Shown piece after piece: positions 1 to 64,000 of a stretch of DNA of 64,000 bases. The position numbers and the translations under genes were made by a program. A model generated the notes under the pieces. The model was not told the origin of the DNA. It saw only the letters and a list, made by a program, of their open reading frames with translations, and ran no database searches. The DNA lies in the NCBI GenBank assembly GCA_024413635.1, contig JAKSTT010000001.1:8433-72432 (forward strand). The letters are read 5' to 3'. Source of the DNA: Treponemataceae bacterium. GTDB taxonomy: Bacteria; Spirochaetota; Spirochaetia; Treponematales; Treponemataceae. Position 1 is the first letter of the stretch. The number at the start of each line of letters is the position of its first letter.

Positions 1-5
1 CGCTG

Positions 6-794
6 ATGGCTGGAATGGACGCCATACCGGTTCTGTATGAAGACGACAGCCTGCTGGTTGCAGTAAAACCTGCAGGGGTTCCTACTGCGCCGCTGAAAGC
101 TCTTTCCGGCATTGGTTCAGAACCGGAAAGCCTTCTGGAAGCAGTGTCCCGCACCTGTCCGGCAGTGCTTTCTGTTCATGGTAAAAAAGAGGTAGAAGGA
201 GGGCTGCTGCACCGTATTGATACGGCAACAACCGGTCTGGTACTCATTGCAAAATCCCAGCAGGCCTATGATGCCCTTTCTGCAGAGCAGGATGCCGGAC
301 GGTTTATGAAAACCTATACGGCAGTGTGTTATGCAAACCGGCCGCTGCCTCAGGCTCCCTTTACCGTACAGAGCCTTTTCCGGCCCTTTGGAGCAGGGAG
401 CCGCGGTGTAAAACCGGTGTTTGCGGAAAGTGGCCGTGCTGACCGGAAAAAAGCAGGAAGCCGGGAATACGTAACGGAAGTTCTGTCGGTAACGGCACTT
501 CCGGAAACCGGCGGGGAAAATCAGCTGTTTCTGGTAACGGCGCAGATCACTGCAGGGTACCGGCATCAGGTCCGCACCCATCTGGCATCTGCCGGACTTC
601 CGGTTCTGGGAGATCCTCTGTATCCGGCCATCTGGACTTCGGAATCCGGTACCGTTTCCGGCGCCGGCTCTGGTCTGCCCCTCTATTTTTATGCTTCAGG
701 ACTCAGTGTTACCCATCCGGTAACCGGTAAACTTTTTACCGTAACTCTTCCAGAATCTTTTTTGTTTCCGCTACCAGATAAAAACTGCCGGTAA
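6..794 (+). CDS. RluA-family pseudouridine synthase
   Basis: 262-aa ORF. HRIDTATTGLVL (catalytic Asp motif) and GYRHQVRTHLASAGLPVLGDPLY are RluA-family signatures. No S4 domain. The 3' end overlaps convergent folC by 59 nt. Confidence 0.8.
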   Translation: MAGMDAIPVLYEDDSLLVAVKPAGVPTAPLKALSGIGSEPESLLEAVSRTCPAVLSVHGKKEVEGGLLHRIDTATTGLVLIAKSQQAYDALSAEQDAGRFMKTYTAVCYANRPLPQAPFTVQSLFRPFGAGSRGVKPVFAESGRADRKKAGSREYVTEVLSVTALPETGGENQLFLVTAQITAGYRHQVRTHLASAGLPVLGDPLYPAIWTSESGTVSGAGSGLPLYFYASGLSVTHPVTGKLFTVTLPESFLFPLPDKNCR

Positions 795-2163
795 CCAGCA
801 GGGGCGCATGGGCTTCAGCCGCAGCAGCTATGGCTTTCCTGATGGTTTCTGCATAGTCAGCCGAGCAGTACAGGGTCGGTGTACGCTTACCCGCTTTCAG
901 CATATCAGCCGTTTCTTTCAGCGTAACCTGGTACAGGTGCTCCACATCAGAAGATTTCAGTTCACCCGGCCGGGTCAGGGTTACCTGGCTGAACAGTTCC
1001 GGTGATAACAGTTCATGAACCATGATGGCATCGTTTTTGTCCCTGGCACAGGCAAACAGCAGGTGCGGTTCCGGCATGACCTCTTTGTCACCGGCCAGCA
1101 GCGACTGCAGGGTTTCAAGGGTATTCTGGATACTGTTGGCCGTGTGGGCACCATCAAGAATAAGGGTGGTTCCGGTGCCGGTGGCCGTCAGTTCAAAGCG
1201 GCCGGGAAGCAGTGCCTGCTCCAGTCCTTTTTCTATCTGTTCTTCGGTTATGTCAGGTACCAGGCATTTTGCGGTGTAGGCGGCCAGTGCGGCGTTTTCT
1301 GCCTGCACTTTTCCCATAAGGTGCAGGTATGCCGTAATGGGGCGGGTAAAGAGCGGCGATTTGAAACTGATGGTGGTTTTCATGCCCCGGGATGCTGCCT
1401 CCAGTGAGGTTGGCAGTTCCCACTGGAGGGATTCGGTGACATCTTCAATGAAGGTAATGGGGGCATGGAGTTTTTCAGCCTGGGTCTTGAAAACGTTTTT
1501 TACGGATTCTCCACCGGTGTGCTGAAAACTGACTATGGCAGGGGTATCAGGTTTGATGATTCCGGCTTTTTCTCCGGCAATCTTTTCCAGGGTATCGCCC
1601 AGAAATTCCACATGTTCCAGTTCAATGGGGGTAAGGACTGTTGCCCGTGGGTGTACCACGTTGGTGGCATCAAGACGGCCACCCAGTCCGGTTTCAAATA
1701 CTGCCCAGTCCAGTTTTGCCTGCCGGAAGCAGAGAAAACTGAATACGGTGATAAGTTCAAACCAGGTTAAATCACGCTGGCCGGGAAGCGTTTCCGGAAT
1801 AATGGCGTCTACCCGGTGGCACATTTCGCGGACTGCGGCTTCATATACGGCTTCCGGCAGGGGACCGTGGGCACGGCCGATGCGTTCTGCAAGGCTGATG
1901 ATATGGGGGCTGGTATAGAGCCCGGTAGGATAGCCTGCTGCTTCCAGAATGGAGCTGATCATGGCCGATACACTGCCTTTCCCTTTGCTGCCGGCAACGT
2001 GTACACAGGGAATGTCATCCTGGGGATTGTTGAACAGGCGGCAGAGAAATTCTACGGTGTCCAGCCAGAAAATGTCCTTTTTGGGCAGCCGTTCAAAATT
2101 CAGGTAATTGTCCAGCCATTCTTCAAACCAGGTGAGGGCTGGAATATCAGTCGTATTGGTCAT
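736..2163 (-). CDS. folC: Folylpolyglutamate synthase / dihydrofolate synthase
   Basis: Mur-ligase P-loop VAGSKGKGSV, ETGLGGRLDATNV, and C-terminal GSFYLVAE. The ORF track starts at 2211, but that ATG lies in the loop of a 9-bp hairpin. ATG 2163 (MTNTTDIPALTWFEEWL) looks like a normal FolC N-terminus. Start uncertain. Confidence 0.8.
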   Translation of the reverse strand: MTNTTDIPALTWFEEWLDNYLNFERLPKKDIFWLDTVEFLCRLFNNPQDDIPCVHVAGSKGKGSVSAMISSILEAAGYPTGLYTSPHIISLAERIGRAHGPLPEAVYEAAVREMCHRVDAIIPETLPGQRDLTWFELITVFSFLCFRQAKLDWAVFETGLGGRLDATNVVHPRATVLTPIELEHVEFLGDTLEKIAGEKAGIIKPDTPAIVSFQHTGGESVKNVFKTQAEKLHAPITFIEDVTESLQWELPTSLEAASRGMKTTISFKSPLFTRPITAYLHLMGKVQAENAALAAYTAKCLVPDITEEQIEKGLEQALLPGRFELTATGTGTTLILDGAHTANSIQNTLETLQSLLAGDKEVMPEPHLLFACARDKNDAIMVHELLSPELFSQVTLTRPGELKSSDVEHLYQVTLKETADMLKAGKRTPTLYCSADYAETIRKAIAAAAEAHAPLLVTGSFYLVAETKKILEELR

Positions 2164-2223
2164 GGGGCCAATTATACTGTTTTTGGATGTTTTGGGTAGT
2201 GCATATCGCACTACCCGGTTGGT

Positions 2224-2577
2224 TCAGTCCTTTTTGCTGAAGAACTGGTCAAAGTCTTCGTCACTGCGGCGGCGGCTTTCATCAGCATATGTGTTCCGTG
2301 CTGATTCATGATAACCGTCATCGGCCCAACGGCTGCCACGTTCATTGGCATTGCGCCAGTTCCGGTTTTCCCAGTAACGGTCGTCATCTGCATAGGGGCG
2401 TCCCGGGATAATGATGGCAGCTACCAGGTACACCAGTACACCGGTACCAAAGCTGCAAACTGTCAGGATAACCATCAGCAGCCGGATTACCACCGGATCG
2501 ATGTTGAAAAAGTCACCGATGCCGCTGCATACGCCAAAAATCATGCCATCGTTTGATTTGTATAATCTTCTTCTCAT
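2224..2577 (-). CDS. PspC-domain membrane protein
   Basis: N-terminal MIFGVCSGIGDFFNIDPVVIRLLMVILTV is a PspC domain, followed by one TM helix and a charged tail. Confidence 0.75.
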   Translation of the reverse strand: MRRRLYKSNDGMIFGVCSGIGDFFNIDPVVIRLLMVILTVCSFGTGVLVYLVAAIIIPGRPYADDDRYWENRNWRNANERGSRWADDGYHESARNTYADESRRRSDEDFDQFFSKKD

Positions 2578-2596
2578 TGTTGTACTCTCCTTATCC

Positions 2597-3613
2597 TCAG
2601 CCGATTGTAATGTCGATTTTTCCGCAGTTTACGTCTGCCAGAATATCATTTGCCTTTTCACCGGAAGTATAGTCGTCGGCAAAGGCCTTGTGTTTCTCAC
2701 CGTTTACCGTTACGGAACCCATATTGATGTCTTCTGTCAGGCTGTAGTCACGTACTGAACCGGTGGTTTCAAAAGTGATGCTGCCGGCGTTGCAGTCCAG
2801 AAGTGTTTTCCCGCGGAAGGTACCTTTTACGGAAACACTACCGGCGTTACAGTCAATTTTTGTCTTGTCACTGGTAACACCCTGTACTTTTACGTCACCG
2901 GCATTGATTTCAACACCAAAACGGCCGGCAGTAACGGAAAGGTTTTCTGCACGGATTGCACCGGCACTCATCTCAATGACAAAGCTTTCCAGCCGCAGGT
3001 TTTCCGGCAGTTCAACAAGAATACGGGGCGTATTCATGCCAAAAGGGAACCCTGTGCGTTTCCGGAAGAACATCCGTGCTTCTTTCAGATTGTTCTTGAT
3101 GCGGAGTGTACCGTTGTCCAGGTCAAACTTCATGCCAAAGCCACGGGGCCCCCGTCCTTCTGCAATGATTTCATTTCCCTTTGCAGGAATGATGACTACC
3201 TCTGCCATATTGCAGTCCAGTTCCAGTTTCTGTACGCCGGCACTTTTTACAATGAAGGGTCCGGTTGCCACACGGGCGTTTTCAGCGTAGGCTCTCCGGC
3301 CTTTGAAGTACTCTCCGTCTTCTTCAAAACCTTCAGGACGCTGTTCCTTTTTGTAGTCGTACCGTTTTCCGGTGGTAGCCGGTACGGAAGCAAATTTATC
3401 CTTGATTTCTGCAGCCAGCTGATCCGGTGTGCCCAGATCCTTGATGATGGCTTCCATCAGTTCATCTTCTGTTTTGCCTTCGCTCATTTCTTCTGCGGCA
3501 GCCAGTGCGTCATCAAAATACTGGGTATAGTAGTCCAGTGCTTCGTCCTGTTCTTCAACAGGCAGTGTTTTTATCAGTTTTTTCAGATCTTTCAGATATT
3601 CCTTACTGGTCAT
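2597..3613 (-). CDS. DUF1700-like N-terminal helical domain fused to DUF4097-like beta-repeat (putative adhesin fold) protein
   Basis: N-terminus KEYLKDLKKLIKTLPVEEQDEALDYYTQYFDD is DUF1700-like. The C-terminal half contains repeats EINAGDVKVQG, DCNAGSVSVKG, DCNAGSITFE and DVNCGKIDITIG. The start overlaps the padR stop by 11 nt. Confidence 0.6.
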   Translation of the reverse strand: MTSKEYLKDLKKLIKTLPVEEQDEALDYYTQYFDDALAAAEEMSEGKTEDELMEAIIKDLGTPDQLAAEIKDKFASVPATTGKRYDYKKEQRPEGFEEDGEYFKGRRAYAENARVATGPFIVKSAGVQKLELDCNMAEVVIIPAKGNEIIAEGRGPRGFGMKFDLDNGTLRIKNNLKEARMFFRKRTGFPFGMNTPRILVELPENLRLESFVIEMSAGAIRAENLSVTAGRFGVEINAGDVKVQGVTSDKTKIDCNAGSVSVKGTFRGKTLLDCNAGSITFETTGSVRDYSLTEDINMGSVTVNGEKHKAFADDYTSGEKANDILADVNCGKIDITIG

Positions 3614-3923
3614 GTGATCCTCCCATCAGTGTAGAATCAATTATCTTGCGGGTATCAATCCACTCCCGCCGGTACTCGTCCAAACGGATCATGCCGTTGG
3701 ATGTAATTTTGTAGTAGCGTCTGTTTCTTCCGGAAACGGCTTCATCTCGTGTTTCAAGAAGTCCGTCTTTCAAAAGGCGGCGTAACACCGGATACAAGGT
3801 ACTTTCAGAAACCGGAATGACATTCTGAACATCCTGGGTAATCTTGTAACCATAGGTTTCTTCCAGGGAAACAACTGAGAGTACCACTGCGTCCAGAAGT
3901 CCGGCGCTTGGGGTAAACAGCAT
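3603..3923 (-). CDS. PadR-family transcriptional regulator
   Basis: Winged-helix core GYKITQDV...STLYPVLRRLLKDGLLE...RRYYKITSNG. Start trimmed to ATG 3923, which is preceded by GGAGG. Confidence 0.85.
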   Translation of the reverse strand: MLFTPSAGLLDAVVLSVVSLEETYGYKITQDVQNVIPVSESTLYPVLRRLLKDGLLETRDEAVSGRNRRYYKITSNGMIRLDEYRREWIDTRKIIDSTLMGGSHDQ

Positions 3924-4051
3924 GTAACCTCCTAGATGTAATATCATGTCGACACTGATAATATAGCGCGTATAATATGCGTACGTCAACAATATTGTGA
4001 AAATTCTGAAAAAAAAGTGCAGGATACTGATGGGGCGTCGGGTGAATATCT

Positions 4052-7000
4052 CTACAGCAGTTCCCGTATGGCTTTGACGATGGTCTCCACATCAATGGGT
4101 TTGGTGACGTGGCCGTTCATACCGGATTCCAGCGCCATTTTACGGTCTTCCTTAAAGACGTTTGCGGTCATGGCGATAATCGGTATTTCAGCCTTCTTTT
4201 TAGATTTCAGGTTTCTGATGCAGCGGGTTGCCGTGTAGCCATCCATCTCAGGCATCTGGATATCCATCAGCACCACGTCCCAGGTTCCCGGTTTAGCTTC
4301 CTGTATCCGTTCTACTGCCTGGCGGCCATCAGTAACCGAGTCCAGGATTGCCCCCGTTTCAGACAGCAGGTCGATGGCGATTTCCCGGTTCATGATATTG
4401 TCTTCTACCAGAAGTATTTTCACTCCCTTCAGGTTCAGGTCGTCAGCATCGGCCCGCGATGAACTGGGTGCCATGCCCGCCATCAGGTTCAGTATTTCTT
4501 CCGGAGGTTCTGCGTAGGGCAGGTCAATGTCGATGGTAAAGGTGGTGCCTTTTCCTTCTTCGCTTTCTACAGTAATGGATCCGTGCATCAGGTCAACCAG
4601 ATTCTTGCAGATGGACATGCCAAGCCCGGTGCCCTGAATACCGCTGACGGTGGTGGTCCGTGCCCGTTCAAAGGGTTCAAAGAGGTGTTCCTTGAATTCA
4701 GTACTCATACCGATACCGGTATCTGCAATGACAAAACGGTACCGTCCGCTGGTTTCTGAAGCTCCCTCTGTCTGTGAAACGTTCAGACTCACGTGTCCGC
4801 CTTCCGGCGTAAATTTCAGGGAGTTACTGAGGCAGTTGGTCAGAATCTGTGACAGATGGGTACGGTCACCAATGACAAAATCGTTATGGATGTTGGAAAT
4901 ATCACAGGTAAACAGCAGTTTGTTGGCTACGGCCTGCTGTTCAACAATGTTCCGGATGGTAATGACTGTTTCTGACACTGACATGGTATCTTCTGTCAGG
5001 GTCAGTTTGCCCGATTCAATACGGCTCATATCCAGGACGTCGTTTATCAGTGAAAGCAGGTATTTACCGCTGATTTCTATTTTTGCCAGGTACTCAGACA
5101 TTTTTTCATGCTGGGTTATGTGGTTCTGTGCCATGGTGGCGTATCCGATGATGGCGTTCATCGGCGTCCGGATATCATGGCTCATGTTGTTGAGGAATAC
5201 GGTTTTTGCGCGGCTGGCCCGTTCTGCATCCTTCAGGGCTTTCAAAAGTTTCTGTTTCTGGTCTTCTTCGGCCTTTTTTTCTACGGTAATGTCATAGGCA
5301 GAGCAGAAACACATGACATGACCGTTTTCCGGGTTTTCAGAAAGCAGCGGCCGCATACGCAGGTAGGTGTCCGTATCCGGCAGGTACACTTCCAGGTTGT
5401 CGGTTGCCATCCCGGATCGGAACATTTTTTCTATTTCGCCGCTGATAAAGGTTTTCTCGCCGCCGGGCGTAAGAACCTGTACCTGGTTGTCGGCCAGAAA
5501 ACGCTTACTCTGCTCATCAAAGGGTGCGGGAACGGTATAGCCCATGGCAGCAAGGACACTGGAGCCGTCCGGCATGACAATGTCCTCAATGATTTTTCCT
5601 TCGGTAATATCAGAAACCACATTGAATACGGCATTTTTCGTTATGGCGCCGCGGAACAGCAGCTGTTCCTGTTTCAGGCGCTGGCTTGACAGTTCCTGGT
5701 CCGTAATGTCCTGGAAAAAACAGTAGAGCAGGGCTTCATCACCTTCATGAAAGGATACGATGTGGCCGTAATCGGTAACCCACATTTCGTGTCCGTCCTT
5801 GTGGCGGATGCGGTATTTCAGGTTATGTTCGCCGGTGGTTTTCAACTGGTGGGTAACTTCACGGTCAATACGTTCCCGGTCAATCTCAAGTACATTATTC
5901 ATGGCAAGCTTACCGGTGGAACTGAGCAGCTCAAGTGGCGTGTACCCCTGAATTTTTGCAACGCTGTCGCTGATATACAGATAGGGAAATCCCGGCTCGT
6001 TCTTGCAGATTACCAGTCCGCCCTTAATACTTCCCAGTACGGCAGAAAGCCGTTCCGTCAGGTCTTTCTGCTGGACAGCAAGACGTTTCTGCGCCTTTTC
6101 CAGACGGTTCAGGTTGCGCTCTTTCAGCAGATACAGGGAAATCATGTTGGCCAGATATGCCAGGGCCTGCTGCTCATCACTGTTTTCAAGCCACTCGGGA
6201 CGGGCTCTTTTGCAGTCATCAACGCCAATGAATCCGGCGTATTCACCGCGGTCAAAAATTCCAAACTGCATGAATGCCTTAACGCCGGACTGAAGGTAAT
6301 AGTCCCGGTAGACAGCATTCATTCTGGTCACATCAGGGGTACAGTGGATAGGTGATTGTTCAAAAAAGCAGTCATCTGAAATCTCTGCATATGACTTATG
6401 CTTCATCTGTTCCTTCAGGAATGATACTCCCGGGGCTGCCCATCCGAAGGTACAGTGCAGCAGGTCTTTATGATGGATTTCCGGCTCAAAAATATACACC
6501 CGGCTCACATCCAGCAGTTTACCCATGTATGCCAGTACACTTTCAATACCTTTGCCGGAATCACCAGCCTTCATAAGGATGTCAGAAATATCCTTGTACA
6601 CCTGTTTCCGTTTTACGGAAAAACCGTTATCTGAAGCGGTAACCGGGATGCAGATGCCGGCTGCATGCTGGGTTAGTGCTCCGTTCCGGTCAGTCAGGAT
6701 ATGCATTTTTACCCGGTATGCCTGGGGCCTGCCTGTGGAAAGCAGCAGTGAAACGGTGCCTTCGGCTTCTTTTTTGCCCTGCATGATTTCCTCATGAATC
6801 CTGATCAGTTCATCCCGGGTTGACGATGTGATACGGCCACTGTTGGCAAGTCCGTAAGGGGTCGGAATGGCGGTGCTGGCATGATACCACTGGGCTGCAG
6901 TTTCTTCGGTGATATATGAAATCTGCTGTTCCCTGTTGAAGATAAAGGGGATGGAATCTGGGGTAGGGGCTGTCAGCTGTACTGCCTGCAGCAGGGTATG

Positions 7001-7054
7001 GACCGGATTATCATGCATATCATACAGTGTACCACGGTCCGGAAAAAGGAACAT
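4052..7054 (-). CDS. Hybrid sensor histidine kinase / response regulator (cytoplasmic; GAF/PAS-like sensor region)
   Basis: H-box MSHDIRTPMNAIIGYA. ATP-lid motifs DTGIGMS and GTGLGMSICK. C-terminal receiver ILLVEDNIMNREI...DVVLMDIQMPEMDG...KP. The first ~600 aa have no obvious TM helix and look GAF/PAS-like. Confidence 0.85.
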   Translation of the reverse strand: MFLFPDRGTLYDMHDNPVHTLLQAVQLTAPTPDSIPFIFNREQQISYITEETAAQWYHASTAIPTPYGLANSGRITSSTRDELIRIHEEIMQGKKEAEGTVSLLLSTGRPQAYRVKMHILTDRNGALTQHAAGICIPVTASDNGFSVKRKQVYKDISDILMKAGDSGKGIESVLAYMGKLLDVSRVYIFEPEIHHKDLLHCTFGWAAPGVSFLKEQMKHKSYAEISDDCFFEQSPIHCTPDVTRMNAVYRDYYLQSGVKAFMQFGIFDRGEYAGFIGVDDCKRARPEWLENSDEQQALAYLANMISLYLLKERNLNRLEKAQKRLAVQQKDLTERLSAVLGSIKGGLVICKNEPGFPYLYISDSVAKIQGYTPLELLSSTGKLAMNNVLEIDRERIDREVTHQLKTTGEHNLKYRIRHKDGHEMWVTDYGHIVSFHEGDEALLYCFFQDITDQELSSQRLKQEQLLFRGAITKNAVFNVVSDITEGKIIEDIVMPDGSSVLAAMGYTVPAPFDEQSKRFLADNQVQVLTPGGEKTFISGEIEKMFRSGMATDNLEVYLPDTDTYLRMRPLLSENPENGHVMCFCSAYDITVEKKAEEDQKQKLLKALKDAERASRAKTVFLNNMSHDIRTPMNAIIGYATMAQNHITQHEKMSEYLAKIEISGKYLLSLINDVLDMSRIESGKLTLTEDTMSVSETVITIRNIVEQQAVANKLLFTCDISNIHNDFVIGDRTHLSQILTNCLSNSLKFTPEGGHVSLNVSQTEGASETSGRYRFVIADTGIGMSTEFKEHLFEPFERARTTTVSGIQGTGLGMSICKNLVDLMHGSITVESEEGKGTTFTIDIDLPYAEPPEEILNLMAGMAPSSSRADADDLNLKGVKILLVEDNIMNREIAIDLLSETGAILDSVTDGRQAVERIQEAKPGTWDVVLMDIQMPEMDGYTATRCIRNLKSKKKAEIPIIAMTANVFKEDRKMALESGMNGHVTKPIDVETIVKAIRELL

Positions 7055-7089
7055 TGAAATAGACCAACTAATAAGATAAAATTACGATT

Positions 7090-8580
7090 ATGAAAGAAAA
7101 TGAATCGATTCTTCCTGCTGATATGCAGGGATTTCCCATACATTTTGTCGGTATTAAAGGGACCGGCATGGCTGCCCTGGTAGAAATCTGCCACCGGCGT
7201 GGTGCAATCATTACCGGTAGTGATGTGGCCGACCGGTTTTATACGGATGCCATTCTTGAAAAACTGGGCATTGCGCCAAAACTGTTCAGTGAAGAAAACA
7301 TTACTGAAGCAGACCCCAAGCCCCAGCTGGTTATTTATTCTTCAGCCTATAAACTGGATGTAAATCCTGATCTGGTGGCAGCTCAGAAAGCAGGCATTCC
7401 CTGTATCCTGTATACCGAAGGCTTAGGAGAAGTCAGCCGGACTGCATACAGCGCCGGGATCTGTGGTGTTCACGGAAAAACCACTACCACCGGAATCTGC
7501 GGCACCCTCATCAGAAAAACTGCCCTTAACGCCCAGATTCTTGCCGGCAGCATCATCAAGTCATTTGGTGATACCTGTACCACCTGTAATGGTGATGCAA
7601 CTGCCAGGGACCATGTTTTTGTTGCAGAAACCTGTGAATACCAGCGTCACTTCATGGATTTCCATCCGCAGAAAATCCTGCTTACCAGCGTAGAAAGCGA
7701 CCATCAGGACTATTATCCCACCTATGGCGATATTCTTGATGCCTTTATCGATTACATCTGCCTGCTGCCGGAAAACGGCACCCTCATCTACTGTGCTGAT
7801 GACCCCGGCGCCTGTGAAGCTGCCAATGCAGCCCTTCTTGAACGGCCTGATATTACCATGATTCCGTATGGCGAATGGGCTCCCGGCGATTACGGCATTA
7901 CCTTCGGCAAGGTTATTGATGGCATGCAGCATTTTTCACTGTATGGATTTGAAGAAGATTTTGCCCTGCGGATTCCGGGCCATCACACAGTGCTTGATGC
8001 CGTTGGTGCACTTGCCCTGACCGTTGAACTGTGCAAGGCCCAGAAGGTTCCGGTTGATGTGAAAAAGCTTTCAGAAGGACTGCTGGACTATGCCGGTGCC
8101 AAGCGCCGCACGGAAATTGTAGGGCAGGGAACCATTGCTGATAACCATGTCATTGTGATCGATGACTATGGACATCATCCTACGGCCGTAAAGACAACCC
8201 TGGCCGGCTACCGCGACTTCTACAAAGACCGGGTGCTCATTGCAGACTTCATGAGCCACACCTATACCCGTACCAGCGCCCTGCTTGATGAGTTTGCTTC
8301 CAGCTTTGGCAGTGCCGATGAAGTTATTCTCCACAAGATTTTCGGCAGTGCCCGTGAAACCTATACCGGCGGTGTAACTGGCAAGACCCTTGCCGAAGAA
8401 ACGGCAAAACACCATAAAAACGTTCAGTACTTTGAAGAAATCCTTGATGCAAAAGACTATGTACTGAAACGGCTTTCCCAGCCGCTGCCGCAGGGTAAGA
8501 AAGGTTATCTCTTTGTTACCATGGGAGCCGGGGATAACTACAAACTGGGACTTGAAGTTCTGAAGGAGCTGAAGAAATGA
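7090..8580 (+). CDS. murC: UDP-N-acetylmuramate--L-alanine ligase
   Basis: N-terminal IHFVGIKGTGMAALVEI and Mur-ligase P-loop GVHGKTTTTG. 496 aa. Mpl cannot be excluded without alignment. Confidence 0.75.
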   Translation: MKENESILPADMQGFPIHFVGIKGTGMAALVEICHRRGAIITGSDVADRFYTDAILEKLGIAPKLFSEENITEADPKPQLVIYSSAYKLDVNPDLVAAQKAGIPCILYTEGLGEVSRTAYSAGICGVHGKTTTTGICGTLIRKTALNAQILAGSIIKSFGDTCTTCNGDATARDHVFVAETCEYQRHFMDFHPQKILLTSVESDHQDYYPTYGDILDAFIDYICLLPENGTLIYCADDPGACEAANAALLERPDITMIPYGEWAPGDYGITFGKVIDGMQHFSLYGFEEDFALRIPGHHTVLDAVGALALTVELCKAQKVPVDVKKLSEGLLDYAGAKRRTEIVGQGTIADNHVIVIDDYGHHPTAVKTTLAGYRDFYKDRVLIADFMSHTYTRTSALLDEFASSFGSADEVILHKIFGSARETYTGGVTGKTLAEETAKHHKNVQYFEEILDAKDYVLKRLSQPLPQGKKGYLFVTMGAGDNYKLGLEVLKELKK

Positions 8581-9458
8581 AAAGCATGACAGGCTATGCC
8601 TACAAAGAAGTAACTACGGAAGAAGCCTATGTTTCCGTTGAGTTCAAAAGCTGGAACAGCCGCTTTCTTGACCTGAACCTCAATATTCCGCCCTTTCTGG
8701 GCCGTCTGGAATCAGTTGTCCGGGAACAGGTGCAGAACAGTGTGCTCCGCGGTAAAGTTGACGTGAATATCCGGGTACGGCTTCTGAATGCTCCTGTAAC
8801 TGTAGAAATTGATGAAGCTGCAGCCCAGGCCTATCTTGATGCTTTTGAAAAACTGTATGCAAAGGTGCAGGGAAAGGAACGGTACGGCATCGGCAAAGGT
8901 TTTGTTACCGAGCTTGCACGCTGTGACGGCGTCATGACCCTGAACAAGAATATTGATCCTGATGAATACTGGCGTCACATTGAACCGGTATTTACCGCCG
9001 CACTGCATGATTTTATTGCTGACCGTGAACGGGAAGGGGCAAACCTGGCAAAAGACCTGCTTGAAAAACTTGCCAAAATTGAAGAATGCGAAAAACTGTT
9101 CAAGGACTGGATTCCCCAGATGGAGCAGCTGTTCAAGGACAACGTAAAAAAGCGTTTTGCAGAAGTGCTGGGCGATGCCGTGGATGAACAGCGGGTGCTG
9201 ACGGAAACTGCAGCACTGCTGGTAAAATACACCATTAACGAAGAAGTGGTGCGCCTGCAGAGCCATATTGACGCATTAAAGGCAGAAATGACACATAACG
9301 CCGCACCCGGCCGCAAAATAGACTTTATCTGTCAGGAAATGAACCGGGAAATCAACACCATCGGCAGTAAGAACCAGTTCATCGAAGTAGGCCAGGCCGT
9401 TATCGAAGCCAAAGACGCCCTGGAAAACATCCGTGAGCAGGCTAAGAACGTAGAATGA
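8577..9458 (+). CDS. yicC: YicC-family protein (stress-induced endoribonuclease family)
   Basis: Characteristic MKSMTGYA start and C-terminal DFICQEMNREINTIGSK motif. ATGA overlap with murC. Confidence 0.85.
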   Translation: MKSMTGYAYKEVTTEEAYVSVEFKSWNSRFLDLNLNIPPFLGRLESVVREQVQNSVLRGKVDVNIRVRLLNAPVTVEIDEAAAQAYLDAFEKLYAKVQGKERYGIGKGFVTELARCDGVMTLNKNIDPDEYWRHIEPVFTAALHDFIADREREGANLAKDLLEKLAKIEECEKLFKDWIPQMEQLFKDNVKKRFAEVLGDAVDEQRVLTETAALLVKYTINEEVVRLQSHIDALKAEMTHNAAPGRKIDFICQEMNREINTIGSKNQFIEVGQAVIEAKDALENIREQAKNVE

Positions 9459-9603
9459 GTCGGTGCATCGGCGTCCTGCCGATGCACCTTACCGGGTTTT
9501 GCCATGCAAAACCCGACTGCTCTTCGCCGGCGTCCGTGCCGGCAGAAAGGTTGCCGTAGGCGATTTTCCCCAGTCTGCCTCCCGATTTGTGGTAGTGTTC
9601 TCG

Positions 9604-10719
9604 TCACAGCTCTTTCAGGTAGCTGCGGCGGCGTTTGTGGGGAACCTGATTAAAGCGCTTCCAGGCGTTCTGGATAAAGTAGTTACTCTCCAGCATCAGG
9701 TTTGTTTCTGCCCACTGAATATTGTTTTCCTTCATCATTTTGTTGAATTCTGACAGCAGGATAATGCTGATACCCTGGTTTACCTTTACCGGATCAACCC
9801 CGATAATGGCCAGATCCAGCACTTTCGGGTGATTGATGGCCCACAGCAGCTTGATGAGCCGCCAGGGAGTCAACTTACCGTTGGTACCGGCCAGAGGACC
9901 TGCCAGTGACGGGAAACAGAGCCCGATGCCGACAATGTCATCAGATTCATCAAGAATAACACCTACATACTGCAGTTTGATGATCAGCCGGAAATTGGCA
10001 ATCATGACTTTTTTCATGCCTTCGGTAAAAGGCACGGTCTGATAGAGGACACCGTAGGTTTTGTCATACATCTCAAAGAATTTGTCGGCATACCGCTTCA
10101 GAAAGTCATTGGTGTTCTTTGCCGGCCCCATCCGCAGGTGGTACCGGTTCATAATCTTTCCGGCCATATCTTCCATATGGCTTGAATCTGCACTGGGGGT
10201 CAGTTTTCCCTCCGTCCAGTCAACTTCTTTCTGGTAGCCCCGGTGTTCAATCAGTTTCTGATAGTAATCTGCATTGTACTGTTCTTCAAAGGTGGCAACC
10301 TGGTCAAAGCCTTCAATCAGCAGACCTTCCCGCTCCATATCAGAGTATCCCAGGGGTCCGCAGATATGGGTCATGCCTTTACTGCGTCCCCAGTTTTCTA
10401 CTGCATCGAACAATGCATCAGCTACTTCCTGACTGTTGATGGCATCAAAACGGGTAAAGCGGATCCGTTTTTCATTGCGCAGTTCGTTGGAAGTCCGCTG
10501 CAGGATTCCCTGGATACGGCCCACCATTTTCCCGTTATCATAGGCATTGAAAAAGACATGCTCACACATGTCGTTATATACATAGTCTTTACGGAACATA
10601 CTCAGTTCATCGCCGTACAGCGGTGGCACAAAGCATTTGTTGCCTTTATACAGCTTGCAGGGGAATTCAATGAACTGTTTGATTTCTTTTCTGTTGTGTA
10701 CTTCTCTGATTTCTATCAT
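9604..10719 (-). CDS. Putative GNAT-type N-acetyltransferase (uncharacterised family)
   Basis: 371 aa. N-terminus MIEIREVHNRKEIKQFIEFPCKLYKGNKCFVPPL resembles a widespread family annotated as N-acetyltransferase. Recognition by eye only. Confidence 0.45.
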   Translation of the reverse strand: MIEIREVHNRKEIKQFIEFPCKLYKGNKCFVPPLYGDELSMFRKDYVYNDMCEHVFFNAYDNGKMVGRIQGILQRTSNELRNEKRIRFTRFDAINSQEVADALFDAVENWGRSKGMTHICGPLGYSDMEREGLLIEGFDQVATFEEQYNADYYQKLIEHRGYQKEVDWTEGKLTPSADSSHMEDMAGKIMNRYHLRMGPAKNTNDFLKRYADKFFEMYDKTYGVLYQTVPFTEGMKKVMIANFRLIIKLQYVGVILDESDDIVGIGLCFPSLAGPLAGTNGKLTPWRLIKLLWAINHPKVLDLAIIGVDPVKVNQGISIILLSEFNKMMKENNIQWAETNLMLESNYFIQNAWKRFNQVPHKRRRSYLKEL

Positions 10720-10748
10720 GGTAATAAACCTGTTCTTAACTTAAGCTA

Positions 10749-10777
10749 ATTCTAAGGTGCGAAGGGGTATTTGTCAA
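10749..10777 (-). promoter_or_regulatory. sigma70-type promoter for the GNAT-like gene
   Basis: Minus strand reads TTGACA-N17-TAGAAT, about 30 nt upstream of ATG 10719. Confidence 0.55.
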
Positions 10778-10800
10778 AAAGCAGTTTCACCAAAAGAAAC

Positions 10801-11832
10801 TCAGTACAAGTCACCGGCTCCGTCGGTCTTTACGATTTTCCAGCAGCGGTGCGGTTTGCCGCCGGCAAAGTCTTCCGGTATGGTCTGCGCCGTAATATCT
10901 GAAATTTCGGCTCCCCGCAAAGCAGAAAGTTCCTGTTCTTCAAACTTCAGCCGCTGGCTGTTGGTAGAAAAATACAGGATACCGTTCAGGTTCAGCCGCT
11001 GGTAGCACAGCTGCACCAGAAGCGGCCAGTCCCGGTTAATGTCCAGCAGGGTATCGGTTTTCTTGCTGTTACTGAATGTCGGCGGATCCAGCACAATGAT
11101 GTCGTACTGGTCTGAAGCAGATTTCAGCCAGGTTACCACATCGTTTTCAAAAAAACGGTAGGTATCATTTTCTTTAAAACCGTTTAACGCCATGTTTTTC
11201 CGTGCCCAGTTCAGGTAGGTTTTGCTCAGGTCTACGGAATCAACGCCACTGGCACGGCCATGGGCTGCATATACGCTGAATGCCCCCGTGTAGCAGAACA
11301 GGTTCAGTACCCGTTTGCCCTTACAGGTATCACGGACCGTATGGCGTAATGCCCGGTGGTCAAAAAAGAGGCCGGTATCCAGATAGTCAGTCAGGTTTAC
11401 CCAGAAACGTTCATTATGCTCTTTTGCGATGAATTCAATGCGGCCGGAGCGGCTTTCATTCAGTTTTTCGTACTGGTTTTCGCCCTTCTGGTGTTTCCGG
11501 TGCTTTGTTACGACCTGCTGAACCGGAATCCCGATGGCATTGGCGGCACTTTCTGCCATGGCAGTAAGCCACGCTTCTTCTTCAGCTTCATCCTTTTCAT
11601 AGGGACGGTCGTACAGATACAGCTGCAGATACCGTTCACCGGCAATGGTCGGGTCATCGCTTTCTGTTTCGTATATATCAAGGGCTACGGGAATTTCAGG
11701 AATATCCCGGTCATAGATGCGGAAACAGTATACACCGGTCCGTTTTGCCCATTTTTTCAGGTGCTTATAGCGTTTGGTCAGGCGGTTACCGAACAGTTCA
11801 GCCTGATATGCGGTTTTTTCTGCAGTTGTCAT
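10801..11832 (-). CDS. Class I SAM-dependent rRNA methyltransferase (RlmK/RlmI-like)
   Basis: FWVNLTDYLDTGLFFDHR, SAM-binding LNLFCYTGAFSVYAA, and catalytic-loop DIIVLDPPTFSNSKK. Confidence 0.7.
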   Translation of the reverse strand: MTTAEKTAYQAELFGNRLTKRYKHLKKWAKRTGVYCFRIYDRDIPEIPVALDIYETESDDPTIAGERYLQLYLYDRPYEKDEAEEEAWLTAMAESAANAIGIPVQQVVTKHRKHQKGENQYEKLNESRSGRIEFIAKEHNERFWVNLTDYLDTGLFFDHRALRHTVRDTCKGKRVLNLFCYTGAFSVYAAHGRASGVDSVDLSKTYLNWARKNMALNGFKENDTYRFFENDVVTWLKSASDQYDIIVLDPPTFSNSKKTDTLLDINRDWPLLVQLCYQRLNLNGILYFSTNSQRLKFEEQELSALRGAEISDITAQTIPEDFAGGKPHRCWKIVKTDGAGDLY

Positions 11833-11902
11833 GCCGCTATAGTAAAAAAAAACAGCGTGAGCTACAAGTCACGCTGTCATTTCCATGCGAGATATGGTTG
11901 TA

Positions 11903-12562
11903 TCAGTCAAGATTGGTCATGGTTCTGCTGGGGCTTGTTTCTCCCATCATGACGCAGAGCATGGCGTATCCTGAAGTAAGGTCTTCACGCTGGTATACAA
12001 TACCTTCCGGTACGGTTACTTTTGCATTGCTGAAGTTCCAGATGGCTTTTACACCGGCTGCCGCTACATTATCAATGGCTTCCTGTGCGTGGGCTGGGGG
12101 AACGGTAATAATGGCGATGCTAGCCCCAAGGTTTTTAACCTGTTCCTTGATGGTATCCATGCTGAAAACAGGAACTCCGTGAATCTGCTTGCCGACTTTT
12201 TCCCTGGCAGTATCAAAGGCGCCTACAAAGTTCAGCCCGTGGTACTGGAATTCCTGGTACCCGGTAAGGGCAGTTGCCAGGTTACCGGCTCCTACGATGA
12301 TGGCATTCTTTGTGTTGTCCCAGTCCAGAAAGTGCTCGATGGCAGCAATCAGGGGAACAACGGGATACCCGCGCTTTGGTTTACCGACAATACCGGTAAT
12401 GGCCAGGTCTTTGCGTACCTGAATCGGTTCCAGATGCAGTGCATTTGCGATCAGTGTTCCGGATATAAAATCGTATCCTTCGTCCTTTGCCTGACGGATT
12501 AAATGAAGGTACGAGGGCAGTCGTTTGATGGAAGGTGCTGCAGGTATCTTTTGTTTACTCAT
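11903..12562 (-). CDS. rex: Redox-sensing transcriptional repressor Rex
   Basis: IKRLPSYLHLIRQ...ISGTLIANALHLEPIQVRKDLA HTH region followed by Rossmann IIVGAGNLATAL. Start trimmed to ATG 12562 (MSKQKIP). Confidence 0.85.
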   Translation of the reverse strand: MSKQKIPAAPSIKRLPSYLHLIRQAKDEGYDFISGTLIANALHLEPIQVRKDLAITGIVGKPKRGYPVVPLIAAIEHFLDWDNTKNAIIVGAGNLATALTGYQEFQYHGLNFVGAFDTAREKVGKQIHGVPVFSMDTIKEQVKNLGASIAIITVPPAHAQEAIDNVAAAGVKAIWNFSNAKVTVPEGIVYQREDLTSGYAMLCVMMGETSPSRTMTNLD

Positions 12563-12730
12563 AATTTCTATGTTACTATAAAAAAAGCACGATATCAATA
12601 ATTAAAAAATATTTTTTTTATAGATATATTTTTAAAGATTTCCTGGTCCTGCAGTGACAGTCCAGCTTCTTTATCTAGAATAAAGTCTGTATTTATGGCA
12701 TACTGATGGCAATATATCGTGGAGGATATT

Positions 12731-15700
12731 GTGTATAAATCAGTTGATCCAAAAGTTAGCTTTCCCAAGCAGGAAGAAGAAGTCCTTGCGTTCTGGGAAA
12801 AAAATGATGTTTTCAAAAAATCAGTAAGTCAGCGCGAAGGTGCTGAAGAATACGTTTTCTATGATGGCCCTCCTTTTGCCACCGGCCTGCCACACTTCGG
12901 CCACTTCCTTCCCAGTACCATTAAAGATATTATTCCCCGCTACCAGACCATGAAAGGTAAAAAGGTAGAACGCCGTTTCGGCTGGGACTGTCACGGTCTG
13001 CCCGTTGAAAACCTGATTGAAAAAGAACTGGGGCTCAACTCAAAAACCGATATTGAAAACCTGGGTATTGATAAATTCAACGAAGCCTGCCGTGCTTCCG
13101 TTCTCCGCTATACCAACGAATGGCGTCAGACCATTAACCGTCTGGGCCGCTGGGTAGACTTTGACAACGACTACAAAACCATGAACCCGGATTACATGGA
13201 ATCAATCTGGTGGGTTTTCAAATCTCTGTGGGATAAAGGTCTGGTGTACGAAGGCCACTACATCCTGCCAACCTGTCCCCGCTGTGCAACTCCACTGTCT
13301 AACCACGAGCTGGCTCAGGGTGGTTACAAAGACGTTCACGACCCTGCCATTACCATCCGCTTCAAGGTACGTGAAGGCGGCCCGAAAGCCAACGACCCTG
13401 ACATGGGCAACGGCTGCACCTACTTCCTGGCATGGACTACTACTCCATGGACTCTGCCTTCAAACCTGGGTCTGACCATGGGGCCGGACATTGAGTACGT
13501 AAAGGTAAAGGACGGCGAAGAATACTACATTCTGGCAGAAAGCCGCCTGCATGCTTACTACAAGGATCCTTCAGCATGTGAAATCGTATGGAAAAAGAAG
13601 GGTAGCGAACTGATTGACAGCCGCTATGAACCACTGTTCAACTACTTTGATTACCTGTACGAACCAAAAGCCGAAGATGCAGATGGTCCTGCCCACAACG
13701 GTGCGTTCCGTGTATTCAATGCAGATTTCGTTTCTACCGAAGACGGTACCGGTATCGTTCATACCGCTCCCGGTTTTGGTGAAGATGATAATATCGTATT
13801 CCGCGGTACTGGTATTCCTACCATCTGTCCGGTAGACAATGAATGTAAATTCACCTCAGAAGTTCCTGATTACAAAGGCCGCTTTGTAAAAGACTGCGAT
13901 AAAGACGTTATGGACCGCTTAAAGGCAGAAGGAAAACTGGTTAAACGCGACCAGATTCTCCACGCATATCCTTTCTGCTGGCGCTGTTCATCTCCACTGA
14001 TTTACCGCGGTGTAGGAAGCTGGTTTGTACGCGTAGAAAAAATCCGCGACAAGATGGTAGCCAATAACCAGAAAATCTACTGGCAGCCAGACCACATCAA
14101 AAACGGCCGTTTCGGTAAATGGCTGGAAGGTGCACGTGACTGGGCAATCAGCCGTAACCGCTACTGGGGTAACCCGATCCCAGTATGGAAGTGTCCTGAC
14201 TGTGGTGAAACCATCTGTGTAGGAAGCCGCCAGGAACTGAAAGACCTGTCTGGTACCTATCCTGAAGACCTGCACAAACACTTTGTTGATAAGATTACCA
14301 TTCCCTGTAAATGTGGTGGAACCATGAGCCGCATTCCTGAAGTTCTGGACTGCTGGTTCGAATCCGGTTCAATGCCGTATGCACAGAACCACTATCCATT
14401 TGAGAACAAGGAATATTTTGAATCCCACTTCCCGGCCAACTTCATTTCTGAAGGTCTGGACCAGACCCGTGGATGGTTCTACACCCTTACCGTACTGGCA
14501 AGCGCACTCTTTGACCGCCCTGCATTTGAAAACTGTGTAGTAAACGGTCTGGTACTGGCTGCTGACGGAAAGAAAATGTCAAAGAGCCTCCGCAACTACA
14601 CTGACCCGAACGAAGTCATCAAGCAGTTTGGTGCTGACGCCATGCGTCTGTTTCTGATGCACAGTGCAGCCGTAAAAGCTGATGACCTGAAGTTCTCTGA
14701 TGAAGGTGTACGTGATGTTCTCAAAGGCATCCTCATTCCTCTGTGGAACAGTTACAGCTTCTTTGTTACCTATGCCAACATTGACGGTGTAACCCCAACC
14801 GGTCATGCCTTTGACAATGCTTCACCGGTAAATCCTCTGGACCGCTGGCTTCTGTCCATTACCCAGAAAATGGTAAAAGACGTTACCGAAGCCATGGACG
14901 CTTACGACCTGAGCCGTGCCATTGACCCGCTGGTAAGCTACATTGACCAGCTGAACAACTGGTACATCCGCCGCAGCCGCCGCCGGTTCTGGAAGTCAGA
15001 AAATGACAACGATAAGAACGAAGCCTACGAAGCTCTGTACATCGCCCTTAAAACCTTCAGCCAGGTTGCCGCTCCGGTAATTCCATTCATTACTGAAGCC
15101 ATGTGGCAGAACCTGCGTACTGACAGTGACCAGATTTCCGTACACCTGTCAGACTACCCGGTATACGATGAGTCTAAACGTGACCTGGATCTTGAATTCA
15201 AGATGGACACCGTTCAGAAAGCCATTTCCATGGGACGCAGCCTGAGAAGCCAGTACAACCTGAAAAACCGTCAGCCGCTGAAATCTGCAGAGTTCGTAAC
15301 CCGTAACCCTGAAGAAAAAGCCGTTCTCCTTGAAATGGAAGACTCTATCCGTGAAGAGCTGAACGTAAAGAAAGTAGTATTCCACGAACGTGAAGATGAA
15401 CTGGTAGAATTCTCAGCAAAAGCCAACTTCCGCACCCTTGGTAAGGAACTGGGACCGCTGATGAAGGCTGCAGGCAGCATCATCCAGACTCTGGATCAGG
15501 CTGCCATCCAGTCAATTCTTGACGGCAGTGTTCTCAGCATCGATGTTGAAGGTAAAACCGTAGACCTGGATGCCACCAAGATCATTGTTGACCGCAAGGA
15601 AAAGGCTACCCTGAAAGTAGTAAACGACGGTACCCTTACTGTTGCTCTGGACTCTGAAATTACTGAGGAACTGCAGCTTGAAGGTTACGTACGTGACCTG

Positions 15701-15931
15701 ATCCGCAGCATCCAGAACCAGCGTAAGGAAAACGGTTACAATGTTACTGACCGCATTACCCTGGTTTGCAGTGGTACTGCAACGCTGAAAAAAGCATATG
15801 AAATGTTTGCTGATTACATTGCTCAGGAAACCCTGACCGTAAAAGCAGACTGGGCAGATGCAGCTCCTGCAGGAAGCATTACCGTAGAAGCCGGTGAAGA
15901 AACCTGGAGTGTTCTTGTTGCGCTCGCTTAA
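12731..15931 (+). CDS. ileS: Isoleucine--tRNA ligase, type 2 (eukaryote-like)
   Basis: FYDGPPFATGLPHFGH (HIGH region), KKMSKSLRN (KMSKS) and an editing domain. The ORF track starts at GTG 12719, but GTG 12731 sits 5 nt after GGAGGA. Confidence 0.95.
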   Translation: MYKSVDPKVSFPKQEEEVLAFWEKNDVFKKSVSQREGAEEYVFYDGPPFATGLPHFGHFLPSTIKDIIPRYQTMKGKKVERRFGWDCHGLPVENLIEKELGLNSKTDIENLGIDKFNEACRASVLRYTNEWRQTINRLGRWVDFDNDYKTMNPDYMESIWWVFKSLWDKGLVYEGHYILPTCPRCATPLSNHELAQGGYKDVHDPAITIRFKVREGGPKANDPDMGNGCTYFLAWTTTPWTLPSNLGLTMGPDIEYVKVKDGEEYYILAESRLHAYYKDPSACEIVWKKKGSELIDSRYEPLFNYFDYLYEPKAEDADGPAHNGAFRVFNADFVSTEDGTGIVHTAPGFGEDDNIVFRGTGIPTICPVDNECKFTSEVPDYKGRFVKDCDKDVMDRLKAEGKLVKRDQILHAYPFCWRCSSPLIYRGVGSWFVRVEKIRDKMVANNQKIYWQPDHIKNGRFGKWLEGARDWAISRNRYWGNPIPVWKCPDCGETICVGSRQELKDLSGTYPEDLHKHFVDKITIPCKCGGTMSRIPEVLDCWFESGSMPYAQNHYPFENKEYFESHFPANFISEGLDQTRGWFYTLTVLASALFDRPAFENCVVNGLVLAADGKKMSKSLRNYTDPNEVIKQFGADAMRLFLMHSAAVKADDLKFSDEGVRDVLKGILIPLWNSYSFFVTYANIDGVTPTGHAFDNASPVNPLDRWLLSITQKMVKDVTEAMDAYDLSRAIDPLVSYIDQLNNWYIRRSRRRFWKSENDNDKNEAYEALYIALKTFSQVAAPVIPFITEAMWQNLRTDSDQISVHLSDYPVYDESKRDLDLEFKMDTVQKAISMGRSLRSQYNLKNRQPLKSAEFVTRNPEEKAVLLEMEDSIREELNVKKVVFHEREDELVEFSAKANFRTLGKELGPLMKAAGSIIQTLDQAAIQSILDGSVLSIDVEGKTVDLDATKIIVDRKEKATLKVVNDGTLTVALDSEITEELQLEGYVRDLIRSIQNQRKENGYNVTDRITLVCSGTATLKKAYEMFADYIAQETLTVKADWADAAPAGSITVEAGEETWSVLVALA

Positions 15932-16790
15932 AAAACTGGTACTGGTTGCAGCAGCCTGTCTTATGCTGGCAGGCTGTGCCGGTATTCCAAAAGTACCCAT
16001 GACCCGTGACCCGGTACTTCTGCTTCCTGAGGGGGCAGAAGTATACGCTGCCTTGTATACCACCGATAACCGGCAGATTCTTGATACCATCATTGAATCC
16101 CGGTTTTCGGAAAAACAGGCTGCACAGGTCAAGAAAATGGTCGGCTATACCGATGTCGTGTACGCCGCCATTGATACTACCGACGGAAATCTGACCATTG
16201 TGGCACAGGGAGAATATCCCGTGTCCCTCATTTCCTTTGCCCTGAACGGAAAAAACGGATGGAGCAAGGCAAGCCGTCAGATTATGGGAACCCCATTCAG
16301 TCAGAAATACTACATACATGATTCAGGGATTCAGGTTGCGTTTCCCTCAAAAAATCTGTGTATCATGAGCCTGCGCTCAATTTCTGATGCCATCGGTACC
16401 CTGTATGCCCCTGATGAGGCTGTAGATTCACCGCTTCAGCAGGTATCTGCTTTTTATTCCCGCAGTTTTACTCATGAAAACTCACTGGCCCTGTACAGTG
16501 AATCCCCTGATAAACTTGTTGCCGCTCTTTTAGGTCCCCGCATTTCCTTTGGAATACAGTCCCTGGGCCTGAAACTTGCCCCCGCAGCAGAAAGCAATTC
16601 CTATACCGGTCTTATGGAACTTGCGCTGGTTGATAAACGGGCACGGACACCGGCATTGTTTGTCCTGAAGGCACTGACGCTTTTTTCGTCCGGCGATGAC
16701 GGCTATCAGGTTGAGTCTGTAGGAGAAGACGGTATCTGTCTGAAAAACATTACCATTTCACTGGACAGTATGGTAAAATTATTTCATTGA
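15894..16790 (+). CDS. Hypothetical lipoprotein
   Basis: Signal peptide with lipobox LMLAGC. The likely real start is TTG 15915/15918, after GGAG at 15906. The longest ORF overlaps the ileS stop. Confidence 0.6.
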   Translation: MKKPGVFLLRSLKKLVLVAAACLMLAGCAGIPKVPMTRDPVLLLPEGAEVYAALYTTDNRQILDTIIESRFSEKQAAQVKKMVGYTDVVYAAIDTTDGNLTIVAQGEYPVSLISFALNGKNGWSKASRQIMGTPFSQKYYIHDSGIQVAFPSKNLCIMSLRSISDAIGTLYAPDEAVDSPLQQVSAFYSRSFTHENSLALYSESPDKLVAALLGPRISFGIQSLGLKLAPAAESNSYTGLMELALVDKRARTPALFVLKALTLFSSGDDGYQVESVGEDGICLKNITISLDSMVKLFH

Positions 16791-16816
16791 TTTGAAGAAA
16801 CGAAACGGAGGATATA

Positions 16817-17884
16817 ATGAGTTCTAAAATTGTTTTGCGTGCAGAAGATCTTGACGGTTACCTGACCGACAAAGATAACGAATACCTTGCTCAGATGGAT
16901 GCCCTGTATGAAAAAGCCATGGCTTCCATGAAAGTTATTTCTGCCGGCGGATTCAGTTCCACACTGGCTGCTGAAGAAAAAAAGGTTATTGATGTTTTTA
17001 CTGAAATGGGACACCTGATGCAGGATATCTGTAAAGAAGTTCCCGGACTCAACGTCTTCAGTTTTGAAACCGATGCAGGCAGCCAGGCTGAAGCATCACG
17101 CGTTATTTCCAAACTCCGTGATATCCGCACCGGTCACGATGAATTTCTGTATTACAACCAGCGTGCCTATGAAATGCTGTTCCGTCTGGCATATACCCAG
17201 GGACCAAGCGAAAATAAAAACCATCTGGTAGTAAAAACTCCGGTAACATTCCCGGTTCAGAACTACGCCGTTCATAAAATTCCTGACATTGACTACAAAC
17301 TGGAAAATACCGTTATGTGTGTCATGCTCCGCGGTGCCCTGCTGCCATCAATGATCATGTCAAAAGAAATTGAAGAGTATTCTTCCCACGGATATGTAAC
17401 ACCATTTGCCCTGTTCAAGATCAAACGTGATGAAAGCAAAAAAGAAGACAACATGGAATATGTTCTTGACCTGGATAAATCATTCTTTAATCTGCAGGAA
17501 CTTGATGGCAAAGACCTGATTTTTGCTGATCCTATGAACGCCACCGGTGGTTCCCTGGTAACGGTTGTTAAATACCTGCAGAATAACGGTGTAAAACCAA
17601 AATCAATCAAGTTCTTCAACGTTATTTCTGCCCTGAAAGGCAGTCTGCGCGTTGTACGTGCCCTTGATAACTGTACCTGTTACACCCTGTGGATGGATCC
17701 GGTTCTCAATGCTTCTGCCTACATCATGCCAGGTCTTGGCGATGCCGGTGACCGCCTTAATGGCCGTGATACTGAAGAAGCTCCACGTAACATCATTCAG
17801 CTGATTGCTGATTATGGTTCAAATATTGCCGGCCTGTACCGCTCACAGCTCCGCAAAATCGAACAGACTGTTCTGGGTAAATAA
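16817..17884 (+). CDS. Uracil phosphoribosyltransferase-family protein with ~110-aa N-terminal extension
   Basis: PRPP loop [14 protein letters not shown] and UPRT C-terminal motif [15 protein letters not shown]. 355 aa, compared with ~210 aa for a typical Upp. Confidence 0.7.
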
Positions 17885-17893
17885 GGACTACTC

Positions 17894-18487
17894 ATGAAGG
17901 CTGGAAAAATCAGTTCATTACCATTGGTGCTGGTGTTTTTCAGCCTTTTCTGTACTGGCTGTGCATCACGTGCTGCCAGTTGGATTGTTCCCAATGAACA
18001 GAAAGTCGTCATACAGAATCTGGCCAGTGAATATGCTTCTCTGGCAGATTCGTATGTAGAACTGAAAAAATACAGTAAGGCCGTTGAGTTCTATCAGAAA
18101 TCCCTGGCCATTGATTCTACCAACAACCAGACCATCTATTCCCTGGCAAAGGCCTACACCCTCAATAAACAATGGAATGAAGCAGAAAACCTGTACCGGT
18201 TGCTGCTTACGGCTGACCCAGAAAATACCACCTTCCAGTTATACCTGGCATATATCTATGCGCAGAAAGATGAATTTCAGAAAGCACTGGAACTGTATGA
18301 ATCCTTATACGAAAAAAATCCTCTGAATACCAATGTGCTGACCAATTACGGCCTTATCCTGGTACATGAAGGTAACCTGCAGAAAGCAGAACAGCTCCTT
18401 TCGGAGCTGCTGGTACTGAATGAATCAGGTGAAGGAACAAAAAAACTTTCTGATGCTGTCAAAAAGGCTCAGAGTTCTGAATCCTGA
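17894..18487 (+). CDS. TPR-repeat lipoprotein
   Basis: Lipobox LFCTGC, followed by four or five 34-aa TPR-like units (YSKAVEFYQKSLAID, WNEAENLYRLLLTADP, FQKALELYESLYEKNP). Confidence 0.7.
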   Translation: MKAGKISSLPLVLVFFSLFCTGCASRAASWIVPNEQKVVIQNLASEYASLADSYVELKKYSKAVEFYQKSLAIDSTNNQTIYSLAKAYTLNKQWNEAENLYRLLLTADPENTTFQLYLAYIYAQKDEFQKALELYESLYEKNPLNTNVLTNYGLILVHEGNLQKAEQLLSELLVLNESGEGTKKLSDAVKKAQSSES

Positions 18488-19767
18488 AGCAGGGTTTGTA
18501 CATCCTGTACTTTTTTTGCTTCTTCTTCCAGATATTCCCGGTATTTTTCCTGATTTACCTGAAATGCAACGATAGGCATGTCTTCTTCTTCAAGGGCATG
18601 GGCAACGGCCTCTGCAGCTTCGGTAAGCAGACGGGTAGAAGAAATAAGGCGCATGGTACGGGTACTGATGCCGATGACGATTTTCGTGCTGATACCGCAC
18701 CTGTCCAGGGCTTCCTGCAGCAGACTGTACAGCTTTTCAGAGGCGTTCATGGCACCTTCAATACTGATGTTGGGAACAACACAAACATAGCCGTCTTTAC
18801 CGGTATTGAAAATCAGGTCACGGAACTGGAAAAACTGCAGTAACTGGTCAAAAACCGGTTTCAGCTGTGGATTTTCATGATGACATCCCAACAACCGGAT
18901 ATGGAATACTGCCAGATCTTCTTCAACGCTGGCAGCGCGGTTCAGTTCTGTTTCAAGACGCTGGTCCAGATAAGATTCCCAGCAGAAACCGGTAACCGGT
19001 GAAAAAAGTCCTACCGGGTCGATGGCTGCAGAAAGTACCGGTTCAGTTGCTTCCGGAACCGGTTCAACTGGAGTTTCCGGTATCTGTTCTTCAGCGGCAG
19101 GAGTTTCTGTAACCGGATCAACTTCAATGACATCAACAACTTCTTCTGCAGTATCGTGTTCTTCTACGGCTTCATACACAATCGGTTCTGCTGCCGTTTC
19201 TGTTTCTGTAACTTCTGCAGCAGCGGCAGTTCCTGCAGCAGGACGGTTTTTCCGTGTTGCAATAAGGTGAATAAGAACAACCACAGTGGTTATGATTACC
19301 AGAATAAATGACTTTACAGCCAGATCAAATACCGCTTCCTTGGTGATGGTGCTTACAGCTGCGGTAATGGTAACCGTACCGCTTGAACCTAAGGAAACGG
19401 TTTTCGTATGCATTTTGATGACGGGTGAAGAACTGGTGATGACCGGATTCTTGTTTTCATCCTGTTTGATAAGGCCATTGGTTGTCGGATATGCCAGAAA
19501 TGGTACGGAATCTTTTTTCAGGAGAATGGCCTGGATATACGGTGTCGTATCAGCCAGTTCCTTTAACGTTGCTACATATGAAGGTGAAAGTATGGTTTCT
19601 GTTTCATGCAGCTGTTCCACAGAAATAGTAAGGTGTTCAAAATAATCCTGGGATGTTTTTGCTCCCCGGTTGGATTCGATTACAAGACCGCCCAGAAAGA
19701 AAAAGACCGCTGTTACATACAGCAGAATGATGATTCCGGAAAAGAGTGAAAATTTTTTTGAACTCAC
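18469..19767 (-). CDS. Membrane protein with acidic/Pro-rich linker and degenerate GGDEF-like C-terminal domain
   Basis: GTG start after AAGGAG. Two TM helices. The C-terminal ~160 aa align by eye to a GGDEF fold, but the signature reads NTGKDGYVCVV. Confidence 0.5.
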   Translation of the reverse strand: MSSKKFSLFSGIIILLYVTAVFFFLGGLVIESNRGAKTSQDYFEHLTISVEQLHETETILSPSYVATLKELADTTPYIQAILLKKDSVPFLAYPTTNGLIKQDENKNPVITSSSPVIKMHTKTVSLGSSGTVTITAAVSTITKEAVFDLAVKSFILVIITTVVVLIHLIATRKNRPAAGTAAAAEVTETETAAEPIVYEAVEEHDTAEEVVDVIEVDPVTETPAAEEQIPETPVEPVPEATEPVLSAAIDPVGLFSPVTGFCWESYLDQRLETELNRAASVEEDLAVFHIRLLGCHHENPQLKPVFDQLLQFFQFRDLIFNTGKDGYVCVVPNISIEGAMNASEKLYSLLQEALDRCGISTKIVIGISTRTMRLISSTRLLTEAAEAVAHALEEEDMPIVAFQVNQEKYREYLEEEAKKVQDVQTLLQDSEL

Positions 19768-19787
19768 GGTTTACTCCTTAAAAGGAC

Positions 19788-21272
19788 TTATCGCAGGTGT
19801 TTAGCAACTGTCGATACAATTTGTTCCCTGATTAGAGTATCGGAATTCTCCTCTTTTGATTTTAGATGTGCAGCAAGCGGAAGTACCGAAAAAAGTGCAT
19901 TTTTCGTCATTTTGTCCAGTTCTGAACGGAACTGGCTGGAAAACCGGCAGAACGTGTCTTTTTCAACGGGGGGATTTTCAGGCAGCCCAGTGCATGCTGT
20001 ATCCGGCAACTGGTGCTGCAATTGTACCATTCGCTCTTCCAGGGCTTCCCGGTAACTGTCCAGCACTTCAGTGGTCAGTGTTCCGGTCTTCGGGTTCCTT
20101 TTCAGCGGGGTGCAGTACATCAGCGTTGTATAACGGTTTTCAAGGGGATTGGTTCTGCCGTGCTGTGTCAGCCACTGCTCTTCAAGATAGGTGCCCCGGG
20201 CGTAGGGCTGGTTTCCTGGAAAGCCGAAGTCAGCCCCTATGAGCTGTACCTCGGAAAATCCCAGCTGGTACGCCAGTTCTACGGCACTATGGGTTACCGT
20301 TCCGGCACCGGCTGAGATATTCAGGAATGGCGGAGTATCTGGTGAAACCCACTGGGCACAGTATAAGCCCAGTGGATGGTTTTCATTGAAAAAGAGTATG
20401 GGACGCCCGGATTCTGCCCACAGTCTTGCGGCCCCCGGTGTACCGCACAAATCCGCTGCCAGAATGGTCTGAGACGGTACCGACTGTTCAGAAAGGAAAT
20501 GGCGCATGCTGGCAATCTGCGGATCAATGGTAACTACCATGTGAGGGGTAATGCCGTGTTTCAGAAGAACAGGCAGTGCCGTATCTACGGCAATAATCCA
20601 CCTGTCAGGCTCGGAACGCTCTGAAAGGGAAGCTAAGGACTTGTTCAGTGTGGGCCCGGCAGCGGCTATAAGGCAGCGGTCTGTTGCAGGTTTTTCCCAG
20701 TGGAAGGCCTTCTGTTCTGCAGAAAGAGTACACCAGAGATGAAAATTCTGCAGTATGTTCCGGTTCCACAGTTTGCCAAAATGCGCCTGCACGCCATAAT
20801 CACGGCTGACCCGGGTAATGGCGTTTCTGACGGCTTCTTCAAAAGCCTTTTTTTCTTCCGGCAGCAGCGCATTTTCCCAGCTCCGTACATTCTGCAGGCA
20901 GAAGTTACCGTGAATGGCGGGAAGATACGTCTGTACAATGGTTTCCTGCAGTTCCGGTAAGGTGGTTAGGTGCAGGTTCTCTCCGGTGGCAGGAAGGAGA
21001 TTCTGCGCCTGCAGATACGTAAGGGTCGCGGTATCCGGTTCTACAGCCACGATACAGGCTTCTGGATGCAGTTCCTGTAATGCCTTCAGATGAAGGCCGG
21101 TTCCAATTCCACCAATGACGTAAAAGCCTGCCTGTGAAAAACACTCCTGGGCGGCAAAGGACCGGCATTCCCGTTCCGGGCTGTACCGGGAATACAGGGT
21201 GCTGCCGTTGGCAAAGCAGGGAACCGGTTCCCCGGTTTTTGCCGTCATGATGGCGGTATACCTTCCGGTCAT
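19788..21272 (-). CDS. DUF115 (MptE-like) / motility-accessory-factor (Maf)-type protein
   Basis: CLIAAAGPTLNKSL...IIAVDTALPVLLKHGITPHMVVTIDPQ is the DUF115 core found in flagellin-glycosylation Maf proteins. Confidence 0.65.
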   Translation of the reverse strand: MTGRYTAIMTAKTGEPVPCFANGSTLYSRYSPERECRSFAAQECFSQAGFYVIGGIGTGLHLKALQELHPEACIVAVEPDTATLTYLQAQNLLPATGENLHLTTLPELQETIVQTYLPAIHGNFCLQNVRSWENALLPEEKKAFEEAVRNAITRVSRDYGVQAHFGKLWNRNILQNFHLWCTLSAEQKAFHWEKPATDRCLIAAAGPTLNKSLASLSERSEPDRWIIAVDTALPVLLKHGITPHMVVTIDPQIASMRHFLSEQSVPSQTILAADLCGTPGAARLWAESGRPILFFNENHPLGLYCAQWVSPDTPPFLNISAGAGTVTHSAVELAYQLGFSEVQLIGADFGFPGNQPYARGTYLEEQWLTQHGRTNPLENRYTTLMYCTPLKRNPKTGTLTTEVLDSYREALEERMVQLQHQLPDTACTGLPENPPVEKDTFCRFSSQFRSELDKMTKNALFSVLPLAAHLKSKEENSDTLIREQIVSTVAKHLR

Positions 21273-22840
21273 GACGCTGCTCCTTCAAGTTTTTCTGCCA
21301 GTAAAATCAGTTCACCCATAAAGGATTCAGCTTTATCGTAAAGAACGGCAATCTGTTCCGGGTTCTGATTGCGGTTTGCCATGAGATACTCCGGTAAGGC
21401 AGCGGACATAAGAAATGCTGTTACCAGCGGGGATGCCGCCAAAGTACCGCTTGCTGCAGTCAGCTCAGCCTGCAGCTGCCGCAGGGCGTTTGTTACCGGC
21501 TGATTTCCGGAACGGGAAATGGTTACCGTCTCAGTAAACGTAAGGCGTTCTGCCGGTTCTTCTGAAAGGAGCTGTGCCAGCCGGGCTGGAGGTATGTCCT
21601 TCAGGTACCCCAACTGGCTGTTAGTCTGCTGGTCCTCTTCAGAAATGACACGGTAGGCACGGCTCATTTTTTCAGCACTTCTGGTGGCAAACCAGTTCCG
21701 GTAGACGGCAAGACTGCCATTGGAAAAGGTTCTGGGCGTTGAGCGGTGTTCTTCCGGTGCCAGGCGGTAATCCTTCATGGATTCCCGAACTTCCAGGCAG
21801 TTTGGCTGGATATGCTGATAGCCGTTTCTGCTCTGCAGGTCTAGGCCGCAGAAAAAGACCTGACGGTCTGTAAGGGCTAAAGCAAGGCTTAACGCGGTTC
21901 CGCTGACCGTACCGTTACGAATCCCTATGAGGGGCTGTATCGTTTGTGTACGGCCTTCTACAGCGCTTAAAAGCCATGTTTCCAAAGGATCGCCGTAACT
22001 GATGTACTGGACGGGATGATGCTGCAGTAATTCTGAGGGAACCGCGGCTTCACTGGTGATCCACAATGGAACGGTCTGTAAACGGGAATCAGTAAGTAAT
22101 GGCGATAGGTGCCGGGTAGCCCACCAGCCGCCGTCAGTTGAAAGGACGGCATCAGGTATCAGGTTATGGAATGCCAGCGGGGATACGGCAGACGAAAGGG
22201 CCAGCAGAAAATACCGGTTACGATGTTCCTGCAGCAGGGGCAGAACCGGTTCCAGGGTTGGACCTGAAGCACAGACAATGACAGGCTTGGAAACAGGTAC
22301 CGTAGTGGCACTGTGACGTACCAGTGAAAAAAAACGGACGGTGTTTTTCAGCCAGCGCCGGTTAAAATAATTTCTGGTACCGGTAACATCCCGGGATTTA
22401 TTCATGTAGGCTTTTATGGCCTGCCAGGCAACTGTTGATTCATCAGGCCAGATTTTTTCTGATGGCGTCCAGGAAACAAACAGCGTTGAAAAGGCGGTGT
22501 CTTCTCCCAGAAGGCCAAACAGTGATTCAGAAAGGGTAAGGGCGTCAGTTTCAGGAGTACAGGGAAAAACCTGGTCAAAGTCCCTGTCATACCGGGAAAA
22601 AGCTGAGCTGTACTGTATGGCAATACAACGTGCATCAGGCCAGCGCTGTCTGAAAAAGGGAACGGTGTAACTGATACCGGGACCGGTGATGACGATAACG
22701 TTCGGATTGTAGTCAACGGTAATGCCGGAAACAAAACGTTCAGCTTCTTTCTGCGGGTCAAAGCGCGAATGGAGGAACAGACCGTTGCAGGAACAGGTCA
22801 ATGAGGTATTTCGGGCAGGTGAAAATTCCGGAGTAGGCAT
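21269..22840 (-). CDS. DUF115 (MptE-like) / Maf-type protein, paralogue
   Basis: VIVCASGPTLEPVL...LLALSSAVSPLAFHNLIPDAVLSTDGG. ATGA overlap with the downstream paralogue. Confidence 0.6.
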   Translation of the reverse strand: MPTPEFSPARNTSLTCSCNGLFLHSRFDPQKEAERFVSGITVDYNPNVIVITGPGISYTVPFFRQRWPDARCIAIQYSSAFSRYDRDFDQVFPCTPETDALTLSESLFGLLGEDTAFSTLFVSWTPSEKIWPDESTVAWQAIKAYMNKSRDVTGTRNYFNRRWLKNTVRFFSLVRHSATTVPVSKPVIVCASGPTLEPVLPLLQEHRNRYFLLALSSAVSPLAFHNLIPDAVLSTDGGWWATRHLSPLLTDSRLQTVPLWITSEAAVPSELLQHHPVQYISYGDPLETWLLSAVEGRTQTIQPLIGIRNGTVSGTALSLALALTDRQVFFCGLDLQSRNGYQHIQPNCLEVRESMKDYRLAPEEHRSTPRTFSNGSLAVYRNWFATRSAEKMSRAYRVISEEDQQTNSQLGYLKDIPPARLAQLLSEEPAERLTFTETVTISRSGNQPVTNALRQLQAELTAASGTLAASPLVTAFLMSAALPEYLMANRNQNPEQIAVLYDKAESFMGELILLAEKLEGAAS

Positions 22841-22845
22841 GAAGG

Positions 22846-23337
22846 TTATGCGGTCAGGTATTCATTGATACGTTCAAGACTGGTTTCCATTTCTGCCGGC
22901 TGGTAAAAATCATATTCACCTTCCTGGGGCAAAAGGAAAATGTAATCAAGGTGTAAGGATGGATTACTTACCCGGCGGATAATCAGCTGACGTATGTCAT
23001 TCCGGTCTTCCGGACAGAAAAGCTGCAGGTAATTGACCAGTTTCTCCCCACGGATACACAGCCAGTCTGTGTCATCAGAAAAGAGGGTTCCGTCCCAGAA
23101 ATCACGGGTGGAACAGGCGGTATCCAGGGAATCCGGCCGTATGCCCGCAGAACCTGCTACAGTGTAATGTGAACCTTCCGGTGTCAGAAGACAGAACCGG
23201 CTGTATCCGTAATCACGGGCAAACTGTTCAAAAAATGAAGCAGTTGTTTCCGGTTCCTGTTTCAATAGTGTTTCTGCTTTATGAAGAAGCCCTTCCGGCT
23301 TATGCGAAAGGGCTAGAATTCTTGAAAAAAGACCCAT
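22846..23337 (-). CDS. Hypothetical protein (163 aa)
   Basis: The ATG shares one nt with the TAA stop of the acidic protein gene (TAATG). No motif recognised. Confidence 0.5.
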   Translation of the reverse strand: MGLFSRILALSHKPEGLLHKAETLLKQEPETTASFFEQFARDYGYSRFCLLTPEGSHYTVAGSAGIRPDSLDTACSTRDFWDGTLFSDDTDWLCIRGEKLVNYLQLFCPEDRNDIRQLIIRRVSNPSLHLDYIFLLPQEGEYDFYQPAEMETSLERINEYLTA

Positions 23338-26300
23338 TATGCCAGGCCTAATTCAGTAAACAGTTTTTTGTATACATCAAAGTGCTCTGACCGGGCAAAT
23401 TCAGCAATCTTTTCTTCCGGAAGATTTTCAAGTAACTGATCCATGTACATCAGGACAGATTTTACATCTTCTTTCAGGTCTTCAGGAATTGCAGCGTCAG
23501 TTTCAGAGGTTTCGCCTTCAGCTGCCGGTTCTTCATCGGCAACGGGTTCATCTTCAACTGCCGGTTCTTCATCGGCAACCGGTTCATCTTCAACTGCCGG
23601 TTCTTCATCGGCAACTGGTTCATCTTCAACTGCCGGTTCTTCTTCAGAAACCGGCTCTTCAACGGCAGGTTCTTCGTCAGCAACTGGCTCCTCTGACGGC
23701 ATTTCGATGATGGTTTCTTCCATGTCATCAAAAGCAGGCCACTGTTCTTTGCCGAAAACTTCTTCTGTTGGAGTAGTATCGATTTCTTCGTCAGCATATT
23801 CAGAATCAGCTGAAGGTTCAGCAGGAGCATCTTCATCAAATACTGAGAAGGTTTCTTCTTCTGCAAGACCAATGTCTTCTTCGGTAGGGAATGAAGAAGT
23901 GGCATCAGTTTCGGTTTCTGATTCTGTCAGGTCTTCTGATTCATCAATGGGGTCATTTGCTGCTACTTCAAGAACTTCTTCCTCATTTCCCAGTTCCTCA
24001 GTCATCATGTCGATATTTTCATCGGAACTGAGGAAACTGTCGTTCTGGTCAGTAATGGAGTCAGCAATGGATTTTTCTTCTTCCATTCCATCAAGGAAGT
24101 CAGTTGTTGATGATTCTACGATAAAATCATCACCCATCTGTGGAATTTCAATTTCTTCAGGAAGTTCTTCTGATTCATCTTCCATCAGTGATTCAGTGAT
24201 GGCAAATTCATCAATAACCGGCTCTTCCAGAGGCTGTTCCATTGAATTAAATGATTCAGTCAGCTCATTTGAGTCAGCAACATCTGCATCTTCATAGAAT
24301 GACTGGTTTTCATCATCTGCAGCTTCATCAGTTACCGGTTCTTCAAAAGACGGTTCTTCAACAGCAGATTCTTCTACTGCCAGGTCGTCACCAAAAACAG
24401 GCTCTTCTTCGGCTGCCGGGGAAGGTTCTTCCATAACCGGTTCTTCTACGGTAATTTCGGGTGCTTCTTCTTCAGTAAAGTTGGCACAGTTCAGGATGTT
24501 ATCCAGTTCATCACCGGACAGTGAAATAGTGTCATCACCATCTTCATCACCAAAGAAACCACCGGCAGATGTTTCTTCTGCAGGTGTGAAATCTATCTCG
24601 TCTTCTTCGGCTGAGTCATCTGCCGGTGCTTCTGGAGCAGGACCGGCAGATACGCCCTGATTCTTCAGGTTGTCTACGTCAGCGCGGATAGAGGAAATTT
24701 CGCTTTTCAGTGAAGTAAGTTCACTTAAAATCTTTTCGAGCAGTGCGTTGTTTGTGGTTTCAGACATTGCTGGTTCTTCCTTTACATCTGTCAGGGCATC
24801 AAGAGAATCCTGAGAAATGGTTATTTCAGTATCTTCGGTAAAATCTTCATCAAGCTGTGCCAGTACAGCTTTCATATCATCACTCATAACATCTGATTCA
24901 GTCAGTTCCGGTTCTGGAGCAGGTTCTGCAGGAGTTTCTTCAACGGCAGGTACTGCAGCACGAACAGTAGCTGAAGCTTCATCAAATTCATCGTCCTCGT
25001 CAGAATCATCCATGTTGACGGTCATTTCGTAATCACGTACTTCCGGTTTTGAAGGAGTAAAGGACTGTGCTGGAGCGGCAGCCGCATTTTCGTGGTCAGA
25101 AGGCTGATCCGAATCTGCGTTCAAACTGCCAAGAAGATCATCAAATTCATTTACTTCATCAAATGAGATTTCTTCGCCTTCAGGAATAACGGCAGGTTCT
25201 TCGGTGGTTTCATCACCGGGGAATGATACTTCCTGGATAGAATCAAAAATGTCATCAACATCAAATGATTCATCAGGTGCAGATTCTGCTGCCATATCGG
25301 TTTCAATAGAATCTTCCGGTGATGCCTGGGTAGATCCGGCAAAAGAGTCATCAAAGGCCAGGTCAATATCAAGGGGATCATCGTTGGTGATGTCGTTTTT
25401 CTCTTCCTGTGGAGCTGACATAAAGTCGTCAAGACTGACAGATTCACTGGTGGTAAAGTCACGGAGACCGGTATCTTCAAAGGACAGTTCTTCTGAAACG
25501 GCAGGACTGCTCATGTCATCAGTAAGACCAAGGAAGTCATCGATGTTTACTTCTTCTGTGGCTGTGGTGTCAATGTCGAATGAAATTTCAGAGGTATCGT
25601 CGGTTGGCAGGGTAAAATCGTCTGCAGAAGGGGTAGTGCTGTCCTGCGTCTCCGGAACGGAAAGGGTAATATCTTCAAAAGAAACATCACCGAACATTTC
25701 CATGTCAGGTGTTTCCGGAGTGATGCTTACTTCAGGTTCCAGCGGGTTTTCGGCCACTGGGGTATCAAAGTCATCAAGGGCAACTTCTTCAAATGACGGG
25801 GTATCAAGTGCATCAGTGGCAGTGTCTACGGTTGTTTCCTCGACAACTGGTTCTTCGACAACAGTTTCTTCAGTAGAGAATTCTTCTGCAAAAATATCAT
25901 CTGCATTCATTTCAGGCATGTCCGGCATTTCAGGCACGTCTGATTCAGCAATGGTTTCTTCCATGTCCGGAATATCAAGTGAAAACTCTTCTGTAATTTC
26001 CGGTTCGTCTGCAGCTGATTCTTCAATGGAGAAATCGTCAAGAGCAGGTTCGTCTGCAGCTGATTCTTCAATGGAGAAGTCATCCAGAGCAATGTCTTCT
26101 GCGACAGGTTCTTCGATGGAGAAATCATCGAGGGAAATGTCTTCTGAAATGGTATCTTCAGTCAGCGGTATGTCAAAAACCGATTCGTCAATGAATGATT
26201 CTTCCGCAACAGGCTCCTCAGCGGTTACCGGTTCTTCTCCAACGGCGGGTTCTTCTACTGCGGCCTGCTCTTCAGCTGCCGGATCCTCTACGGCCGGTAC

Positions 26301-26540
26301 ATCGATGGTAAAGTCATCAGAGATAACTTCAGAAAAATCAGGCATTTCAGACAGTTCCGGTTCAACAGCCGGATCGTCGATAAAATCAAAGTCAGGAAGA
26401 TCAGCTACCAGGCTTTCGGCAGTGGTTTCCTCAACCGGTGTATCTGCAATGGGCGTTTCTTCATTGGCAGGCGCGGCTTTTTTTACCCATACGCCGTATT
26501 TTTCCAGTTCCTGAGAATCGTTTTCAAGTTCCAATGACAT
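23337..26540 (-). CDS. Hyper-acidic low-complexity repeat protein
   Basis: Start trimmed to ATG 26540 after AGGAG (MSLELENDSQELEKYGVWVKK). D/E/P/V/A/T-rich throughout, with many xDDF motifs. An internal heptad-like segment is present (NNALLEKILSELTSLKSEISSIRADVDNLKNQ). The C-terminal segment looks ordered (LMYMDQLLENLPEEKIAEFARSEHFDVYKKLFTELGLA). Confidence 0.7.
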   Translation of the reverse strand: MSLELENDSQELEKYGVWVKKAAPANEETPIADTPVEETTAESLVADLPDFDFIDDPAVEPELSEMPDFSEVISDDFTIDVPAVEDPAAEEQAAVEEPAVGEEPVTAEEPVAEESFIDESVFDIPLTEDTISEDISLDDFSIEEPVAEDIALDDFSIEESAADEPALDDFSIEESAADEPEITEEFSLDIPDMEETIAESDVPEMPDMPEMNADDIFAEEFSTEETVVEEPVVEETTVDTATDALDTPSFEEVALDDFDTPVAENPLEPEVSITPETPDMEMFGDVSFEDITLSVPETQDSTTPSADDFTLPTDDTSEISFDIDTTATEEVNIDDFLGLTDDMSSPAVSEELSFEDTGLRDFTTSESVSLDDFMSAPQEEKNDITNDDPLDIDLAFDDSFAGSTQASPEDSIETDMAAESAPDESFDVDDIFDSIQEVSFPGDETTEEPAVIPEGEEISFDEVNEFDDLLGSLNADSDQPSDHENAAAAPAQSFTPSKPEVRDYEMTVNMDDSDEDDEFDEASATVRAAVPAVEETPAEPAPEPELTESDVMSDDMKAVLAQLDEDFTEDTEITISQDSLDALTDVKEEPAMSETTNNALLEKILSELTSLKSEISSIRADVDNLKNQGVSAGPAPEAPADDSAEEDEIDFTPAEETSAGGFFGDEDGDDTISLSGDELDNILNCANFTEEEAPEITVEEPVMEEPSPAAEEEPVFGDDLAVEESAVEEPSFEEPVTDEAADDENQSFYEDADVADSNELTESFNSMEQPLEEPVIDEFAITESLMEDESEELPEEIEIPQMGDDFIVESSTTDFLDGMEEEKSIADSITDQNDSFLSSDENIDMMTEELGNEEEVLEVAANDPIDESEDLTESETETDATSSFPTEEDIGLAEEETFSVFDEDAPAEPSADSEYADEEIDTTPTEEVFGKEQWPAFDDMEETIIEMPSEEPVADEEPAVEEPVSEEEPAVEDEPVADEEPAVEDEPVADEEPAVEDEPVADEEPAAEGETSETDAAIPEDLKEDVKSVLMYMDQLLENLPEEKIAEFARSEHFDVYKKLFTELGLA
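23522..23629 (-). repeat. 3 x 36-nt perfect-frame tandem repeat (encodes EPAVEDEPVADE)
   Basis: Units at 23522, 23558 and 23594 are identical except at one position (g/c/t), which is a synonymous Pro codon. A degenerate fourth unit follows. Confidence 0.9.
26002..26091 (-). repeat. 2 x 45-nt tandem repeat (encodes LDDFSIEESAADEP-type unit)
   Basis: Units at 26002 and 26047 share their first 32 nt exactly, with 3 mismatches after that. A more diverged DDFSIEE unit follows. Confidence 0.85.
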
Positions 26541-26691
26541 AATCGCTCCTAATGTATCTGCTTTAAAAAGTATAGCACTCTTTTGCTTATACAGTATCGG
26601 CAAGATTTCCAATTTTTGCCACTTTTTTCTTGTCATATATATTTTCGCGTTAATCTCTGAAGAAAAATTTTCAGATGCCGAAAATGAGGAT

Positions 26692-27180
26692 ATGTCACGT
26701 TTAAAGTTTTTTGCATCAATCTGTGTAGGCTTTGCTGTCTACAGTATTCTTACCCTTACCATTGGCCAGAACGGCATATGGGCCTACAACCAGTTGGAAC
26801 TGCAGAGGGATGCCCTGACTGAAAACGTTGCGTCACTACAGGCAGTCAATGAAAATCTGATTCTGGATTATCAGTCCCTGATCTCAGATGAAGCACGCAT
26901 TAAAGCTCTTGCCAGAAAGCTCGGCTATGTGTGTGATGGGGAAGTGCTGGTGAAAATCAACGGCCTTACTGACCGCGGTACCAAAGTATATGACTGCGGA
27001 TCTGTATACCGTACTTCTGAACTGCTGTTTGTGGAAGAGCAGGTATGCAAGATGATGGGAATCATCTTTTTTGCACTCAGTTTCCTGCTGTTCACGGTAA
27101 CCGGATTACGGAAAAGAAAGCTGACTCCCAGAAGCAGCAATCCTGCTGCTGCAACCGTTGTTACAATCGTTTCCAGGTAA
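26692..27180 (+). CDS. Septum-formation-initiator (FtsB/DivIC)-like membrane protein
   Basis: N-terminal TM helix followed by a coiled coil (YNQLELQRDALTENVASLQAVNENL...DEARIKALARKLGYV). An extra C-terminal TM helix is present. Confidence 0.5.
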   Translation: MSRLKFFASICVGFAVYSILTLTIGQNGIWAYNQLELQRDALTENVASLQAVNENLILDYQSLISDEARIKALARKLGYVCDGEVLVKINGLTDRGTKVYDCGSVYRTSELLFVEEQVCKMMGIIFFALSFLLFTVTGLRKRKLTPRSSNPAAATVVTIVSR

Positions 27181-28054
27181 CTGAAACAGAGCGCCGCTCT
27201 GCGTTTTTGCTGTCGTCTTCTGCCGGCAGCAGTGTTGTTTTTGTCCCGCTTAACGTATCAGCATCATGTAATGAAAGACTCCAGGCTACTGGTTCTGCAC
27301 GGGTAGCTTCTGCAAGTGCTACTTCACGTGGCAGGTCCGGAAAGAACGATGCATTGGGTTTCCCGGTCTGAACCGCTTCAAGGGTGTTTCCTTTCAGTGT
27401 AATGCTGATGTTCATGGATGCCCCGTTATTGAAAATAACGAAACCGCGGCCGCTGCGTAAAATAATGATTTTATCAATCAGGGATTCACCTTTCCAGGTA
27501 CCGGCAAGGGCATCAAGGGTAAAGGCACCTGCAGAAACCGGCTTATCCGGGTGTACCGTTTCTACGTCTGCTTTTGCAGCGGTGGTTTTCTGGTGGTCAA
27601 TGACCTGACTGATCAGGTTTTTGGCATCCATGAGGATTTTATAATAGGATTCGTACGTATTCTCATAGCATACCGGTGTTTCTTCATCACATTGCAGCAG
27701 GTTCATGCGGCAAATCCAGCCGTTTGATTCTTTCTGCAGTTCAAGGCCAAAGAGAATATCGGTATTGGAAAGATCAGGAATGTCCACAAAGCCCATGGTA
27801 AAATCAGTCAGATACCAGGGCCGCATGTCAGTAACCGGCAGGTTTTCCGTCTGAAACTGGGTATAGAAAAGGTTTTCTGTCAGCTTAATGGTCGGATCGT
27901 CAGGGGTAGAGGTGCTGGTGGCAAAGAAGTACACAGAGGTAACCCTGTTCTGTGCACTCAGTGGACATAAGAGAAAAAGTAATACTGTCAGCAATGAAAG
28001 CTTTTTGTACAAGCTACCAGTCCTTATAATTCCCACCACCATATTGTGTCGCAA
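27161..28054 (-). CDS. Hypothetical secreted protein
   Basis: Signal peptide LLTVLLFLLCPLSAQ. No recognised domain. The 3' end overlaps the convergent gene by 20 nt. Confidence 0.5.
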   Translation of the reverse strand: MRHNMVVGIIRTGSLYKKLSLLTVLLFLLCPLSAQNRVTSVYFFATSTSTPDDPTIKLTENLFYTQFQTENLPVTDMRPWYLTDFTMGFVDIPDLSNTDILFGLELQKESNGWICRMNLLQCDEETPVCYENTYESYYKILMDAKNLISQVIDHQKTTAAKADVETVHPDKPVSAGAFTLDALAGTWKGESLIDKIIILRSGRGFVIFNNGASMNISITLKGNTLEAVQTGKPNASFFPDLPREVALAEATRAEPVAWSLSLHDADTLSGTKTTLLPAEDDSKNAERRSVSVTWKRL

Positions 28055-28091
28055 TTATGACAAAATTGCAACACATGTCAGAAATGGAACC

Positions 28092-28556
28092 TCAGCTGTC
28101 AATCCGTTTCCTGAATTCCCGCTGCATATCCCGTTTAACATCACGTTCCTTAATATCGGCACGTTTATCAAATTGCTTTTTACCTTTGCATAAGCCCAGG
28201 TTTACTTTCACCCTGCCGTTTTTCAGGTAAAAATCAAGGGGAATCAGCGTATAGCCTTTTTCCAGTGTTTTCCGTTCCAGGCGCTTGATCTGGTCACGGT
28301 GGAGCAGCAGTTTTTTCGGCCGGTCAGGATTATGGTTAAAGATAGAAGAATAGACGTACTCAGATATATGCAGTCCTTTTACCCAGACTTCACCATTGAT
28401 GATTTCTGCAAATGCGTCGGGAAATGAAATCTGGGCATTCTTGAATGATTTAACTTCGGTGCCTTCAAGGGCAATGCCGCATTCAATGGAGTCTTCCACG
28501 GAATAATTGAACCGTGCTTTTTTATTCTGTGCTATAAGTTTTGTACCTTCAGACAT
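28092..28556 (-). CDS. smpB: SsrA-binding protein
   Basis: IAQNKKARFNYSVED...GTEVKS...LLLHRDQI...LGLCKGKKQFDKR is a full-length SmpB signature. Confidence 0.95.
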   Translation of the reverse strand: MSEGTKLIAQNKKARFNYSVEDSIECGIALEGTEVKSFKNAQISFPDAFAEIINGEVWVKGLHISEYVYSSIFNHNPDRPKKLLLHRDQIKRLERKTLEKGYTLIPLDFYLKNGRVKVNLGLCKGKKQFDKRADIKERDVKRDMQREFRKRIDS

Positions 28557-28613
28557 ACCTATAGTATAGGGATTTTACGGTAAAATGGCAATTTTAGCCA
28601 TGTAAAGTCATGC

Positions 28614-28642
28614 TTGAAAACGGCTTTTACGTGTGGTACTGT
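28614..28642 (+). promoter_or_regulatory. sigma70-type promoter positioned for a leaderless transcript
   Basis: TTGAAA-N17-TACTGT. The -10 ends 6 nt before ATG 28649. Confidence 0.4.
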
Positions 28643-28648
28643 TACTGT

Positions 28649-29368
28649 ATGGCTTCAAATGAATTGGATTATGTTCAAAAACTCCGCAAACAGCGTAATA
28701 GAAAAATACTTTCAACCATCATAACGTTTGTTTTATTCTGCGTTTTTCTCCAACTGCTTTTTGTCTATGTTATTTTCCCGGTACGGGTTCGTTCAACCGA
28801 TATGCTCAGCGAATATGAGCCCAACTGTCTGGTGTTTGTAGCCCCCTGTGACTTTGCTGAACCGCTGTTTTTCCAGCGGTACACCCTGGAGCGCGGTGAT
28901 GTGGTCTACCTTGAACCTGCCGTAACCCACGATACCGGCATACTGAAAAAAGTATGGTATTCTGTTGCCCAGTTCTTTACCCTGCAGCAGCGGAAAACTG
29001 CCAGTGACGGCATCGTAACGGAATCGGCTTCACTCCGCCGTGTTGTAGGGCTTCCCGGTGATACCGTCTACATGAAGAACTACATTGTGTACATCAAACC
29101 CCGCAATGAAAACCATTTCCTTACTGAACATGAACTGGCAGCTCATCCCTATGAAACCAATTTCCTGGCTGGTACCAGTCATGACCAGACCATGGGCATT
29201 GCCGGAACCATGGAAAAACGGATTCTTGGTGATAACGAGTACTTTGTACTGGCTGATAACCGGGTTTCGGCCGTAGATAGCCGTCTGTACGGACCAGTTC
29301 CTGCAAGCCGCATCAGAGGTAAAGCCCTGTTGCGCTATTTCCCCTTTGATGCTTTTGGACTGCTGTGA
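28649..29368 (+). CDS. Signal peptidase I family protein (catalytic dyad positions apparently substituted)
   Basis: Boxes C-E present: ERGDVVYL, LRRVVGLPGDTVYM, YFVLADNRVSAVDSRLYGPVP. Box B reads RSTDMLSEY instead of SxSMxPT. The ORF track starts at 28610; ATG 28649 is preferred from the promoter geometry. Confidence 0.7.
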   Translation: MASNELDYVQKLRKQRNRKILSTIITFVLFCVFLQLLFVYVIFPVRVRSTDMLSEYEPNCLVFVAPCDFAEPLFFQRYTLERGDVVYLEPAVTHDTGILKKVWYSVAQFFTLQQRKTASDGIVTESASLRRVVGLPGDTVYMKNYIVYIKPRNENHFLTEHELAAHPYETNFLAGTSHDQTMGIAGTMEKRILGDNEYFVLADNRVSAVDSRLYGPVPASRIRGKALLRYFPFDAFGLL

Positions 29369-30528
29369 AAACGGCGCTGTATATCCATGTACCATTCTGT
29401 CGCAGTAAGTGTTCCTACTGCGATTTTTTTTCTGTTGCTCACCAGGGATCCGTTCCGGATACCTATATTGCAGCCCTCACGGCAGAGATGGCCTGGCGGA
29501 AAAAGCAGTTTCAGGTAAATGCCGTAACCACCGTGTATCTGGGAGGGGGAACTCCCAGTCTGCTATCGGAAGTCCAGCTGAAGAAACTGTTTGATGCCAT
29601 ACACCGTCTTTGGCCGGATTCTGTGCCCGATGAAATTACGGTAGAGGCAAATCCGGCTGATATTACGGAATCCTTTTTGCAGGGGCTGACGGCCTGTGGT
29701 GTTAACCGGCTGAGTGTGGGCATTCAGTCGGTGGACCAGCAGGTTCTGAAGACCCTGAACCGGCGGAGTGATGCCGCCTGTGTCAGCCGGTGTCTGGAAC
29801 TGCTCAACACAAGCTGGAAGGGGCGGCTGAGTCTGGATTTTATTTCAGGATTACCCGGCCTGAGTGATGAGCAGTTCCTTGCCGGGCTGCAGCTGGGAAC
29901 AGAAACGGGGGCTGACCATATTTCCCTGTACGCCCTGACCCTGGAAGAACATACGGTTCTCTGGGATCAGGTGGAACAGGGCCGGATACTGCTTGATGAT
30001 GAACAGAATGACCGGCAGTGGGCCCTGGGGTGTGACTGGCTTACTTCCCACGGGTACCGGCAGTATGAAGTATCCAACTTTGCCCGTCCCGGGTATGAAG
30101 CACGTCATAATACCACCTACTGGCTCATGAATCCCTATCTTGGTATCGGGGCCGGGGGAACCGGAACCGTCGGCTGCCACCGGTGGACCAATACTACGGC
30201 TATTCATGACTACTGTGCTTTCTGGAACGGCACGGAGGAAATGGACGGGGAAAATGCTGTTCCCCCGGAGGAAACTGAACTGCTGGATGAGGAAACACGC
30301 CAGACTGAATTCCTTATGATGGGTTTCCGGCTTCTGGACGGTGTTTCTGAGAAAGAGTATCACCGGCGGTTTGGCGGCAGTCTGGCTGAACGGCTTGGAG
30401 AACTCTGGAACCAGTGGGAATCCTGCGGCCGTGCCCACCGGATACCTCAGGCAGACGGTGATATAACATATGCCCTGACAGAACAGGGCATACTACTCTT
30501 AAACCGGTTTCTTCTTGATTTGCTGTAA
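29365..30528 (+). CDS. hemW: Radical SAM heme chaperone HemW (oxygen-independent coproporphyrinogen oxidase-like)
   Basis: GTG start overlapping the upstream stop (GTGA). LYIHVPFCRSKCSYCDFF contains CxxxCxxC. C-terminal HemN_C-like region. Confidence 0.85.
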   Translation: MKTALYIHVPFCRSKCSYCDFFSVAHQGSVPDTYIAALTAEMAWRKKQFQVNAVTTVYLGGGTPSLLSEVQLKKLFDAIHRLWPDSVPDEITVEANPADITESFLQGLTACGVNRLSVGIQSVDQQVLKTLNRRSDAACVSRCLELLNTSWKGRLSLDFISGLPGLSDEQFLAGLQLGTETGADHISLYALTLEEHTVLWDQVEQGRILLDDEQNDRQWALGCDWLTSHGYRQYEVSNFARPGYEARHNTTYWLMNPYLGIGAGGTGTVGCHRWTNTTAIHDYCAFWNGTEEMDGENAVPPEETELLDEETRQTEFLMMGFRLLDGVSEKEYHRRFGGSLAERLGELWNQWESCGRAHRIPQADGDITYALTEQGILLLNRFLLDLL

Positions 30529-30547
30529 CAGTCTGATACTGTTACAG
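30523..30547. terminator. 9-bp hairpin spanning both convergent stop codons
   Basis: ctgtaacag-tctgata-ctgttacag. Contains the TAA of hemW and the TAA (complement) of the helicase gene. No U-tract. Confidence 0.4.
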
Positions 30548-33112
30548 AAGTTCATTCAGCAGCCGGTACGTACTGTTGAGGATATCTTTCTGATCCTCGG
30601 TAAATACGTCAGCGCTTTCATCAATCAGCGTTTCAAGAGAGGCGATGCTTTCGTTTACTGCCGTGGTAATGCCGCGGCTTACCTTGAACCAGTAACTGCC
30701 CCGGCCATCCGTAAACAGACAGATGAATCCCAGTTCCTTTGCTTTTGCCTTTGCCGCAGTCAGCCGCATAATCAGGGGCAGACGTTGAGCCAGCACTGCT
30801 GCATCTTCAGCCATATGCAGGTTTTCTTTAGGGTTCCAGTCTTCCCTGGCCAGAGGCTGCAGGTTCAGTTTTGGAACTACCTGCATGATGGTTTCCAGTT
30901 TTTCATCCTGCAGAAGGCTCCAGTCAGCATAGGTGACTACACATTTGGTGGTCCGGTACTGCCGTGATTCCTCTGCAATGCCTTCCTGCTGCAGTGCCTG
31001 AAGCAGTCTGTCCAGTGGCATGATCAGGTGCGGTTTACCCTTGATCTTTTTCTTTTCAAAACGGACACCGCACAGATTTACGCTGTTTTCATCAGCAGGT
31101 TCCGTTACAGCCTTTTCTGCTTTCTTGGAAGCTTTTTCAATTTTTTCCAGTTCACGGCGCTGACGTGCGGTCAGGGATTCATCAACGGTGCGGCCGGAGT
31201 CACCCTTAACGGCGCCCAGCCGTTCCACCATATTGCCGTCCAGATTCTGCAGGATCCGTTTGGTCAGCGGAGAAACAGACATGGCAAACATGCGGCTGGT
31301 GCGGACAATTTCACCGGCAACAAAATACAGGGGCTCGGTGCGGAACAGACAGCTGCCCGGGTGAATCTGGATATGTTCCTGGGTCAGGGTCCGGTAGTTT
31401 TCCTTACCGCTTCTGACACAGACAAACTGGATAAGACCGGCACAGATACAGGTCAGGTATTCTTCTATGTTGCCGCTTGAAACAATAGGAATGCCTTTGT
31501 CACCCACAATCTGTTCCAGCTGCTGCTTGATGTTGGTAATTTCAAGCAGTACCCGTTCATCAAGATAGTTCTTTTTACAGAATTCCTGGCTTTCATGGCG
31601 TTCCCAGGCATTCTGGAACAGCCGGTACAGGTTGACGTAGGCAACAAAGTCACCGGCGTCATGGCGGAACCCGTAGTGGGCCTGGAGGGCAACGGCAGCT
31701 TCCCCCTGTGGCAGCACAAAGCGCGAATGCGGACTTAAAAAGGCAGCGGCAATAAGTACGTCCTCAATAACGCCGGGGTAGCGCATGATGGATTCTGCTA
31801 TGATGCGGCTTACCCGGGGAATCAGCGGAAATTCAGCCATAAGAAGACCGGTGGTAGAAAGGGTATTGTCCGGGTTCAGGGCCTGCAGCAGATTCAGGGT
31901 TTCTATGGCGCCGCGCATACCTTCACGGTTTGGCTTACTGATGAAGTCAAAACTGTAAAAATCAGTAATGCCCAGTTCTGCCATGCGCAGTACTACTTCC
32001 GACAGGTCAGTGCGGTAAATTTCTTCTGTGGTATACAGTTCCCGGGTTTCGTAGTCTTTCCGCTGGTACAGCCGGTAGCAGACACCGGGCTTTGTACGGC
32101 CGGCGCGTCCTTTCCGCTGGTTGCAGCTTGCTTTGGAAACGGTGGTTTCGTTCAGGCTGCTGGTGTAGGTGCGGGGATTGTAGAAGTTCATTTTGGCAAG
32201 ACCGCTGTCAATAACGGTGGTAATACCGGGTATAGTAACCGAGGTTTCTGCAATGTTGGTGGAAATGACAACTTTCTTTTTGCCAAAAGGAGGGTTGTCA
32301 AATACCCGTTCCTGTTCTTCCTTAGCCAGACGTCCGTACAGCGGAACACAGTGAATTTTCCGGCTGAATGAGGCTTTCTGCAGACGGGTCATGCAGTCCT
32401 TGATGACTTTTTCTCCCGGCAGGAAGCAGAGGATATCGCCGGTATGCCGGTTGTCCAGAACCCGGTCAATGGTCTGTTCTATCTTCATCAGCAGGGCATC
32501 TTCTGCAGCCGGACTTGCCGTACTGGTAGGAATGGCCGGCGGATCATACACCATGGTTACCGGATAGGTTATGGTATCAATGGTAACGATGGGACAGCCG
32601 TCAAAGTACTGGCTGAAGGCTTCGGCATTCATGGTGGCTGACGAAACGATAACCTTGAAATCGCTCCGTTCTGCAAGCACCCGTTTCAGAAGCCCCAGAA
32701 CAAAGTCAATGTTCAGGCTGCGTTCGTGGGCTTCGTCAACCATAATGACGCTGTATTTACTCATCCACGGATCCAGCTTCATTTCCTGCAGCAGGATACC
32801 GTCGGTCATAATCTTGATCTTTGTGGTAGCGTCAGTTTTGTCGTCAAAGCGCATCTTGTATCCGACAACACCGGGGTAGGTGGTGCCCAGCTGCTTTGCA
32901 ATGAATTCACTGACAGAAAGGGCGGCAATACGCCGGGGCTGAGTTACGGCAATAATGCCGTTATCGCTGTAGCCTGCTTCATGCAGGATGACGGGAATCT
33001 GGGTTGTCTTACCGCTTCCTGTGGGACTCTGAACAACAACAACCTGGTTCTGTGCCAGGGTATCAAGGATGCGCTGCTTCTGGGTGTAAACGGGTAATTT
33101 CTTATAGTTCAT
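30542..33112 (-). CDS. ATP-dependent DEAH-box RNA helicase (HrpA/HrpB-like)
   Basis: Walker A SPTGSGKTTQ, motif II MVDEAHERS, motif VI QRKGRAGR, followed by HA2/OB-like regions. 856 aa. Confidence 0.85.
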   Translation of the reverse strand: MNYKKLPVYTQKQRILDTLAQNQVVVVQSPTGSGKTTQIPVILHEAGYSDNGIIAVTQPRRIAALSVSEFIAKQLGTTYPGVVGYKMRFDDKTDATTKIKIMTDGILLQEMKLDPWMSKYSVIMVDEAHERSLNIDFVLGLLKRVLAERSDFKVIVSSATMNAEAFSQYFDGCPIVTIDTITYPVTMVYDPPAIPTSTASPAAEDALLMKIEQTIDRVLDNRHTGDILCFLPGEKVIKDCMTRLQKASFSRKIHCVPLYGRLAKEEQERVFDNPPFGKKKVVISTNIAETSVTIPGITTVIDSGLAKMNFYNPRTYTSSLNETTVSKASCNQRKGRAGRTKPGVCYRLYQRKDYETRELYTTEEIYRTDLSEVVLRMAELGITDFYSFDFISKPNREGMRGAIETLNLLQALNPDNTLSTTGLLMAEFPLIPRVSRIIAESIMRYPGVIEDVLIAAAFLSPHSRFVLPQGEAAVALQAHYGFRHDAGDFVAYVNLYRLFQNAWERHESQEFCKKNYLDERVLLEITNIKQQLEQIVGDKGIPIVSSGNIEEYLTCICAGLIQFVCVRSGKENYRTLTQEHIQIHPGSCLFRTEPLYFVAGEIVRTSRMFAMSVSPLTKRILQNLDGNMVERLGAVKGDSGRTVDESLTARQRRELEKIEKASKKAEKAVTEPADENSVNLCGVRFEKKKIKGKPHLIMPLDRLLQALQQEGIAEESRQYRTTKCVVTYADWSLLQDEKLETIMQVVPKLNLQPLAREDWNPKENLHMAEDAAVLAQRLPLIMRLTAAKAKAKELGFICLFTDGRGSYWFKVSRGITTAVNESIASLETLIDESADVFTEDQKDILNSTYRLLNELL

Positions 33113-34283
33113 CTGTCTTCCGTATGTTGGCCGGCACGGTCTTCAGACATGCCAGCCGTCTGGTGTAATAATTCTTATACTGTTTTTCCTGGGCTGCGAT
33201 AAAATCCTGCGTATATCGTTTGATAACGTAGTCGCCGGGTCCATTCCGGTGGGTCGTCGCATATACCGGAAAAATGCCGTCAAATCGTATGCCATCTGGG
33301 GTATCAACTGCTGATACTTCCATAATGACACTGTCACCAATCCATTCAAAGGTGGCTGCCGGATCATCAAATCCATACAGGGTCCGTTGTCCTGAAATCA
33401 GGTTCCCCACACTGTACATGACCAGCTTTTCCGCCCGTCCTTTTTCATCTGTCAGTATATCCCATTCCTGGGTTACGTGGGGATGATTTGCCCAGATAAT
33501 ATCAACACCTGCCTTCAGCAGACTGTCAAAATAGGACCTCCGCTGGGGTGTAACGGTGAACACATATTCCGGCTCATCCGTATGGACCCCAAGAATGAAC
33601 AGGTCGCAGGGATATTCCGACCGGATTTTCTGCAGGACTTCAGGAAAGGCTTTCAGATTCTTTCTGGTACGGGGAACATAATTTATCCGTGTCATCCGGT
33701 AGTAATCATTGAGCATCTCCGTTTCTGCAAGAAACAGTATGGTCCAGCCTGATTTCTCGATTCGGCAGAATGACAGGGGGCCGCAGTCGGTCTGCATGGT
33801 GATGATTCCCGGGGCTCCGGAACTGCCTTCCGGTGGCTGGATCCCGCTGTACGCTGCAATGTCACCCTTTGCCATGAGGCTGTCAAAGAAGGTCCAGGTA
33901 TCGGCAATGCCCTGCTGATACTGGTCATTGGTGTGGTTGTTGGCCAGACAGAAGACATCAATACCACACGCAGCCGCAGTTTCAGGCCATAAGGCACGGC
34001 TGTTGAACATGGGGTACGATTTGTTTTCCATGGTGTCAATGACCGGAGATTCAAAGTTGGCAAAGGTCAGGTCGTCGGTATCAGTAATGTATCTGATATC
34101 TGAAAAGACAGAGAAAAATTCAGTCCGGTTGGTGTTGACGGAATGAGACATGATGTCGCCGGCAAAAGTCAGGTCCAGATACGGTTTGCGGCTGCCGGAT
34201 TCCTGGGCAGAAAGCAGCAGGTGGGGAACCGCCAGTAAAAGAATGAAGATGGAAATACTTTTTGAATGGCGAAACATCCACAT
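33102..34283 (-). CDS. CapA-family (PGA_cap) metallophosphatase-like protein, secreted
   Basis: Signal peptide. FANFESPV and CLANNHTNDQ motifs of the CapA family. The stop overlaps the helicase start by 11 nt. Confidence 0.7.
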   Translation of the reverse strand: MWMFRHSKSISIFILLLAVPHLLLSAQESGSRKPYLDLTFAGDIMSHSVNTNRTEFFSVFSDIRYITDTDDLTFANFESPVIDTMENKSYPMFNSRALWPETAAACGIDVFCLANNHTNDQYQQGIADTWTFFDSLMAKGDIAAYSGIQPPEGSSGAPGIITMQTDCGPLSFCRIEKSGWTILFLAETEMLNDYYRMTRINYVPRTRKNLKAFPEVLQKIRSEYPCDLFILGVHTDEPEYVFTVTPQRRSYFDSLLKAGVDIIWANHPHVTQEWDILTDEKGRAEKLVMYSVGNLISGQRTLYGFDDPAATFEWIGDSVIMEVSAVDTPDGIRFDGIFPVYATTHRNGPGDYVIKRYTQDFIAAQEKQYKNYYTRRLACLKTVPANIRKTDEL

Positions 34284-34290
34284 AATACTG

Positions 34291-34320
34291 ATTATACATC
34301 AAGTAGGCAAATTTAATCAA
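34291..34320 (-). promoter_or_regulatory. sigma70-type promoter, -10 only 7 nt from the capA-like ATG
   Basis: Minus strand reads TTGATT-N18-TATAAT-cagtatt-ATG. No Shine-Dalgarno sequence. Confidence 0.45.
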
Positions 34321-34354
34321 AGCCTTGAAAAATAAGGCCTGACAGGCTTTCTGT

Positions 34355-34383
34355 TTGACGGTAACCGGTTGTCATGGTACAAT
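34355..34383 (+). promoter_or_regulatory. sigma70-type promoter for ppdK
   Basis: TTGACG-N17-TACAAT, about 42 nt upstream of ATG 34426, which is preceded by AAGGAG. Confidence 0.6.
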
Positions 34384-34425
34384 GAACAACACACGATTAG
34401 AGGAAATAAAGGAGAAAAAATCGTT

Positions 34426-37086
34426 ATGTCCAAGACAAAATTTGTCTACTTCTTCGGTAACGGAAAAGCCGAAGGCGACGCCGCCATGCGCAATGAGCTG
34501 GGCGGAAAAGGTGCAAACCTTGCCGAGATGACCAATCTCGGAATTCCAGTTCCACCTGGATACACTATCTCAACAGAAGTTTGTAAGCTGTTTTATGAAA
34601 ACAACCGCAACTATCCGGAAGGACTGAGAGAAGAAGTTGCCGAAAACCTGACAAAACTTGAAACCCTCATGGGTAAAAAACTGGGTGATGAAAAAGATCC
34701 GCTGCTGGTATCAGTACGTTCCGGTGCAGCACAGTCAATGCCTGGTATGATGGATACCATCCTGAACCTGGGTATGAACGACAAAGCCGTAAAAGGCCTT
34801 TCAGAACTGACCGGTAACCCGCGCTTTGCATGGGATGCATACCGCCGTTTCATCCAGATGTTCGGTGATGTTGCCATGGGTGTTCCTTCAGATGAATTTG
34901 AAGGTGCCATTGATAAGATTAAGGCAGAAAAAGGTGTAAAACTGGACACCGAACTTGATGCAAAAGATCTTGAAAGACTGGTTGCAGACTACAAGGTAAT
35001 CTACAAGAAATACGTAAAGGAAGACTTCCCGCAGGATCCTGTAGACCAGATGTGGCATGCCATTGACGCTGTATTCGGCTCATGGATGAACGAACGCGCC
35101 ATCAAATACCGCGCACTCAACAATATTAAAGGTCTTGCCGGTACCGCTGTAAACGTACAGTCAATGGTATTCGGTAATGCCGGTGATGATTCAGGTACCG
35201 GTGTATGTTTCAGCCGTGACCCTTCAACCGGTGAAAACAAGTTCTACGGTGAATACCTGATGAACGCCCAGGGTGAAGACGTAGTTGCAGGTATCCGTAC
35301 CCCAGCTACCATCGACAAACTGGAACAGGAAAACAAAGAAGTATATGACCAGCTGTGTGCCATCCGTGCACGCCTGGAAAACCATTTCCACGATATGCAG
35401 GATATGGAATTTACCGTACAGCAGGGTAAACTGTTCCTGCTGCAGACCCGTAACGGTAAACGTACCGGTCAGGCTGCCGTTAAATGTGCAGTAGACATGG
35501 TAGGTGAAGGCCTTATCGACAAAAACGAAGCCATCATGCGTGTATCTCCTGACCAGCTGGATCAGCTGCTGCACCCGATGATTGATCCTAAAGTTCAGAA
35601 AAAGACCAAGGCTCTTACCAAAGGTCTGAATGCTTCTCCGGGAGCTGGATGCGGTCAGATTGTATTTACTGCCAACGAAGCTGAACTGTGGGCAAAAGAG
35701 GGCAAAAAAGTAATCCTCGTTCGTAAGGAAACTTCTCCAGAAGACATTTCTGGTATGGTTGTTTCAGAAGCAATCCTTACTTCTACCGGTGGTATGACTT
35801 CCCATGCTGCTGTAGTTGCCCGTGGTATGGGTACTCCTTGTGTATCCGGTGCCGGCGAAGTTACCTTTGTTGATGATAATGTTGTAATCAACGGAAAGAA
35901 ATTCTCACGCGGTGACTTCATTACCGTTGACGGTTCAACCGGTAACGTATATGAAGGTCAGCTGCCACTTATTACCCCTGAAATTTCAGGTGAACTGAAT
36001 ACCTTCCTGGGTTGGGCAGATGAAATCCGTAACGCTTCCGTACGCGGAAACCTGAAAGGATTCTCTGTACGTGCCAATGCAGACCAGCCTATCGATGCAC
36101 AGCATGCATTTGACTTTGGTGCTGAAGGTATCGGTCTTTGCCGCACCGAACATATGTTCTTTGACCGCGACAAGCTGATCCACTTCCGTGCCATGATTGC
36201 TTCTGATACCACCGAACAGCGCAAGGCTGCCCTGGCTAAGATTCTGCCACTGCAGAAAAAAGACTTCATCGGTATTTTCCAGGCAATGAACGGACGTCCT
36301 GTTACCATCCGTCTGCTGGATCCACCGCTGCACGAATTCATCCCTCATACTGAAGCTGAAACCGAAGAACTGGCAGCCCACATGGGTGAAGATGCTAAAA
36401 AACTGCGCGTAAAACTGGATATGCTCCATGAAGCTAACCCAATGCTTGGTCATCGTGGTTGCCGTCTGGCAGTTACCTATCCGGAAATTTACGAAATGCA
36501 GGTAGAAGCCATTGCTCTGGCTGCTGCTGAATGCTCAAAGAAAGGTGTTCCAGTACATCCGGAAGTAATGATTCCAATCGTTTGTGAACCAAAAGAACTG
36601 TCAATGATCCGCACTTCATGCGAAAAAGTAATGAAAGATGTACTGGCAAAAGAAGGTGTTTCATTTGATATCCGTATCGGTTCCATGATTGAAGTTCCAC
36701 GTGCAGCGCTGCTGGCTGGAAAACTTGCCAACTATGCTGACTTCTTCAGCTTTGGTACCAATGACCTTACCCAGATGACTTTTGCATTCAGCCGTGATGA
36801 TGCCGGTAAATTCCTGCCTTCATACCTGTCACAGGAAGTTCTGGAATCTGACCCATTCAAGTCAATTGATGAAGATGGTGTTGGCCAGCTCATTAACATT
36901 GCCCGTGAAAACGCACGCGGTGTTAAAGAAGACATCAAGCTGGGTATCTGTGGTGAACACGGTGGTGATCCTGCTACCATCGACTTCTGTTTCCGTGCAG
37001 GCCTGAACTATGTTTCATGCTCACCATACCGCGTTCCAATCGCACGTCTGGCTGCAGCACAGGCTGTTATCAGAAACAGTAAATAA
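34426..37086 (+). CDS. ppdK: Pyruvate, phosphate dikinase
   Basis: MSKTKFVYFFG...GGKGANLAEM. Phospho-His region TSTGGMTSHAAVVARGMG. PEP-utiliser C-terminal GICGEHGGDP. Start trimmed from 34369. Confidence 0.95.
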   Translation: MSKTKFVYFFGNGKAEGDAAMRNELGGKGANLAEMTNLGIPVPPGYTISTEVCKLFYENNRNYPEGLREEVAENLTKLETLMGKKLGDEKDPLLVSVRSGAAQSMPGMMDTILNLGMNDKAVKGLSELTGNPRFAWDAYRRFIQMFGDVAMGVPSDEFEGAIDKIKAEKGVKLDTELDAKDLERLVADYKVIYKKYVKEDFPQDPVDQMWHAIDAVFGSWMNERAIKYRALNNIKGLAGTAVNVQSMVFGNAGDDSGTGVCFSRDPSTGENKFYGEYLMNAQGEDVVAGIRTPATIDKLEQENKEVYDQLCAIRARLENHFHDMQDMEFTVQQGKLFLLQTRNGKRTGQAAVKCAVDMVGEGLIDKNEAIMRVSPDQLDQLLHPMIDPKVQKKTKALTKGLNASPGAGCGQIVFTANEAELWAKEGKKVILVRKETSPEDISGMVVSEAILTSTGGMTSHAAVVARGMGTPCVSGAGEVTFVDDNVVINGKKFSRGDFITVDGSTGNVYEGQLPLITPEISGELNTFLGWADEIRNASVRGNLKGFSVRANADQPIDAQHAFDFGAEGIGLCRTEHMFFDRDKLIHFRAMIASDTTEQRKAALAKILPLQKKDFIGIFQAMNGRPVTIRLLDPPLHEFIPHTEAETEELAAHMGEDAKKLRVKLDMLHEANPMLGHRGCRLAVTYPEIYEMQVEAIALAAAECSKKGVPVHPEVMIPIVCEPKELSMIRTSCEKVMKDVLAKEGVSFDIRIGSMIEVPRAALLAGKLANYADFFSFGTNDLTQMTFAFSRDDAGKFLPSYLSQEVLESDPFKSIDEDGVGQLINIARENARGVKEDIKLGICGEHGGDPATIDFCFRAGLNYVSCSPYRVPIARLAAAQAVIRNSK

Positions 37087-37124
37087 CACTGTCATGCTGA
37101 ACCCTGTTCAGCATGAGCAGATAT

Positions 37125-37162
37125 AAAAAAAGCCGTCCAGCTTCTGTTGGACGGCTTTTTTT
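37125..37162. terminator. Bidirectional rho-independent terminator (ppdK / dnaB)
   Basis: A7-gccgtcca-gcttctgt-tggacggc-T7. Preceded by an 11-bp perfect hairpin at 37092-37116. Confidence 0.75.
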
Positions 37163-37177
37163 GTCCTCTCGGACTGA

Positions 37178-38500
37178 TTATTCGTGTGCAGCGTTTTCAA
37201 AGCGGGTATAGCTTGGAATGAACTGCATCTTTACGGTACCGATAGGGCCGTTACGCTGCTTTGCCAGAATCAGTTTTGACTCAATGGTTTGCAGCGGACC
37301 TTCAGAACGGCTTTCTTCACGGTCACGATGAATGAACATGATGACGTCGGCATCCTGTTCAATGGATCCTGATTCACGAAGGTCTGCCAGGTTCGGTTCA
37401 CGGCCTTCCGAGTCACGTTTTACCTGGGAAAGTACAACTACCGGAATATCCAGTTCACGGGCCAGTGATTTCAGTGACCGTGAGATTTCTGCAATCTGTT
37501 CATGACGGGGAATCATGGTGTTTTCTGACTGGATCAGGGTAATGTAGTCAATGAATATAATCTGGATGTTCTGCATCGCCTTGAAACGGCGTGCCATGGC
37601 CCTGAGATCAAGCAGTTTCATGTTCGGAGTATCTACGATGTACAGCGGGGCATCATAAATACGGGCTGCTGCGTCCTGAATCTGCTGCAGGTCTGCATAG
37701 TTCAGCCGGCCGGCACGGATTTTTTCACTGGGTAAGCGGGCTTCCTGTGCAATAAGACGCATCATCAGCTGCTTATCAGACATTTCCAATGAAAAAAACG
37801 CCGTAGGAATGCGTTTTTCGATGGCCACATTCTGAGCCATAGTCAGTGCCATGGCTGTTTTACCCATGGAAGGGCGGGCACCGATAATAATCAGTTCCTG
37901 GCCGTGGAAACCGGAAGTCATGGTATCAAGATCAGCAAGACCGGAAGGAATGCCGTTTAAGTCACTTTTATCGTGTACCAGTTTTTCAATCATTTCAATG
38001 GTCTGAGGGATTTCAAACTGCATGGTTTTAATGGTTGTTGTCTGGTTAGAGTCAGTCAGGTCAAAAATCTGTTTCTGTGCTTCTTCAAGAACTGCACGGC
38101 TGTCGATGGTTTCGTCATGTGATTGGCTGACTATGTTGCTGGAAACATGAATCAGTTCCCGGCGGATAAAATTATCAAATACGATTTTTGCGTAATAGAG
38201 AACGTTGGCACTGGTTGGTACTTTATCGGTCAATGATGCCAGATATACCGTGCCGCCTGCTGCGTCCAGTTCACCAGTCTGACGCAGTTCATCCTGAATG
38301 GTTAACAGGTCCCCGCGGATACTTTTGCTGTACAGCGACAGTATGGCCGTAAAGATTTTCTGGTTCTGCAGGGAGTAAAAACGTTCAGGGCGCAGGTAGG
38401 TAAGGACTTCACCCACAGCATCCCAGTCCAAAAGGAGTGCACCTAAGGTAGCAGCTTCTGCTTCAAGGTTATGTGGTGGAACTTTATCTTTTAAACTCAT
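37178..38500 (-). CDS. dnaB: Replicative DNA helicase
   Basis: PPHNLEAEAATLGALLL start, Walker A GARPSMGKTA, and RecA-like C-terminal domain. Confidence 0.95.
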   Translation of the reverse strand: MSLKDKVPPHNLEAEAATLGALLLDWDAVGEVLTYLRPERFYSLQNQKIFTAILSLYSKSIRGDLLTIQDELRQTGELDAAGGTVYLASLTDKVPTSANVLYYAKIVFDNFIRRELIHVSSNIVSQSHDETIDSRAVLEEAQKQIFDLTDSNQTTTIKTMQFEIPQTIEMIEKLVHDKSDLNGIPSGLADLDTMTSGFHGQELIIIGARPSMGKTAMALTMAQNVAIEKRIPTAFFSLEMSDKQLMMRLIAQEARLPSEKIRAGRLNYADLQQIQDAAARIYDAPLYIVDTPNMKLLDLRAMARRFKAMQNIQIIFIDYITLIQSENTMIPRHEQIAEISRSLKSLARELDIPVVVLSQVKRDSEGREPNLADLRESGSIEQDADVIMFIHRDREESRSEGPLQTIESKLILAKQRNGPIGTVKMQFIPSYTRFENAAHE

Positions 38501-38528
38501 GGTGTCTCCTTGTTGTATAGTATAACAG

Positions 38529-38578
38529 AAAAAAATACCGCTGCAGCGGTTTTCGTAAAAACATCGCGACAGCGGTAT
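38529..38578 (-). terminator. rho-independent terminator after rplI with two alternative stems
   Basis: The minus-strand RNA reads ATACCGCTG...ACCGCTG-CAGCGGTAT-U7. The 3' arm can pair with either upstream copy. Confidence 0.55.
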
Positions 38579-38599
38579 CGTAAAGCCAGTTTATAAAAC

Positions 38600-39091
38600 T
38601 TATGCTTCTACAGGAGCTTCTTCAGCTTTTGGTTCTTCTTTAGCATCCTGATCTTTAACTTCAACAGTTACAGTAGCAGTAGCTGCTTCGTACAGACGGA
38701 TGGTAACAGCATATTTACCGGTGTTTTTAATGGTTGCACCAGGAACTTCAATGCGTTTGCGTTCAACTTCGTAACCAGCTTTAGCCAGAGCTTCAGCAAC
38801 GGTCAGGTTGGTAACAGCACCGTACAGTTTTCCATTTGCACCAGCTGGCATTGGGATTACAACGGTCAGAGCATCCAGTTTTTCTTTCAGAGAAGCACTT
38901 TCAGCACGTTTTGCAGCTTTTTTAGCTTCGATTTCTTCTTTGCGGGTTTCAAAGTAAGCTACGGTTACTTCGTTGTAAGGCAGAGCCAGGTTGCGTGGGA
39001 ACAGGTAGTTACGGGCATAACCGTTAGCTACTACTTTTACGTCACCTTCTTCACCAAGGTGTTTAACATCAGCGTTAAGAATTACTTTCAT
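38600..39091 (-). CDS. rplI: 50S ribosomal protein L9
   Basis: MKVILNADVKHLGEEGDVKVVANGYARNYLFP is the L9 N-domain signature. Confidence 0.95.
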   Translation of the reverse strand: MKVILNADVKHLGEEGDVKVVANGYARNYLFPRNLALPYNEVTVAYFETRKEEIEAKKAAKRAESASLKEKLDALTVVIPMPAGANGKLYGAVTNLTVAEALAKAGYEVERKRIEVPGATIKNTGKYAVTIRLYEAATATVTVEVKDQDAKEEPKAEEAPVEA

Positions 39092-39212
39092 TACAAACTC
39101 CTCAAGTATCCGGTCTGCAGTAATCAGAACGGATAGGGTATTATACAGATTTCTATAGTGGGCATCCGGAGTTGGATGCCTCTAAACCAACAGGGTAACG
39201 GGTACCGATTAC

Positions 39213-39524
39213 TTAGTCTGCTACGAAAGGAAGCAGACAGATAGCGCGTGCGCGTTTGATTTCCAGAGCAAGCTGGCGCTGGTGTTTAGCACAGGTACCA
39301 GTGATGCGGCGTGGAAGAATCTTTCCGCGTTCGGTGGTAAAGCGACGCAGACCTTCTGGGTCTTTATAGTCGATTTTTGCTTTGTTTGCGCAGAAGCGGC
39401 AAACCTTTTTGCGGAAGAATGATTTTCCTTTTGCACGTGGTGCGCGTTCATCTGCATCGCGCATTACGTCCTGCATCTGAACATCTGGTGTAGTATCGAT
39501 ATCTTTAGTTACTTCGTCTGACAT
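39213..39524 (-). CDS. rpsR: 30S ribosomal protein S18
   Basis: [52 protein letters not shown]. Confidence 0.95.
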
Positions 39525-39564
39525 ACTGAATTCTCCTTACTAAGAATTGATAAAAAAGCAGAAA

Positions 39565-40098
39565 TTAGAACGGAATGTCTTCACTGAATCCGCCAGAGTT
39601 GCCGCCATAGGGCATTCCCTGATCGTATGCAGGAGGTTCCATCTGCTGTGGTTGCTGATAGGAATTACGCTGACCGCCATTGTAGCTGGATCCGCCATTA
39701 TAACCTGATCCGCCGTTGTAACTGTTGTTGTTCTGGCTGTACCCCCCGGCTGGTGCGCTGCTTCCGCCCGCATTTCCGCCTAATAACTGTACGTTATCAG
39801 CATGAATAACAACTTTACTCTGTGGCTGGCCGTCTTTTTCCCATCTGTTCTGTCTCAGTTCTCCATCAATGGCAACCTGTTTGCCTTTCAACAGGAACTG
39901 TTTGATGCCTTCAGCAGGCCGACCGAAAAAGTCTACGTCAAAGTAGCTTACTTCGTCGATCCACTGTTCATCTTTTTTCATACTCCGGTTAACGGCAATG
40001 GAAAATTTACAGATAGCACTACCATTTGAGCTGTATGACAGCTGTGCGTCACGGGTCAGTCTTCCGATAATTGCTACATGATTCAAATCTTTTGCCAT
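39565..40098 (-). CDS. ssb: Single-stranded DNA-binding protein
   Basis: OB-fold start LNHVAIIGRLTRDAQL, a Gly/Asn/Ser-rich linker, and an acidic tail ending DIPF. Confidence 0.95.
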   Translation of the reverse strand: MAKDLNHVAIIGRLTRDAQLSYSSNGSAICKFSIAVNRSMKKDEQWIDEVSYFDVDFFGRPAEGIKQFLLKGKQVAIDGELRQNRWEKDGQPQSKVVIHADNVQLLGGNAGGSSAPAGGYSQNNNSYNGGSGYNGGSSYNGGQRNSYQQPQQMEPPAYDQGMPYGGNSGGFSEDIPF

Positions 40099-40136
40099 TT
40101 TTTACCTCCGGGTATGATTCAGTGTTCTGTGTGTGA

Positions 40137-40418
40137 TTAGTCTTCTACACGAACGAACATGAACTTCAGCAGGTTCTGCTGCAGTTTGAATGCACGGTCA
40201 ATGTCGATAACTTTTGATGGGTTAGCTTTGATGTTGAAAAGCCAGAAGCGACCCTTGTTGCGTTTCTGAATTTCGTAGGTCAGATCGCGATCACCGAACA
40301 GTGCATCGCTTTCGATTTCTGCGCCGAACTCTTTGAGAGTTGCGCGTACAGCTTCAATAGCTGGTTTTGACAGATCTTCTTCAATAGGGAAGATAGTCAT
40401 CAGTTCATACTTTCTCAT
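40137..40418 (-). CDS. rpsF: 30S ribosomal protein S6
   Basis: MRKYELMTIFPIEED...RFWLFNIKANP, and position at the head of rpsF-ssb-rpsR-rplI. Confidence 0.9.
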   Translation of the reverse strand: MRKYELMTIFPIEEDLSKPAIEAVRATLKEFGAEIESDALFGDRDLTYEIQKRNKGRFWLFNIKANPSKVIDIDRAFKLQQNLLKFMFVRVED

Positions 40419-40469
40419 AGTATCTCCTTATGGTCGTTGTGGGAAGAAAACTCTTCCAAGGGGTTCTTG

Positions 40470-40498
40470 ATAATACCAAATTGCTCTGATAAAAGCAA
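40470..40498 (-). promoter_or_regulatory. sigma70-type promoter for the rpsF operon
   Basis: Minus strand reads TTGCTT-N17-TATTAT, with TGG immediately upstream of the -10. Confidence 0.55.
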
Positions 40499-40515
40499 TA
40501 TGGCTTGCATATCCG

Positions 40516-42423
40516 TTATTTGAATGTAACCCATTCACCTTCAATGGTCAGGTACCAGGTACCATACGAGGTACTTGATGTTGCACTGAACCAGGAAAGG
40601 CTGCCGTCTTTGTTGAGGACCAGCAGGTGGGTGTCATTTACCGTCAGTTTTTCAGGAAGGGCCTTATACCGGTTGTAGGCAGTCTGCTTCCGTGAAGAAA
40701 CGGTAATGGAACGGATCTTATCCTGGGAAATGTTGGTATACAGCCGGCCATTGGTATAGTATACGAAGGCTTCGGTGTCTTCCTCAGGGAACGTAACGAT
40801 GGCCGAATATTTCTTGGTAGACGGCGTATAGGTGAAAATCTCTGTTTTTTCAGCCGGCGTCGAGAATACGGAAATACCGTAGAACGATTTTGTTCCGCCG
40901 GTGGTACTGCTGGAAAGAGAGAAACTTACTTCTGCGGTAACCGGCAGTGCCAGGGTTTCCTGTGTGGATACGTTTACTTCAATAAGGGCACTTTTGGGTG
41001 AAGAGGCTGCAGATTTTGCAACATACAGGGTGTTCTCGTCATACAGCAGGGCATCCTGTACACCGGTACCGGTATACAGTCGTTTTGAACTGTTTGTTTC
41101 AAATGAATACAGGGTTACCGTTGAACTGCCTTCTACCAGAACCATGGCGCCGTTTTCATAATGGATATTCATCAGGTTCAGGGAAGGGGTATAAATGGTA
41201 CGAAGGTTCCAGCCTTCTGATTCCTTTGCCTGGGCAACCGGTTTTTTCTGGTCTCTGGACCAGAAAAGCAGGGTATCTTCATCGATACGGAGAATATTGG
41301 TATAACCGGGATTTGTCATCAACGGTTCGTTTTCTTTTCCGTTAAAGGTGGTACGGATCAGACTTTTTTCTGAAAGGATATAGAAATCGTTTCCATTTTC
41401 AGAAATATCAAGGATCTTGTCATAGGGGTTCTGTGAGATACAGGTTGCCGCAGTCAGTACGGTATCACTGTCTTTGCTGACTGTCTGAATGGTACCATCG
41501 TCACAACCGGCATAAATATGGGTTCTGGTAGCAGTTGCCGTCACGATGGAAGGACGTTCTTCCGTGTAGAAGTTCCGTACAATGACAGAGTAGGAGGGTA
41601 CGGTAACACCCTCAATATCAACCATTTTCAGGGTATAGTTCTTGCCTTCCTGTTCAATGTAGTACAGGTCGGTATCAGAACGGAGGGTAACCAGCTGGGG
41701 TTTGTTTGCCCGGATCTTAGCCAGCAGTTTGGCGCTGTAGGCATGGTAAATCCAGATATAACCGTCCTTAAAGCCCGCAAACATCAGGTTATTGTTGAAC
41801 AGTACCGGCTGGTCCAGGTTTGCTTCTACGGAAAGTTCTGTTTTTGTTTCCTGGTTTTTCAGGTTTCCGTATACCAGATATCCCAGCTGTGAATAAAAAA
41901 CGCCGGAATTTTCTGTAGCACTGGTATATGCCATGGTGACCATGCTGGGTTTTTCCCGGATTTTTACGACAGTCTTGAGGGTAGAGGTATTGATGAACGA
42001 AATACCGTCTACGCCATTACTGCCTACCATCAGATAGGTACCGTTATCAGAGAACGACAGGCTGGTTACCGGATTGGGAAAACGTTTTGTCAGTTTGTTG
42101 GTCTTGGCTTTCCAGTCAAAAAGGCGGATGCGGTTAATGGAAAAACCGTCTGTTTCATAAATGGCAAGAAGATTTCCATCCGGGTGTACGGCAATGTCTT
42201 TAATCTCCAGATTTGACATCTGGTACCGTTCTCCCTCGCCATCAGTACTCCATCTGATGATGAAACTATCCTGTCCGACAGAGAATACTGCATCTGCTGA
42301 AGAAGCCATGGCAGTAACGTTGCCGGTATGGGGCTGCGTAGAATTTCTTGACTGTGCTGATACTGCTGAAACAGAAAGCAGCAGGACAGCAGCTGCAATG
42401 AATTTTTGTACTGTGTATTTCAT
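40516..42423 (-). CDS. Secreted beta-propeller (WD40-like) repeat protein
   Basis: Signal peptide AAVLLLSVSAVSAQ. Repeated ~40-aa units with HxG..TA....D..F and D..I..W patterns. Confidence 0.5.
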   Translation of the reverse strand: MKYTVQKFIAAAVLLLSVSAVSAQSRNSTQPHTGNVTAMASSADAVFSVGQDSFIIRWSTDGEGERYQMSNLEIKDIAVHPDGNLLAIYETDGFSINRIRLFDWKAKTNKLTKRFPNPVTSLSFSDNGTYLMVGSNGVDGISFINTSTLKTVVKIREKPSMVTMAYTSATENSGVFYSQLGYLVYGNLKNQETKTELSVEANLDQPVLFNNNLMFAGFKDGYIWIYHAYSAKLLAKIRANKPQLVTLRSDTDLYYIEQEGKNYTLKMVDIEGVTVPSYSVIVRNFYTEERPSIVTATATRTHIYAGCDDGTIQTVSKDSDTVLTAATCISQNPYDKILDISENGNDFYILSEKSLIRTTFNGKENEPLMTNPGYTNILRIDEDTLLFWSRDQKKPVAQAKESEGWNLRTIYTPSLNLMNIHYENGAMVLVEGSSTVTLYSFETNSSKRLYTGTGVQDALLYDENTLYVAKSAASSPKSALIEVNVSTQETLALPVTAEVSFSLSSSTTGGTKSFYGISVFSTPAEKTEIFTYTPSTKKYSAIVTFPEEDTEAFVYYTNGRLYTNISQDKIRSITVSSRKQTAYNRYKALPEKLTVNDTHLLVLNKDGSLSWFSATSSTSYGTWYLTIEGEWVTFK

Positions 42424-42436
42424 GAATAATCCTCTG

Positions 42437-43777
42437 TTATCGTCCTATAAGATAGCGGATATCACCGAAAAGGGCAAAGACAAATAATGCTCCGATGCAG
42501 AGAATTCCGAATATCTGAACCAGGTACAGAACCTTTGGCGGTACCTGACGGTGGAAAATGGTTTCGATAAGGGCAAAAAGAACCAGTCCGCCGTCAAGAA
42601 TAGGGATGGGCAGAAGGTTCATGATGAAAAGCGAAATATTGATGAGGGCAAGAAACTGCATGACATTGACAACACCGATGCCAAAGCCGGCGGAAAAACC
42701 TTCGATGGCGGTATCACCCAGCATTTTGGTAATGCGTACCGGCCCGCTGACTGCTGATGTCAGGTCTACTCCCTTAAAAAGCAGTGCCAGACTTTTGAAT
42801 GTCAGGCTGATGAGGCGTCCTGTTTCTGCTATGCCGTTTCCGATTCCGGTAAAAAGACCGTACTTTTCTGTATGGAGTTTTTCCTGCTTGAAGTAAAACC
42901 CGAAAGAATCATCGGGAGATGCTGGTTTCAAGTCGATATCAAGCAGGGAACCGTTACGGTTTACGGTAAGGACAAAGGAACGGTCTGTACCCAGCTGCCG
43001 GGATACATCAACCGTGGTAGCGACAGGTTTTCCGTTAACGGCTGTTATCAGGTCACCGTCCCGGAGCCCTGCTTTTGCTGCGGTTGAACCGGGCTGTACT
43101 TCCGTTACTTCCGGTGCAATCCATGCCATGACGCCGATTTTTCCGGCACCGGTTGAGCTTTCCAGTTTCGGTGTTACGGTTATCTGGAAGATTCCTGCAC
43201 CTTCGCGCTCAATATCCATGGTAATGGGGGTATCTGCATTCAGTGAAATTTCTTCGTAAATGTCCTTGAACCAGGGTGTGTCTTTTCCGTTGATGGCTAC
43301 AATACGGTCTCCGGTCTGCATACCGGCTTCTGCAGCAACTGATTCAACATCAGGGTAAACATCAGTCGCGATGATGATGCGGTTTTCTGTGGTATAGTAA
43401 TCGTATCCGACCCAGGCAACGACGGTCATGGCAACAATGGCAAAAAGCACGTTGAAAAAAGGGCCGGAAAAGGCTATAAGCGCCCTTTTTAACGGATGAA
43501 CACCATAAAATTCATCAGGTTCACCTTCAATGCGTTTCTGATTGTTTTCTACGGCATTCTGGAATGCCTGTTCGCCTTTCATGGCACAGTAGCCGCCTAA
43601 GGGAATCAGGGAAATACGGTAATCGGTACCTTTGATGGTTTTATGAAACAGTATGGGCCCCATGCCGATGGAAAAACTTTCTACCACAACGCCGCAGCGG
43701 CGGGCTGCAATAAAGTGTCCCAGTTCATGTATAAAAACGATAACTCCGAGTCCGATGATGCCGTAAATGAAGGTCAT
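42437..43777 (-). CDS. rseP: RIP metalloprotease (site-2 protease)
   Basis: HELGHF zinc motif at the N-terminus, two PDZ-like segments, and a C-terminal NLLPIPILDGG motif. Confidence 0.9.
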   Translation of the reverse strand: MTFIYGIIGLGVIVFIHELGHFIAARRCGVVVESFSIGMGPILFHKTIKGTDYRISLIPLGGYCAMKGEQAFQNAVENNQKRIEGEPDEFYGVHPLKRALIAFSGPFFNVLFAIVAMTVVAWVGYDYYTTENRIIIATDVYPDVESVAAEAGMQTGDRIVAINGKDTPWFKDIYEEISLNADTPITMDIEREGAGIFQITVTPKLESSTGAGKIGVMAWIAPEVTEVQPGSTAAKAGLRDGDLITAVNGKPVATTVDVSRQLGTDRSFVLTVNRNGSLLDIDLKPASPDDSFGFYFKQEKLHTEKYGLFTGIGNGIAETGRLISLTFKSLALLFKGVDLTSAVSGPVRITKMLGDTAIEGFSAGFGIGVVNVMQFLALINISLFIMNLLPIPILDGGLVLFALIETIFHRQVPPKVLYLVQIFGILCIGALFVFALFGDIRYLIGR

Positions 43778-44883
43778 TTCAGGAACTCCTGTGCCATGGC
43801 CCGGGCTTTTGCATCAATGGCGAATACTTCATCAATGGTTTCCGGTTCTCCTGTCCAGTCTGCAGCACAGACTTTTGCCGTCAGTTCGCTGATACCGGTG
43901 AAACTGAGTGTTCCGGCCCGGAAGGCAGCAACGGCAACTTCATTGGCAGCGTTAAAGGCAATGGTATAGCCGCCGTTTTTACCGGCACAGTCAAAGGCAA
44001 GCCGCAGCATGGGGAATTTATCAGTATCAGGTTTTTCAAAGGTCAGCGTCAGGGGATTGTCCGATGAGCCGAAAAGGTCAAGCGGTTCCAGGCTGTTAGG
44101 ATAGAATTCCGGCCATGATAAAGCCATGACGATGGGATGCCGCATGTCCGGTTTTGAAAGCTGTCCATAGAGCATGCCGTCCTTTGTTTTTATCAGTGAA
44201 TGGACAATACTCTGGGGGTGTACGGTTACCTGCACCTGGTCAGGTGTTACCTGGAATAACCGGCATGCTTCAATAACCTCAAGACCTTTATTGGCAAGTG
44301 TTGCACTGTCGATGGTAATTTTTGCTCCCATATCCCAGGTCGGATGTTTCAGGGCATCCTGCACGGTAACGGTTTTCAGTTCTTCCATGGTCTTTTTACG
44401 GAAGGGACCGCCGGAGGCAGTAATGACGATTGTATCGAGCGCTTCCTTACCGTAATGTTCAATAAGGGTGAAAACGGCAGAATGCTCGGAATCAACTGGC
44501 AGGATATGGGCTCCTGTTCTGCGGGCAATGGCATATACCAGAGGGGCTGCCATGACGATGGTCTCTTTATTTGCCAGGGCCAGGTCAATGCCTGCTTCAA
44601 GGACGCAGACTGATGGCCAGAGTCCGGCAGAACCTGCAATGCCGTTTACGGCAATGTCTGCACCTGATGAGGCAATGAACTGACGGATCTGTTCACGGTC
44701 AGCGGTGGAGGTAAGCAGGGTGTTGCTGCAGTGGAAAGTGTCTGCAGCAGCTGCCAGTGCATCTTCCTTAGAATGGGCTGTTAATCCGCAGACTTCATAT
44801 TTGTCATGAAATTCTTCAAGAATTGAAAGGGTACTGGTACCAATGGAACCAGTACACCCTAAAACTAATACTCTTTTTTTCAT
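43774..44883 (-). CDS. dxr: 1-deoxy-D-xylulose 5-phosphate reductoisomerase
   Basis: VLGCTGSIGTST NADPH-binding start, LANKETIV, and ILPVDSEHSA motifs. Confidence 0.95.
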   Translation of the reverse strand: MKKRVLVLGCTGSIGTSTLSILEEFHDKYEVCGLTAHSKEDALAAAADTFHCSNTLLTSTADREQIRQFIASSGADIAVNGIAGSAGLWPSVCVLEAGIDLALANKETIVMAAPLVYAIARRTGAHILPVDSEHSAVFTLIEHYGKEALDTIVITASGGPFRKKTMEELKTVTVQDALKHPTWDMGAKITIDSATLANKGLEVIEACRLFQVTPDQVQVTVHPQSIVHSLIKTKDGMLYGQLSKPDMRHPIVMALSWPEFYPNSLEPLDLFGSSDNPLTLTFEKPDTDKFPMLRLAFDCAGKNGGYTIAFNAANEVAVAAFRAGTLSFTGISELTAKVCAADWTGEPETIDEVFAIDAKARAMAQEFLK

Positions 44884-44907
44884 ATAGGCTGGAATGTTTC
44901 CTGTTGA

Positions 44908-45777
44908 TTAGAAGAAGAGCAGGGTTGAAACCAGATAAAAGACCGGTGCGGTAAACAGGATAGAGTCAAGGGAGTCCAGCATCCCTCCGCGGCCGGGAAT
45001 AATCTTTCCGGAATCCTTAATGCCTGCTGAACGCTTGAAAACGGATTCTACCAGATCGCCCAGATCTGCCGTCAGTGAACAGATACCGCCGACAAGGAGA
45101 ACCTGCCAGATCTGGAACTGATGGTAGGCCGGCTGGAATCTCCAGTACAGGTAGGCTACCAGAAGGCAGCTGAAAAATCCGCCCATAAAGCCGACCAGAC
45201 TTTTGTTGGGGCTTGCTTTTACAATGCCTTTTGTTGATTTACCAAACAGTACGCCAAAGAACCAGGCAAGTGAGTCGTTTCCGAATACCATCAGCAGCAT
45301 GAACACCAGGGCAGCCTGTGAGTATTCCCAGACAGTAATCCGTGAAAGGAATGACATGAGAAGTCCGCAGTAAAATACGGTCATGACCGTAGCGCTTACC
45401 CGCTGGAGTGCGGGTTCAAAAAAACTGTCTGCAGAACGGGTCTTTTCGCTGGGGAACACTTCGGCAGTCAGGGATACGAACAGTGCAAGAACTCCGGTCA
45501 ACAGAATGATGTTGTTTGTCTGAGCCAGTTTAAACTGCAGGCAGAGGGCAGTAACCAAAGGCAATGCAGCTGCGAGAACGGCCATAAAAAAACGGTTCTG
45601 GGTCTGCATTTTCTGGGCCAGCAGATTCTGCATTTCCAGTGCTGCTATAAAGGTTACAACAACCATTACCACATGCAGCGGCAGATGGTCATTCCATTTT
45701 ATCAGGGTAATGAAAAGTACCAGCGGTAATCCAATGAAGAACGTTAACAGTCGTTCAACGGTTTTACTCATGTTCAT
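44908..45777 (-). CDS. cdsA: Phosphatidate cytidylyltransferase
   Basis: Polytopic protein. C-terminal signature SVFKRSAGIKDSGKIIPGRGGMLDSLDS. Confidence 0.9.
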   Translation of the reverse strand: MNMSKTVERLLTFFIGLPLVLFITLIKWNDHLPLHVVMVVVTFIAALEMQNLLAQKMQTQNRFFMAVLAAALPLVTALCLQFKLAQTNNIILLTGVLALFVSLTAEVFPSEKTRSADSFFEPALQRVSATVMTVFYCGLLMSFLSRITVWEYSQAALVFMLLMVFGNDSLAWFFGVLFGKSTKGIVKASPNKSLVGFMGGFFSCLLVAYLYWRFQPAYHQFQIWQVLLVGGICSLTADLGDLVESVFKRSAGIKDSGKIIPGRGGMLDSLDSILFTAPVFYLVSTLLFF

Positions 45778-46483
45778 CTTCCTTATTTAGTCCACCGAAA
45801 CGTCTGGTCCGTTTCTGGTATTCTGCAATGTGTGCCTTCAGTGACGTTTCGTCGTAATCCGGCCACAGTACATCATCAAAGATAAGTTCAGCATAGGTTC
45901 CCTGCCAGAGCAGGAAATTACTGAGCCGTTTTTCTCCACCGGTTCTGATGATAAGGTCAGCATCGGGAAGTTGGGGCTGGTCAAGAAGCTGTGCCAGTCC
46001 GGCTTCTGTCAGTTCTGCCGGATCGGTGCATTTTCTGAATGCCCGGATTATTTCATCGCGGCCACCGTAATTCAATGCGATGACAACGGTAATTGCGGTA
46101 TTGTTTTTTGTTGCGTCTACAACCTGATCGATAGCTTCCAGTAAGTCTGGAGCAAGACGGTTGCGGTCTCCCAGATGGAGGACGCGGATGTTGTTTTTCT
46201 GGTAGAAACTCTTTTCGGTCTGCAGGTGAATGCGCAGCAGCCCCATGAGATAAGATACTTCGGATTCGGGCCGTGACCAGTTTTCTGTTGAAAAGGTATA
46301 CAGTGTCAGATACTTGATCTGCAGTTTTATAGCCGAAAGAATGGCAGTACGGGCTGCTTCTACACCGGCTTTATGACCACTGGTACGGGGAAGTTTGCGC
46401 TGTTTGGCCCAGCGGCCGTTACCATCCATGATGATACCAACATGGGTAGGTACGGCTGCCGGTTGTATTGTTAATTCAGACAT
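45764..46483 (-). CDS. uppS: Isoprenyl transferase (undecaprenyl diphosphate synthase)
   Basis: HVGIIMDGNGRWA, FSTENWSRP, and IRTGGEKRLSNFLLWQ. Confidence 0.95.
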   Translation of the reverse strand: MSELTIQPAAVPTHVGIIMDGNGRWAKQRKLPRTSGHKAGVEAARTAILSAIKLQIKYLTLYTFSTENWSRPESEVSYLMGLLRIHLQTEKSFYQKNNIRVLHLGDRNRLAPDLLEAIDQVVDATKNNTAITVVIALNYGGRDEIIRAFRKCTDPAELTEAGLAQLLDQPQLPDADLIIRTGGEKRLSNFLLWQGTYAELIFDDVLWPDYDETSLKAHIAEYQKRTRRFGGLNKEDEHE

Positions 46484-46491
46484 CAGCTGAA

Positions 46492-47046
46492 TCAGCCTTC
46501 CATGATTTCTTTTTCTTTTTCTTCAAGAATCTTGTTGATTTCCTGAATATAAGAATCAGTTGCTTTCTGGAGAGCGTCTTCTGCGGTTTTCAGTCCGTCT
46601 TCAGTCAGTTCTCCGTCTTTCTGCAGTTTTTTCAGTTCATCGTTACCATCGCGGCGGATGTTGCGGATTGCTACACGGCTGTTTTCTGCAGTGTTTTTAG
46701 CCTGTTTGCAGAGTTCCTTACGACGGTCTGCAGTTAACGGTGGAATAGCAATACGGATTACTTTACCATCGTTTGAAGGATTCAGGCCCAGGTCTGCTGC
46801 CAGAATACCTTTTTCAATTTCTTTAATCAGTGATTTATCCCATGGCTGAATTACAACCATGCGGGCTTCCGGGATAGAAATGGTTGCTACCTGACTTAAT
46901 GGTGATTTGTCACCGTAGTAATCAACACGAACTCTATCGAACAGGGAGGTTGAAGCGCGACCGGTTCTGATGGCACTGAATTCATTTTTCAGTGATTCAA
47001 TGCTTTTTTTCATTCTTTCTACGCATACTTCCTGAGTATCTGCCAT
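46492..47046 (-). CDS. frr: Ribosome recycling factor
   Basis: IRTGRASTSLFD, IQPWD, and IAIPPLTADRRKEL. Confidence 0.95.
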   Translation of the reverse strand: MADTQEVCVERMKKSIESLKNEFSAIRTGRASTSLFDRVRVDYYGDKSPLSQVATISIPEARMVVIQPWDKSLIKEIEKGILAADLGLNPSNDGKVIRIAIPPLTADRRKELCKQAKNTAENSRVAIRNIRRDGNDELKKLQKDGELTEDGLKTAEDALQKATDSYIQEINKILEEKEKEIMEG

Positions 47047-47070
47047 TTGAAAACTCCTTTGTATATTTCT

Positions 47071-47113
47071 AAAAAAAAAGGCTGTCTTCAGTATACTGCA
47101 TGACAGCCTTTTT
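47071..47113 (-). terminator. rho-independent terminator after tsf
   Basis: aggctgtc-N15-gacagcct, followed on the minus strand by U9. Confidence 0.7.
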
Positions 47114-47147
47114 GTGGAACTTAAAATTGCATTAAGCTCCGGTAAAA

Positions 47148-47993
47148 TTATGCACCAAGGATAAAGGTGGTAACTGATTTCAGGTTCAGTTTGGTTCCTG
47201 CAGCTTTACCAACTTCTTCCATTTTCTTAGATACAGATACTTTATCGTCTTTAACGAATGGCTGATCCAGGAAACAGATGTCTGCCAGGTGTTTGTTGAT
47301 TTTACCGTTCAGGATGCCCTGTTTTACGTTTTCTGGTTTAGAAGCAACTTTTTCATCGTTGTTCATCTGAGCCATGAATACTTCTTTCTGTTCGTTGATG
47401 TAAGCTTCGCTAACATCTTCGCGGCGAATGAAAGCAGGGGTGAATGCAGCTACGTGCAGACAGCAGTCGTAAGCAAATGCTTTAACGTCAGCGTTGTCAA
47501 CAGCACCGTCAGCTTCAATCAGGGTCATAACACCGGTTTTACCGTCTGAGTGAATGTATTTTGCAAATACGCAGTTAGCTGGTACATCAATAACAGCAAT
47601 GCGGCGTACGCTCATGTTTTCACGGATTTCGGTAGCCAGGTCGAGCATCATGTTAGACAGAGCTTCGTTAACTTCGGTATAACCTTTAGCCAGAGCTTCT
47701 GCACAGATAGCTTCACCAAGAGCGATGAATTTTTCGTTTTTAGCTACGAAGTCGGTTTCACAGGTCAGTTCAGCCATAACAGCTTTTCCGCCTTCCTGTT
47801 TAACGAATACGCGACCTTCTTTAGTTGCACGTTCAGCACGTTTAGCAACTGCAGCCAGACCTTTTTCTTTCAGCAGTTTTGCTGCTGCTTCTGCATCACC
47901 GTTGCATTCTACCAGTGCTTTTTTGCATTCCATCATACCAGCGCCGGTAGCTTCACGGAGAGCTTTTACTTCTGCGGCTTTAATTTCTGCCAT
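47148..47993 (-). CDS. tsf: Elongation factor Ts
   Basis: VKALREATGAGMMECKKAL UBA-like N-terminus. Confidence 0.95.
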   Translation of the reverse strand: MAEIKAAEVKALREATGAGMMECKKALVECNGDAEAAAKLLKEKGLAAVAKRAERATKEGRVFVKQEGGKAVMAELTCETDFVAKNEKFIALGEAICAEALAKGYTEVNEALSNMMLDLATEIRENMSVRRIAVIDVPANCVFAKYIHSDGKTGVMTLIEADGAVDNADVKAFAYDCCLHVAAFTPAFIRREDVSEAYINEQKEVFMAQMNNDEKVASKPENVKQGILNGKINKHLADICFLDQPFVKDDKVSVSKKMEEVGKAAGTKLNLKSVTTFILGA

Positions 47994-48004
47994 TGTAGTA
48001 TCCC

Positions 48005-48865
48005 TTATTTGTAAAGTTTGTCTTCATCAACCAGGTCATCATCATCAGAAGTTTCTTCTTCTTTTGGCTCGGTTGGGGTGTAGTTGCTGTAATCAACGAT
48101 TTCTTCATCTTTGTCTTTCAGAGATGCATCGCCCATTACTTCGTCATCTTCGTCCTGGAGACCTTCGATGATTTTCAGACCGGTTTCGTTGTCAGCTTCA
48201 ATTACTGCATTAGCAATGATTGAGGTGAACAGGCTGATAGCGCGGATAGCGTCATCGTTACCGGGGATAGGATAGTCGATTCCTTCTGGGTTACAGTTGG
48301 TATCTACTACTGCAACAATCGGGATACCCATGCGGCGGGCTTCTGCAACTGCAATAGCTTCTTTGTGGGTGTCAATAATGAATACGATGCCAGGCAGCTC
48401 TTTCATTTCCTTGATACCACCAAGGTTTTTCTCGAGTTTTGCCTTTTCTTTCTGCATCTGGGCAATTTCTTTTTTGGTGAGGTTTTCGTAAGTACCATCT
48501 ACTTCCATTTTCTCAAGTTTCTTGAGGCGGAGAAGTGATTTTTTGATGGTAGAGAAGTTGGTAAGCATACCGCCAAGCCAGCGGTTGTTTACGTAGTACA
48601 TGCCACAGCGTTCTGCTTCTTTAGCAATGGCCTGCTGTGCCTGTTTTTTAGTACCTACGAACAGTACGGTTTTACCTGCAGCTGCTACTTTGCGAACAGC
48701 ATCGTAAGCGTCTTTGATAGCTACGATAGTTTTCTGCAGATCGATAATGTGAATCCCGTTGCGTTCTGCGAAGATGTATTTCTTCATGCGGGGATCCCAG
48801 CGCTTAACCTGGTGACCGAAGTGTACACCTGATTCAAGCAGACTTTTCATGGTTACAACTGCCAT
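48005..48865 (-). CDS. rpsB: 30S ribosomal protein S2
   Basis: [27 protein letters not shown]. Start trimmed to ATG 48865 after AAGGAG. Acidic C-terminal extension. Confidence 0.95.
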
Positions 48866-49016
48866 GAGTTTCTCCTTCATCGAAAGACATTTTAATAACG
48901 GCCGGAATGAGTATTCCGGAGTCCGCTGTCTTTCACCTGACTCTTTTTCACGATAGCCTTGCGCAACGGAGCGTTACGTTCAGCATACGGAAGATATTTA
49001 ATGAAGCTACGCTTCA

Positions 49017-49619
49017 TTACTGCAAGCAATCCAATACCGGATACTGCAGTTGCTTGAGTATGTCATAAAGTTCAGAAATAGGCAAGCCTATAATGCCGCT
49101 GTAGCTGCCGTTTATGCCGGAAACAAAACGGGAAAATGATTCCTGTATACGGTAGGCTCCGGCTACTCCCTGCCATTCGTCCGTATCAAGGTACCAGTTG
49201 ATTTCTGCTTCTGTCATGGGTTTGACGGTAACATCACTGGGAACGGTCAGGGAAACCAGGGTTCCGTCAGTGCGGTGGAGCAGTGCAATACCGGTTACCA
49301 CCTGGTGGGTATGACCGGCAAACGCTTTCAGGAATGTGTAAGCTTCATTCCGGTCCTTCGGCTTGCCGATGCAGGTTTCCTGGAACACGATGGCTGTGTC
49401 GGCTCCAAGAATCCAGGCTTCTTCCGTATCCGCAGGAAGGGTAGCGGCAAGGCTTTCAACCTTCATGCGGGCAAAGTATTCAGGTATCAGGCCGGCTTTC
49501 ATGCCTTCCGGTTGTATTTCCTCATAGGGAGAAGGGCGTACGGTAAAGGGAATGTGTAAGTCCGTCAGGATATCTTTTCTTCTGGGTGAGTTGGATGCAA
49601 GGATGATGGTGTTCTTCAT
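49017..49619 (-). CDS. maf: Maf-family nucleoside triphosphate pyrophosphatase (septum formation protein Maf)
   Basis: IILASNSPRRKDIL, GADT and GAYRIQ motifs. Start trimmed to ATG 49619 because the longer ORF would cover the tRNA promoter. Confidence 0.85.
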   Translation of the reverse strand: MKNTIILASNSPRRKDILTDLHIPFTVRPSPYEEIQPEGMKAGLIPEYFARMKVESLAATLPADTEEAWILGADTAIVFQETCIGKPKDRNEAYTFLKAFAGHTHQVVTGIALLHRTDGTLVSLTVPSDVTVKPMTEAEINWYLDTDEWQGVAGAYRIQESFSRFVSGINGSYSGIIGLPISELYDILKQLQYPVLDCLQ

Positions 49620-49620
49620 G

Positions 49621-49649
49621 TTGACAAATGTGGTCTTTCTGACTATGCT
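49621..49649 (+). promoter_or_regulatory. sigma70-type promoter for tRNA-Arg
   Basis: TTGACA-N17-TATGCT, ending 12 nt before the tRNA 5' end. Confidence 0.65.
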
Positions 49650-49661
49650 CAAATTTAGTTT

Positions 49662-49735
49662 GAGAGATTAGCTCATTTGGATAGAGCGTCGCCCTCCGGA
49701 GGCGAAGGTGGCAGGTTCGAATCCTGTATCTCTCG
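49662..49735 (+). tRNA. tRNA-Arg (anticodon CCG)
   Basis: Hand-folded cloverleaf. Acceptor gagagat/atctctc. D arm gctc-atttggata-gagc. Anticodon arm tcgcc-CTCCGGA-ggcga. 5-nt variable loop. T arm gcagg-ttcgaat-cctgt. Discriminator G. CCA not encoded. Confidence 0.9.
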
Positions 49736-49747
49736 CGTATGGCAAAT

Positions 49748-49781
49748 AAAAAAGGCTGTCAGGAATCTGGCAGCCTTTTTT
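49748..49781. terminator. Bidirectional rho-independent terminator (tRNA-Arg / HEAT-repeat gene)
   Basis: A6-ggctgtcag-gaat-ctggcagcc-T6, a 9-bp stem with one G-U pair. Confidence 0.7.
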
Positions 49782-49796
49782 GTTCTGTAACCGGAA

Positions 49797-50492
49797 TCAG
49801 TGTTTTACGCCGGTATACTGTCTCAGCAGTTCTTTTGCCTTGTCACGTACCGGGGTTACGTAGGTATAGTTTACGGCAATCTTTGAAATTGACTGAATCA
49901 TCTGTGAACGGTCATCAAGTGATGGTGCCAGTTTTTCGTAGGCATTCAGGACTTCAAAGGCCATGGAGCTGGTTGGGTTCAGTACGGAGAATTTGCGTTC
50001 AATCCAGGCGATGGTATTTACGGCTGAATCAGCTTCTTCAGAACTGATGTTTCCCAGTGAGCGGATAGCTGCAGTGGTAACCATGGGTTCGTTATCAGCC
50101 AGGGCAATTTTTTCCAGCTGTGCTTTTGCTTCAGGGGTATTCAGTTCTCCCAGAAGGTCGCAGGCTTTTGCACGGATGTCAGGAAAGTTATTTACCAGAC
50201 GGCCGTTGGTACGGCTCTGGGAAACAATACCTTCTCCCGAAAGGGTGCACAGTGCAGTCTGGATTTCAGTAATATCGCGGCCGTCAAGTCCACGACCTAC
50301 GGCATCTTCAATGTACTGCAGTGCCAGCATTTTGTTGTCATATTCATCAGAAGCAGTCAGTTCTGCAATGATGATGTCTTCAAAACTGGCCAGGTAATCC
50401 TCTTCTGCTGTTTTTTCAGTTCTGTTCTGTGCAGAAAGAGCTACAGCGGTGCAGATACAGAGCAGGACTGCCATATATCTCTTCAGTTTCAT
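49797..50492 (-). CDS. Secreted HEAT-repeat protein
   Basis: Signal peptide LLCICTAVALSAQ. HEAT/PBS-lyase-like units (DIRAKACDLLGELNTPEAKAQLEKIALADNEPMVTTAAIRSLGNI). Confidence 0.6.
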   Translation of the reverse strand: MKLKRYMAVLLCICTAVALSAQNRTEKTAEEDYLASFEDIIIAELTASDEYDNKMLALQYIEDAVGRGLDGRDITEIQTALCTLSGEGIVSQSRTNGRLVNNFPDIRAKACDLLGELNTPEAKAQLEKIALADNEPMVTTAAIRSLGNISSEEADSAVNTIAWIERKFSVLNPTSSMAFEVLNAYEKLAPSLDDRSQMIQSISKIAVNYTYVTPVRDKAKELLRQYTGVKH

Positions 50493-50592
50493 CTTCCCTC
50501 CGATGTAAATCTGTGTTTACACGAAAATAGTATAAGTCACAGTACAGTATCGGCAGAAATGCCGCATTTCTATACCGGATCTTTTTCAAAAA

Positions 50593-51240
50593 TTACTGGT
50601 CGTCCGTGTCCAGGTGCAGTACCCAGGTGTCACCGGAACGTTCAAACATGTACGTGGTAATGTCTTCATCGTCTTTATATTGGACTGCTTTTACCAGGTC
50701 ATGGGTAACGTAACGGATTTCATCAATGACACGTCCCTTGCGGGCTGGGATGAAGAATTTTTCAAAGTAATCCTTCAGGCTGTTCAGTTTGACTCTGCCG
50801 CCACCAGGCAGTTTTCCTGAAAGGGTAGACAGGTTCTTTGCATCCGACCAGTATGACCGTGATTCATCACTGAGATACTTTGTCCATGCCGGGAAATCCC
50901 TTTTCCGCATGATCTGTTCAAGGTCTTCAATGATTGAAAGAATTTCATGCTTGTCGTCTACAAAGGTTTCTGCACTGATTTCTGAGGCATCCAGTTCACC
51001 CAGAGAACGTTCGTATTCATCCTGACTTTCATCAACGATGATTAACTCCGGTTCATCCATCAATTCGTCTTCATAGATATCTTCTTCGATATCTTCTTCA
51101 GCCACAGGGGCGGGGATATGCTCGGTTTCTACGGTCGCAGTTTCCTGGACAGGTTCGTCCTGTGGTGCCGGCTGTTTGGTTGCACAGCCTGCGATCATGA
51201 GGAGAAGCGCGAACATTGAAATAAGTCTTAAAGTTTTCAC
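50593..51240 (-). CDS. Hypothetical lipoprotein with acidic linker
   Basis: GTG 51240 gives VKTLRLISMFALLLMIAGC (lipobox). The longer ORF-track start adds an implausible hydrophobic/aromatic extension. Confidence 0.55.
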   Translation of the reverse strand: MKTLRLISMFALLLMIAGCATKQPAPQDEPVQETATVETEHIPAPVAEEDIEEDIYEDELMDEPELIIVDESQDEYERSLGELDASEISAETFVDDKHEILSIIEDLEQIMRKRDFPAWTKYLSDESRSYWSDAKNLSTLSGKLPGGGRVKLNSLKDYFEKFFIPARKGRVIDEIRYVTHDLVKAVQYKDDEDITTYMFERSGDTWVLHLDTDDQ

Positions 51241-51339
51241 GTAGTACACCTTAATCCAAAGAACTCCGTTCGTCAAATAAAAGTACCGGTACAGAATCCA
51301 AGTATTGAATATTGAGAAAAAAAGGTATATTTTCACTAC

Positions 51340-52467
51340 GTGCTTTTTAGATATACTCAAGATTCAAAGGGCAGACCGGTCAAGACGGCTGTCATTTACA
51401 CCAAAGAAGAACATTGCATAGACAATACTAAAATAGATTCTGACGCCCTGAAGATTATTACCCAGCTGCGGAGTTTCGGCTTTTCGGCATATCTGGTTGG
51501 CGGGGCAGTCCGTGACCTTCTGGTAGGCAATAAACCGAAAGACTTTGATATAGTAACCAATGCAACTCCTTCACGAATCAAGAAGATTTTCCGCAATTCA
51601 CGCATTATCGGGCGCCGTTTTCGTCTGGTGCATGTCTTTTTCGGCTCTACCATTTATGAAGTAAGCACCTTCCGTTCCATTTCTGACGGAACCGTGGGAA
51701 ACAATTTCGGAACAATAGAAGAAGACGTACAGCGCCGTGACTTTACCCTCAATGCACTGTATTACGACCCCATCAAGGAACAGGTCATCGACTACGTCGG
51801 TGGCGTCCGCGACATCCGTAAAGGGATCATCCGTCCGGTCATTCCGCTGGATACCATTTTTGTTGAAGATCCCGTACGCATGATCCGCGCGGTCAAATAT
51901 ACGGCTACAACCCATTTCAAGATGCCGTATTCCCTGCGCCATAAGATTACCAAGTCTGCGCACCTGCTTTCTCCGGTGTCACCTTCACGGCTTACCGAAG
52001 AACTGCTGAAAATCGTCAATTCTTCACATGCCTATGAAATTGTCCGCCTCTGTATGGAAACAGACGTATACATGTACCTGCAGCCGGCTGCAACGGGCAT
52101 GATGTACTCAAATCCAGATTTCCGTGATTCATACCTGAACCACCTGAAAGAGCTGGATGCCCTGAATGCTTCCGGTGCAGACGTCCGCCTGGGACAGAAA
52201 CTGTATTACCTGATTTATGATTTCATTGCCTGTCTTACTGACTGGGAAGCAGAATCCGTAAGTTCTGCCACCGGCGACCTGTACACGAAAACCTGGACCC
52301 AGTGCCGTAACTTCGTACTGCCCATGAATCCGCAGCGGACTGAACTGGAATATGCCATCAAAGCAGTGCTGAAAGACCTGGGCATTACCATCCGTATCCC
52401 GAAAGATGCCGTTGGCGGCAAGCGCAGACGGTTCGGTTTCCGCAAAAAGAGTGAATCTGAAAACTGA
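51340..52467 (+). CDS. Poly(A) polymerase / tRNA nucleotidyltransferase family protein (PcnB-like)
   Basis: YLVGGAVRDLLVGNKPKDFDIVTNATP class-II nucleotidyltransferase head, RDFTLNALYYD, and a basic C-terminal tail. GTG start, with no in-frame ATG nearby. Confidence 0.75.
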   Translation: MLFRYTQDSKGRPVKTAVIYTKEEHCIDNTKIDSDALKIITQLRSFGFSAYLVGGAVRDLLVGNKPKDFDIVTNATPSRIKKIFRNSRIIGRRFRLVHVFFGSTIYEVSTFRSISDGTVGNNFGTIEEDVQRRDFTLNALYYDPIKEQVIDYVGGVRDIRKGIIRPVIPLDTIFVEDPVRMIRAVKYTATTHFKMPYSLRHKITKSAHLLSPVSPSRLTEELLKIVNSSHAYEIVRLCMETDVYMYLQPAATGMMYSNPDFRDSYLNHLKELDALNASGADVRLGQKLYYLIYDFIACLTDWEAESVSSATGDLYTKTWTQCRNFVLPMNPQRTELEYAIKAVLKDLGITIRIPKDAVGGKRRRFGFRKKSESEN

Positions 52468-52488
52468 GGGAACTGACCGGTAACGGTA

Positions 52489-53346
52489 TCAGGTCATCAT
52501 GATTTTATCGATGATGATACTGACTTCTTCAATGAGGATACCGGTATATTTTTCGATGTTGTCGATGATGTATTTCTGCAGGTTGTGGATTGTTCCGGTC
52601 AACTGAGTGCCAAAGGGGACATCGATGGTGATGACGATGCGGTATCCCTGGGCATCCGTCTTGATGGACATTTTCTTTACCCGGATCTGGCTGTCATGTT
52701 CACTGACGCAGTGCAGGACCATCTGGGAAAGGGCTGCTTCTGAAATGGTAACCCGGCCTTTCTGGCTGAACTCCGGACGTACTACTGATTTTTCAAATAC
52801 TTTTCCGCTTTTTTTGTTCTTGCGGCTCAGGAATACCTGTACTTTGTTGTAGAAAATCTGAGGATAATTCTGCTGGATTTCGATGGCCGGTACCGGAATG
52901 ACATGTTTGCCTTCAATGCGGCGGGAACGGATAGCCTGATCAATTTCATCCTGCGTAGAAATATCTTCAATGCGGATGATTTTTGAAGGGGCTGGAATCT
53001 GCAGACGCATGGCAATTTTATTGACCATTTTTTCTGAAGTTCCCAGAATGAGGATTTTTTTGATGTCCTTTGCTTTTTTCAGCGCACGGGCAATTTCATC
53101 ACGATGTTCCTTGTCATCAAAAAGGGCAATGCGGACTGCTCCCAGAAAGGTCTTTTCTTTTTTTGCCGAGCGTCCGGCGACAATCTTGTCATCCTGAATG
53201 AGAAGTCCATCATCAATTATGGCGTCAATGGCATATTTCTGAGCCAGAAGCTTGGCACGGAAACTTTTTCCCGTACCGCTTTCGCCAACCAGTGCCATGA
53301 CAGAAACACCCTTTAATTTCCAAACAATATCTTTTACCAGGTTCAT
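52489..53346 (-). CDS. P-loop NTPase domain fused to Asp23/Gls24-like domain
   Basis: Walker A VGESGTGKS, followed by AIIDDGLLI. The C-terminal ~100 aa (VTISEAALSQMVLHCV...IVITIDVPFGTQL...NLQKYIIDNIEKYTGILIEEVSIIIDKI) resemble the Asp23 family. Confidence 0.55.
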   Translation of the reverse strand: MNLVKDIVWKLKGVSVMALVGESGTGKSFRAKLLAQKYAIDAIIDDGLLIQDDKIVAGRSAKKEKTFLGAVRIALFDDKEHRDEIARALKKAKDIKKILILGTSEKMVNKIAMRLQIPAPSKIIRIEDISTQDEIDQAIRSRRIEGKHVIPVPAIEIQQNYPQIFYNKVQVFLSRKNKKSGKVFEKSVVRPEFSQKGRVTISEAALSQMVLHCVSEHDSQIRVKKMSIKTDAQGYRIVITIDVPFGTQLTGTIHNLQKYIIDNIEKYTGILIEEVSIIIDKIMMT

Positions 53347-53348
53347 AC

Positions 53349-54368
53349 TCAGTCCGTAGTTATATTGTAGGGCTGAAGTGTGAAAAAATCAATTTTCTGG
53401 CGGTTTTCTCCATCAAAGTTTGCGGCGATGAACGTCTTGAAGGCCTCTGGAAGGGGAGCCCGGATTTCTTCGGGAATATCAAGACTGGTATCCGGGGGGA
53501 AACTGAGGGTCAGGGCATGGAGGAAGAAATCCTGGGATGCTTTGATTGCCGGTCCTCCATAAGCGGTATCACCCAGCAGAGGGTATCCGTGGGCGGCACA
53601 CTGGCTTCTGATCTGGTGGGTACGGCCGGTGAGGATCCTGATGACGGCAAAGGTTAGGGGATTTCCCTTATGGCTGCCGGTGGCGATGGGGTGTACCATG
53701 GTAATCGATTCTTTTCCTTCAGGTCCTGCGCTTTCAGAAACGGATACGGTATGAAATCCTTTAGGAGTATGGTCATCCTGATCTGCTTTTGTGATGAAGT
53801 CTGTCCAGGTTTCGTCATGGTCAAGGACACCCGAAAGCAGGGCAACGTAGGTTTTAGTAACTTCATGACTCTGGATCAGTTCCGAAAAGGTACGGGCACC
53901 GGTCAGGTTCTGTGAAAAACAGAGTACACCGGTAGTTTTTTTATCCAGACGGTGCAGGGGCCCCGGATTGAATGAAAGGGAATGATCTTCGGGACGGTAA
54001 CGGGTCCGGATAATGTCATCAAGGGACAACTGTCCTTTCTGCGCTTTCTGCACCGGAATGTCATAGGGCTTGTTGATGACCAGCAGCTGGCTGTTGCGGA
54101 AAAGAATCTCAAGTTCCCTTCCATCGTCACCGGGTTCCGTATCCTTTCTGCTGCCATCGGGATGAACGAGGAACTCTGCTACGGATATGACATCATGTTC
54201 CTGAATCCGGTAATTCTGGGCTGTTTTCTTGTCATTGATACGGATCAGACCTTTCCGGATTGCCTTGTACAGTTCTCCTAATTCCGTGTCCGGAAGGAAT
54301 GTGCGGAGTACCCGGTCAAGCCGTCTGTCCCGGTCGTTGGGACCTGTTTCATATTGCAAAAATCGCAT
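53349..54368 (-). CDS. RluA-family pseudouridine synthase with S4-like N-terminal domain (RluD/RluC-like)
   Basis: RLDRVL...IRINDKK S4-like region, HRLDKKTTGVLCF catalytic motif, and GRTHQIRSQCAAHGYPLLGDTAYG. Start trimmed to ATG 54368 (MRFLQYE). Confidence 0.8.
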   Translation of the reverse strand: MRFLQYETGPNDRDRRLDRVLRTFLPDTELGELYKAIRKGLIRINDKKTAQNYRIQEHDVISVAEFLVHPDGSRKDTEPGDDGRELEILFRNSQLLVINKPYDIPVQKAQKGQLSLDDIIRTRYRPEDHSLSFNPGPLHRLDKKTTGVLCFSQNLTGARTFSELIQSHEVTKTYVALLSGVLDHDETWTDFITKADQDDHTPKGFHTVSVSESAGPEGKESITMVHPIATGSHKGNPLTFAVIRILTGRTHQIRSQCAAHGYPLLGDTAYGGPAIKASQDFFLHALTLSFPPDTSLDIPEEIRAPLPEAFKTFIAANFDGENRQKIDFFTLQPYNITTD

Positions 54369-54392
54369 AATCCCTATACTATTTTTAGTATC

Positions 54393-54872
54393 ATGTCCGG
54401 TCAAGCAAGTTTCGATATTCATGAACTGTTAACTAATCCAGTATTTCTCTCGCTCGTTTTCAGCTGGTTTTCGGCACAGTTCATCAAGACATTAATCAGT
54501 CTTCTGACCGGTAAAATCCATTCCATCAGTGAACTGTTCAACAGCCTGATCTGGCGTACCGGCGGCATGCCGTCCAGCCATTCTGCCCTGGTGGTGTCAC
54601 TGGCAACCTCAGTCGGGTACCGGAATGGGTTCAATTCTGACATCTTTCTGCTGGCACTGGCGTTTGCCATGGTAACGGTGCGTGATGCCCTTGGTGTCCG
54701 CCGCTCTACCGGTATTCAGGCCCATGCCATCAACGAAATCGGTGAAAAACTGGCATTAAAGAATCTGTTGGATTTCAGTAGAATTAAAGAAGTACACGGG
54801 CATAAGCCTTTTGAAGTGATTATGGGATGTTTCCTCGGGTTATGTATCGGGGTAGCTTTCTCAGCACTTTGA
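54393..54872 (+). CDS. Divergent PAP2-family (DUF212) membrane protein
   Basis: GGMPSSHSALVVSLAT and VRDALGVRRSTG motifs. Start trimmed to ATG 54393. Confidence 0.8.
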   Translation: MSGQASFDIHELLTNPVFLSLVFSWFSAQFIKTLISLLTGKIHSISELFNSLIWRTGGMPSSHSALVVSLATSVGYRNGFNSDIFLLALAFAMVTVRDALGVRRSTGIQAHAINEIGEKLALKNLLDFSRIKEVHGHKPFEVIMGCFLGLCIGVAFSAL

Positions 54873-54890
54873 TAAACAGTGAATTACTGA

Positions 54891-56366
54891 ATGATGAATA
54901 CCGCCTCTAAAGCCGCACTTTCGTTCTTCTCCGCATGCTGTCTGCTGGCAGCCGCCTGTGCGTTACGCGTTGTTCCTTCTGCCCGCATCTGGTCAGGGTA
55001 TCAGGTGGTATTTTTCCCCAACAGCCAGGATCTTTCTTTTCTGAATGAATCGTCAATAGGGGATCTGTTCCCCGGACTTGTATCAGATGAAACCTCCTGT
55101 CGCAGTGACGCCGTTACGCCTCCTGATTTTACGGTGGCAGAGTCTGTGTATCACGGCATGTATATTCCGGTTATGGACCCTTTTAACCGCGACGGATATA
55201 CCTCTGATACCATCCGCAGCTTCTTTTTTTCTGACCGTGAGGGCAATTACCGTCTGGTGTACGTGCCTGATGCCCATTTCCGGTCCTTCTGTTCCCTGCT
55301 TGATTCAAAAAAAATACCCTATGGAACGGACAGCACGGTAAAAGTGCCCTATGGCGGTGCACTGACGGTGCTGGTTCTTGCGCTGGTGCTGGTCATTCTG
55401 GTACGCGTACGCTGGCAGCGTCTGATCATGCTGGTGCCGGTCTGTACCATGGCATTCCTGGCACCCTGGTATGCCGTCAGCTGTACGGCATGTACGGTGC
55501 TGGCACTTGTTCCATTCATCAACCGGTACTGGAACCGGGTGCAGGGGGGCAGACTGTTCATCAGGAATCCCCTGTGCATCGTGTTTCTGGTACTGCTTGC
55601 CGGCCTTCTGGTACTGACGCCACCCCGGCCGCTGCTGGTATCCCTGCTGTGTCTTTCTTCATCTGCCTGTTTTGGTTTTGCCGTGCGGATGCAGGAGCAG
55701 TGGGCTGCCGGTACCCGGCATTTTTCCTTTACGCCCATTATCTCAGGCCGGTTTGTGACCGTTGATGAACGGCAGAAAGGTGGTGCTGCAGTTCTGTACA
55801 GCCTTTCCGTACTGGTATTGCTCAGCCTGTCGCTGTTTTCTACGGTGGGCGGCAGTCTGTCTGACCGGCAAGACTTGAGTCTGCCGGGACCTAACCGGTA
55901 TACTGATTCCATTACGTCTGTTGATGGCTGGAATGCATTTGCTGACGGCCAGGATGAGGTGCGGTACCCTGATATTACTGATTTCGTTGCAGAATTGTGG
56001 CAGCGTCAGTCCTATGGATTCCGCCGGATTTCACAGCGTAATGACCTGTTTCCGCAAAAAGGAAGCGCCGTAACGGTATCCCACTTTGTTGAAGATGCTG
56101 ACGGCGTACATGTAATACAAAAAGATGTTCTTGTGTTTGATGATACGTATCTGAACCGGAGTATGGAATGGCTGCGTGAACATGATTCAGTGGCTGCATT
56201 CCTGCTGCAGGGAAATGCTACGGCATCAACAACGTACACTACTACAGGAGCATTTACCGTTACAGCTGCAGATTATGCAGGAATACTTGCCTGTATTACT
56301 GTGGCAGCTGGTCTGTGCATGGTGCTGGTTATCAGACGTGCCAGACAGAGGAGCTCTGAAAAATGA
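54891..56366 (+). CDS. Hypothetical polytopic membrane protein
   Basis: 491 aa. N-terminal signal/TM helix, an ~130-aa loop, 5-6 central TM helices, an ~150-aa soluble segment and a C-terminal TM helix. The stop overlaps the next start (ATGA). Confidence 0.55.
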   Translation: MMNTASKAALSFFSACCLLAAACALRVVPSARIWSGYQVVFFPNSQDLSFLNESSIGDLFPGLVSDETSCRSDAVTPPDFTVAESVYHGMYIPVMDPFNRDGYTSDTIRSFFFSDREGNYRLVYVPDAHFRSFCSLLDSKKIPYGTDSTVKVPYGGALTVLVLALVLVILVRVRWQRLIMLVPVCTMAFLAPWYAVSCTACTVLALVPFINRYWNRVQGGRLFIRNPLCIVFLVLLAGLLVLTPPRPLLVSLLCLSSSACFGFAVRMQEQWAAGTRHFSFTPIISGRFVTVDERQKGGAAVLYSLSVLVLLSLSLFSTVGGSLSDRQDLSLPGPNRYTDSITSVDGWNAFADGQDEVRYPDITDFVAELWQRQSYGFRRISQRNDLFPQKGSAVTVSHFVEDADGVHVIQKDVLVFDDTYLNRSMEWLREHDSVAAFLLQGNATASTTYTTTGAFTVTAADYAGILACITVAAGLCMVLVIRRARQRSSEK

Positions 56367-57670
56367 CCGATGTTCATGCACTGCATATACCGGTGCCGGG
56401 TGTTACTGCCATAACGGATGCCTGGATACCTCATACTGTTCATATTCCCCTGTATTGCCGCGAGTCTGACGGCCTTACGTTTCCTGAGCCGGGCACCGTG
56501 GTGCAGGAAGGCCAGGTATTGAAGGCCGCTGAAAACGGTCATCCTGCCGTTATGTCTTCGGTACCGGGGGTGATTACCGGATACCAGGAATTTCCCCTGT
56601 ATGACGGGGGCAGAAGTCTGTATGCCATCATCAGGACTGAAGGTGCCTTTACCTATTTTGGCCGGGGACGCACGAAAAAGACCGTTGAAACGTTAACGGC
56701 CCTTGAGTTAAGCGGTATCCTCAATACCCACGGCGTATACAACACCTTTGACCACTCGGTTCCCTTTGCGGATCAGGTACGGCCGTTCCAGCGGCAGATC
56801 CAGATTGATGAAGAAGATTCCCACGGAAAATCCGTAACGGTTCTGGCCGTGCGGCTTTTTGACGAAGATCCGGTCAGTATTGCCGGTTCGGTGTTTTCAG
56901 AACACTATTTCGACCTGATTTCCGAAGGTATCAGGATTGTAACTGAAGTAATCCACGCTTCGTATGTGTATATATTCTATCCGGCCGGCAGTGCCTTTTT
57001 TGAGGAAGGCCACACTATTGACGGTATGACGGCAAACCTGCAGTTCCTGCCGGTTTCCCTTGATACGTATCCCTGCGGCCGTGAACGGGACCTTCGGAAA
57101 CAGCTGAAAAAGGCTGGTTTTTCCCATGCTGATGACCATATCCTCTTTACGGACGGCCGTACCATGTACGCAACGGCCCTTGCTGCCGTGTATGACCAGC
57201 CGGTACTTGAAACGCTGGTGCAGATCAGTGGTTCAGCCCTCAGTAAAGACCGGCTCTTTAAGGTGCGGAACGGAACTCCCATTGGAGAACTGGCTGCCCA
57301 GTGTGGCGGCTTAAAGCATCTGCCGCAGAAGATTATCGTCAACGGGCTGGTCCGCGGGTATGCGGTGGCTGATCCCCAGGTGCCGGTTACGCCACAGGTT
57401 GTCTGTGTTACGATTCCGGCAAAATCAGATATACCGGATCAGCGGGAACTTAACTGTATCCGCTGCGGACGGTGCCATCGTTCCTGCGCAGCCGGTATTC
57501 ATCCTGATAAAATGCTCTTTTTCTACAGCCGGCATCAGAAAATGCCGGAACGTCTTGAAAAACTGATCTGGCAGTGCAATGACTGCCGGGAGTGCAATAC
57601 GGCCTGTCCGGCCCGGCTCCCGCTGGCCCAGACCATCATGCTGTTACGGGAGGAACTCTCTCATGAATAA
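56363..57670 (+). CDS. RnfC-like iron-sulfur subunit (divergent)
   Basis: 435 aa. C-terminal CIRCGRCHRSC and CNDCRECNTACP 4Fe-4S motifs, and first position in a C-D-G-E-A-B-ordered cluster. No GGxGFP-type nucleotide motif seen. Confidence 0.5.
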   Translation: MTDVHALHIPVPGVTAITDAWIPHTVHIPLYCRESDGLTFPEPGTVVQEGQVLKAAENGHPAVMSSVPGVITGYQEFPLYDGGRSLYAIIRTEGAFTYFGRGRTKKTVETLTALELSGILNTHGVYNTFDHSVPFADQVRPFQRQIQIDEEDSHGKSVTVLAVRLFDEDPVSIAGSVFSEHYFDLISEGIRIVTEVIHASYVYIFYPAGSAFFEEGHTIDGMTANLQFLPVSLDTYPCGRERDLRKQLKKAGFSHADDHILFTDGRTMYATALAAVYDQPVLETLVQISGSALSKDRLFKVRNGTPIGELAAQCGGLKHLPQKIIVNGLVRGYAVADPQVPVTPQVVCVTIPAKSDIPDQRELNCIRCGRCHRSCAAGIHPDKMLFFYSRHQKMPERLEKLIWQCNDCRECNTACPARLPLAQTIMLLREELSHE

Positions 57671-58700
57671 AGCCATTAAAAAAGTTTCGCTGGCTCCTTA
57701 CTGCTATTCAATACCTTCAGTGCATGAAACTGCCCGGTTAACCTGTTTCCTGCTGCTTCCCCAGGTGCTGATGCTGGTGCTGACTGCCAGTTACCGGTCT
57801 CTGGCTGTTCTGGGGGTAGCACTGCTTGCCGGTCATGCGGCTCAGCTCAGCGACACCTTCTTCAGAAAACAGAAATATGTGTTCTCCTGGGATGCCGTTC
57901 TGCAGGCGCTGCTGATCGGACTGTTCATTCCATCCGGATACCCGCTGTGGTGGCTGTTCCTGATTGTGCTGTGCAGTCTCCTGGTATGTAAGTATACCTT
58001 TGGCGGCTTTGCACAGTCCTGGGCAAATCCGGCTGCCTTTACCCTGATCATGCTGTACCTGTTTGGTTCCCAGTGTTTCCCCGGCTTTATTGCCGACATT
58101 GAACACCTGCAGAGCCCCAATGCAGTTCCGCTGCTGGTTCGTGACGGACTGATTCCCCTGAACCGGTTTGATTCGGTAGTGACTGGTTTCCTTAACGAAA
58201 AACTGCTGGTAAAAGCAGGAATTACCGTACCTGACGGTTATGTTTCACTCATGCTTGATGCGGGCGGTCCCATTCCTGCATTCCGCTTTAACCTGCTGAC
58301 CCTTATTGCCAGCATTGTGCTGTTTTCTTCAAATATGATAGAACCGCTGATACCTACCGTATATCTGCTTGGCTATGGTGCCCTGGTCCGCTATTTCGGT
58401 CTGTATCCCTACGGTGGCCTTCTGAATCAGGGTGACATCCTGCTGGCTCTCTTTTCCAGCGGTACCCTGATTACGGCGTTTTTCCTGCTGCCCTGGGGAG
58501 GAACGGTACCCATGAGTATTCCCGGAAAGTTCCTGTTTGCCCTGTTTGCCGCCATTATGGCCGCTGTGGTAAACGGCTTTGGTACCTCTCCCATCGGGTC
58601 CATGTTTGTCATCCTTGCTGCCAATGTGTTCTCTCCGGCCATTCAGTGCATTGAAGACGCTTTGTACTACGGCATGCTTGATAAAAGGAGGGCTTCATGA
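57663..58700 (+). CDS. RnfD/NqrB-family membrane subunit (divergent)
   Basis: LLIGLFIPSGYPLWW...KYTFGGFAQSWANPAAF and LITAFFLLPWGGTVP...FVILAANVFSPAI match the RnfD core. Start trimmed to ATG 57663 (MNKAIKK), an 8-nt overlap with the upstream gene. Confidence 0.65.
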   Translation: MNKAIKKVSLAPYCYSIPSVHETARLTCFLLLPQVLMLVLTASYRSLAVLGVALLAGHAAQLSDTFFRKQKYVFSWDAVLQALLIGLFIPSGYPLWWLFLIVLCSLLVCKYTFGGFAQSWANPAAFTLIMLYLFGSQCFPGFIADIEHLQSPNAVPLLVRDGLIPLNRFDSVVTGFLNEKLLVKAGITVPDGYVSLMLDAGGPIPAFRFNLLTLIASIVLFSSNMIEPLIPTVYLLGYGALVRYFGLYPYGGLLNQGDILLALFSSGTLITAFFLLPWGGTVPMSIPGKFLFALFAAIMAAVVNGFGTSPIGSMFVILAANVFSPAIQCIEDALYYGMLDKRRAS

Positions 58701-59188
58701 CAAAAGAAGATAAACAGATTATCCACCGGTACGGCAGTTTCAGCCTGATTCTTCTGGTCATGTTTTTCTCACTGTTCATCTTTGTAAAGCTTGACCGTTC
58801 AGTGTGGAACCGTGGCCTGGAAACAGTAGTAAACCAGGTGCTTGCGGCAAATGACAATACCGGGGACCTGACGGTGCTTGGAACTGTTCCGTTTCCCAGC
58901 ACCATGGCATCTTCGGCAGCCATGTATCTGGTAGGAAAAAATACTGTAGTAGAGGGCTATGCCATTATTGTCCGGATGACGGGACCTTCTGGTCCGGTAA
59001 GCGGCGTATTTTATACTAAAAATTCCCAGCAGCCTCCTGTTTTCCTGGGGACTGCTGATACCTTCAGCCGTACTGGAAACCGCAGGATCAACCGGATTGT
59101 TACCTGCAATAACCTGCAGCTGACTACGGCCCAGATTTCCTTCTGGTCGGATAAAGCTGCTGCCCTGTTTCGGGAGGTTCTTGAATGA
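58697..59188 (+). CDS. Single-pass membrane protein in the RnfG position
   Basis: 163 aa with an N-terminal TM helix. ATGA overlaps on both sides. GYAIIVRMTGPSGPVSGVF weakly resembles the RnfG GYxGxI segment. No S/TGAT motif. Confidence 0.35.
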   Translation: MTKEDKQIIHRYGSFSLILLVMFFSLFIFVKLDRSVWNRGLETVVNQVLAANDNTGDLTVLGTVPFPSTMASSAAMYLVGKNTVVEGYAIIVRMTGPSGPVSGVFYTKNSQQPPVFLGTADTFSRTGNRRINRIVTCNNLQLTTAQISFWSDKAAALFREVLE

Positions 59189-59793
59189 AAAACTATCACT
59201 ATCCCTTCCTGTTTATCGGCGCACTGCTTTCACTGCTGGTTCCCTGTCCGGCACGGTTTGGATATGTACTGCTGGTTGTCATGGCTGCAGATCTGCTTAT
59301 GATTCTGGGTACCGGCATGCGTATTGCCGTTGACAGCCTGCATCTGAATGAACTGGGCTCCATTATGATGCTGGTGTTCCTGGTATTTACCACAATCCTC
59401 ATTAAACAGTTTATTATTCTGTACTCACCGGTTATTGCCATGACCCTCAGTTTTGTCCTGTACCTGGTGCCAGTATCTGCAATCATCATTGGCCGCACGG
59501 TTGCCAGCGAACAGATGCAGTGGAAGGCATACTGTATTTCCAACCTGCAGGTTCTTGGCGTTTTTACCGGTACCTGTCTTGCCTTTGGCTTTGTACGGGA
59601 ACTGATTGCGTACGAAAGCATTTCACTGCCAGCCCACAGCGGATTATGGATCATTCCGGTGAATATGCATGGCCTCATCAAGGCTACTGCCTTCTGGGGG
59701 TCCATCCCCGGTGCCTTTATCCTGCTGTCCCTTATCCTGGCGTTCATGTCACTGGTTCAGCGGCGGTTCAACATTATCAGGAGTAAAGACTGA
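59185..59793 (+). CDS. RnfE/RnfA (Rnf-Nqr) family membrane subunit, E-like
   Basis: 202 aa, about 6 TM helices. LLVPCPA, GFVRELIAYESISLP and GSIPGAFILLSL resemble Rnf-Nqr family blocks. Confidence 0.55.
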   Translation: MKNYHYPFLFIGALLSLLVPCPARFGYVLLVVMAADLLMILGTGMRIAVDSLHLNELGSIMMLVFLVFTTILIKQFIILYSPVIAMTLSFVLYLVPVSAIIIGRTVASEQMQWKAYCISNLQVLGVFTGTCLAFGFVRELIAYESISLPAHSGLWIIPVNMHGLIKATAFWGSIPGAFILLSLILAFMSLVQRRFNIIRSKD

Positions 59794-60350
59794 TGGCATT
59801 ACGTTCTCTGTATTTTTACATGCTGTTTACCTCTGCCGTCTTCATGTACGGCATCGGCATCCGCAAGGTTGTTGTCGTATCAAATAACATTACCCATTAC
59901 CTGGCGTGGTTTTCCAGAACACTGGTAACAACCATGAGTATCATTTGTGCCGTATGGTTTATTGCTACAACTTTTCTCAGTCCCTATGGCCTGATGGAAC
60001 TGTTTCCTTTTTTTGCCGTCATCGTCTGTGTACTGATCAGCCAGCTGACCTATGAGTTGTGGAACCTGCTTTCAAAACTGGATACCCCGGAATTTGCACT
60101 GACATTCTGCACGGTTATTCTTGCCGTAGGTGAGGGGACATCCTTCATCGATTCCCTGGCCATCGGTCTTTCCAGTATTCTTGCCTTTTACCTGGGAGCA
60201 CCGCTTCTGTACACGTTCAGATGGCGCATGCAGTACAGCGATTCCAATATCGTATTCCGCGGCGGGGCCCTGGTGTTTTTCAGTATCGCCGTAATGCTTA
60301 TCGTACTCTTCGGCATCAATATTTCATGGCTTAATTTCGGGGCATTCTGA
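59793..60350 (+). CDS. RnfA/RnfE (Rnf-Nqr) family membrane subunit, A-like
   Basis: 185 aa, about 6 TM helices. LTFCTVILAVGEG and RGGALVFFSIAVMLIVLFG resemble RnfA blocks. TGATG junctions on both sides. Confidence 0.5.
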   Translation: MALRSLYFYMLFTSAVFMYGIGIRKVVVVSNNITHYLAWFSRTLVTTMSIICAVWFIATTFLSPYGLMELFPFFAVIVCVLISQLTYELWNLLSKLDTPEFALTFCTVILAVGEGTSFIDSLAIGLSSILAFYLGAPLLYTFRWRMQYSDSNIVFRGGALVFFSIAVMLIVLFGINISWLNFGAF

Positions 60351-60892
60351 TGGTTTTTTCTGTTATCCTCTGTATCTGCATTCTGATTATTTTTGTCGGC
60401 GTCCTCTTTTTCATGGAAACTGAGGGGGGCTGGAATTTTACTGCCGTGTTCTCCAGTGATGAAATTGATGACCGCAATGAACAGCCTGCCGGGCCGAAAG
60501 TAGAAAAAGGTTCATCAATTGCAGTGGTTGCTGTGGCAGACGGTGAAACAAAAGCTGATGCAGTGTATCAGAATATGCTGGACTGTCATGTGCTGACCAG
60601 AGCCTATGAAATAACTCCCTACGGAGGTGCCGTTCAGTGCTGTGGATACGGCAGCTGTGTTTCGGTGTGTCCCCAGAACGCCATTTCGCTGGTAAAGGGA
60701 ACTGCCGTTATCGGTGAAACCTGTAATGGCTGTGGCCGTTGTGTCGATAATTGTCCGCTCCATCTTATATCTTTGCAGAAACCTGAACAGGAATCTGCAA
60801 AAAAACTGAGTTTCTGGTTTAAATTTTGGAAATTCTGGTTTACCATTTTAAGACGCGACCAAGCTGACGGTTCTAAAGCATTATGGGAATAG
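60350..60892 (+). CDS. RnfB-like membrane-anchored ferredoxin-domain protein
   Basis: N-terminal TM helix, then CCGYGSCVSVCPQNAI and CNGCGRCVDNCP. Last position of the Rnf-like cluster. Confidence 0.5.
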   Translation: MVFSVILCICILIIFVGVLFFMETEGGWNFTAVFSSDEIDDRNEQPAGPKVEKGSSIAVVAVADGETKADAVYQNMLDCHVLTRAYEITPYGGAVQCCGYGSCVSVCPQNAISLVKGTAVIGETCNGCGRCVDNCPLHLISLQKPEQESAKKLSFWFKFWKFWFTILRRDQADGSKALWE

Positions 60893-62751
60893 TACATATA
60901 TGCCAGGTTGTTTCATTTGAAATACCTGGGCTTTTTACTGCTGCTAAAGCAGAAGAGTATTATAAAAAAGTAATTAAAGATTCTCTTGCCTATATCTGTG
61001 CGCATCCCCAGTATGTGGTTTCTTTGTGCTTTACCGGCGATTTGCTGAGCTGGCTGGAGCAGTTCCATCAGGAAGTGTTTCTGGTTCTTTCAGAGCTTTC
61101 CCAAAATCATCAGATAGAATGTATTTCTTCCGGATATACCAATCCGCTGTTTCCGCTGCTGCTGCCCGTTGACCGCTCCGGTCAGATTGACAAGCAGACC
61201 ACGCTGCTCAGGAAAATTACCGGCAAGCGTTCCCGCGGCTTAAAAATGGCCTGCGACTGCTGGGAACAGTCTTTGATCCCCAGTTTTAAGACTGCCGGTG
61301 TTGAATATGTACTCCTGAAAAATGACCTTTTCATCAAGAATTTCCAGAAACAGCTGGATGGCTTCCGGCCGCATCTGGTTGAAGAGTGCGGTAAGTCACT
61401 GATTCTTGTTCCGTATACGACTATGGCTGATATTGGCGACTGGCTGCAGAGTTCCTACAGCCAGCTGACTGCACAGCCCTATGATACCCTGTTTTCCCAG
61501 CTGTTGAGTGGAGAACAGTTTATCCGGAACGTAAAGGACGGTATCTGTGACCGGCTGTTTGACTGGTGTGCCGGTCAGCCCCAGGCAGATTTGAATACGC
61601 CGGCTGTTGTTACCCGCCTTACCTCAGGTTTTATCAAAACGTATGTACCGCCTGTGTGGAACGGCAATGCCCGCCACGTACGGGAAGTAATCAACACGAA
61701 TACCAGCATCCGGCAGCTGTACGCCCGCATGATTCAGTTAAGCGGAGAAGTAAATCAGTTCCGCGGTGATAAGACACGGAAAAATGCTGCCCGCGAAGAG
61801 CTGTGGAAAGCCCAGAATTATCAGATGTACTGCGGTATTGAAGGGGATGAACTGGAACAGTTTGCCCAGCAGCAGGCTGCATACCGGCATATTCTGGCCG
61901 CCGAAAAAATCATGGGAGATCTTTCAGGAACTCCTGCCACCAGCATTACCAGTTTTGACTTTGATTTTGACGGGCTTGATGAGTATGCCTGCCACTTTAC
62001 CGAATACAATGCCTATATCCGGCTGCAGGGCGCATCTCTTTTTGAACTGGATTCCCGCAACAGCTGTCAGATGTATACCCTGTGCAGCAGTCCTGGAGAA
62101 TCGCTGCCCCAGCGGACCGTGTTCAACGACTTCCTGCTGGATGATGAAAGCTTTTCTGCTTTCCAGAACTGCAATTATCCCTATACCCGGACCTCCCATG
62201 ACATTCATTTTGAGGTTGCTTCTTTCCAGCGCTCAAAACGTGAAATCGTTTTTCTGGGGAAGGGGCGTTTCGGTAAGAAAAAATTGCCCTACAGCTTAAA
62301 GAAACGGTATGTATTCTCTGATAACGGGGTACAGGTTACCTATATCCTGAAAAATGAATCCCAGTCTACGCTGAAGGGCCACTTCCTGGTAGAAAATACC
62401 CTGGCAGTCCCGTACCGTGAAACTGATAAACGGGAAATTGCCGTAGTTTCCAATGATGTGATGGTAAAGCCGGTAACCGGACAGGTATTCTGGAAGAACC
62501 GCGATGTGTCTACGGTACAGATTACGGATACCGTAACGGAAACGTCCTTTATCCTGGAAACCAATGAAAACGCCAGCCTGCAGATTCAGCCTCTGTTCTT
62601 TGAAAAAGAATGTGTTGCGTCAACCTGCGGATTTTTCTGGGATTTTGACTTACCCGGCCAGTATGAAACGGAAAAGACCCTGTTCCTGACCATCAGGACC
62701 CCCACAAAAGCCAGTCTGGGGAAAAAACGGGGACGCAGGAAAACGTCCTAG
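60883..62751 (+). CDS. GH57-like (alpha-amylase / 4-alpha-glucanotransferase family) protein, probable non-catalytic variant
   Basis: NHQIECISSGYTNPLFPLLL matches GH57 region II. GLKMACDCWEQSLIP and TTMADIGDW align by eye to regions III and IV, but without the Glu and Asp. 10-nt overlap with the upstream gene. Confidence 0.5.
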   Translation: MGIVHICQVVSFEIPGLFTAAKAEEYYKKVIKDSLAYICAHPQYVVSLCFTGDLLSWLEQFHQEVFLVLSELSQNHQIECISSGYTNPLFPLLLPVDRSGQIDKQTTLLRKITGKRSRGLKMACDCWEQSLIPSFKTAGVEYVLLKNDLFIKNFQKQLDGFRPHLVEECGKSLILVPYTTMADIGDWLQSSYSQLTAQPYDTLFSQLLSGEQFIRNVKDGICDRLFDWCAGQPQADLNTPAVVTRLTSGFIKTYVPPVWNGNARHVREVINTNTSIRQLYARMIQLSGEVNQFRGDKTRKNAAREELWKAQNYQMYCGIEGDELEQFAQQQAAYRHILAAEKIMGDLSGTPATSITSFDFDFDGLDEYACHFTEYNAYIRLQGASLFELDSRNSCQMYTLCSSPGESLPQRTVFNDFLLDDESFSAFQNCNYPYTRTSHDIHFEVASFQRSKREIVFLGKGRFGKKKLPYSLKKRYVFSDNGVQVTYILKNESQSTLKGHFLVENTLAVPYRETDKREIAVVSNDVMVKPVTGQVFWKNRDVSTVQITDTVTETSFILETNENASLQIQPLFFEKECVASTCGFFWDFDLPGQYETEKTLFLTIRTPTKASLGKKRGRRKTS

Positions 62752-62753
62752 GC

Positions 62754-62782
62754 TTGCCGAAAGAACCGTAAGTCTTTAGAAT
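62754..62782 (+). promoter_or_regulatory. sigma70-type promoter for metG
   Basis: TTGCCG-N17-TAGAAT, 28 nt upstream of ATG 62811. Confidence 0.55.
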
Positions 62783-62810
62783 AGTTGCCAAACTATTTAT
62801 AGGACTTGCT

Positions 62811-64000
62811 ATGAACAGAAGATTAATTACCTCTGCATTACCGTATGTAAATAACGTTCCACACCTGGGAAACTGTATCCAGGTTCTTTCTGCTGACGTT
62901 TTTGCCCGTTTCTGCCGCAGCCGCGGTTACGATACTCTGTACGTGTGTGGTACTGATGAATACGGTACTGCAACTGAAACCCGTGCCCTTGAAGAAAAGA
63001 AAAAGCCACGTGAACTGTGTGACTACTATCACGCAATCCATAAGGATATCTATGACTGGTTCGGCATCAACTTTGACTACTTTGGCCGCACCTCAACTCC
63101 ACAGCAGACTGAAATTGTTCAGGCAATGTTCAATGACCTGGACAGCCGTGGATTCATCAAGGAAAACACCATTGAACAGCTGTACTGCCCCCACTGCGAA
63201 CGCTTCCTGGCAGACCGCTACGTTCTGGGAACCTGTCCGAAATGCGGTTCAACCGATGCCCGCGGTGATCAGTGTGATGCCTGCGGTACCCTGCTGGAAC
63301 CAACTGAACTGAAAGAACCAAAATGTTCTACCTGTGGTTCAACTCCTGAACTGCGTTCTACCAAACACCTGTACATTGACCTGCCGAAAATCCAGGCTGA
63401 ATATGCTCCATGGATGAAAGAAGCTTCTGAAAGAGGCCGCTGGGCTAAAAATGCCGTACAGATGACCGAAGCATGGATCCGTGACGGGCTCCATGAACGT
63501 GCCATTACCCGTGACCTGAAGTGGGGTATTCCGGTACCAAAAGAAGGCTTTGAAGACAAAGTATTCTATGTTTGGTTCGATGCTCCTATCGGATACATTT
63601 CAATTACCAAAGCTCTGGCTGATAAACTGGCCAAAATGGAATCTCCTGAAGCCTTTGACTGGAAGACCTGGTGGCTGCCGGCTGAAAGCTCAGAAGAAAA
63701 AGCAAAGATTCCTGTTGATCTGTTCCAGTTCATCGGAAAAGACAACATTCCGTTCCATACCGTAATTTTCCCGTCAACCCTTATCGGTTCCGGAAAAGAA
63801 TGGACCAAACTGTACCACATGAGTTCCAGTGAATACCTGAACTACGAAAGCGGTAAGTTCTCAAAATCACGCGGTATCGGCGTATTCGGTACTGACGCCC
63901 GCGAATCAGGCATTCCTGCTGATATGTGGCGTTTCTACATCTTCTATAACCGTCCAGAAAAATCAGACTTCCAGTTCATGTGGAAAGATTTCCAGGAAAA
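62811..64000 (+). CDS. metG: Methionine--tRNA ligase (5' partial, runs off window)
   Basis: Not in the ORF track because there is no stop codon in the window. My translation gives [21 protein letters not shown] (HIGH), zinc knuckles CPHCERF...CPKCGS...CDACG...CSTCGS, and KFSKSRG (KMSKS). Confidence 0.95.

Follow-up and report, generated by a model that had tools for sequence, protein, structure and literature searches.

The gene cluster at positions 56363-60892 of the window (the whole 64,000-nucleotide stretch of Treponemataceae DNA analyzed here) is a real, lineage-wide, cofactor-depleted Rnf variant of the Treponemataceae, with a function that is putative as read from sequence. All canonical electron-path sites amenable to checking turned out to be absent or not conserved, both in the window and across ~80 related genomes, the loci of which furnished the site and motif counts given below. 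Jointly lost are the FdI cluster of RnfB, the [2Fe-2S] ligands of RnfA and RnfE, the covalent FMN sites of RnfG and RnfD, the riboflavin/Na+ aspartate of RnfD and the FMN/NADH loop of RnfC. These losses are coherent, because donor and acceptor are both gone at each step. The cytoplasmic [4Fe-4S] cysteines are kept everywhere in the RnfC-like protein and in most lineages in the RnfB-like protein. The initial annotation had tentatively called the cluster Rnf-derived and cofactor-depleted, and the depletion proved deeper than first claimed, extending to replacement of RnfD Asp248 by Trp, absence of FdI and lack of conservation of the RnfA/E cysteines.

Gene Organization, Distribution and Selection

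The cluster comprises six plus-strand ORFs that encode soluble RnfC-like C (56363-57670; 435 aa), 10-TM RnfD/NqrB-like D (57663-58700; 345 aa), the RnfG-position protein G (58697-59188; 163 aa), the six-helix membrane subunits RnfE-like E (59185-59793; 202 aa) and RnfA-like A (59793-60350; 185 aa), and B, an RnfB-like TM-anchored ferredoxin (60350-60892; 180 aa). The C/D, D/G, G/E, E/A and A/B junctions overlap by 8, 4, 4, 1 and 1 nt, respectively, and the sizes, motifs and 1-8-nt overlaps described in the initial annotation were all borne out. Its rnfCDGEAB assignment also held, the ORFs being homologues of RnfC, D, G, E, A and B by profile matches or, for G, by predicted fold. Profile searches gave significant Rnf matches for C, D, B and A and a weak match for E; each of the six proteins falls short of its NCBIfam cut-off. 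For E and G, the assignments combine weak sequence or fold evidence with gene position.

The conserved unit exceeds six genes and has the order DUF212-U-C-D-G-E-A-(B)-H. U (54891-56366, plus strand; 491 aa), a polytopic membrane protein by hydropathy, overlaps C by 4 nt (ATGA), and was present in 69 of 80 related loci, every time immediately 5' of C. The gene for H, a cytoplasmic GH57-like protein (60883-62751, plus strand; PF03065 and PF09095), overlaps B by 10 nt and was present in 68 of 80 loci, following B or, where B is missing, A. A gene for a DUF212 (divergent PAP2) membrane protein (54354-54872, plus strand; PF02681, E=1e-40) ends 18 nt upstream of U on the same strand, lies directly 5' of U in 67 of 80 loci and may open the transcription unit. 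Its adjacency is weak evidence of partnership, because wider upstream synteny is also conserved, and regional synteny may likewise be a partial cause of the adjacency of U and H to the cluster. This larger unit went unnoticed in the initial annotation, which covered six genes.

Genomes of at least 266 species carry the cluster with fixed gene order, and almost all of these are labelled Treponemataceae or Spirochaetia, which bears out the earlier alternative reading of a very divergent, lineage-specific Rnf. All eight genes from U to H are under purifying selection, with dN/dS values of 0.07-0.17 (0.15 for U), and the ORFs are unbroken in ~80 related genomes, with many invariant residues. All six Rnf subunits are still maintained by purifying selection as folded proteins.

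The Fe-S Subunits C and B

A family profile of C matched RnfC (7zc6_C) over its full length (residues 21-430; E=6e-72), and C scored 120 bits against TIGR01945, below the cut-off of 246. All RnfC domains are retained, together with the two [4Fe-4S] motifs CIRCGRCHRSC and CNDCRECNTACP, the eight cysteines of which are invariant in 39 aligned sequences, including those of four B-less loci. The Gly-rich FMN/NADH loop of RnfC is replaced by G-V-x-N-T-F, such that canonical GIVGMGGATFP aligns with GVYNTFDHSVP in the window protein, in keeping with the earlier claim that the loop is missing. The GGxGFP-type segment was found neither by alignment nor by a search of 75 C members for G.GG..FP (0/75). 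Similarly, the NuoF-like motif NAAECEP is replaced by R-L-F-D-x-D-P. Residues Asn-127, Thr-128, Phe-129, Arg-164, Asp-167 and Asp-169 are each kept in 93-99% of the 75 members, and near-invariance of these replacement residues in the pocket suggests a new ligand, not decay.

B is equivalent to the FdII core of clostridial RnfB (residues ~95-206), and only residues 95-206 were matched (9eri_B, E=9e-32; 7zc6_B, E=2.7e-29). The mobile N-terminal FdI Fe-S segment (the equivalent of RnfB residues 35-95) is missing, and no PF04060 match was obtained in B. The eight cysteines of the core are invariant wherever the family retains the Fe-S domain. However, B is dispensable, being absent or reduced to an Fe-S-less stub in 11-12 of 80 loci, and the C cysteines do not vary in the aligned set with its four B-less loci.

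The Membrane Subunits D, E, A and G

D scored 133.6 bits against PF03116 (cut-off 27.7). Its N- and C-terminal halves can be aligned to RnfD, the match to 9eri_D (E=1.3e-19) covering only profile positions 7-129 and 213-346, and the motifs of the central periplasmic loop (FD..(I/V)T.FLN, PDGYVSL.WD and IPAFRFN) are peculiar to this family. With regard to RnfD residues of assigned role, including Asp248 (PMC9588780), the FGG...NPA motif and the equivalent of Asn124 are retained, the equivalent of Asn90 is hydrophobic and that of Asp248 is Trp in 70 of 80 members. A Thr in the new loop is kept in 75 of 80 members, and the ApbE flavinylation motif was found in none of the 80. The initial annotation had read QSPNAVPLL where SGATPL was expected; D does indeed contain no flavinylation motif, but the position given for the substitute is only approximate, because the loop is unalignable to canonical RnfD.

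The window E protein matched rnfE and RsxE weakly (E=0.037 and 0.069, respectively); RsxE was matched by 5 of 39 E members (best E=2e-4), and three RnfE PDB chains gave E=0.3-1. Arg-24 and Arg-138 of E are invariant or nearly so. The A family profile matched 8ahx_A (E=2.7e-8), 7zc6_A (E=1.3e-7) and NqrE (E=3e-3), and the invariant Glu-114 of A corresponds to the conserved N-E of RnfA. None of the four canonical RnfA/E cysteines is conserved among 77-78 family members. Cys-21 of E (VPCPA) occupies the expected site of the canonical "CP" cysteine and is kept in 4 of 78 members, the second canonical column being Ser, Val or Ala. In A, the first column is Asn, Lys or Glu; Cys-106 adjoins the second and is present in 8 of 77 members, and the column next to Cys-106 is Cys in 23 of 77. 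Thus, the window cysteines noted earlier exist, but their lack of conservation does not sustain the claim that E and A keep half of the ligands; Cys-21 and Cys-106 are relics.

Sequence searches with G against Pfam, NCBIfam and the PDB gave no match. An AlphaFold2 model (pLDDT 85) returned RnfG chains as the top five Foldseek matches (probability 0.89-0.92, E=0.03-0.11), and the predicted layout of a TM helix, a β domain and a terminal helix is RnfG-like. FMN_bind was absent from all 38 members scanned, and G shows neither its signature nor a Thr conserved where the terminal helix begins. The reported absence of a GAT tripeptide from G was reproduced by motif search, and the eight proteins from U to H contain neither [ST]GAT, GAT nor the ApbE motif; the last was likewise not found among ~580 family proteins. 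An exhaustive profile search with G recovered 283 cluster representatives and no more; most of the 150 listed have lengths of ~150-200 aa, and the named ones among those looked up are all Treponema/Spirochaetia "hypothetical protein" entries.

The Flanking Proteins U and H

In U, an N-terminal hydrophobic segment is followed by a hydrophobic block (residues ~150-325) and, at the C terminus, by a TM segment; U matched nothing in Pfam or NCBIfam, and no conserved Cys motif was found in it. H consists of a partial GH57 barrel and an AmyA/4-α-glucanotransferase C-terminal domain (PF03065, E=2.9e-17; PF09095, E=1.4e-13), an arrangement common to the GH57 4-α-glucanotransferase of Thermococcus litoralis (1K1W; E=5e-12 over the N-terminal barrel segment). 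Unlike 1K1W, H has no conserved nucleophile Glu: the column mapped to Glu123 is Cys in the window protein, whereas family members have G/N/S/E/A/D there and 6 of 67 have Glu. Because the PF03065 match covers the model only as far as position 208 of 291, the acid/base region is unrecognizable. H is probably not a glycosidase.

Discussion

Deka et al. proposed in 2015 a "noncanonical Rnf" of T. pallidum without flavinylation motifs, encoded by tp0153-tp0147 (PMC4436053), and the cluster finding is therefore partly in the literature, its core idea having been known since then; the initial annotation overlooked this precedent. That operon includes a recognizable RnfC (TP0152), RnfD (TP0151) and RnfE-like TP0149, and membrane proteins fill its G and A positions. 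The seven genes, which are co-transcribed, agree with the U-C-D-G-E-A-H order of B-less loci, and on the order and number of genes the tp0153-tp0147 operon and the B-less form of the cluster are apparently one and the same. RnfB was tentatively placed first (TP0153) in PMC4436053, whereas here the first gene of this order codes for a polytopic membrane protein poor in Cys; the RnfB homologue, when present, comes after A. The losses of the RnfC loop, the A/E cysteines, RnfD Asp248 and RnfB FdI, and the pseudo-GH57, are not mentioned there. The present results cast doubt on the energy-conserving role given by syphilis research to what is apparently the same operon.

The missing sites point to a function other than ferredoxin:NAD+ oxidoreduction, and the textbook ferredoxin-to-NAD+ pathway would seem to be beyond this complex. 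On balance, the cluster probably encodes a cofactor-depleted, Rnf-derived redox-coupling or redox-sensing machine. Such a membrane machine would be built on the D/A/E/G core, with the cytoplasmic RnfC-like Fe-S subunit using its remodelled pocket (N-T-F and R-L-F-D-x-D-P), once that of FMN, for a different ligand and B serving as an optional electron entry; the complex would couple to or sense the cytoplasmic redox state, and would not pump ions by flavin-mediated transmembrane electron transfer. Counting against this explanation, the invariant [4Fe-4S] cysteines of C and of most B proteins show that electron transfer still matters. Moreover, flavins could bind non-covalently or via new residues, candidates in D being the Trp at the Asp248 site and, in the new loop, the invariant Thr. 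FMN could also come in trans from a flavinylated protein of another locus; in T. pallidum, Ftp flavinylates TP0171 (PMC4436053).

These same routes (non-covalent flavin, cryptic flavinylation sites or a flavoprotein in trans) would allow a working ion-translocating ferredoxin/flavodoxin:NAD+ oxidoreductase, as in the "noncanonical, flavin-based RNF" drawn for T. pallidum. We regard this reading as rather unlikely. Retention of six subunits under purifying selection, the Fe-S cysteines of C and B and the loop Thr of D all speak for it, as does T. pallidum, which despite genome reduction retains and transcribes apparently the same operon and possesses a flavin-trafficking system (PMC4436053, PMC7512555). 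It must nevertheless accommodate the absence of the NADH/FMN loop from 75/75 C members, a cluster without any ApbE motif, Trp in place of the strictly conserved Asp248, an intramembrane cluster with no cysteine available, a missing FdI donor and the loss or Fe-S stripping of B, and would need five or six independent rescues.

The initial annotation had suggested paralogy; on this reading, the cluster would be a specialized paralogue beside a canonical Rnf or Nqr doing the bioenergetic work. For T. denticola, an Nqr-type system whose NqrC can be flavinylated is reported (PMC4436053), so some treponemes have a canonical relative. However, no canonical rnf, nqr or ApbE gene was detected among the ~40 window ORFs scanned (three ORFs at 16.8-19.8 kb excluded), and the operon is the only Rnf-type cluster described in T. 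pallidum (PMC4436053); paralogy is thus unsupported and we consider it improbable. A further reading, in which faulty alignment accounts for the absent motifs or the genes are decaying pseudogenes, is suggested only by the near-undetectability of E and G from sequence and has a negligible likelihood; it is refuted by the confident full-length alignment of C through the loop, by alignment-independent motif searches that were also empty, and by the dN/dS values, intact ORFs and invariant residues.

This cluster shares its six subunit types with the Rnf complexes of Clostridium tetanomorphum (7ZC6), Acetobacterium woodii (9ERI) and Azotobacter vinelandii (8AHX), and its C-D-G-E-A-B order with the clostridial system. 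The likeness extends to the complete RnfC architecture and its two [4Fe-4S] clusters, as well as to the RnfD helices, the RnfA Glu and the RnfB FdII core. Canonical Rnf differs in having the Gly-rich C loop, the D/G flavinylation Thr, the A/E cysteines and FdI (PF04060), and in having no counterparts of U and H. Na+-NQR has a homologous membrane core (NqrB/D/E/C) but retains the [2Fe-2S] center, both covalent FMNs and riboflavin, and its NADH entry is NqrF, which is not found here. NqrA, an RnfC homologue without cofactors (PMC12174285), lacks the Fe-S domain that C possesses and provides a precedent for a cofactor-less C-type subunit.

Results

Organization of the rnf-like operon

Genes for all six Rnf subunit types are grouped in one operon; each is designated here by the letter of its assigned Rnf counterpart. 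ORF analysis of the window placed all cluster genes on the + strand in an overlapping, co-directional arrangement. Here, a gene for a polytopic membrane protein, U (54891-56366, 491 aa), is followed by C (56363-57670, 435 aa, RnfC-like), D (57663-58700, 345 aa, RnfD-like), G (58697-59188, 163 aa, a protein with a single TM helix in the RnfG position), E (59185-59793, 202 aa, RnfE-like), A (59793-60350, 185 aa, RnfA-like), B (60350-60892, 180 aa, RnfB-like) and the GH57-like gene H (60883-62751, 622 aa). The junctions from U/C to B/H overlap by 4, 8, 4, 4, 1, 1 and 10 nt, respectively, and translation of U and H in the window is coupled to that of the rnf-like genes. A DUF212 (divergent PAP2) gene (54354-54872, +, 172 aa) lies 5' of U, and metG is the next gene 3' of H. 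The coordinates, sizes and motifs reported for the six rnf-like genes in the initial annotation are correct. The D ORF has an in-frame extension of 28 codons upstream into the end of C (window 57579-57662); the ATG at 57663 agrees with the start in homologues and gives a 345-aa product with a 100% match to a database protein.

Among the ∼40 window ORFs scanned, a set to which the ORFs at 6-794 and 16817-19767 do not belong, neither a second rnf/nqr gene nor a gene for ApbE was detected. A promoter and terminator scan was uninformative, promoter-like sites occurring at the level of shuffled sequence. Between 54000 and 63200, 22 terminator-like hairpins with T-runs were counted, against 9.2 ± 3.2 in shuffled sequence. 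Most fall within coding regions, and the excess is probably compositional, arising from the richness in T of the strand that encodes membrane proteins (AT skew ∼ -0.2).

Distribution and selection

The distribution of the cluster was assessed with D as the query and one genome per species. Relatives of D were present in at least 266 genomes. Nearly all of the best 80 carried a Treponemataceae or Treponema label and came from the gut, the rumen or oral sources; the label was Desulfovibrionaceae for one and only “bacterium” for another. The order U-C-D-G-E-A-B-H, with its tight junctions, was kept in essentially all of these 80 loci. Comparison with the closest relative gave dN/dS values of 0.07-0.17 for all eight genes, which are only rough given that dS was saturated.

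Homology of the subunits to Rnf

None of the six window proteins reached the curated cut-offs of the NCBIfam rnfA-G models. As single sequences, C scored 120 bits against rnfC (cut-off 246), D scored 69 bits against rnfD (cut-off 207) and B scored 34.5 bits against rnfB (cut-off 68.7), B otherwise resembling a generic two-cluster ferredoxin; scores for A were 14-16 (cut-offs 229-240) and for E 13.6 (cut-off 213), with single-sequence E-values of ∼0.01-0.07 for these two proteins. D exceeded the cut-off of PF03116, with 134 bits. The single-sequence matches to Rnf are sub-threshold yet specific.

Family alignments were built from the related loci and searched against solved structures. The C profile matched RnfC (7zc6_C) over its full length (21-430) with E=6e-72, and the B profile matched RnfB (9eri_B, E=9e-32; 7zc6_B, E=2.7e-29) only over residues ∼95-206. 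RnfD (9eri_D) was matched by the N- and C-terminal thirds of the D profile only (E=1.3e-19), and RnfA (8ahx_A) by the A profile (E=2.7e-8). The E profile gave weak matches to three RnfE chains (E=0.3-1), and the sole recurring NCBIfam family for E was RsxE, found with 5 of 39 members (best E=2e-4). Given that RnfA and RnfE are paralogues, similarity between the E and A families had been expected, but none of significance was seen when their profiles were compared. On the basis of these profile matches, the assignment of C, D, A and B as Rnf homologues is regarded as certain and that of E as probable.

G gave no match to RnfG or NqrC in Pfam, NCBIfam or the PDB, whether a single sequence or a profile was used, and FMN_bind was detected in none of the 38 members scanned. 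Even when 1.84 billion representatives were searched exhaustively with a profile, G had no sequence relative beyond its own family and only 283 matches were returned, with lengths mostly of ∼150-200 aa among the matches listed (150 of 283). An AlphaFold2 model built from 144 sequences (pLDDT 85) has a TM helix, a linker helix, a beta-rich domain and a terminal helix; the residue that starts the last, which in canonical RnfG is the flavinylated Thr, is variable in the family. When the model was compared with 350,542 PDB chains by Foldseek, the top five were RnfG chains from all three solved Rnf complexes, with a probability of 0.89-0.92 and E=0.03-0.11, which is formally not significant. The predicted fold and the gene position make it plausible that G is an RnfG homologue.

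The nucleotide site of the RnfC-like subunit

Canonical RnfC carries two [4Fe-4S] clusters and FMN (PMC12174285, PMC9588780). Its FMN/NADH site is NuoF-like, defined by a Gly-rich loop (G-x-G-G-A-x-F-P) together with N-A-x-E-C-E-P. In the C family, the Gly-rich loop GIVGMGGATFP of RnfC is replaced, in a gapless alignment, by G-V-x-N-T-F-x-x-x-x-(S/P), and NAAECEP is aligned with R-L-F-D-x-D-P. An alignment-free search for G.GG..FP found the motif in none of 75 family members. The replacement residues in the former FMN/NADH site are nearly invariant: N127 in 70, T128 in 74, F129 in 74, R164 in 74, D167 in 73 and D169 in 71 of the 75 members. The C-terminal ferredoxin domain is kept together with its two [4Fe-4S] motifs, and none of the residues C365, C368, C371, C375, C405, C408, C411 and C415 varies among the 39 C sequences aligned.

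Fe-S sites of A, E and B

In canonical complexes, the electron carriers include the clusters of the RnfB FdI domain and polyferredoxin and an intramembrane [2Fe-2S] center held by four cysteines, two each from RnfA and RnfE (PMC12174285, PMC9588780); the mobile FdI domain of RnfB hands electrons to this A/E center (PMC9588780). The first canonical Cys column of A is occupied by Asn, Lys or Glu; in the second, Cys is present in 23 of 77 members, and the adjoining column holds Cys in 8 of 77, the window protein included. In E, the first column, placed by inference through the CP motif, holds Cys in 4 of 78 members, which include the window protein and exclude that of the closest relative, L001; the second holds Ser, Val or Ala. 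The initial annotation had taken the single cysteines of A and E as the remaining half of the ligand set. The column counts speak against this, as the cysteines are not conserved in the family and are therefore lineage relics.

B retains both the FdII core and a TM anchor. Profile alignment to RnfB and a Pfam scan show that it lacks the FdI/PF04060 segment and, with it, the equivalent of RnfB residues 35-95, the mobile FdI domain. The B protein of the window lineage has two clusters. Most family members contain additional Cys motifs, suggesting three or more clusters. At four related loci (L020:3453-3959, L030:5290-5781, L049:5177-5542 and L066:6073-6405), B is a stub with only the TM helix and a FKFW..CY tail and no Cys motif, and the gene is missing from seven loci, including those of Treponema sp. 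OMZ 840, T. parvum and Treponema sp. HNW. At some B-less loci, H begins within the stop codon of A (cf. L078:9156-11683 and L079:9219-11731). In total, B is absent or Fe-S-less in 11-12 related loci, a pattern resembling a loss of the Fe-S subunit that proceeded in steps and probably more than once. Four B-less genomes are represented in the 39-sequence C alignment with its invariant Fe-S cysteines. Given that B has been lost or degraded while these cysteines persist, electron entry via RnfB is dispensable to the function of the complex.

Flavin sites of D

Canonical RnfG and RnfD each carry covalent FMN on a Thr, and riboflavin lies beside the strictly conserved Asp248 of RnfD, at the riboflavin/Na+ site (PMC12174285, PMC9588780). 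The periplasmic loop that carries the flavinyl-Thr in RnfD did not align between D and canonical RnfD. The D loop is family-specific and highly conserved, with the motifs FD..(I/V)T.FLN, PDGYVSL.WD and IPAFRFN. The strict ApbE motif (D-x-x-[ST]-G-A-[ST]) was found in 0 of 80 D members, and D-x-x-[ST]-[AGS]-[AS]-[ST] in none of ∼580 proteins from the eight families. The column of Asp248 (C. tetanomorphum numbering) holds Trp in 70 of 80 members; the Asn90 column is hydrophobic, and Asn124 is retained.

The first loop motif reads FDSVVTGFLNE in the window (58140-58200). Its general form, D-x-x-(I/V)-T-x-F-L-N, is nearly invariant (D in 76, T in 75 and N in 80 of 80 members) and does not match the ApbE motif. 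It falls roughly at the site of the canonical flavinyl-Thr loop and is a candidate for a cryptic site of modification or of ligand binding.

The flanking genes U and H

U belongs to no family recognisable in Pfam or NCBIfam and has no Cys motif conserved across its family. H is similar to the GH57 4-alpha-glucanotransferase of T. litoralis (E=5e-12), with Pfam matches to GH57 and the AmyA C-terminal domain. The nucleophile column, which we take to be that of Glu123 of the T. litoralis enzyme, holds Cys in the window protein and Glu in 6 of 67 members, and the GH57 match ends ahead of the region of the acid/base Asp. From these features, H is probably a pseudo-enzyme.

DUF212 lies 5' of U in 67 of 80 loci, and synteny across the family extends to unrelated upstream genes, those for PcnB, a 285-aa protein and RluA. 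Conserved adjacency alone is therefore no proof that U and H are subunits, and the argument for subunit status is weakened to that extent.

Discussion

The complex is Rnf-derived, lineage-wide, under selection and devoid of the canonical sites. The observation of a cofactor-depleted, Rnf-derived complex in the initial annotation is real, and the evidence for it is now stronger than could be known from a first look at the sequence. We infer that it cannot run the canonical ferredoxin-to-NAD+ pathway. The joint conclusion, that these proteins are Rnf-derived and that the complex is not canonical, is held with somewhat better than even confidence; the mechanism itself is held with less.

In the mechanism that we favor, the complex would be a repurposed membrane machine in which the RnfC-like Fe-S subunit uses its remodelled pocket for another ligand or partner and B serves as an optional electron entry. 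Our tentative proposal, possible though not the expected outcome, is that the Treponemataceae, probably including the syphilis agent, have turned an Rnf pump into a machine without flavins, intramembrane Fe-S center or NADH site, with two recruits, one a polytopic membrane protein and the other a GH57-like protein devoid of catalysis.

Two other explanations for the missing sites are rejected: decay to pseudogenes by the dN/dS values of all eight genes, and misalignment by the alignment-free motif searches. Donor and acceptor are lost together at every step, which speaks for a genuine change of function and against noise in the alignment. The main rival is that the complex is a working pump whose flavins are bound non-covalently or supplied in trans. 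Obvious candidates for rescuing it are the invariant Thr and Trp of D and, in T. pallidum, the lipoprotein TP0171, which is flavinylated by Ftp. A pump rescued in this way is considered unlikely.

A noncanonical Rnf was anticipated in 2015 for T. pallidum, where Deka et al. reported co-transcription of tp0147-tp0153 and assigned TP0152 as RnfC, TP0151 as RnfD, TP0149 as RnfE-like and TP0148-0150 as membrane proteins (PMC4436053). Later papers in the field have drawn this operon as a flavin-based flavodoxin:NAD+ pump (PMC7512555, PMC11717252); a 2025 RNF/NQR review does not mention spirochetes (PMC12174285). The literature searched holds no data on ferredoxin:NAD+ activity coupled to ion translocation for any Treponema. 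As in the present cluster, the T. pallidum operon has a Treponema RnfC followed by RnfD, three membrane proteins and no flavinylation motif. It also shares gene number, order and assigned identities with the seven-gene B-less form, U-C-D-G-E-A-H, of the oral-group Treponema sp. OMZ 840 and T. parvum and of Treponema sp. HNW. Gene count, order and the published assignments suggest that tp0147-tp0153 is orthologous to this form. T. pallidum did not appear in homologue searches with D, G or the G profile, and cluster look-ups for 20 G-family representatives returned only other Treponema species.

If the orthology holds, TP0153 would not be RnfB; RnfB would follow A in most treponemes and would have been lost in the T. 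pallidum-type arrangement, which fits the stated lack of ferredoxin in T. pallidum (PMC7512555). The T. pallidum operon would likewise be without the NADH/FMN site, the A/E ligands, the RnfD Asp and the RnfB FdI domain, and its final gene would encode a dead GH57. Models of T. pallidum bioenergetics from 2015-2025 have invoked a flavin-based RNF pump for ATP supply and motility; on this sequence-based reasoning, the operon could not work in that way without several unknown substitutes. Were an exapted, flavin-free Rnf confirmed, treponemes with no other Rnf/Nqr (e.g. T. pallidum) would be left without an ion pump driven by redox reactions, and the “flavin-based RNF” by which energy conservation in T. 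pallidum is now modelled would be incorrect.

The route of electrons across the membrane is treated as strictly conserved in Rnf and Nqr. If a whole family kept the scaffold without any of the carriers, nature would have provided an experiment on the role of the scaffold without electron transfer, and an example of a respiratory complex put to new use. Concrete hypotheses for cultivable treponemes follow from the repeated loss of RnfB and from the conservation of U and H as partners.

Other features of the window

The block of PcnB-like, 285-aa, RluA-like and DUF212 genes (51340-54872) is syntenic with the cluster in most of the related loci L001-L079 and is an unusually stable piece of the Treponemataceae chromosome; the downstream metG is not syntenic across the family. 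The 285-aa protein (52489-53346, -) has a P-loop-like GESGTGKS motif and no Pfam match, and in 55 of the 80 related loci its gene is conserved beside that for the RluA-like protein. Elsewhere, the window carries chromosomal genes of an ordinary kind, among them rpsB, tsf, frr, uppS, dxr, dnaB and ppdK, and encodes a TP0453-type lipoprotein typical of Treponema. Two neighbouring MptE-like (PF01973) proteins of 494 and 523 aa are encoded at 19788-26636 (-), adjoining ORFs of 163 and 1099 aa that both lack a Pfam match; this region may be a cluster of the glycosylation or motility-accessory type. A 635-aa protein with eukaryote-like WD40 beta-propeller repeats is encoded at 40516-42423 (-), between the gene for an RseP-type M50 protease and ssb.
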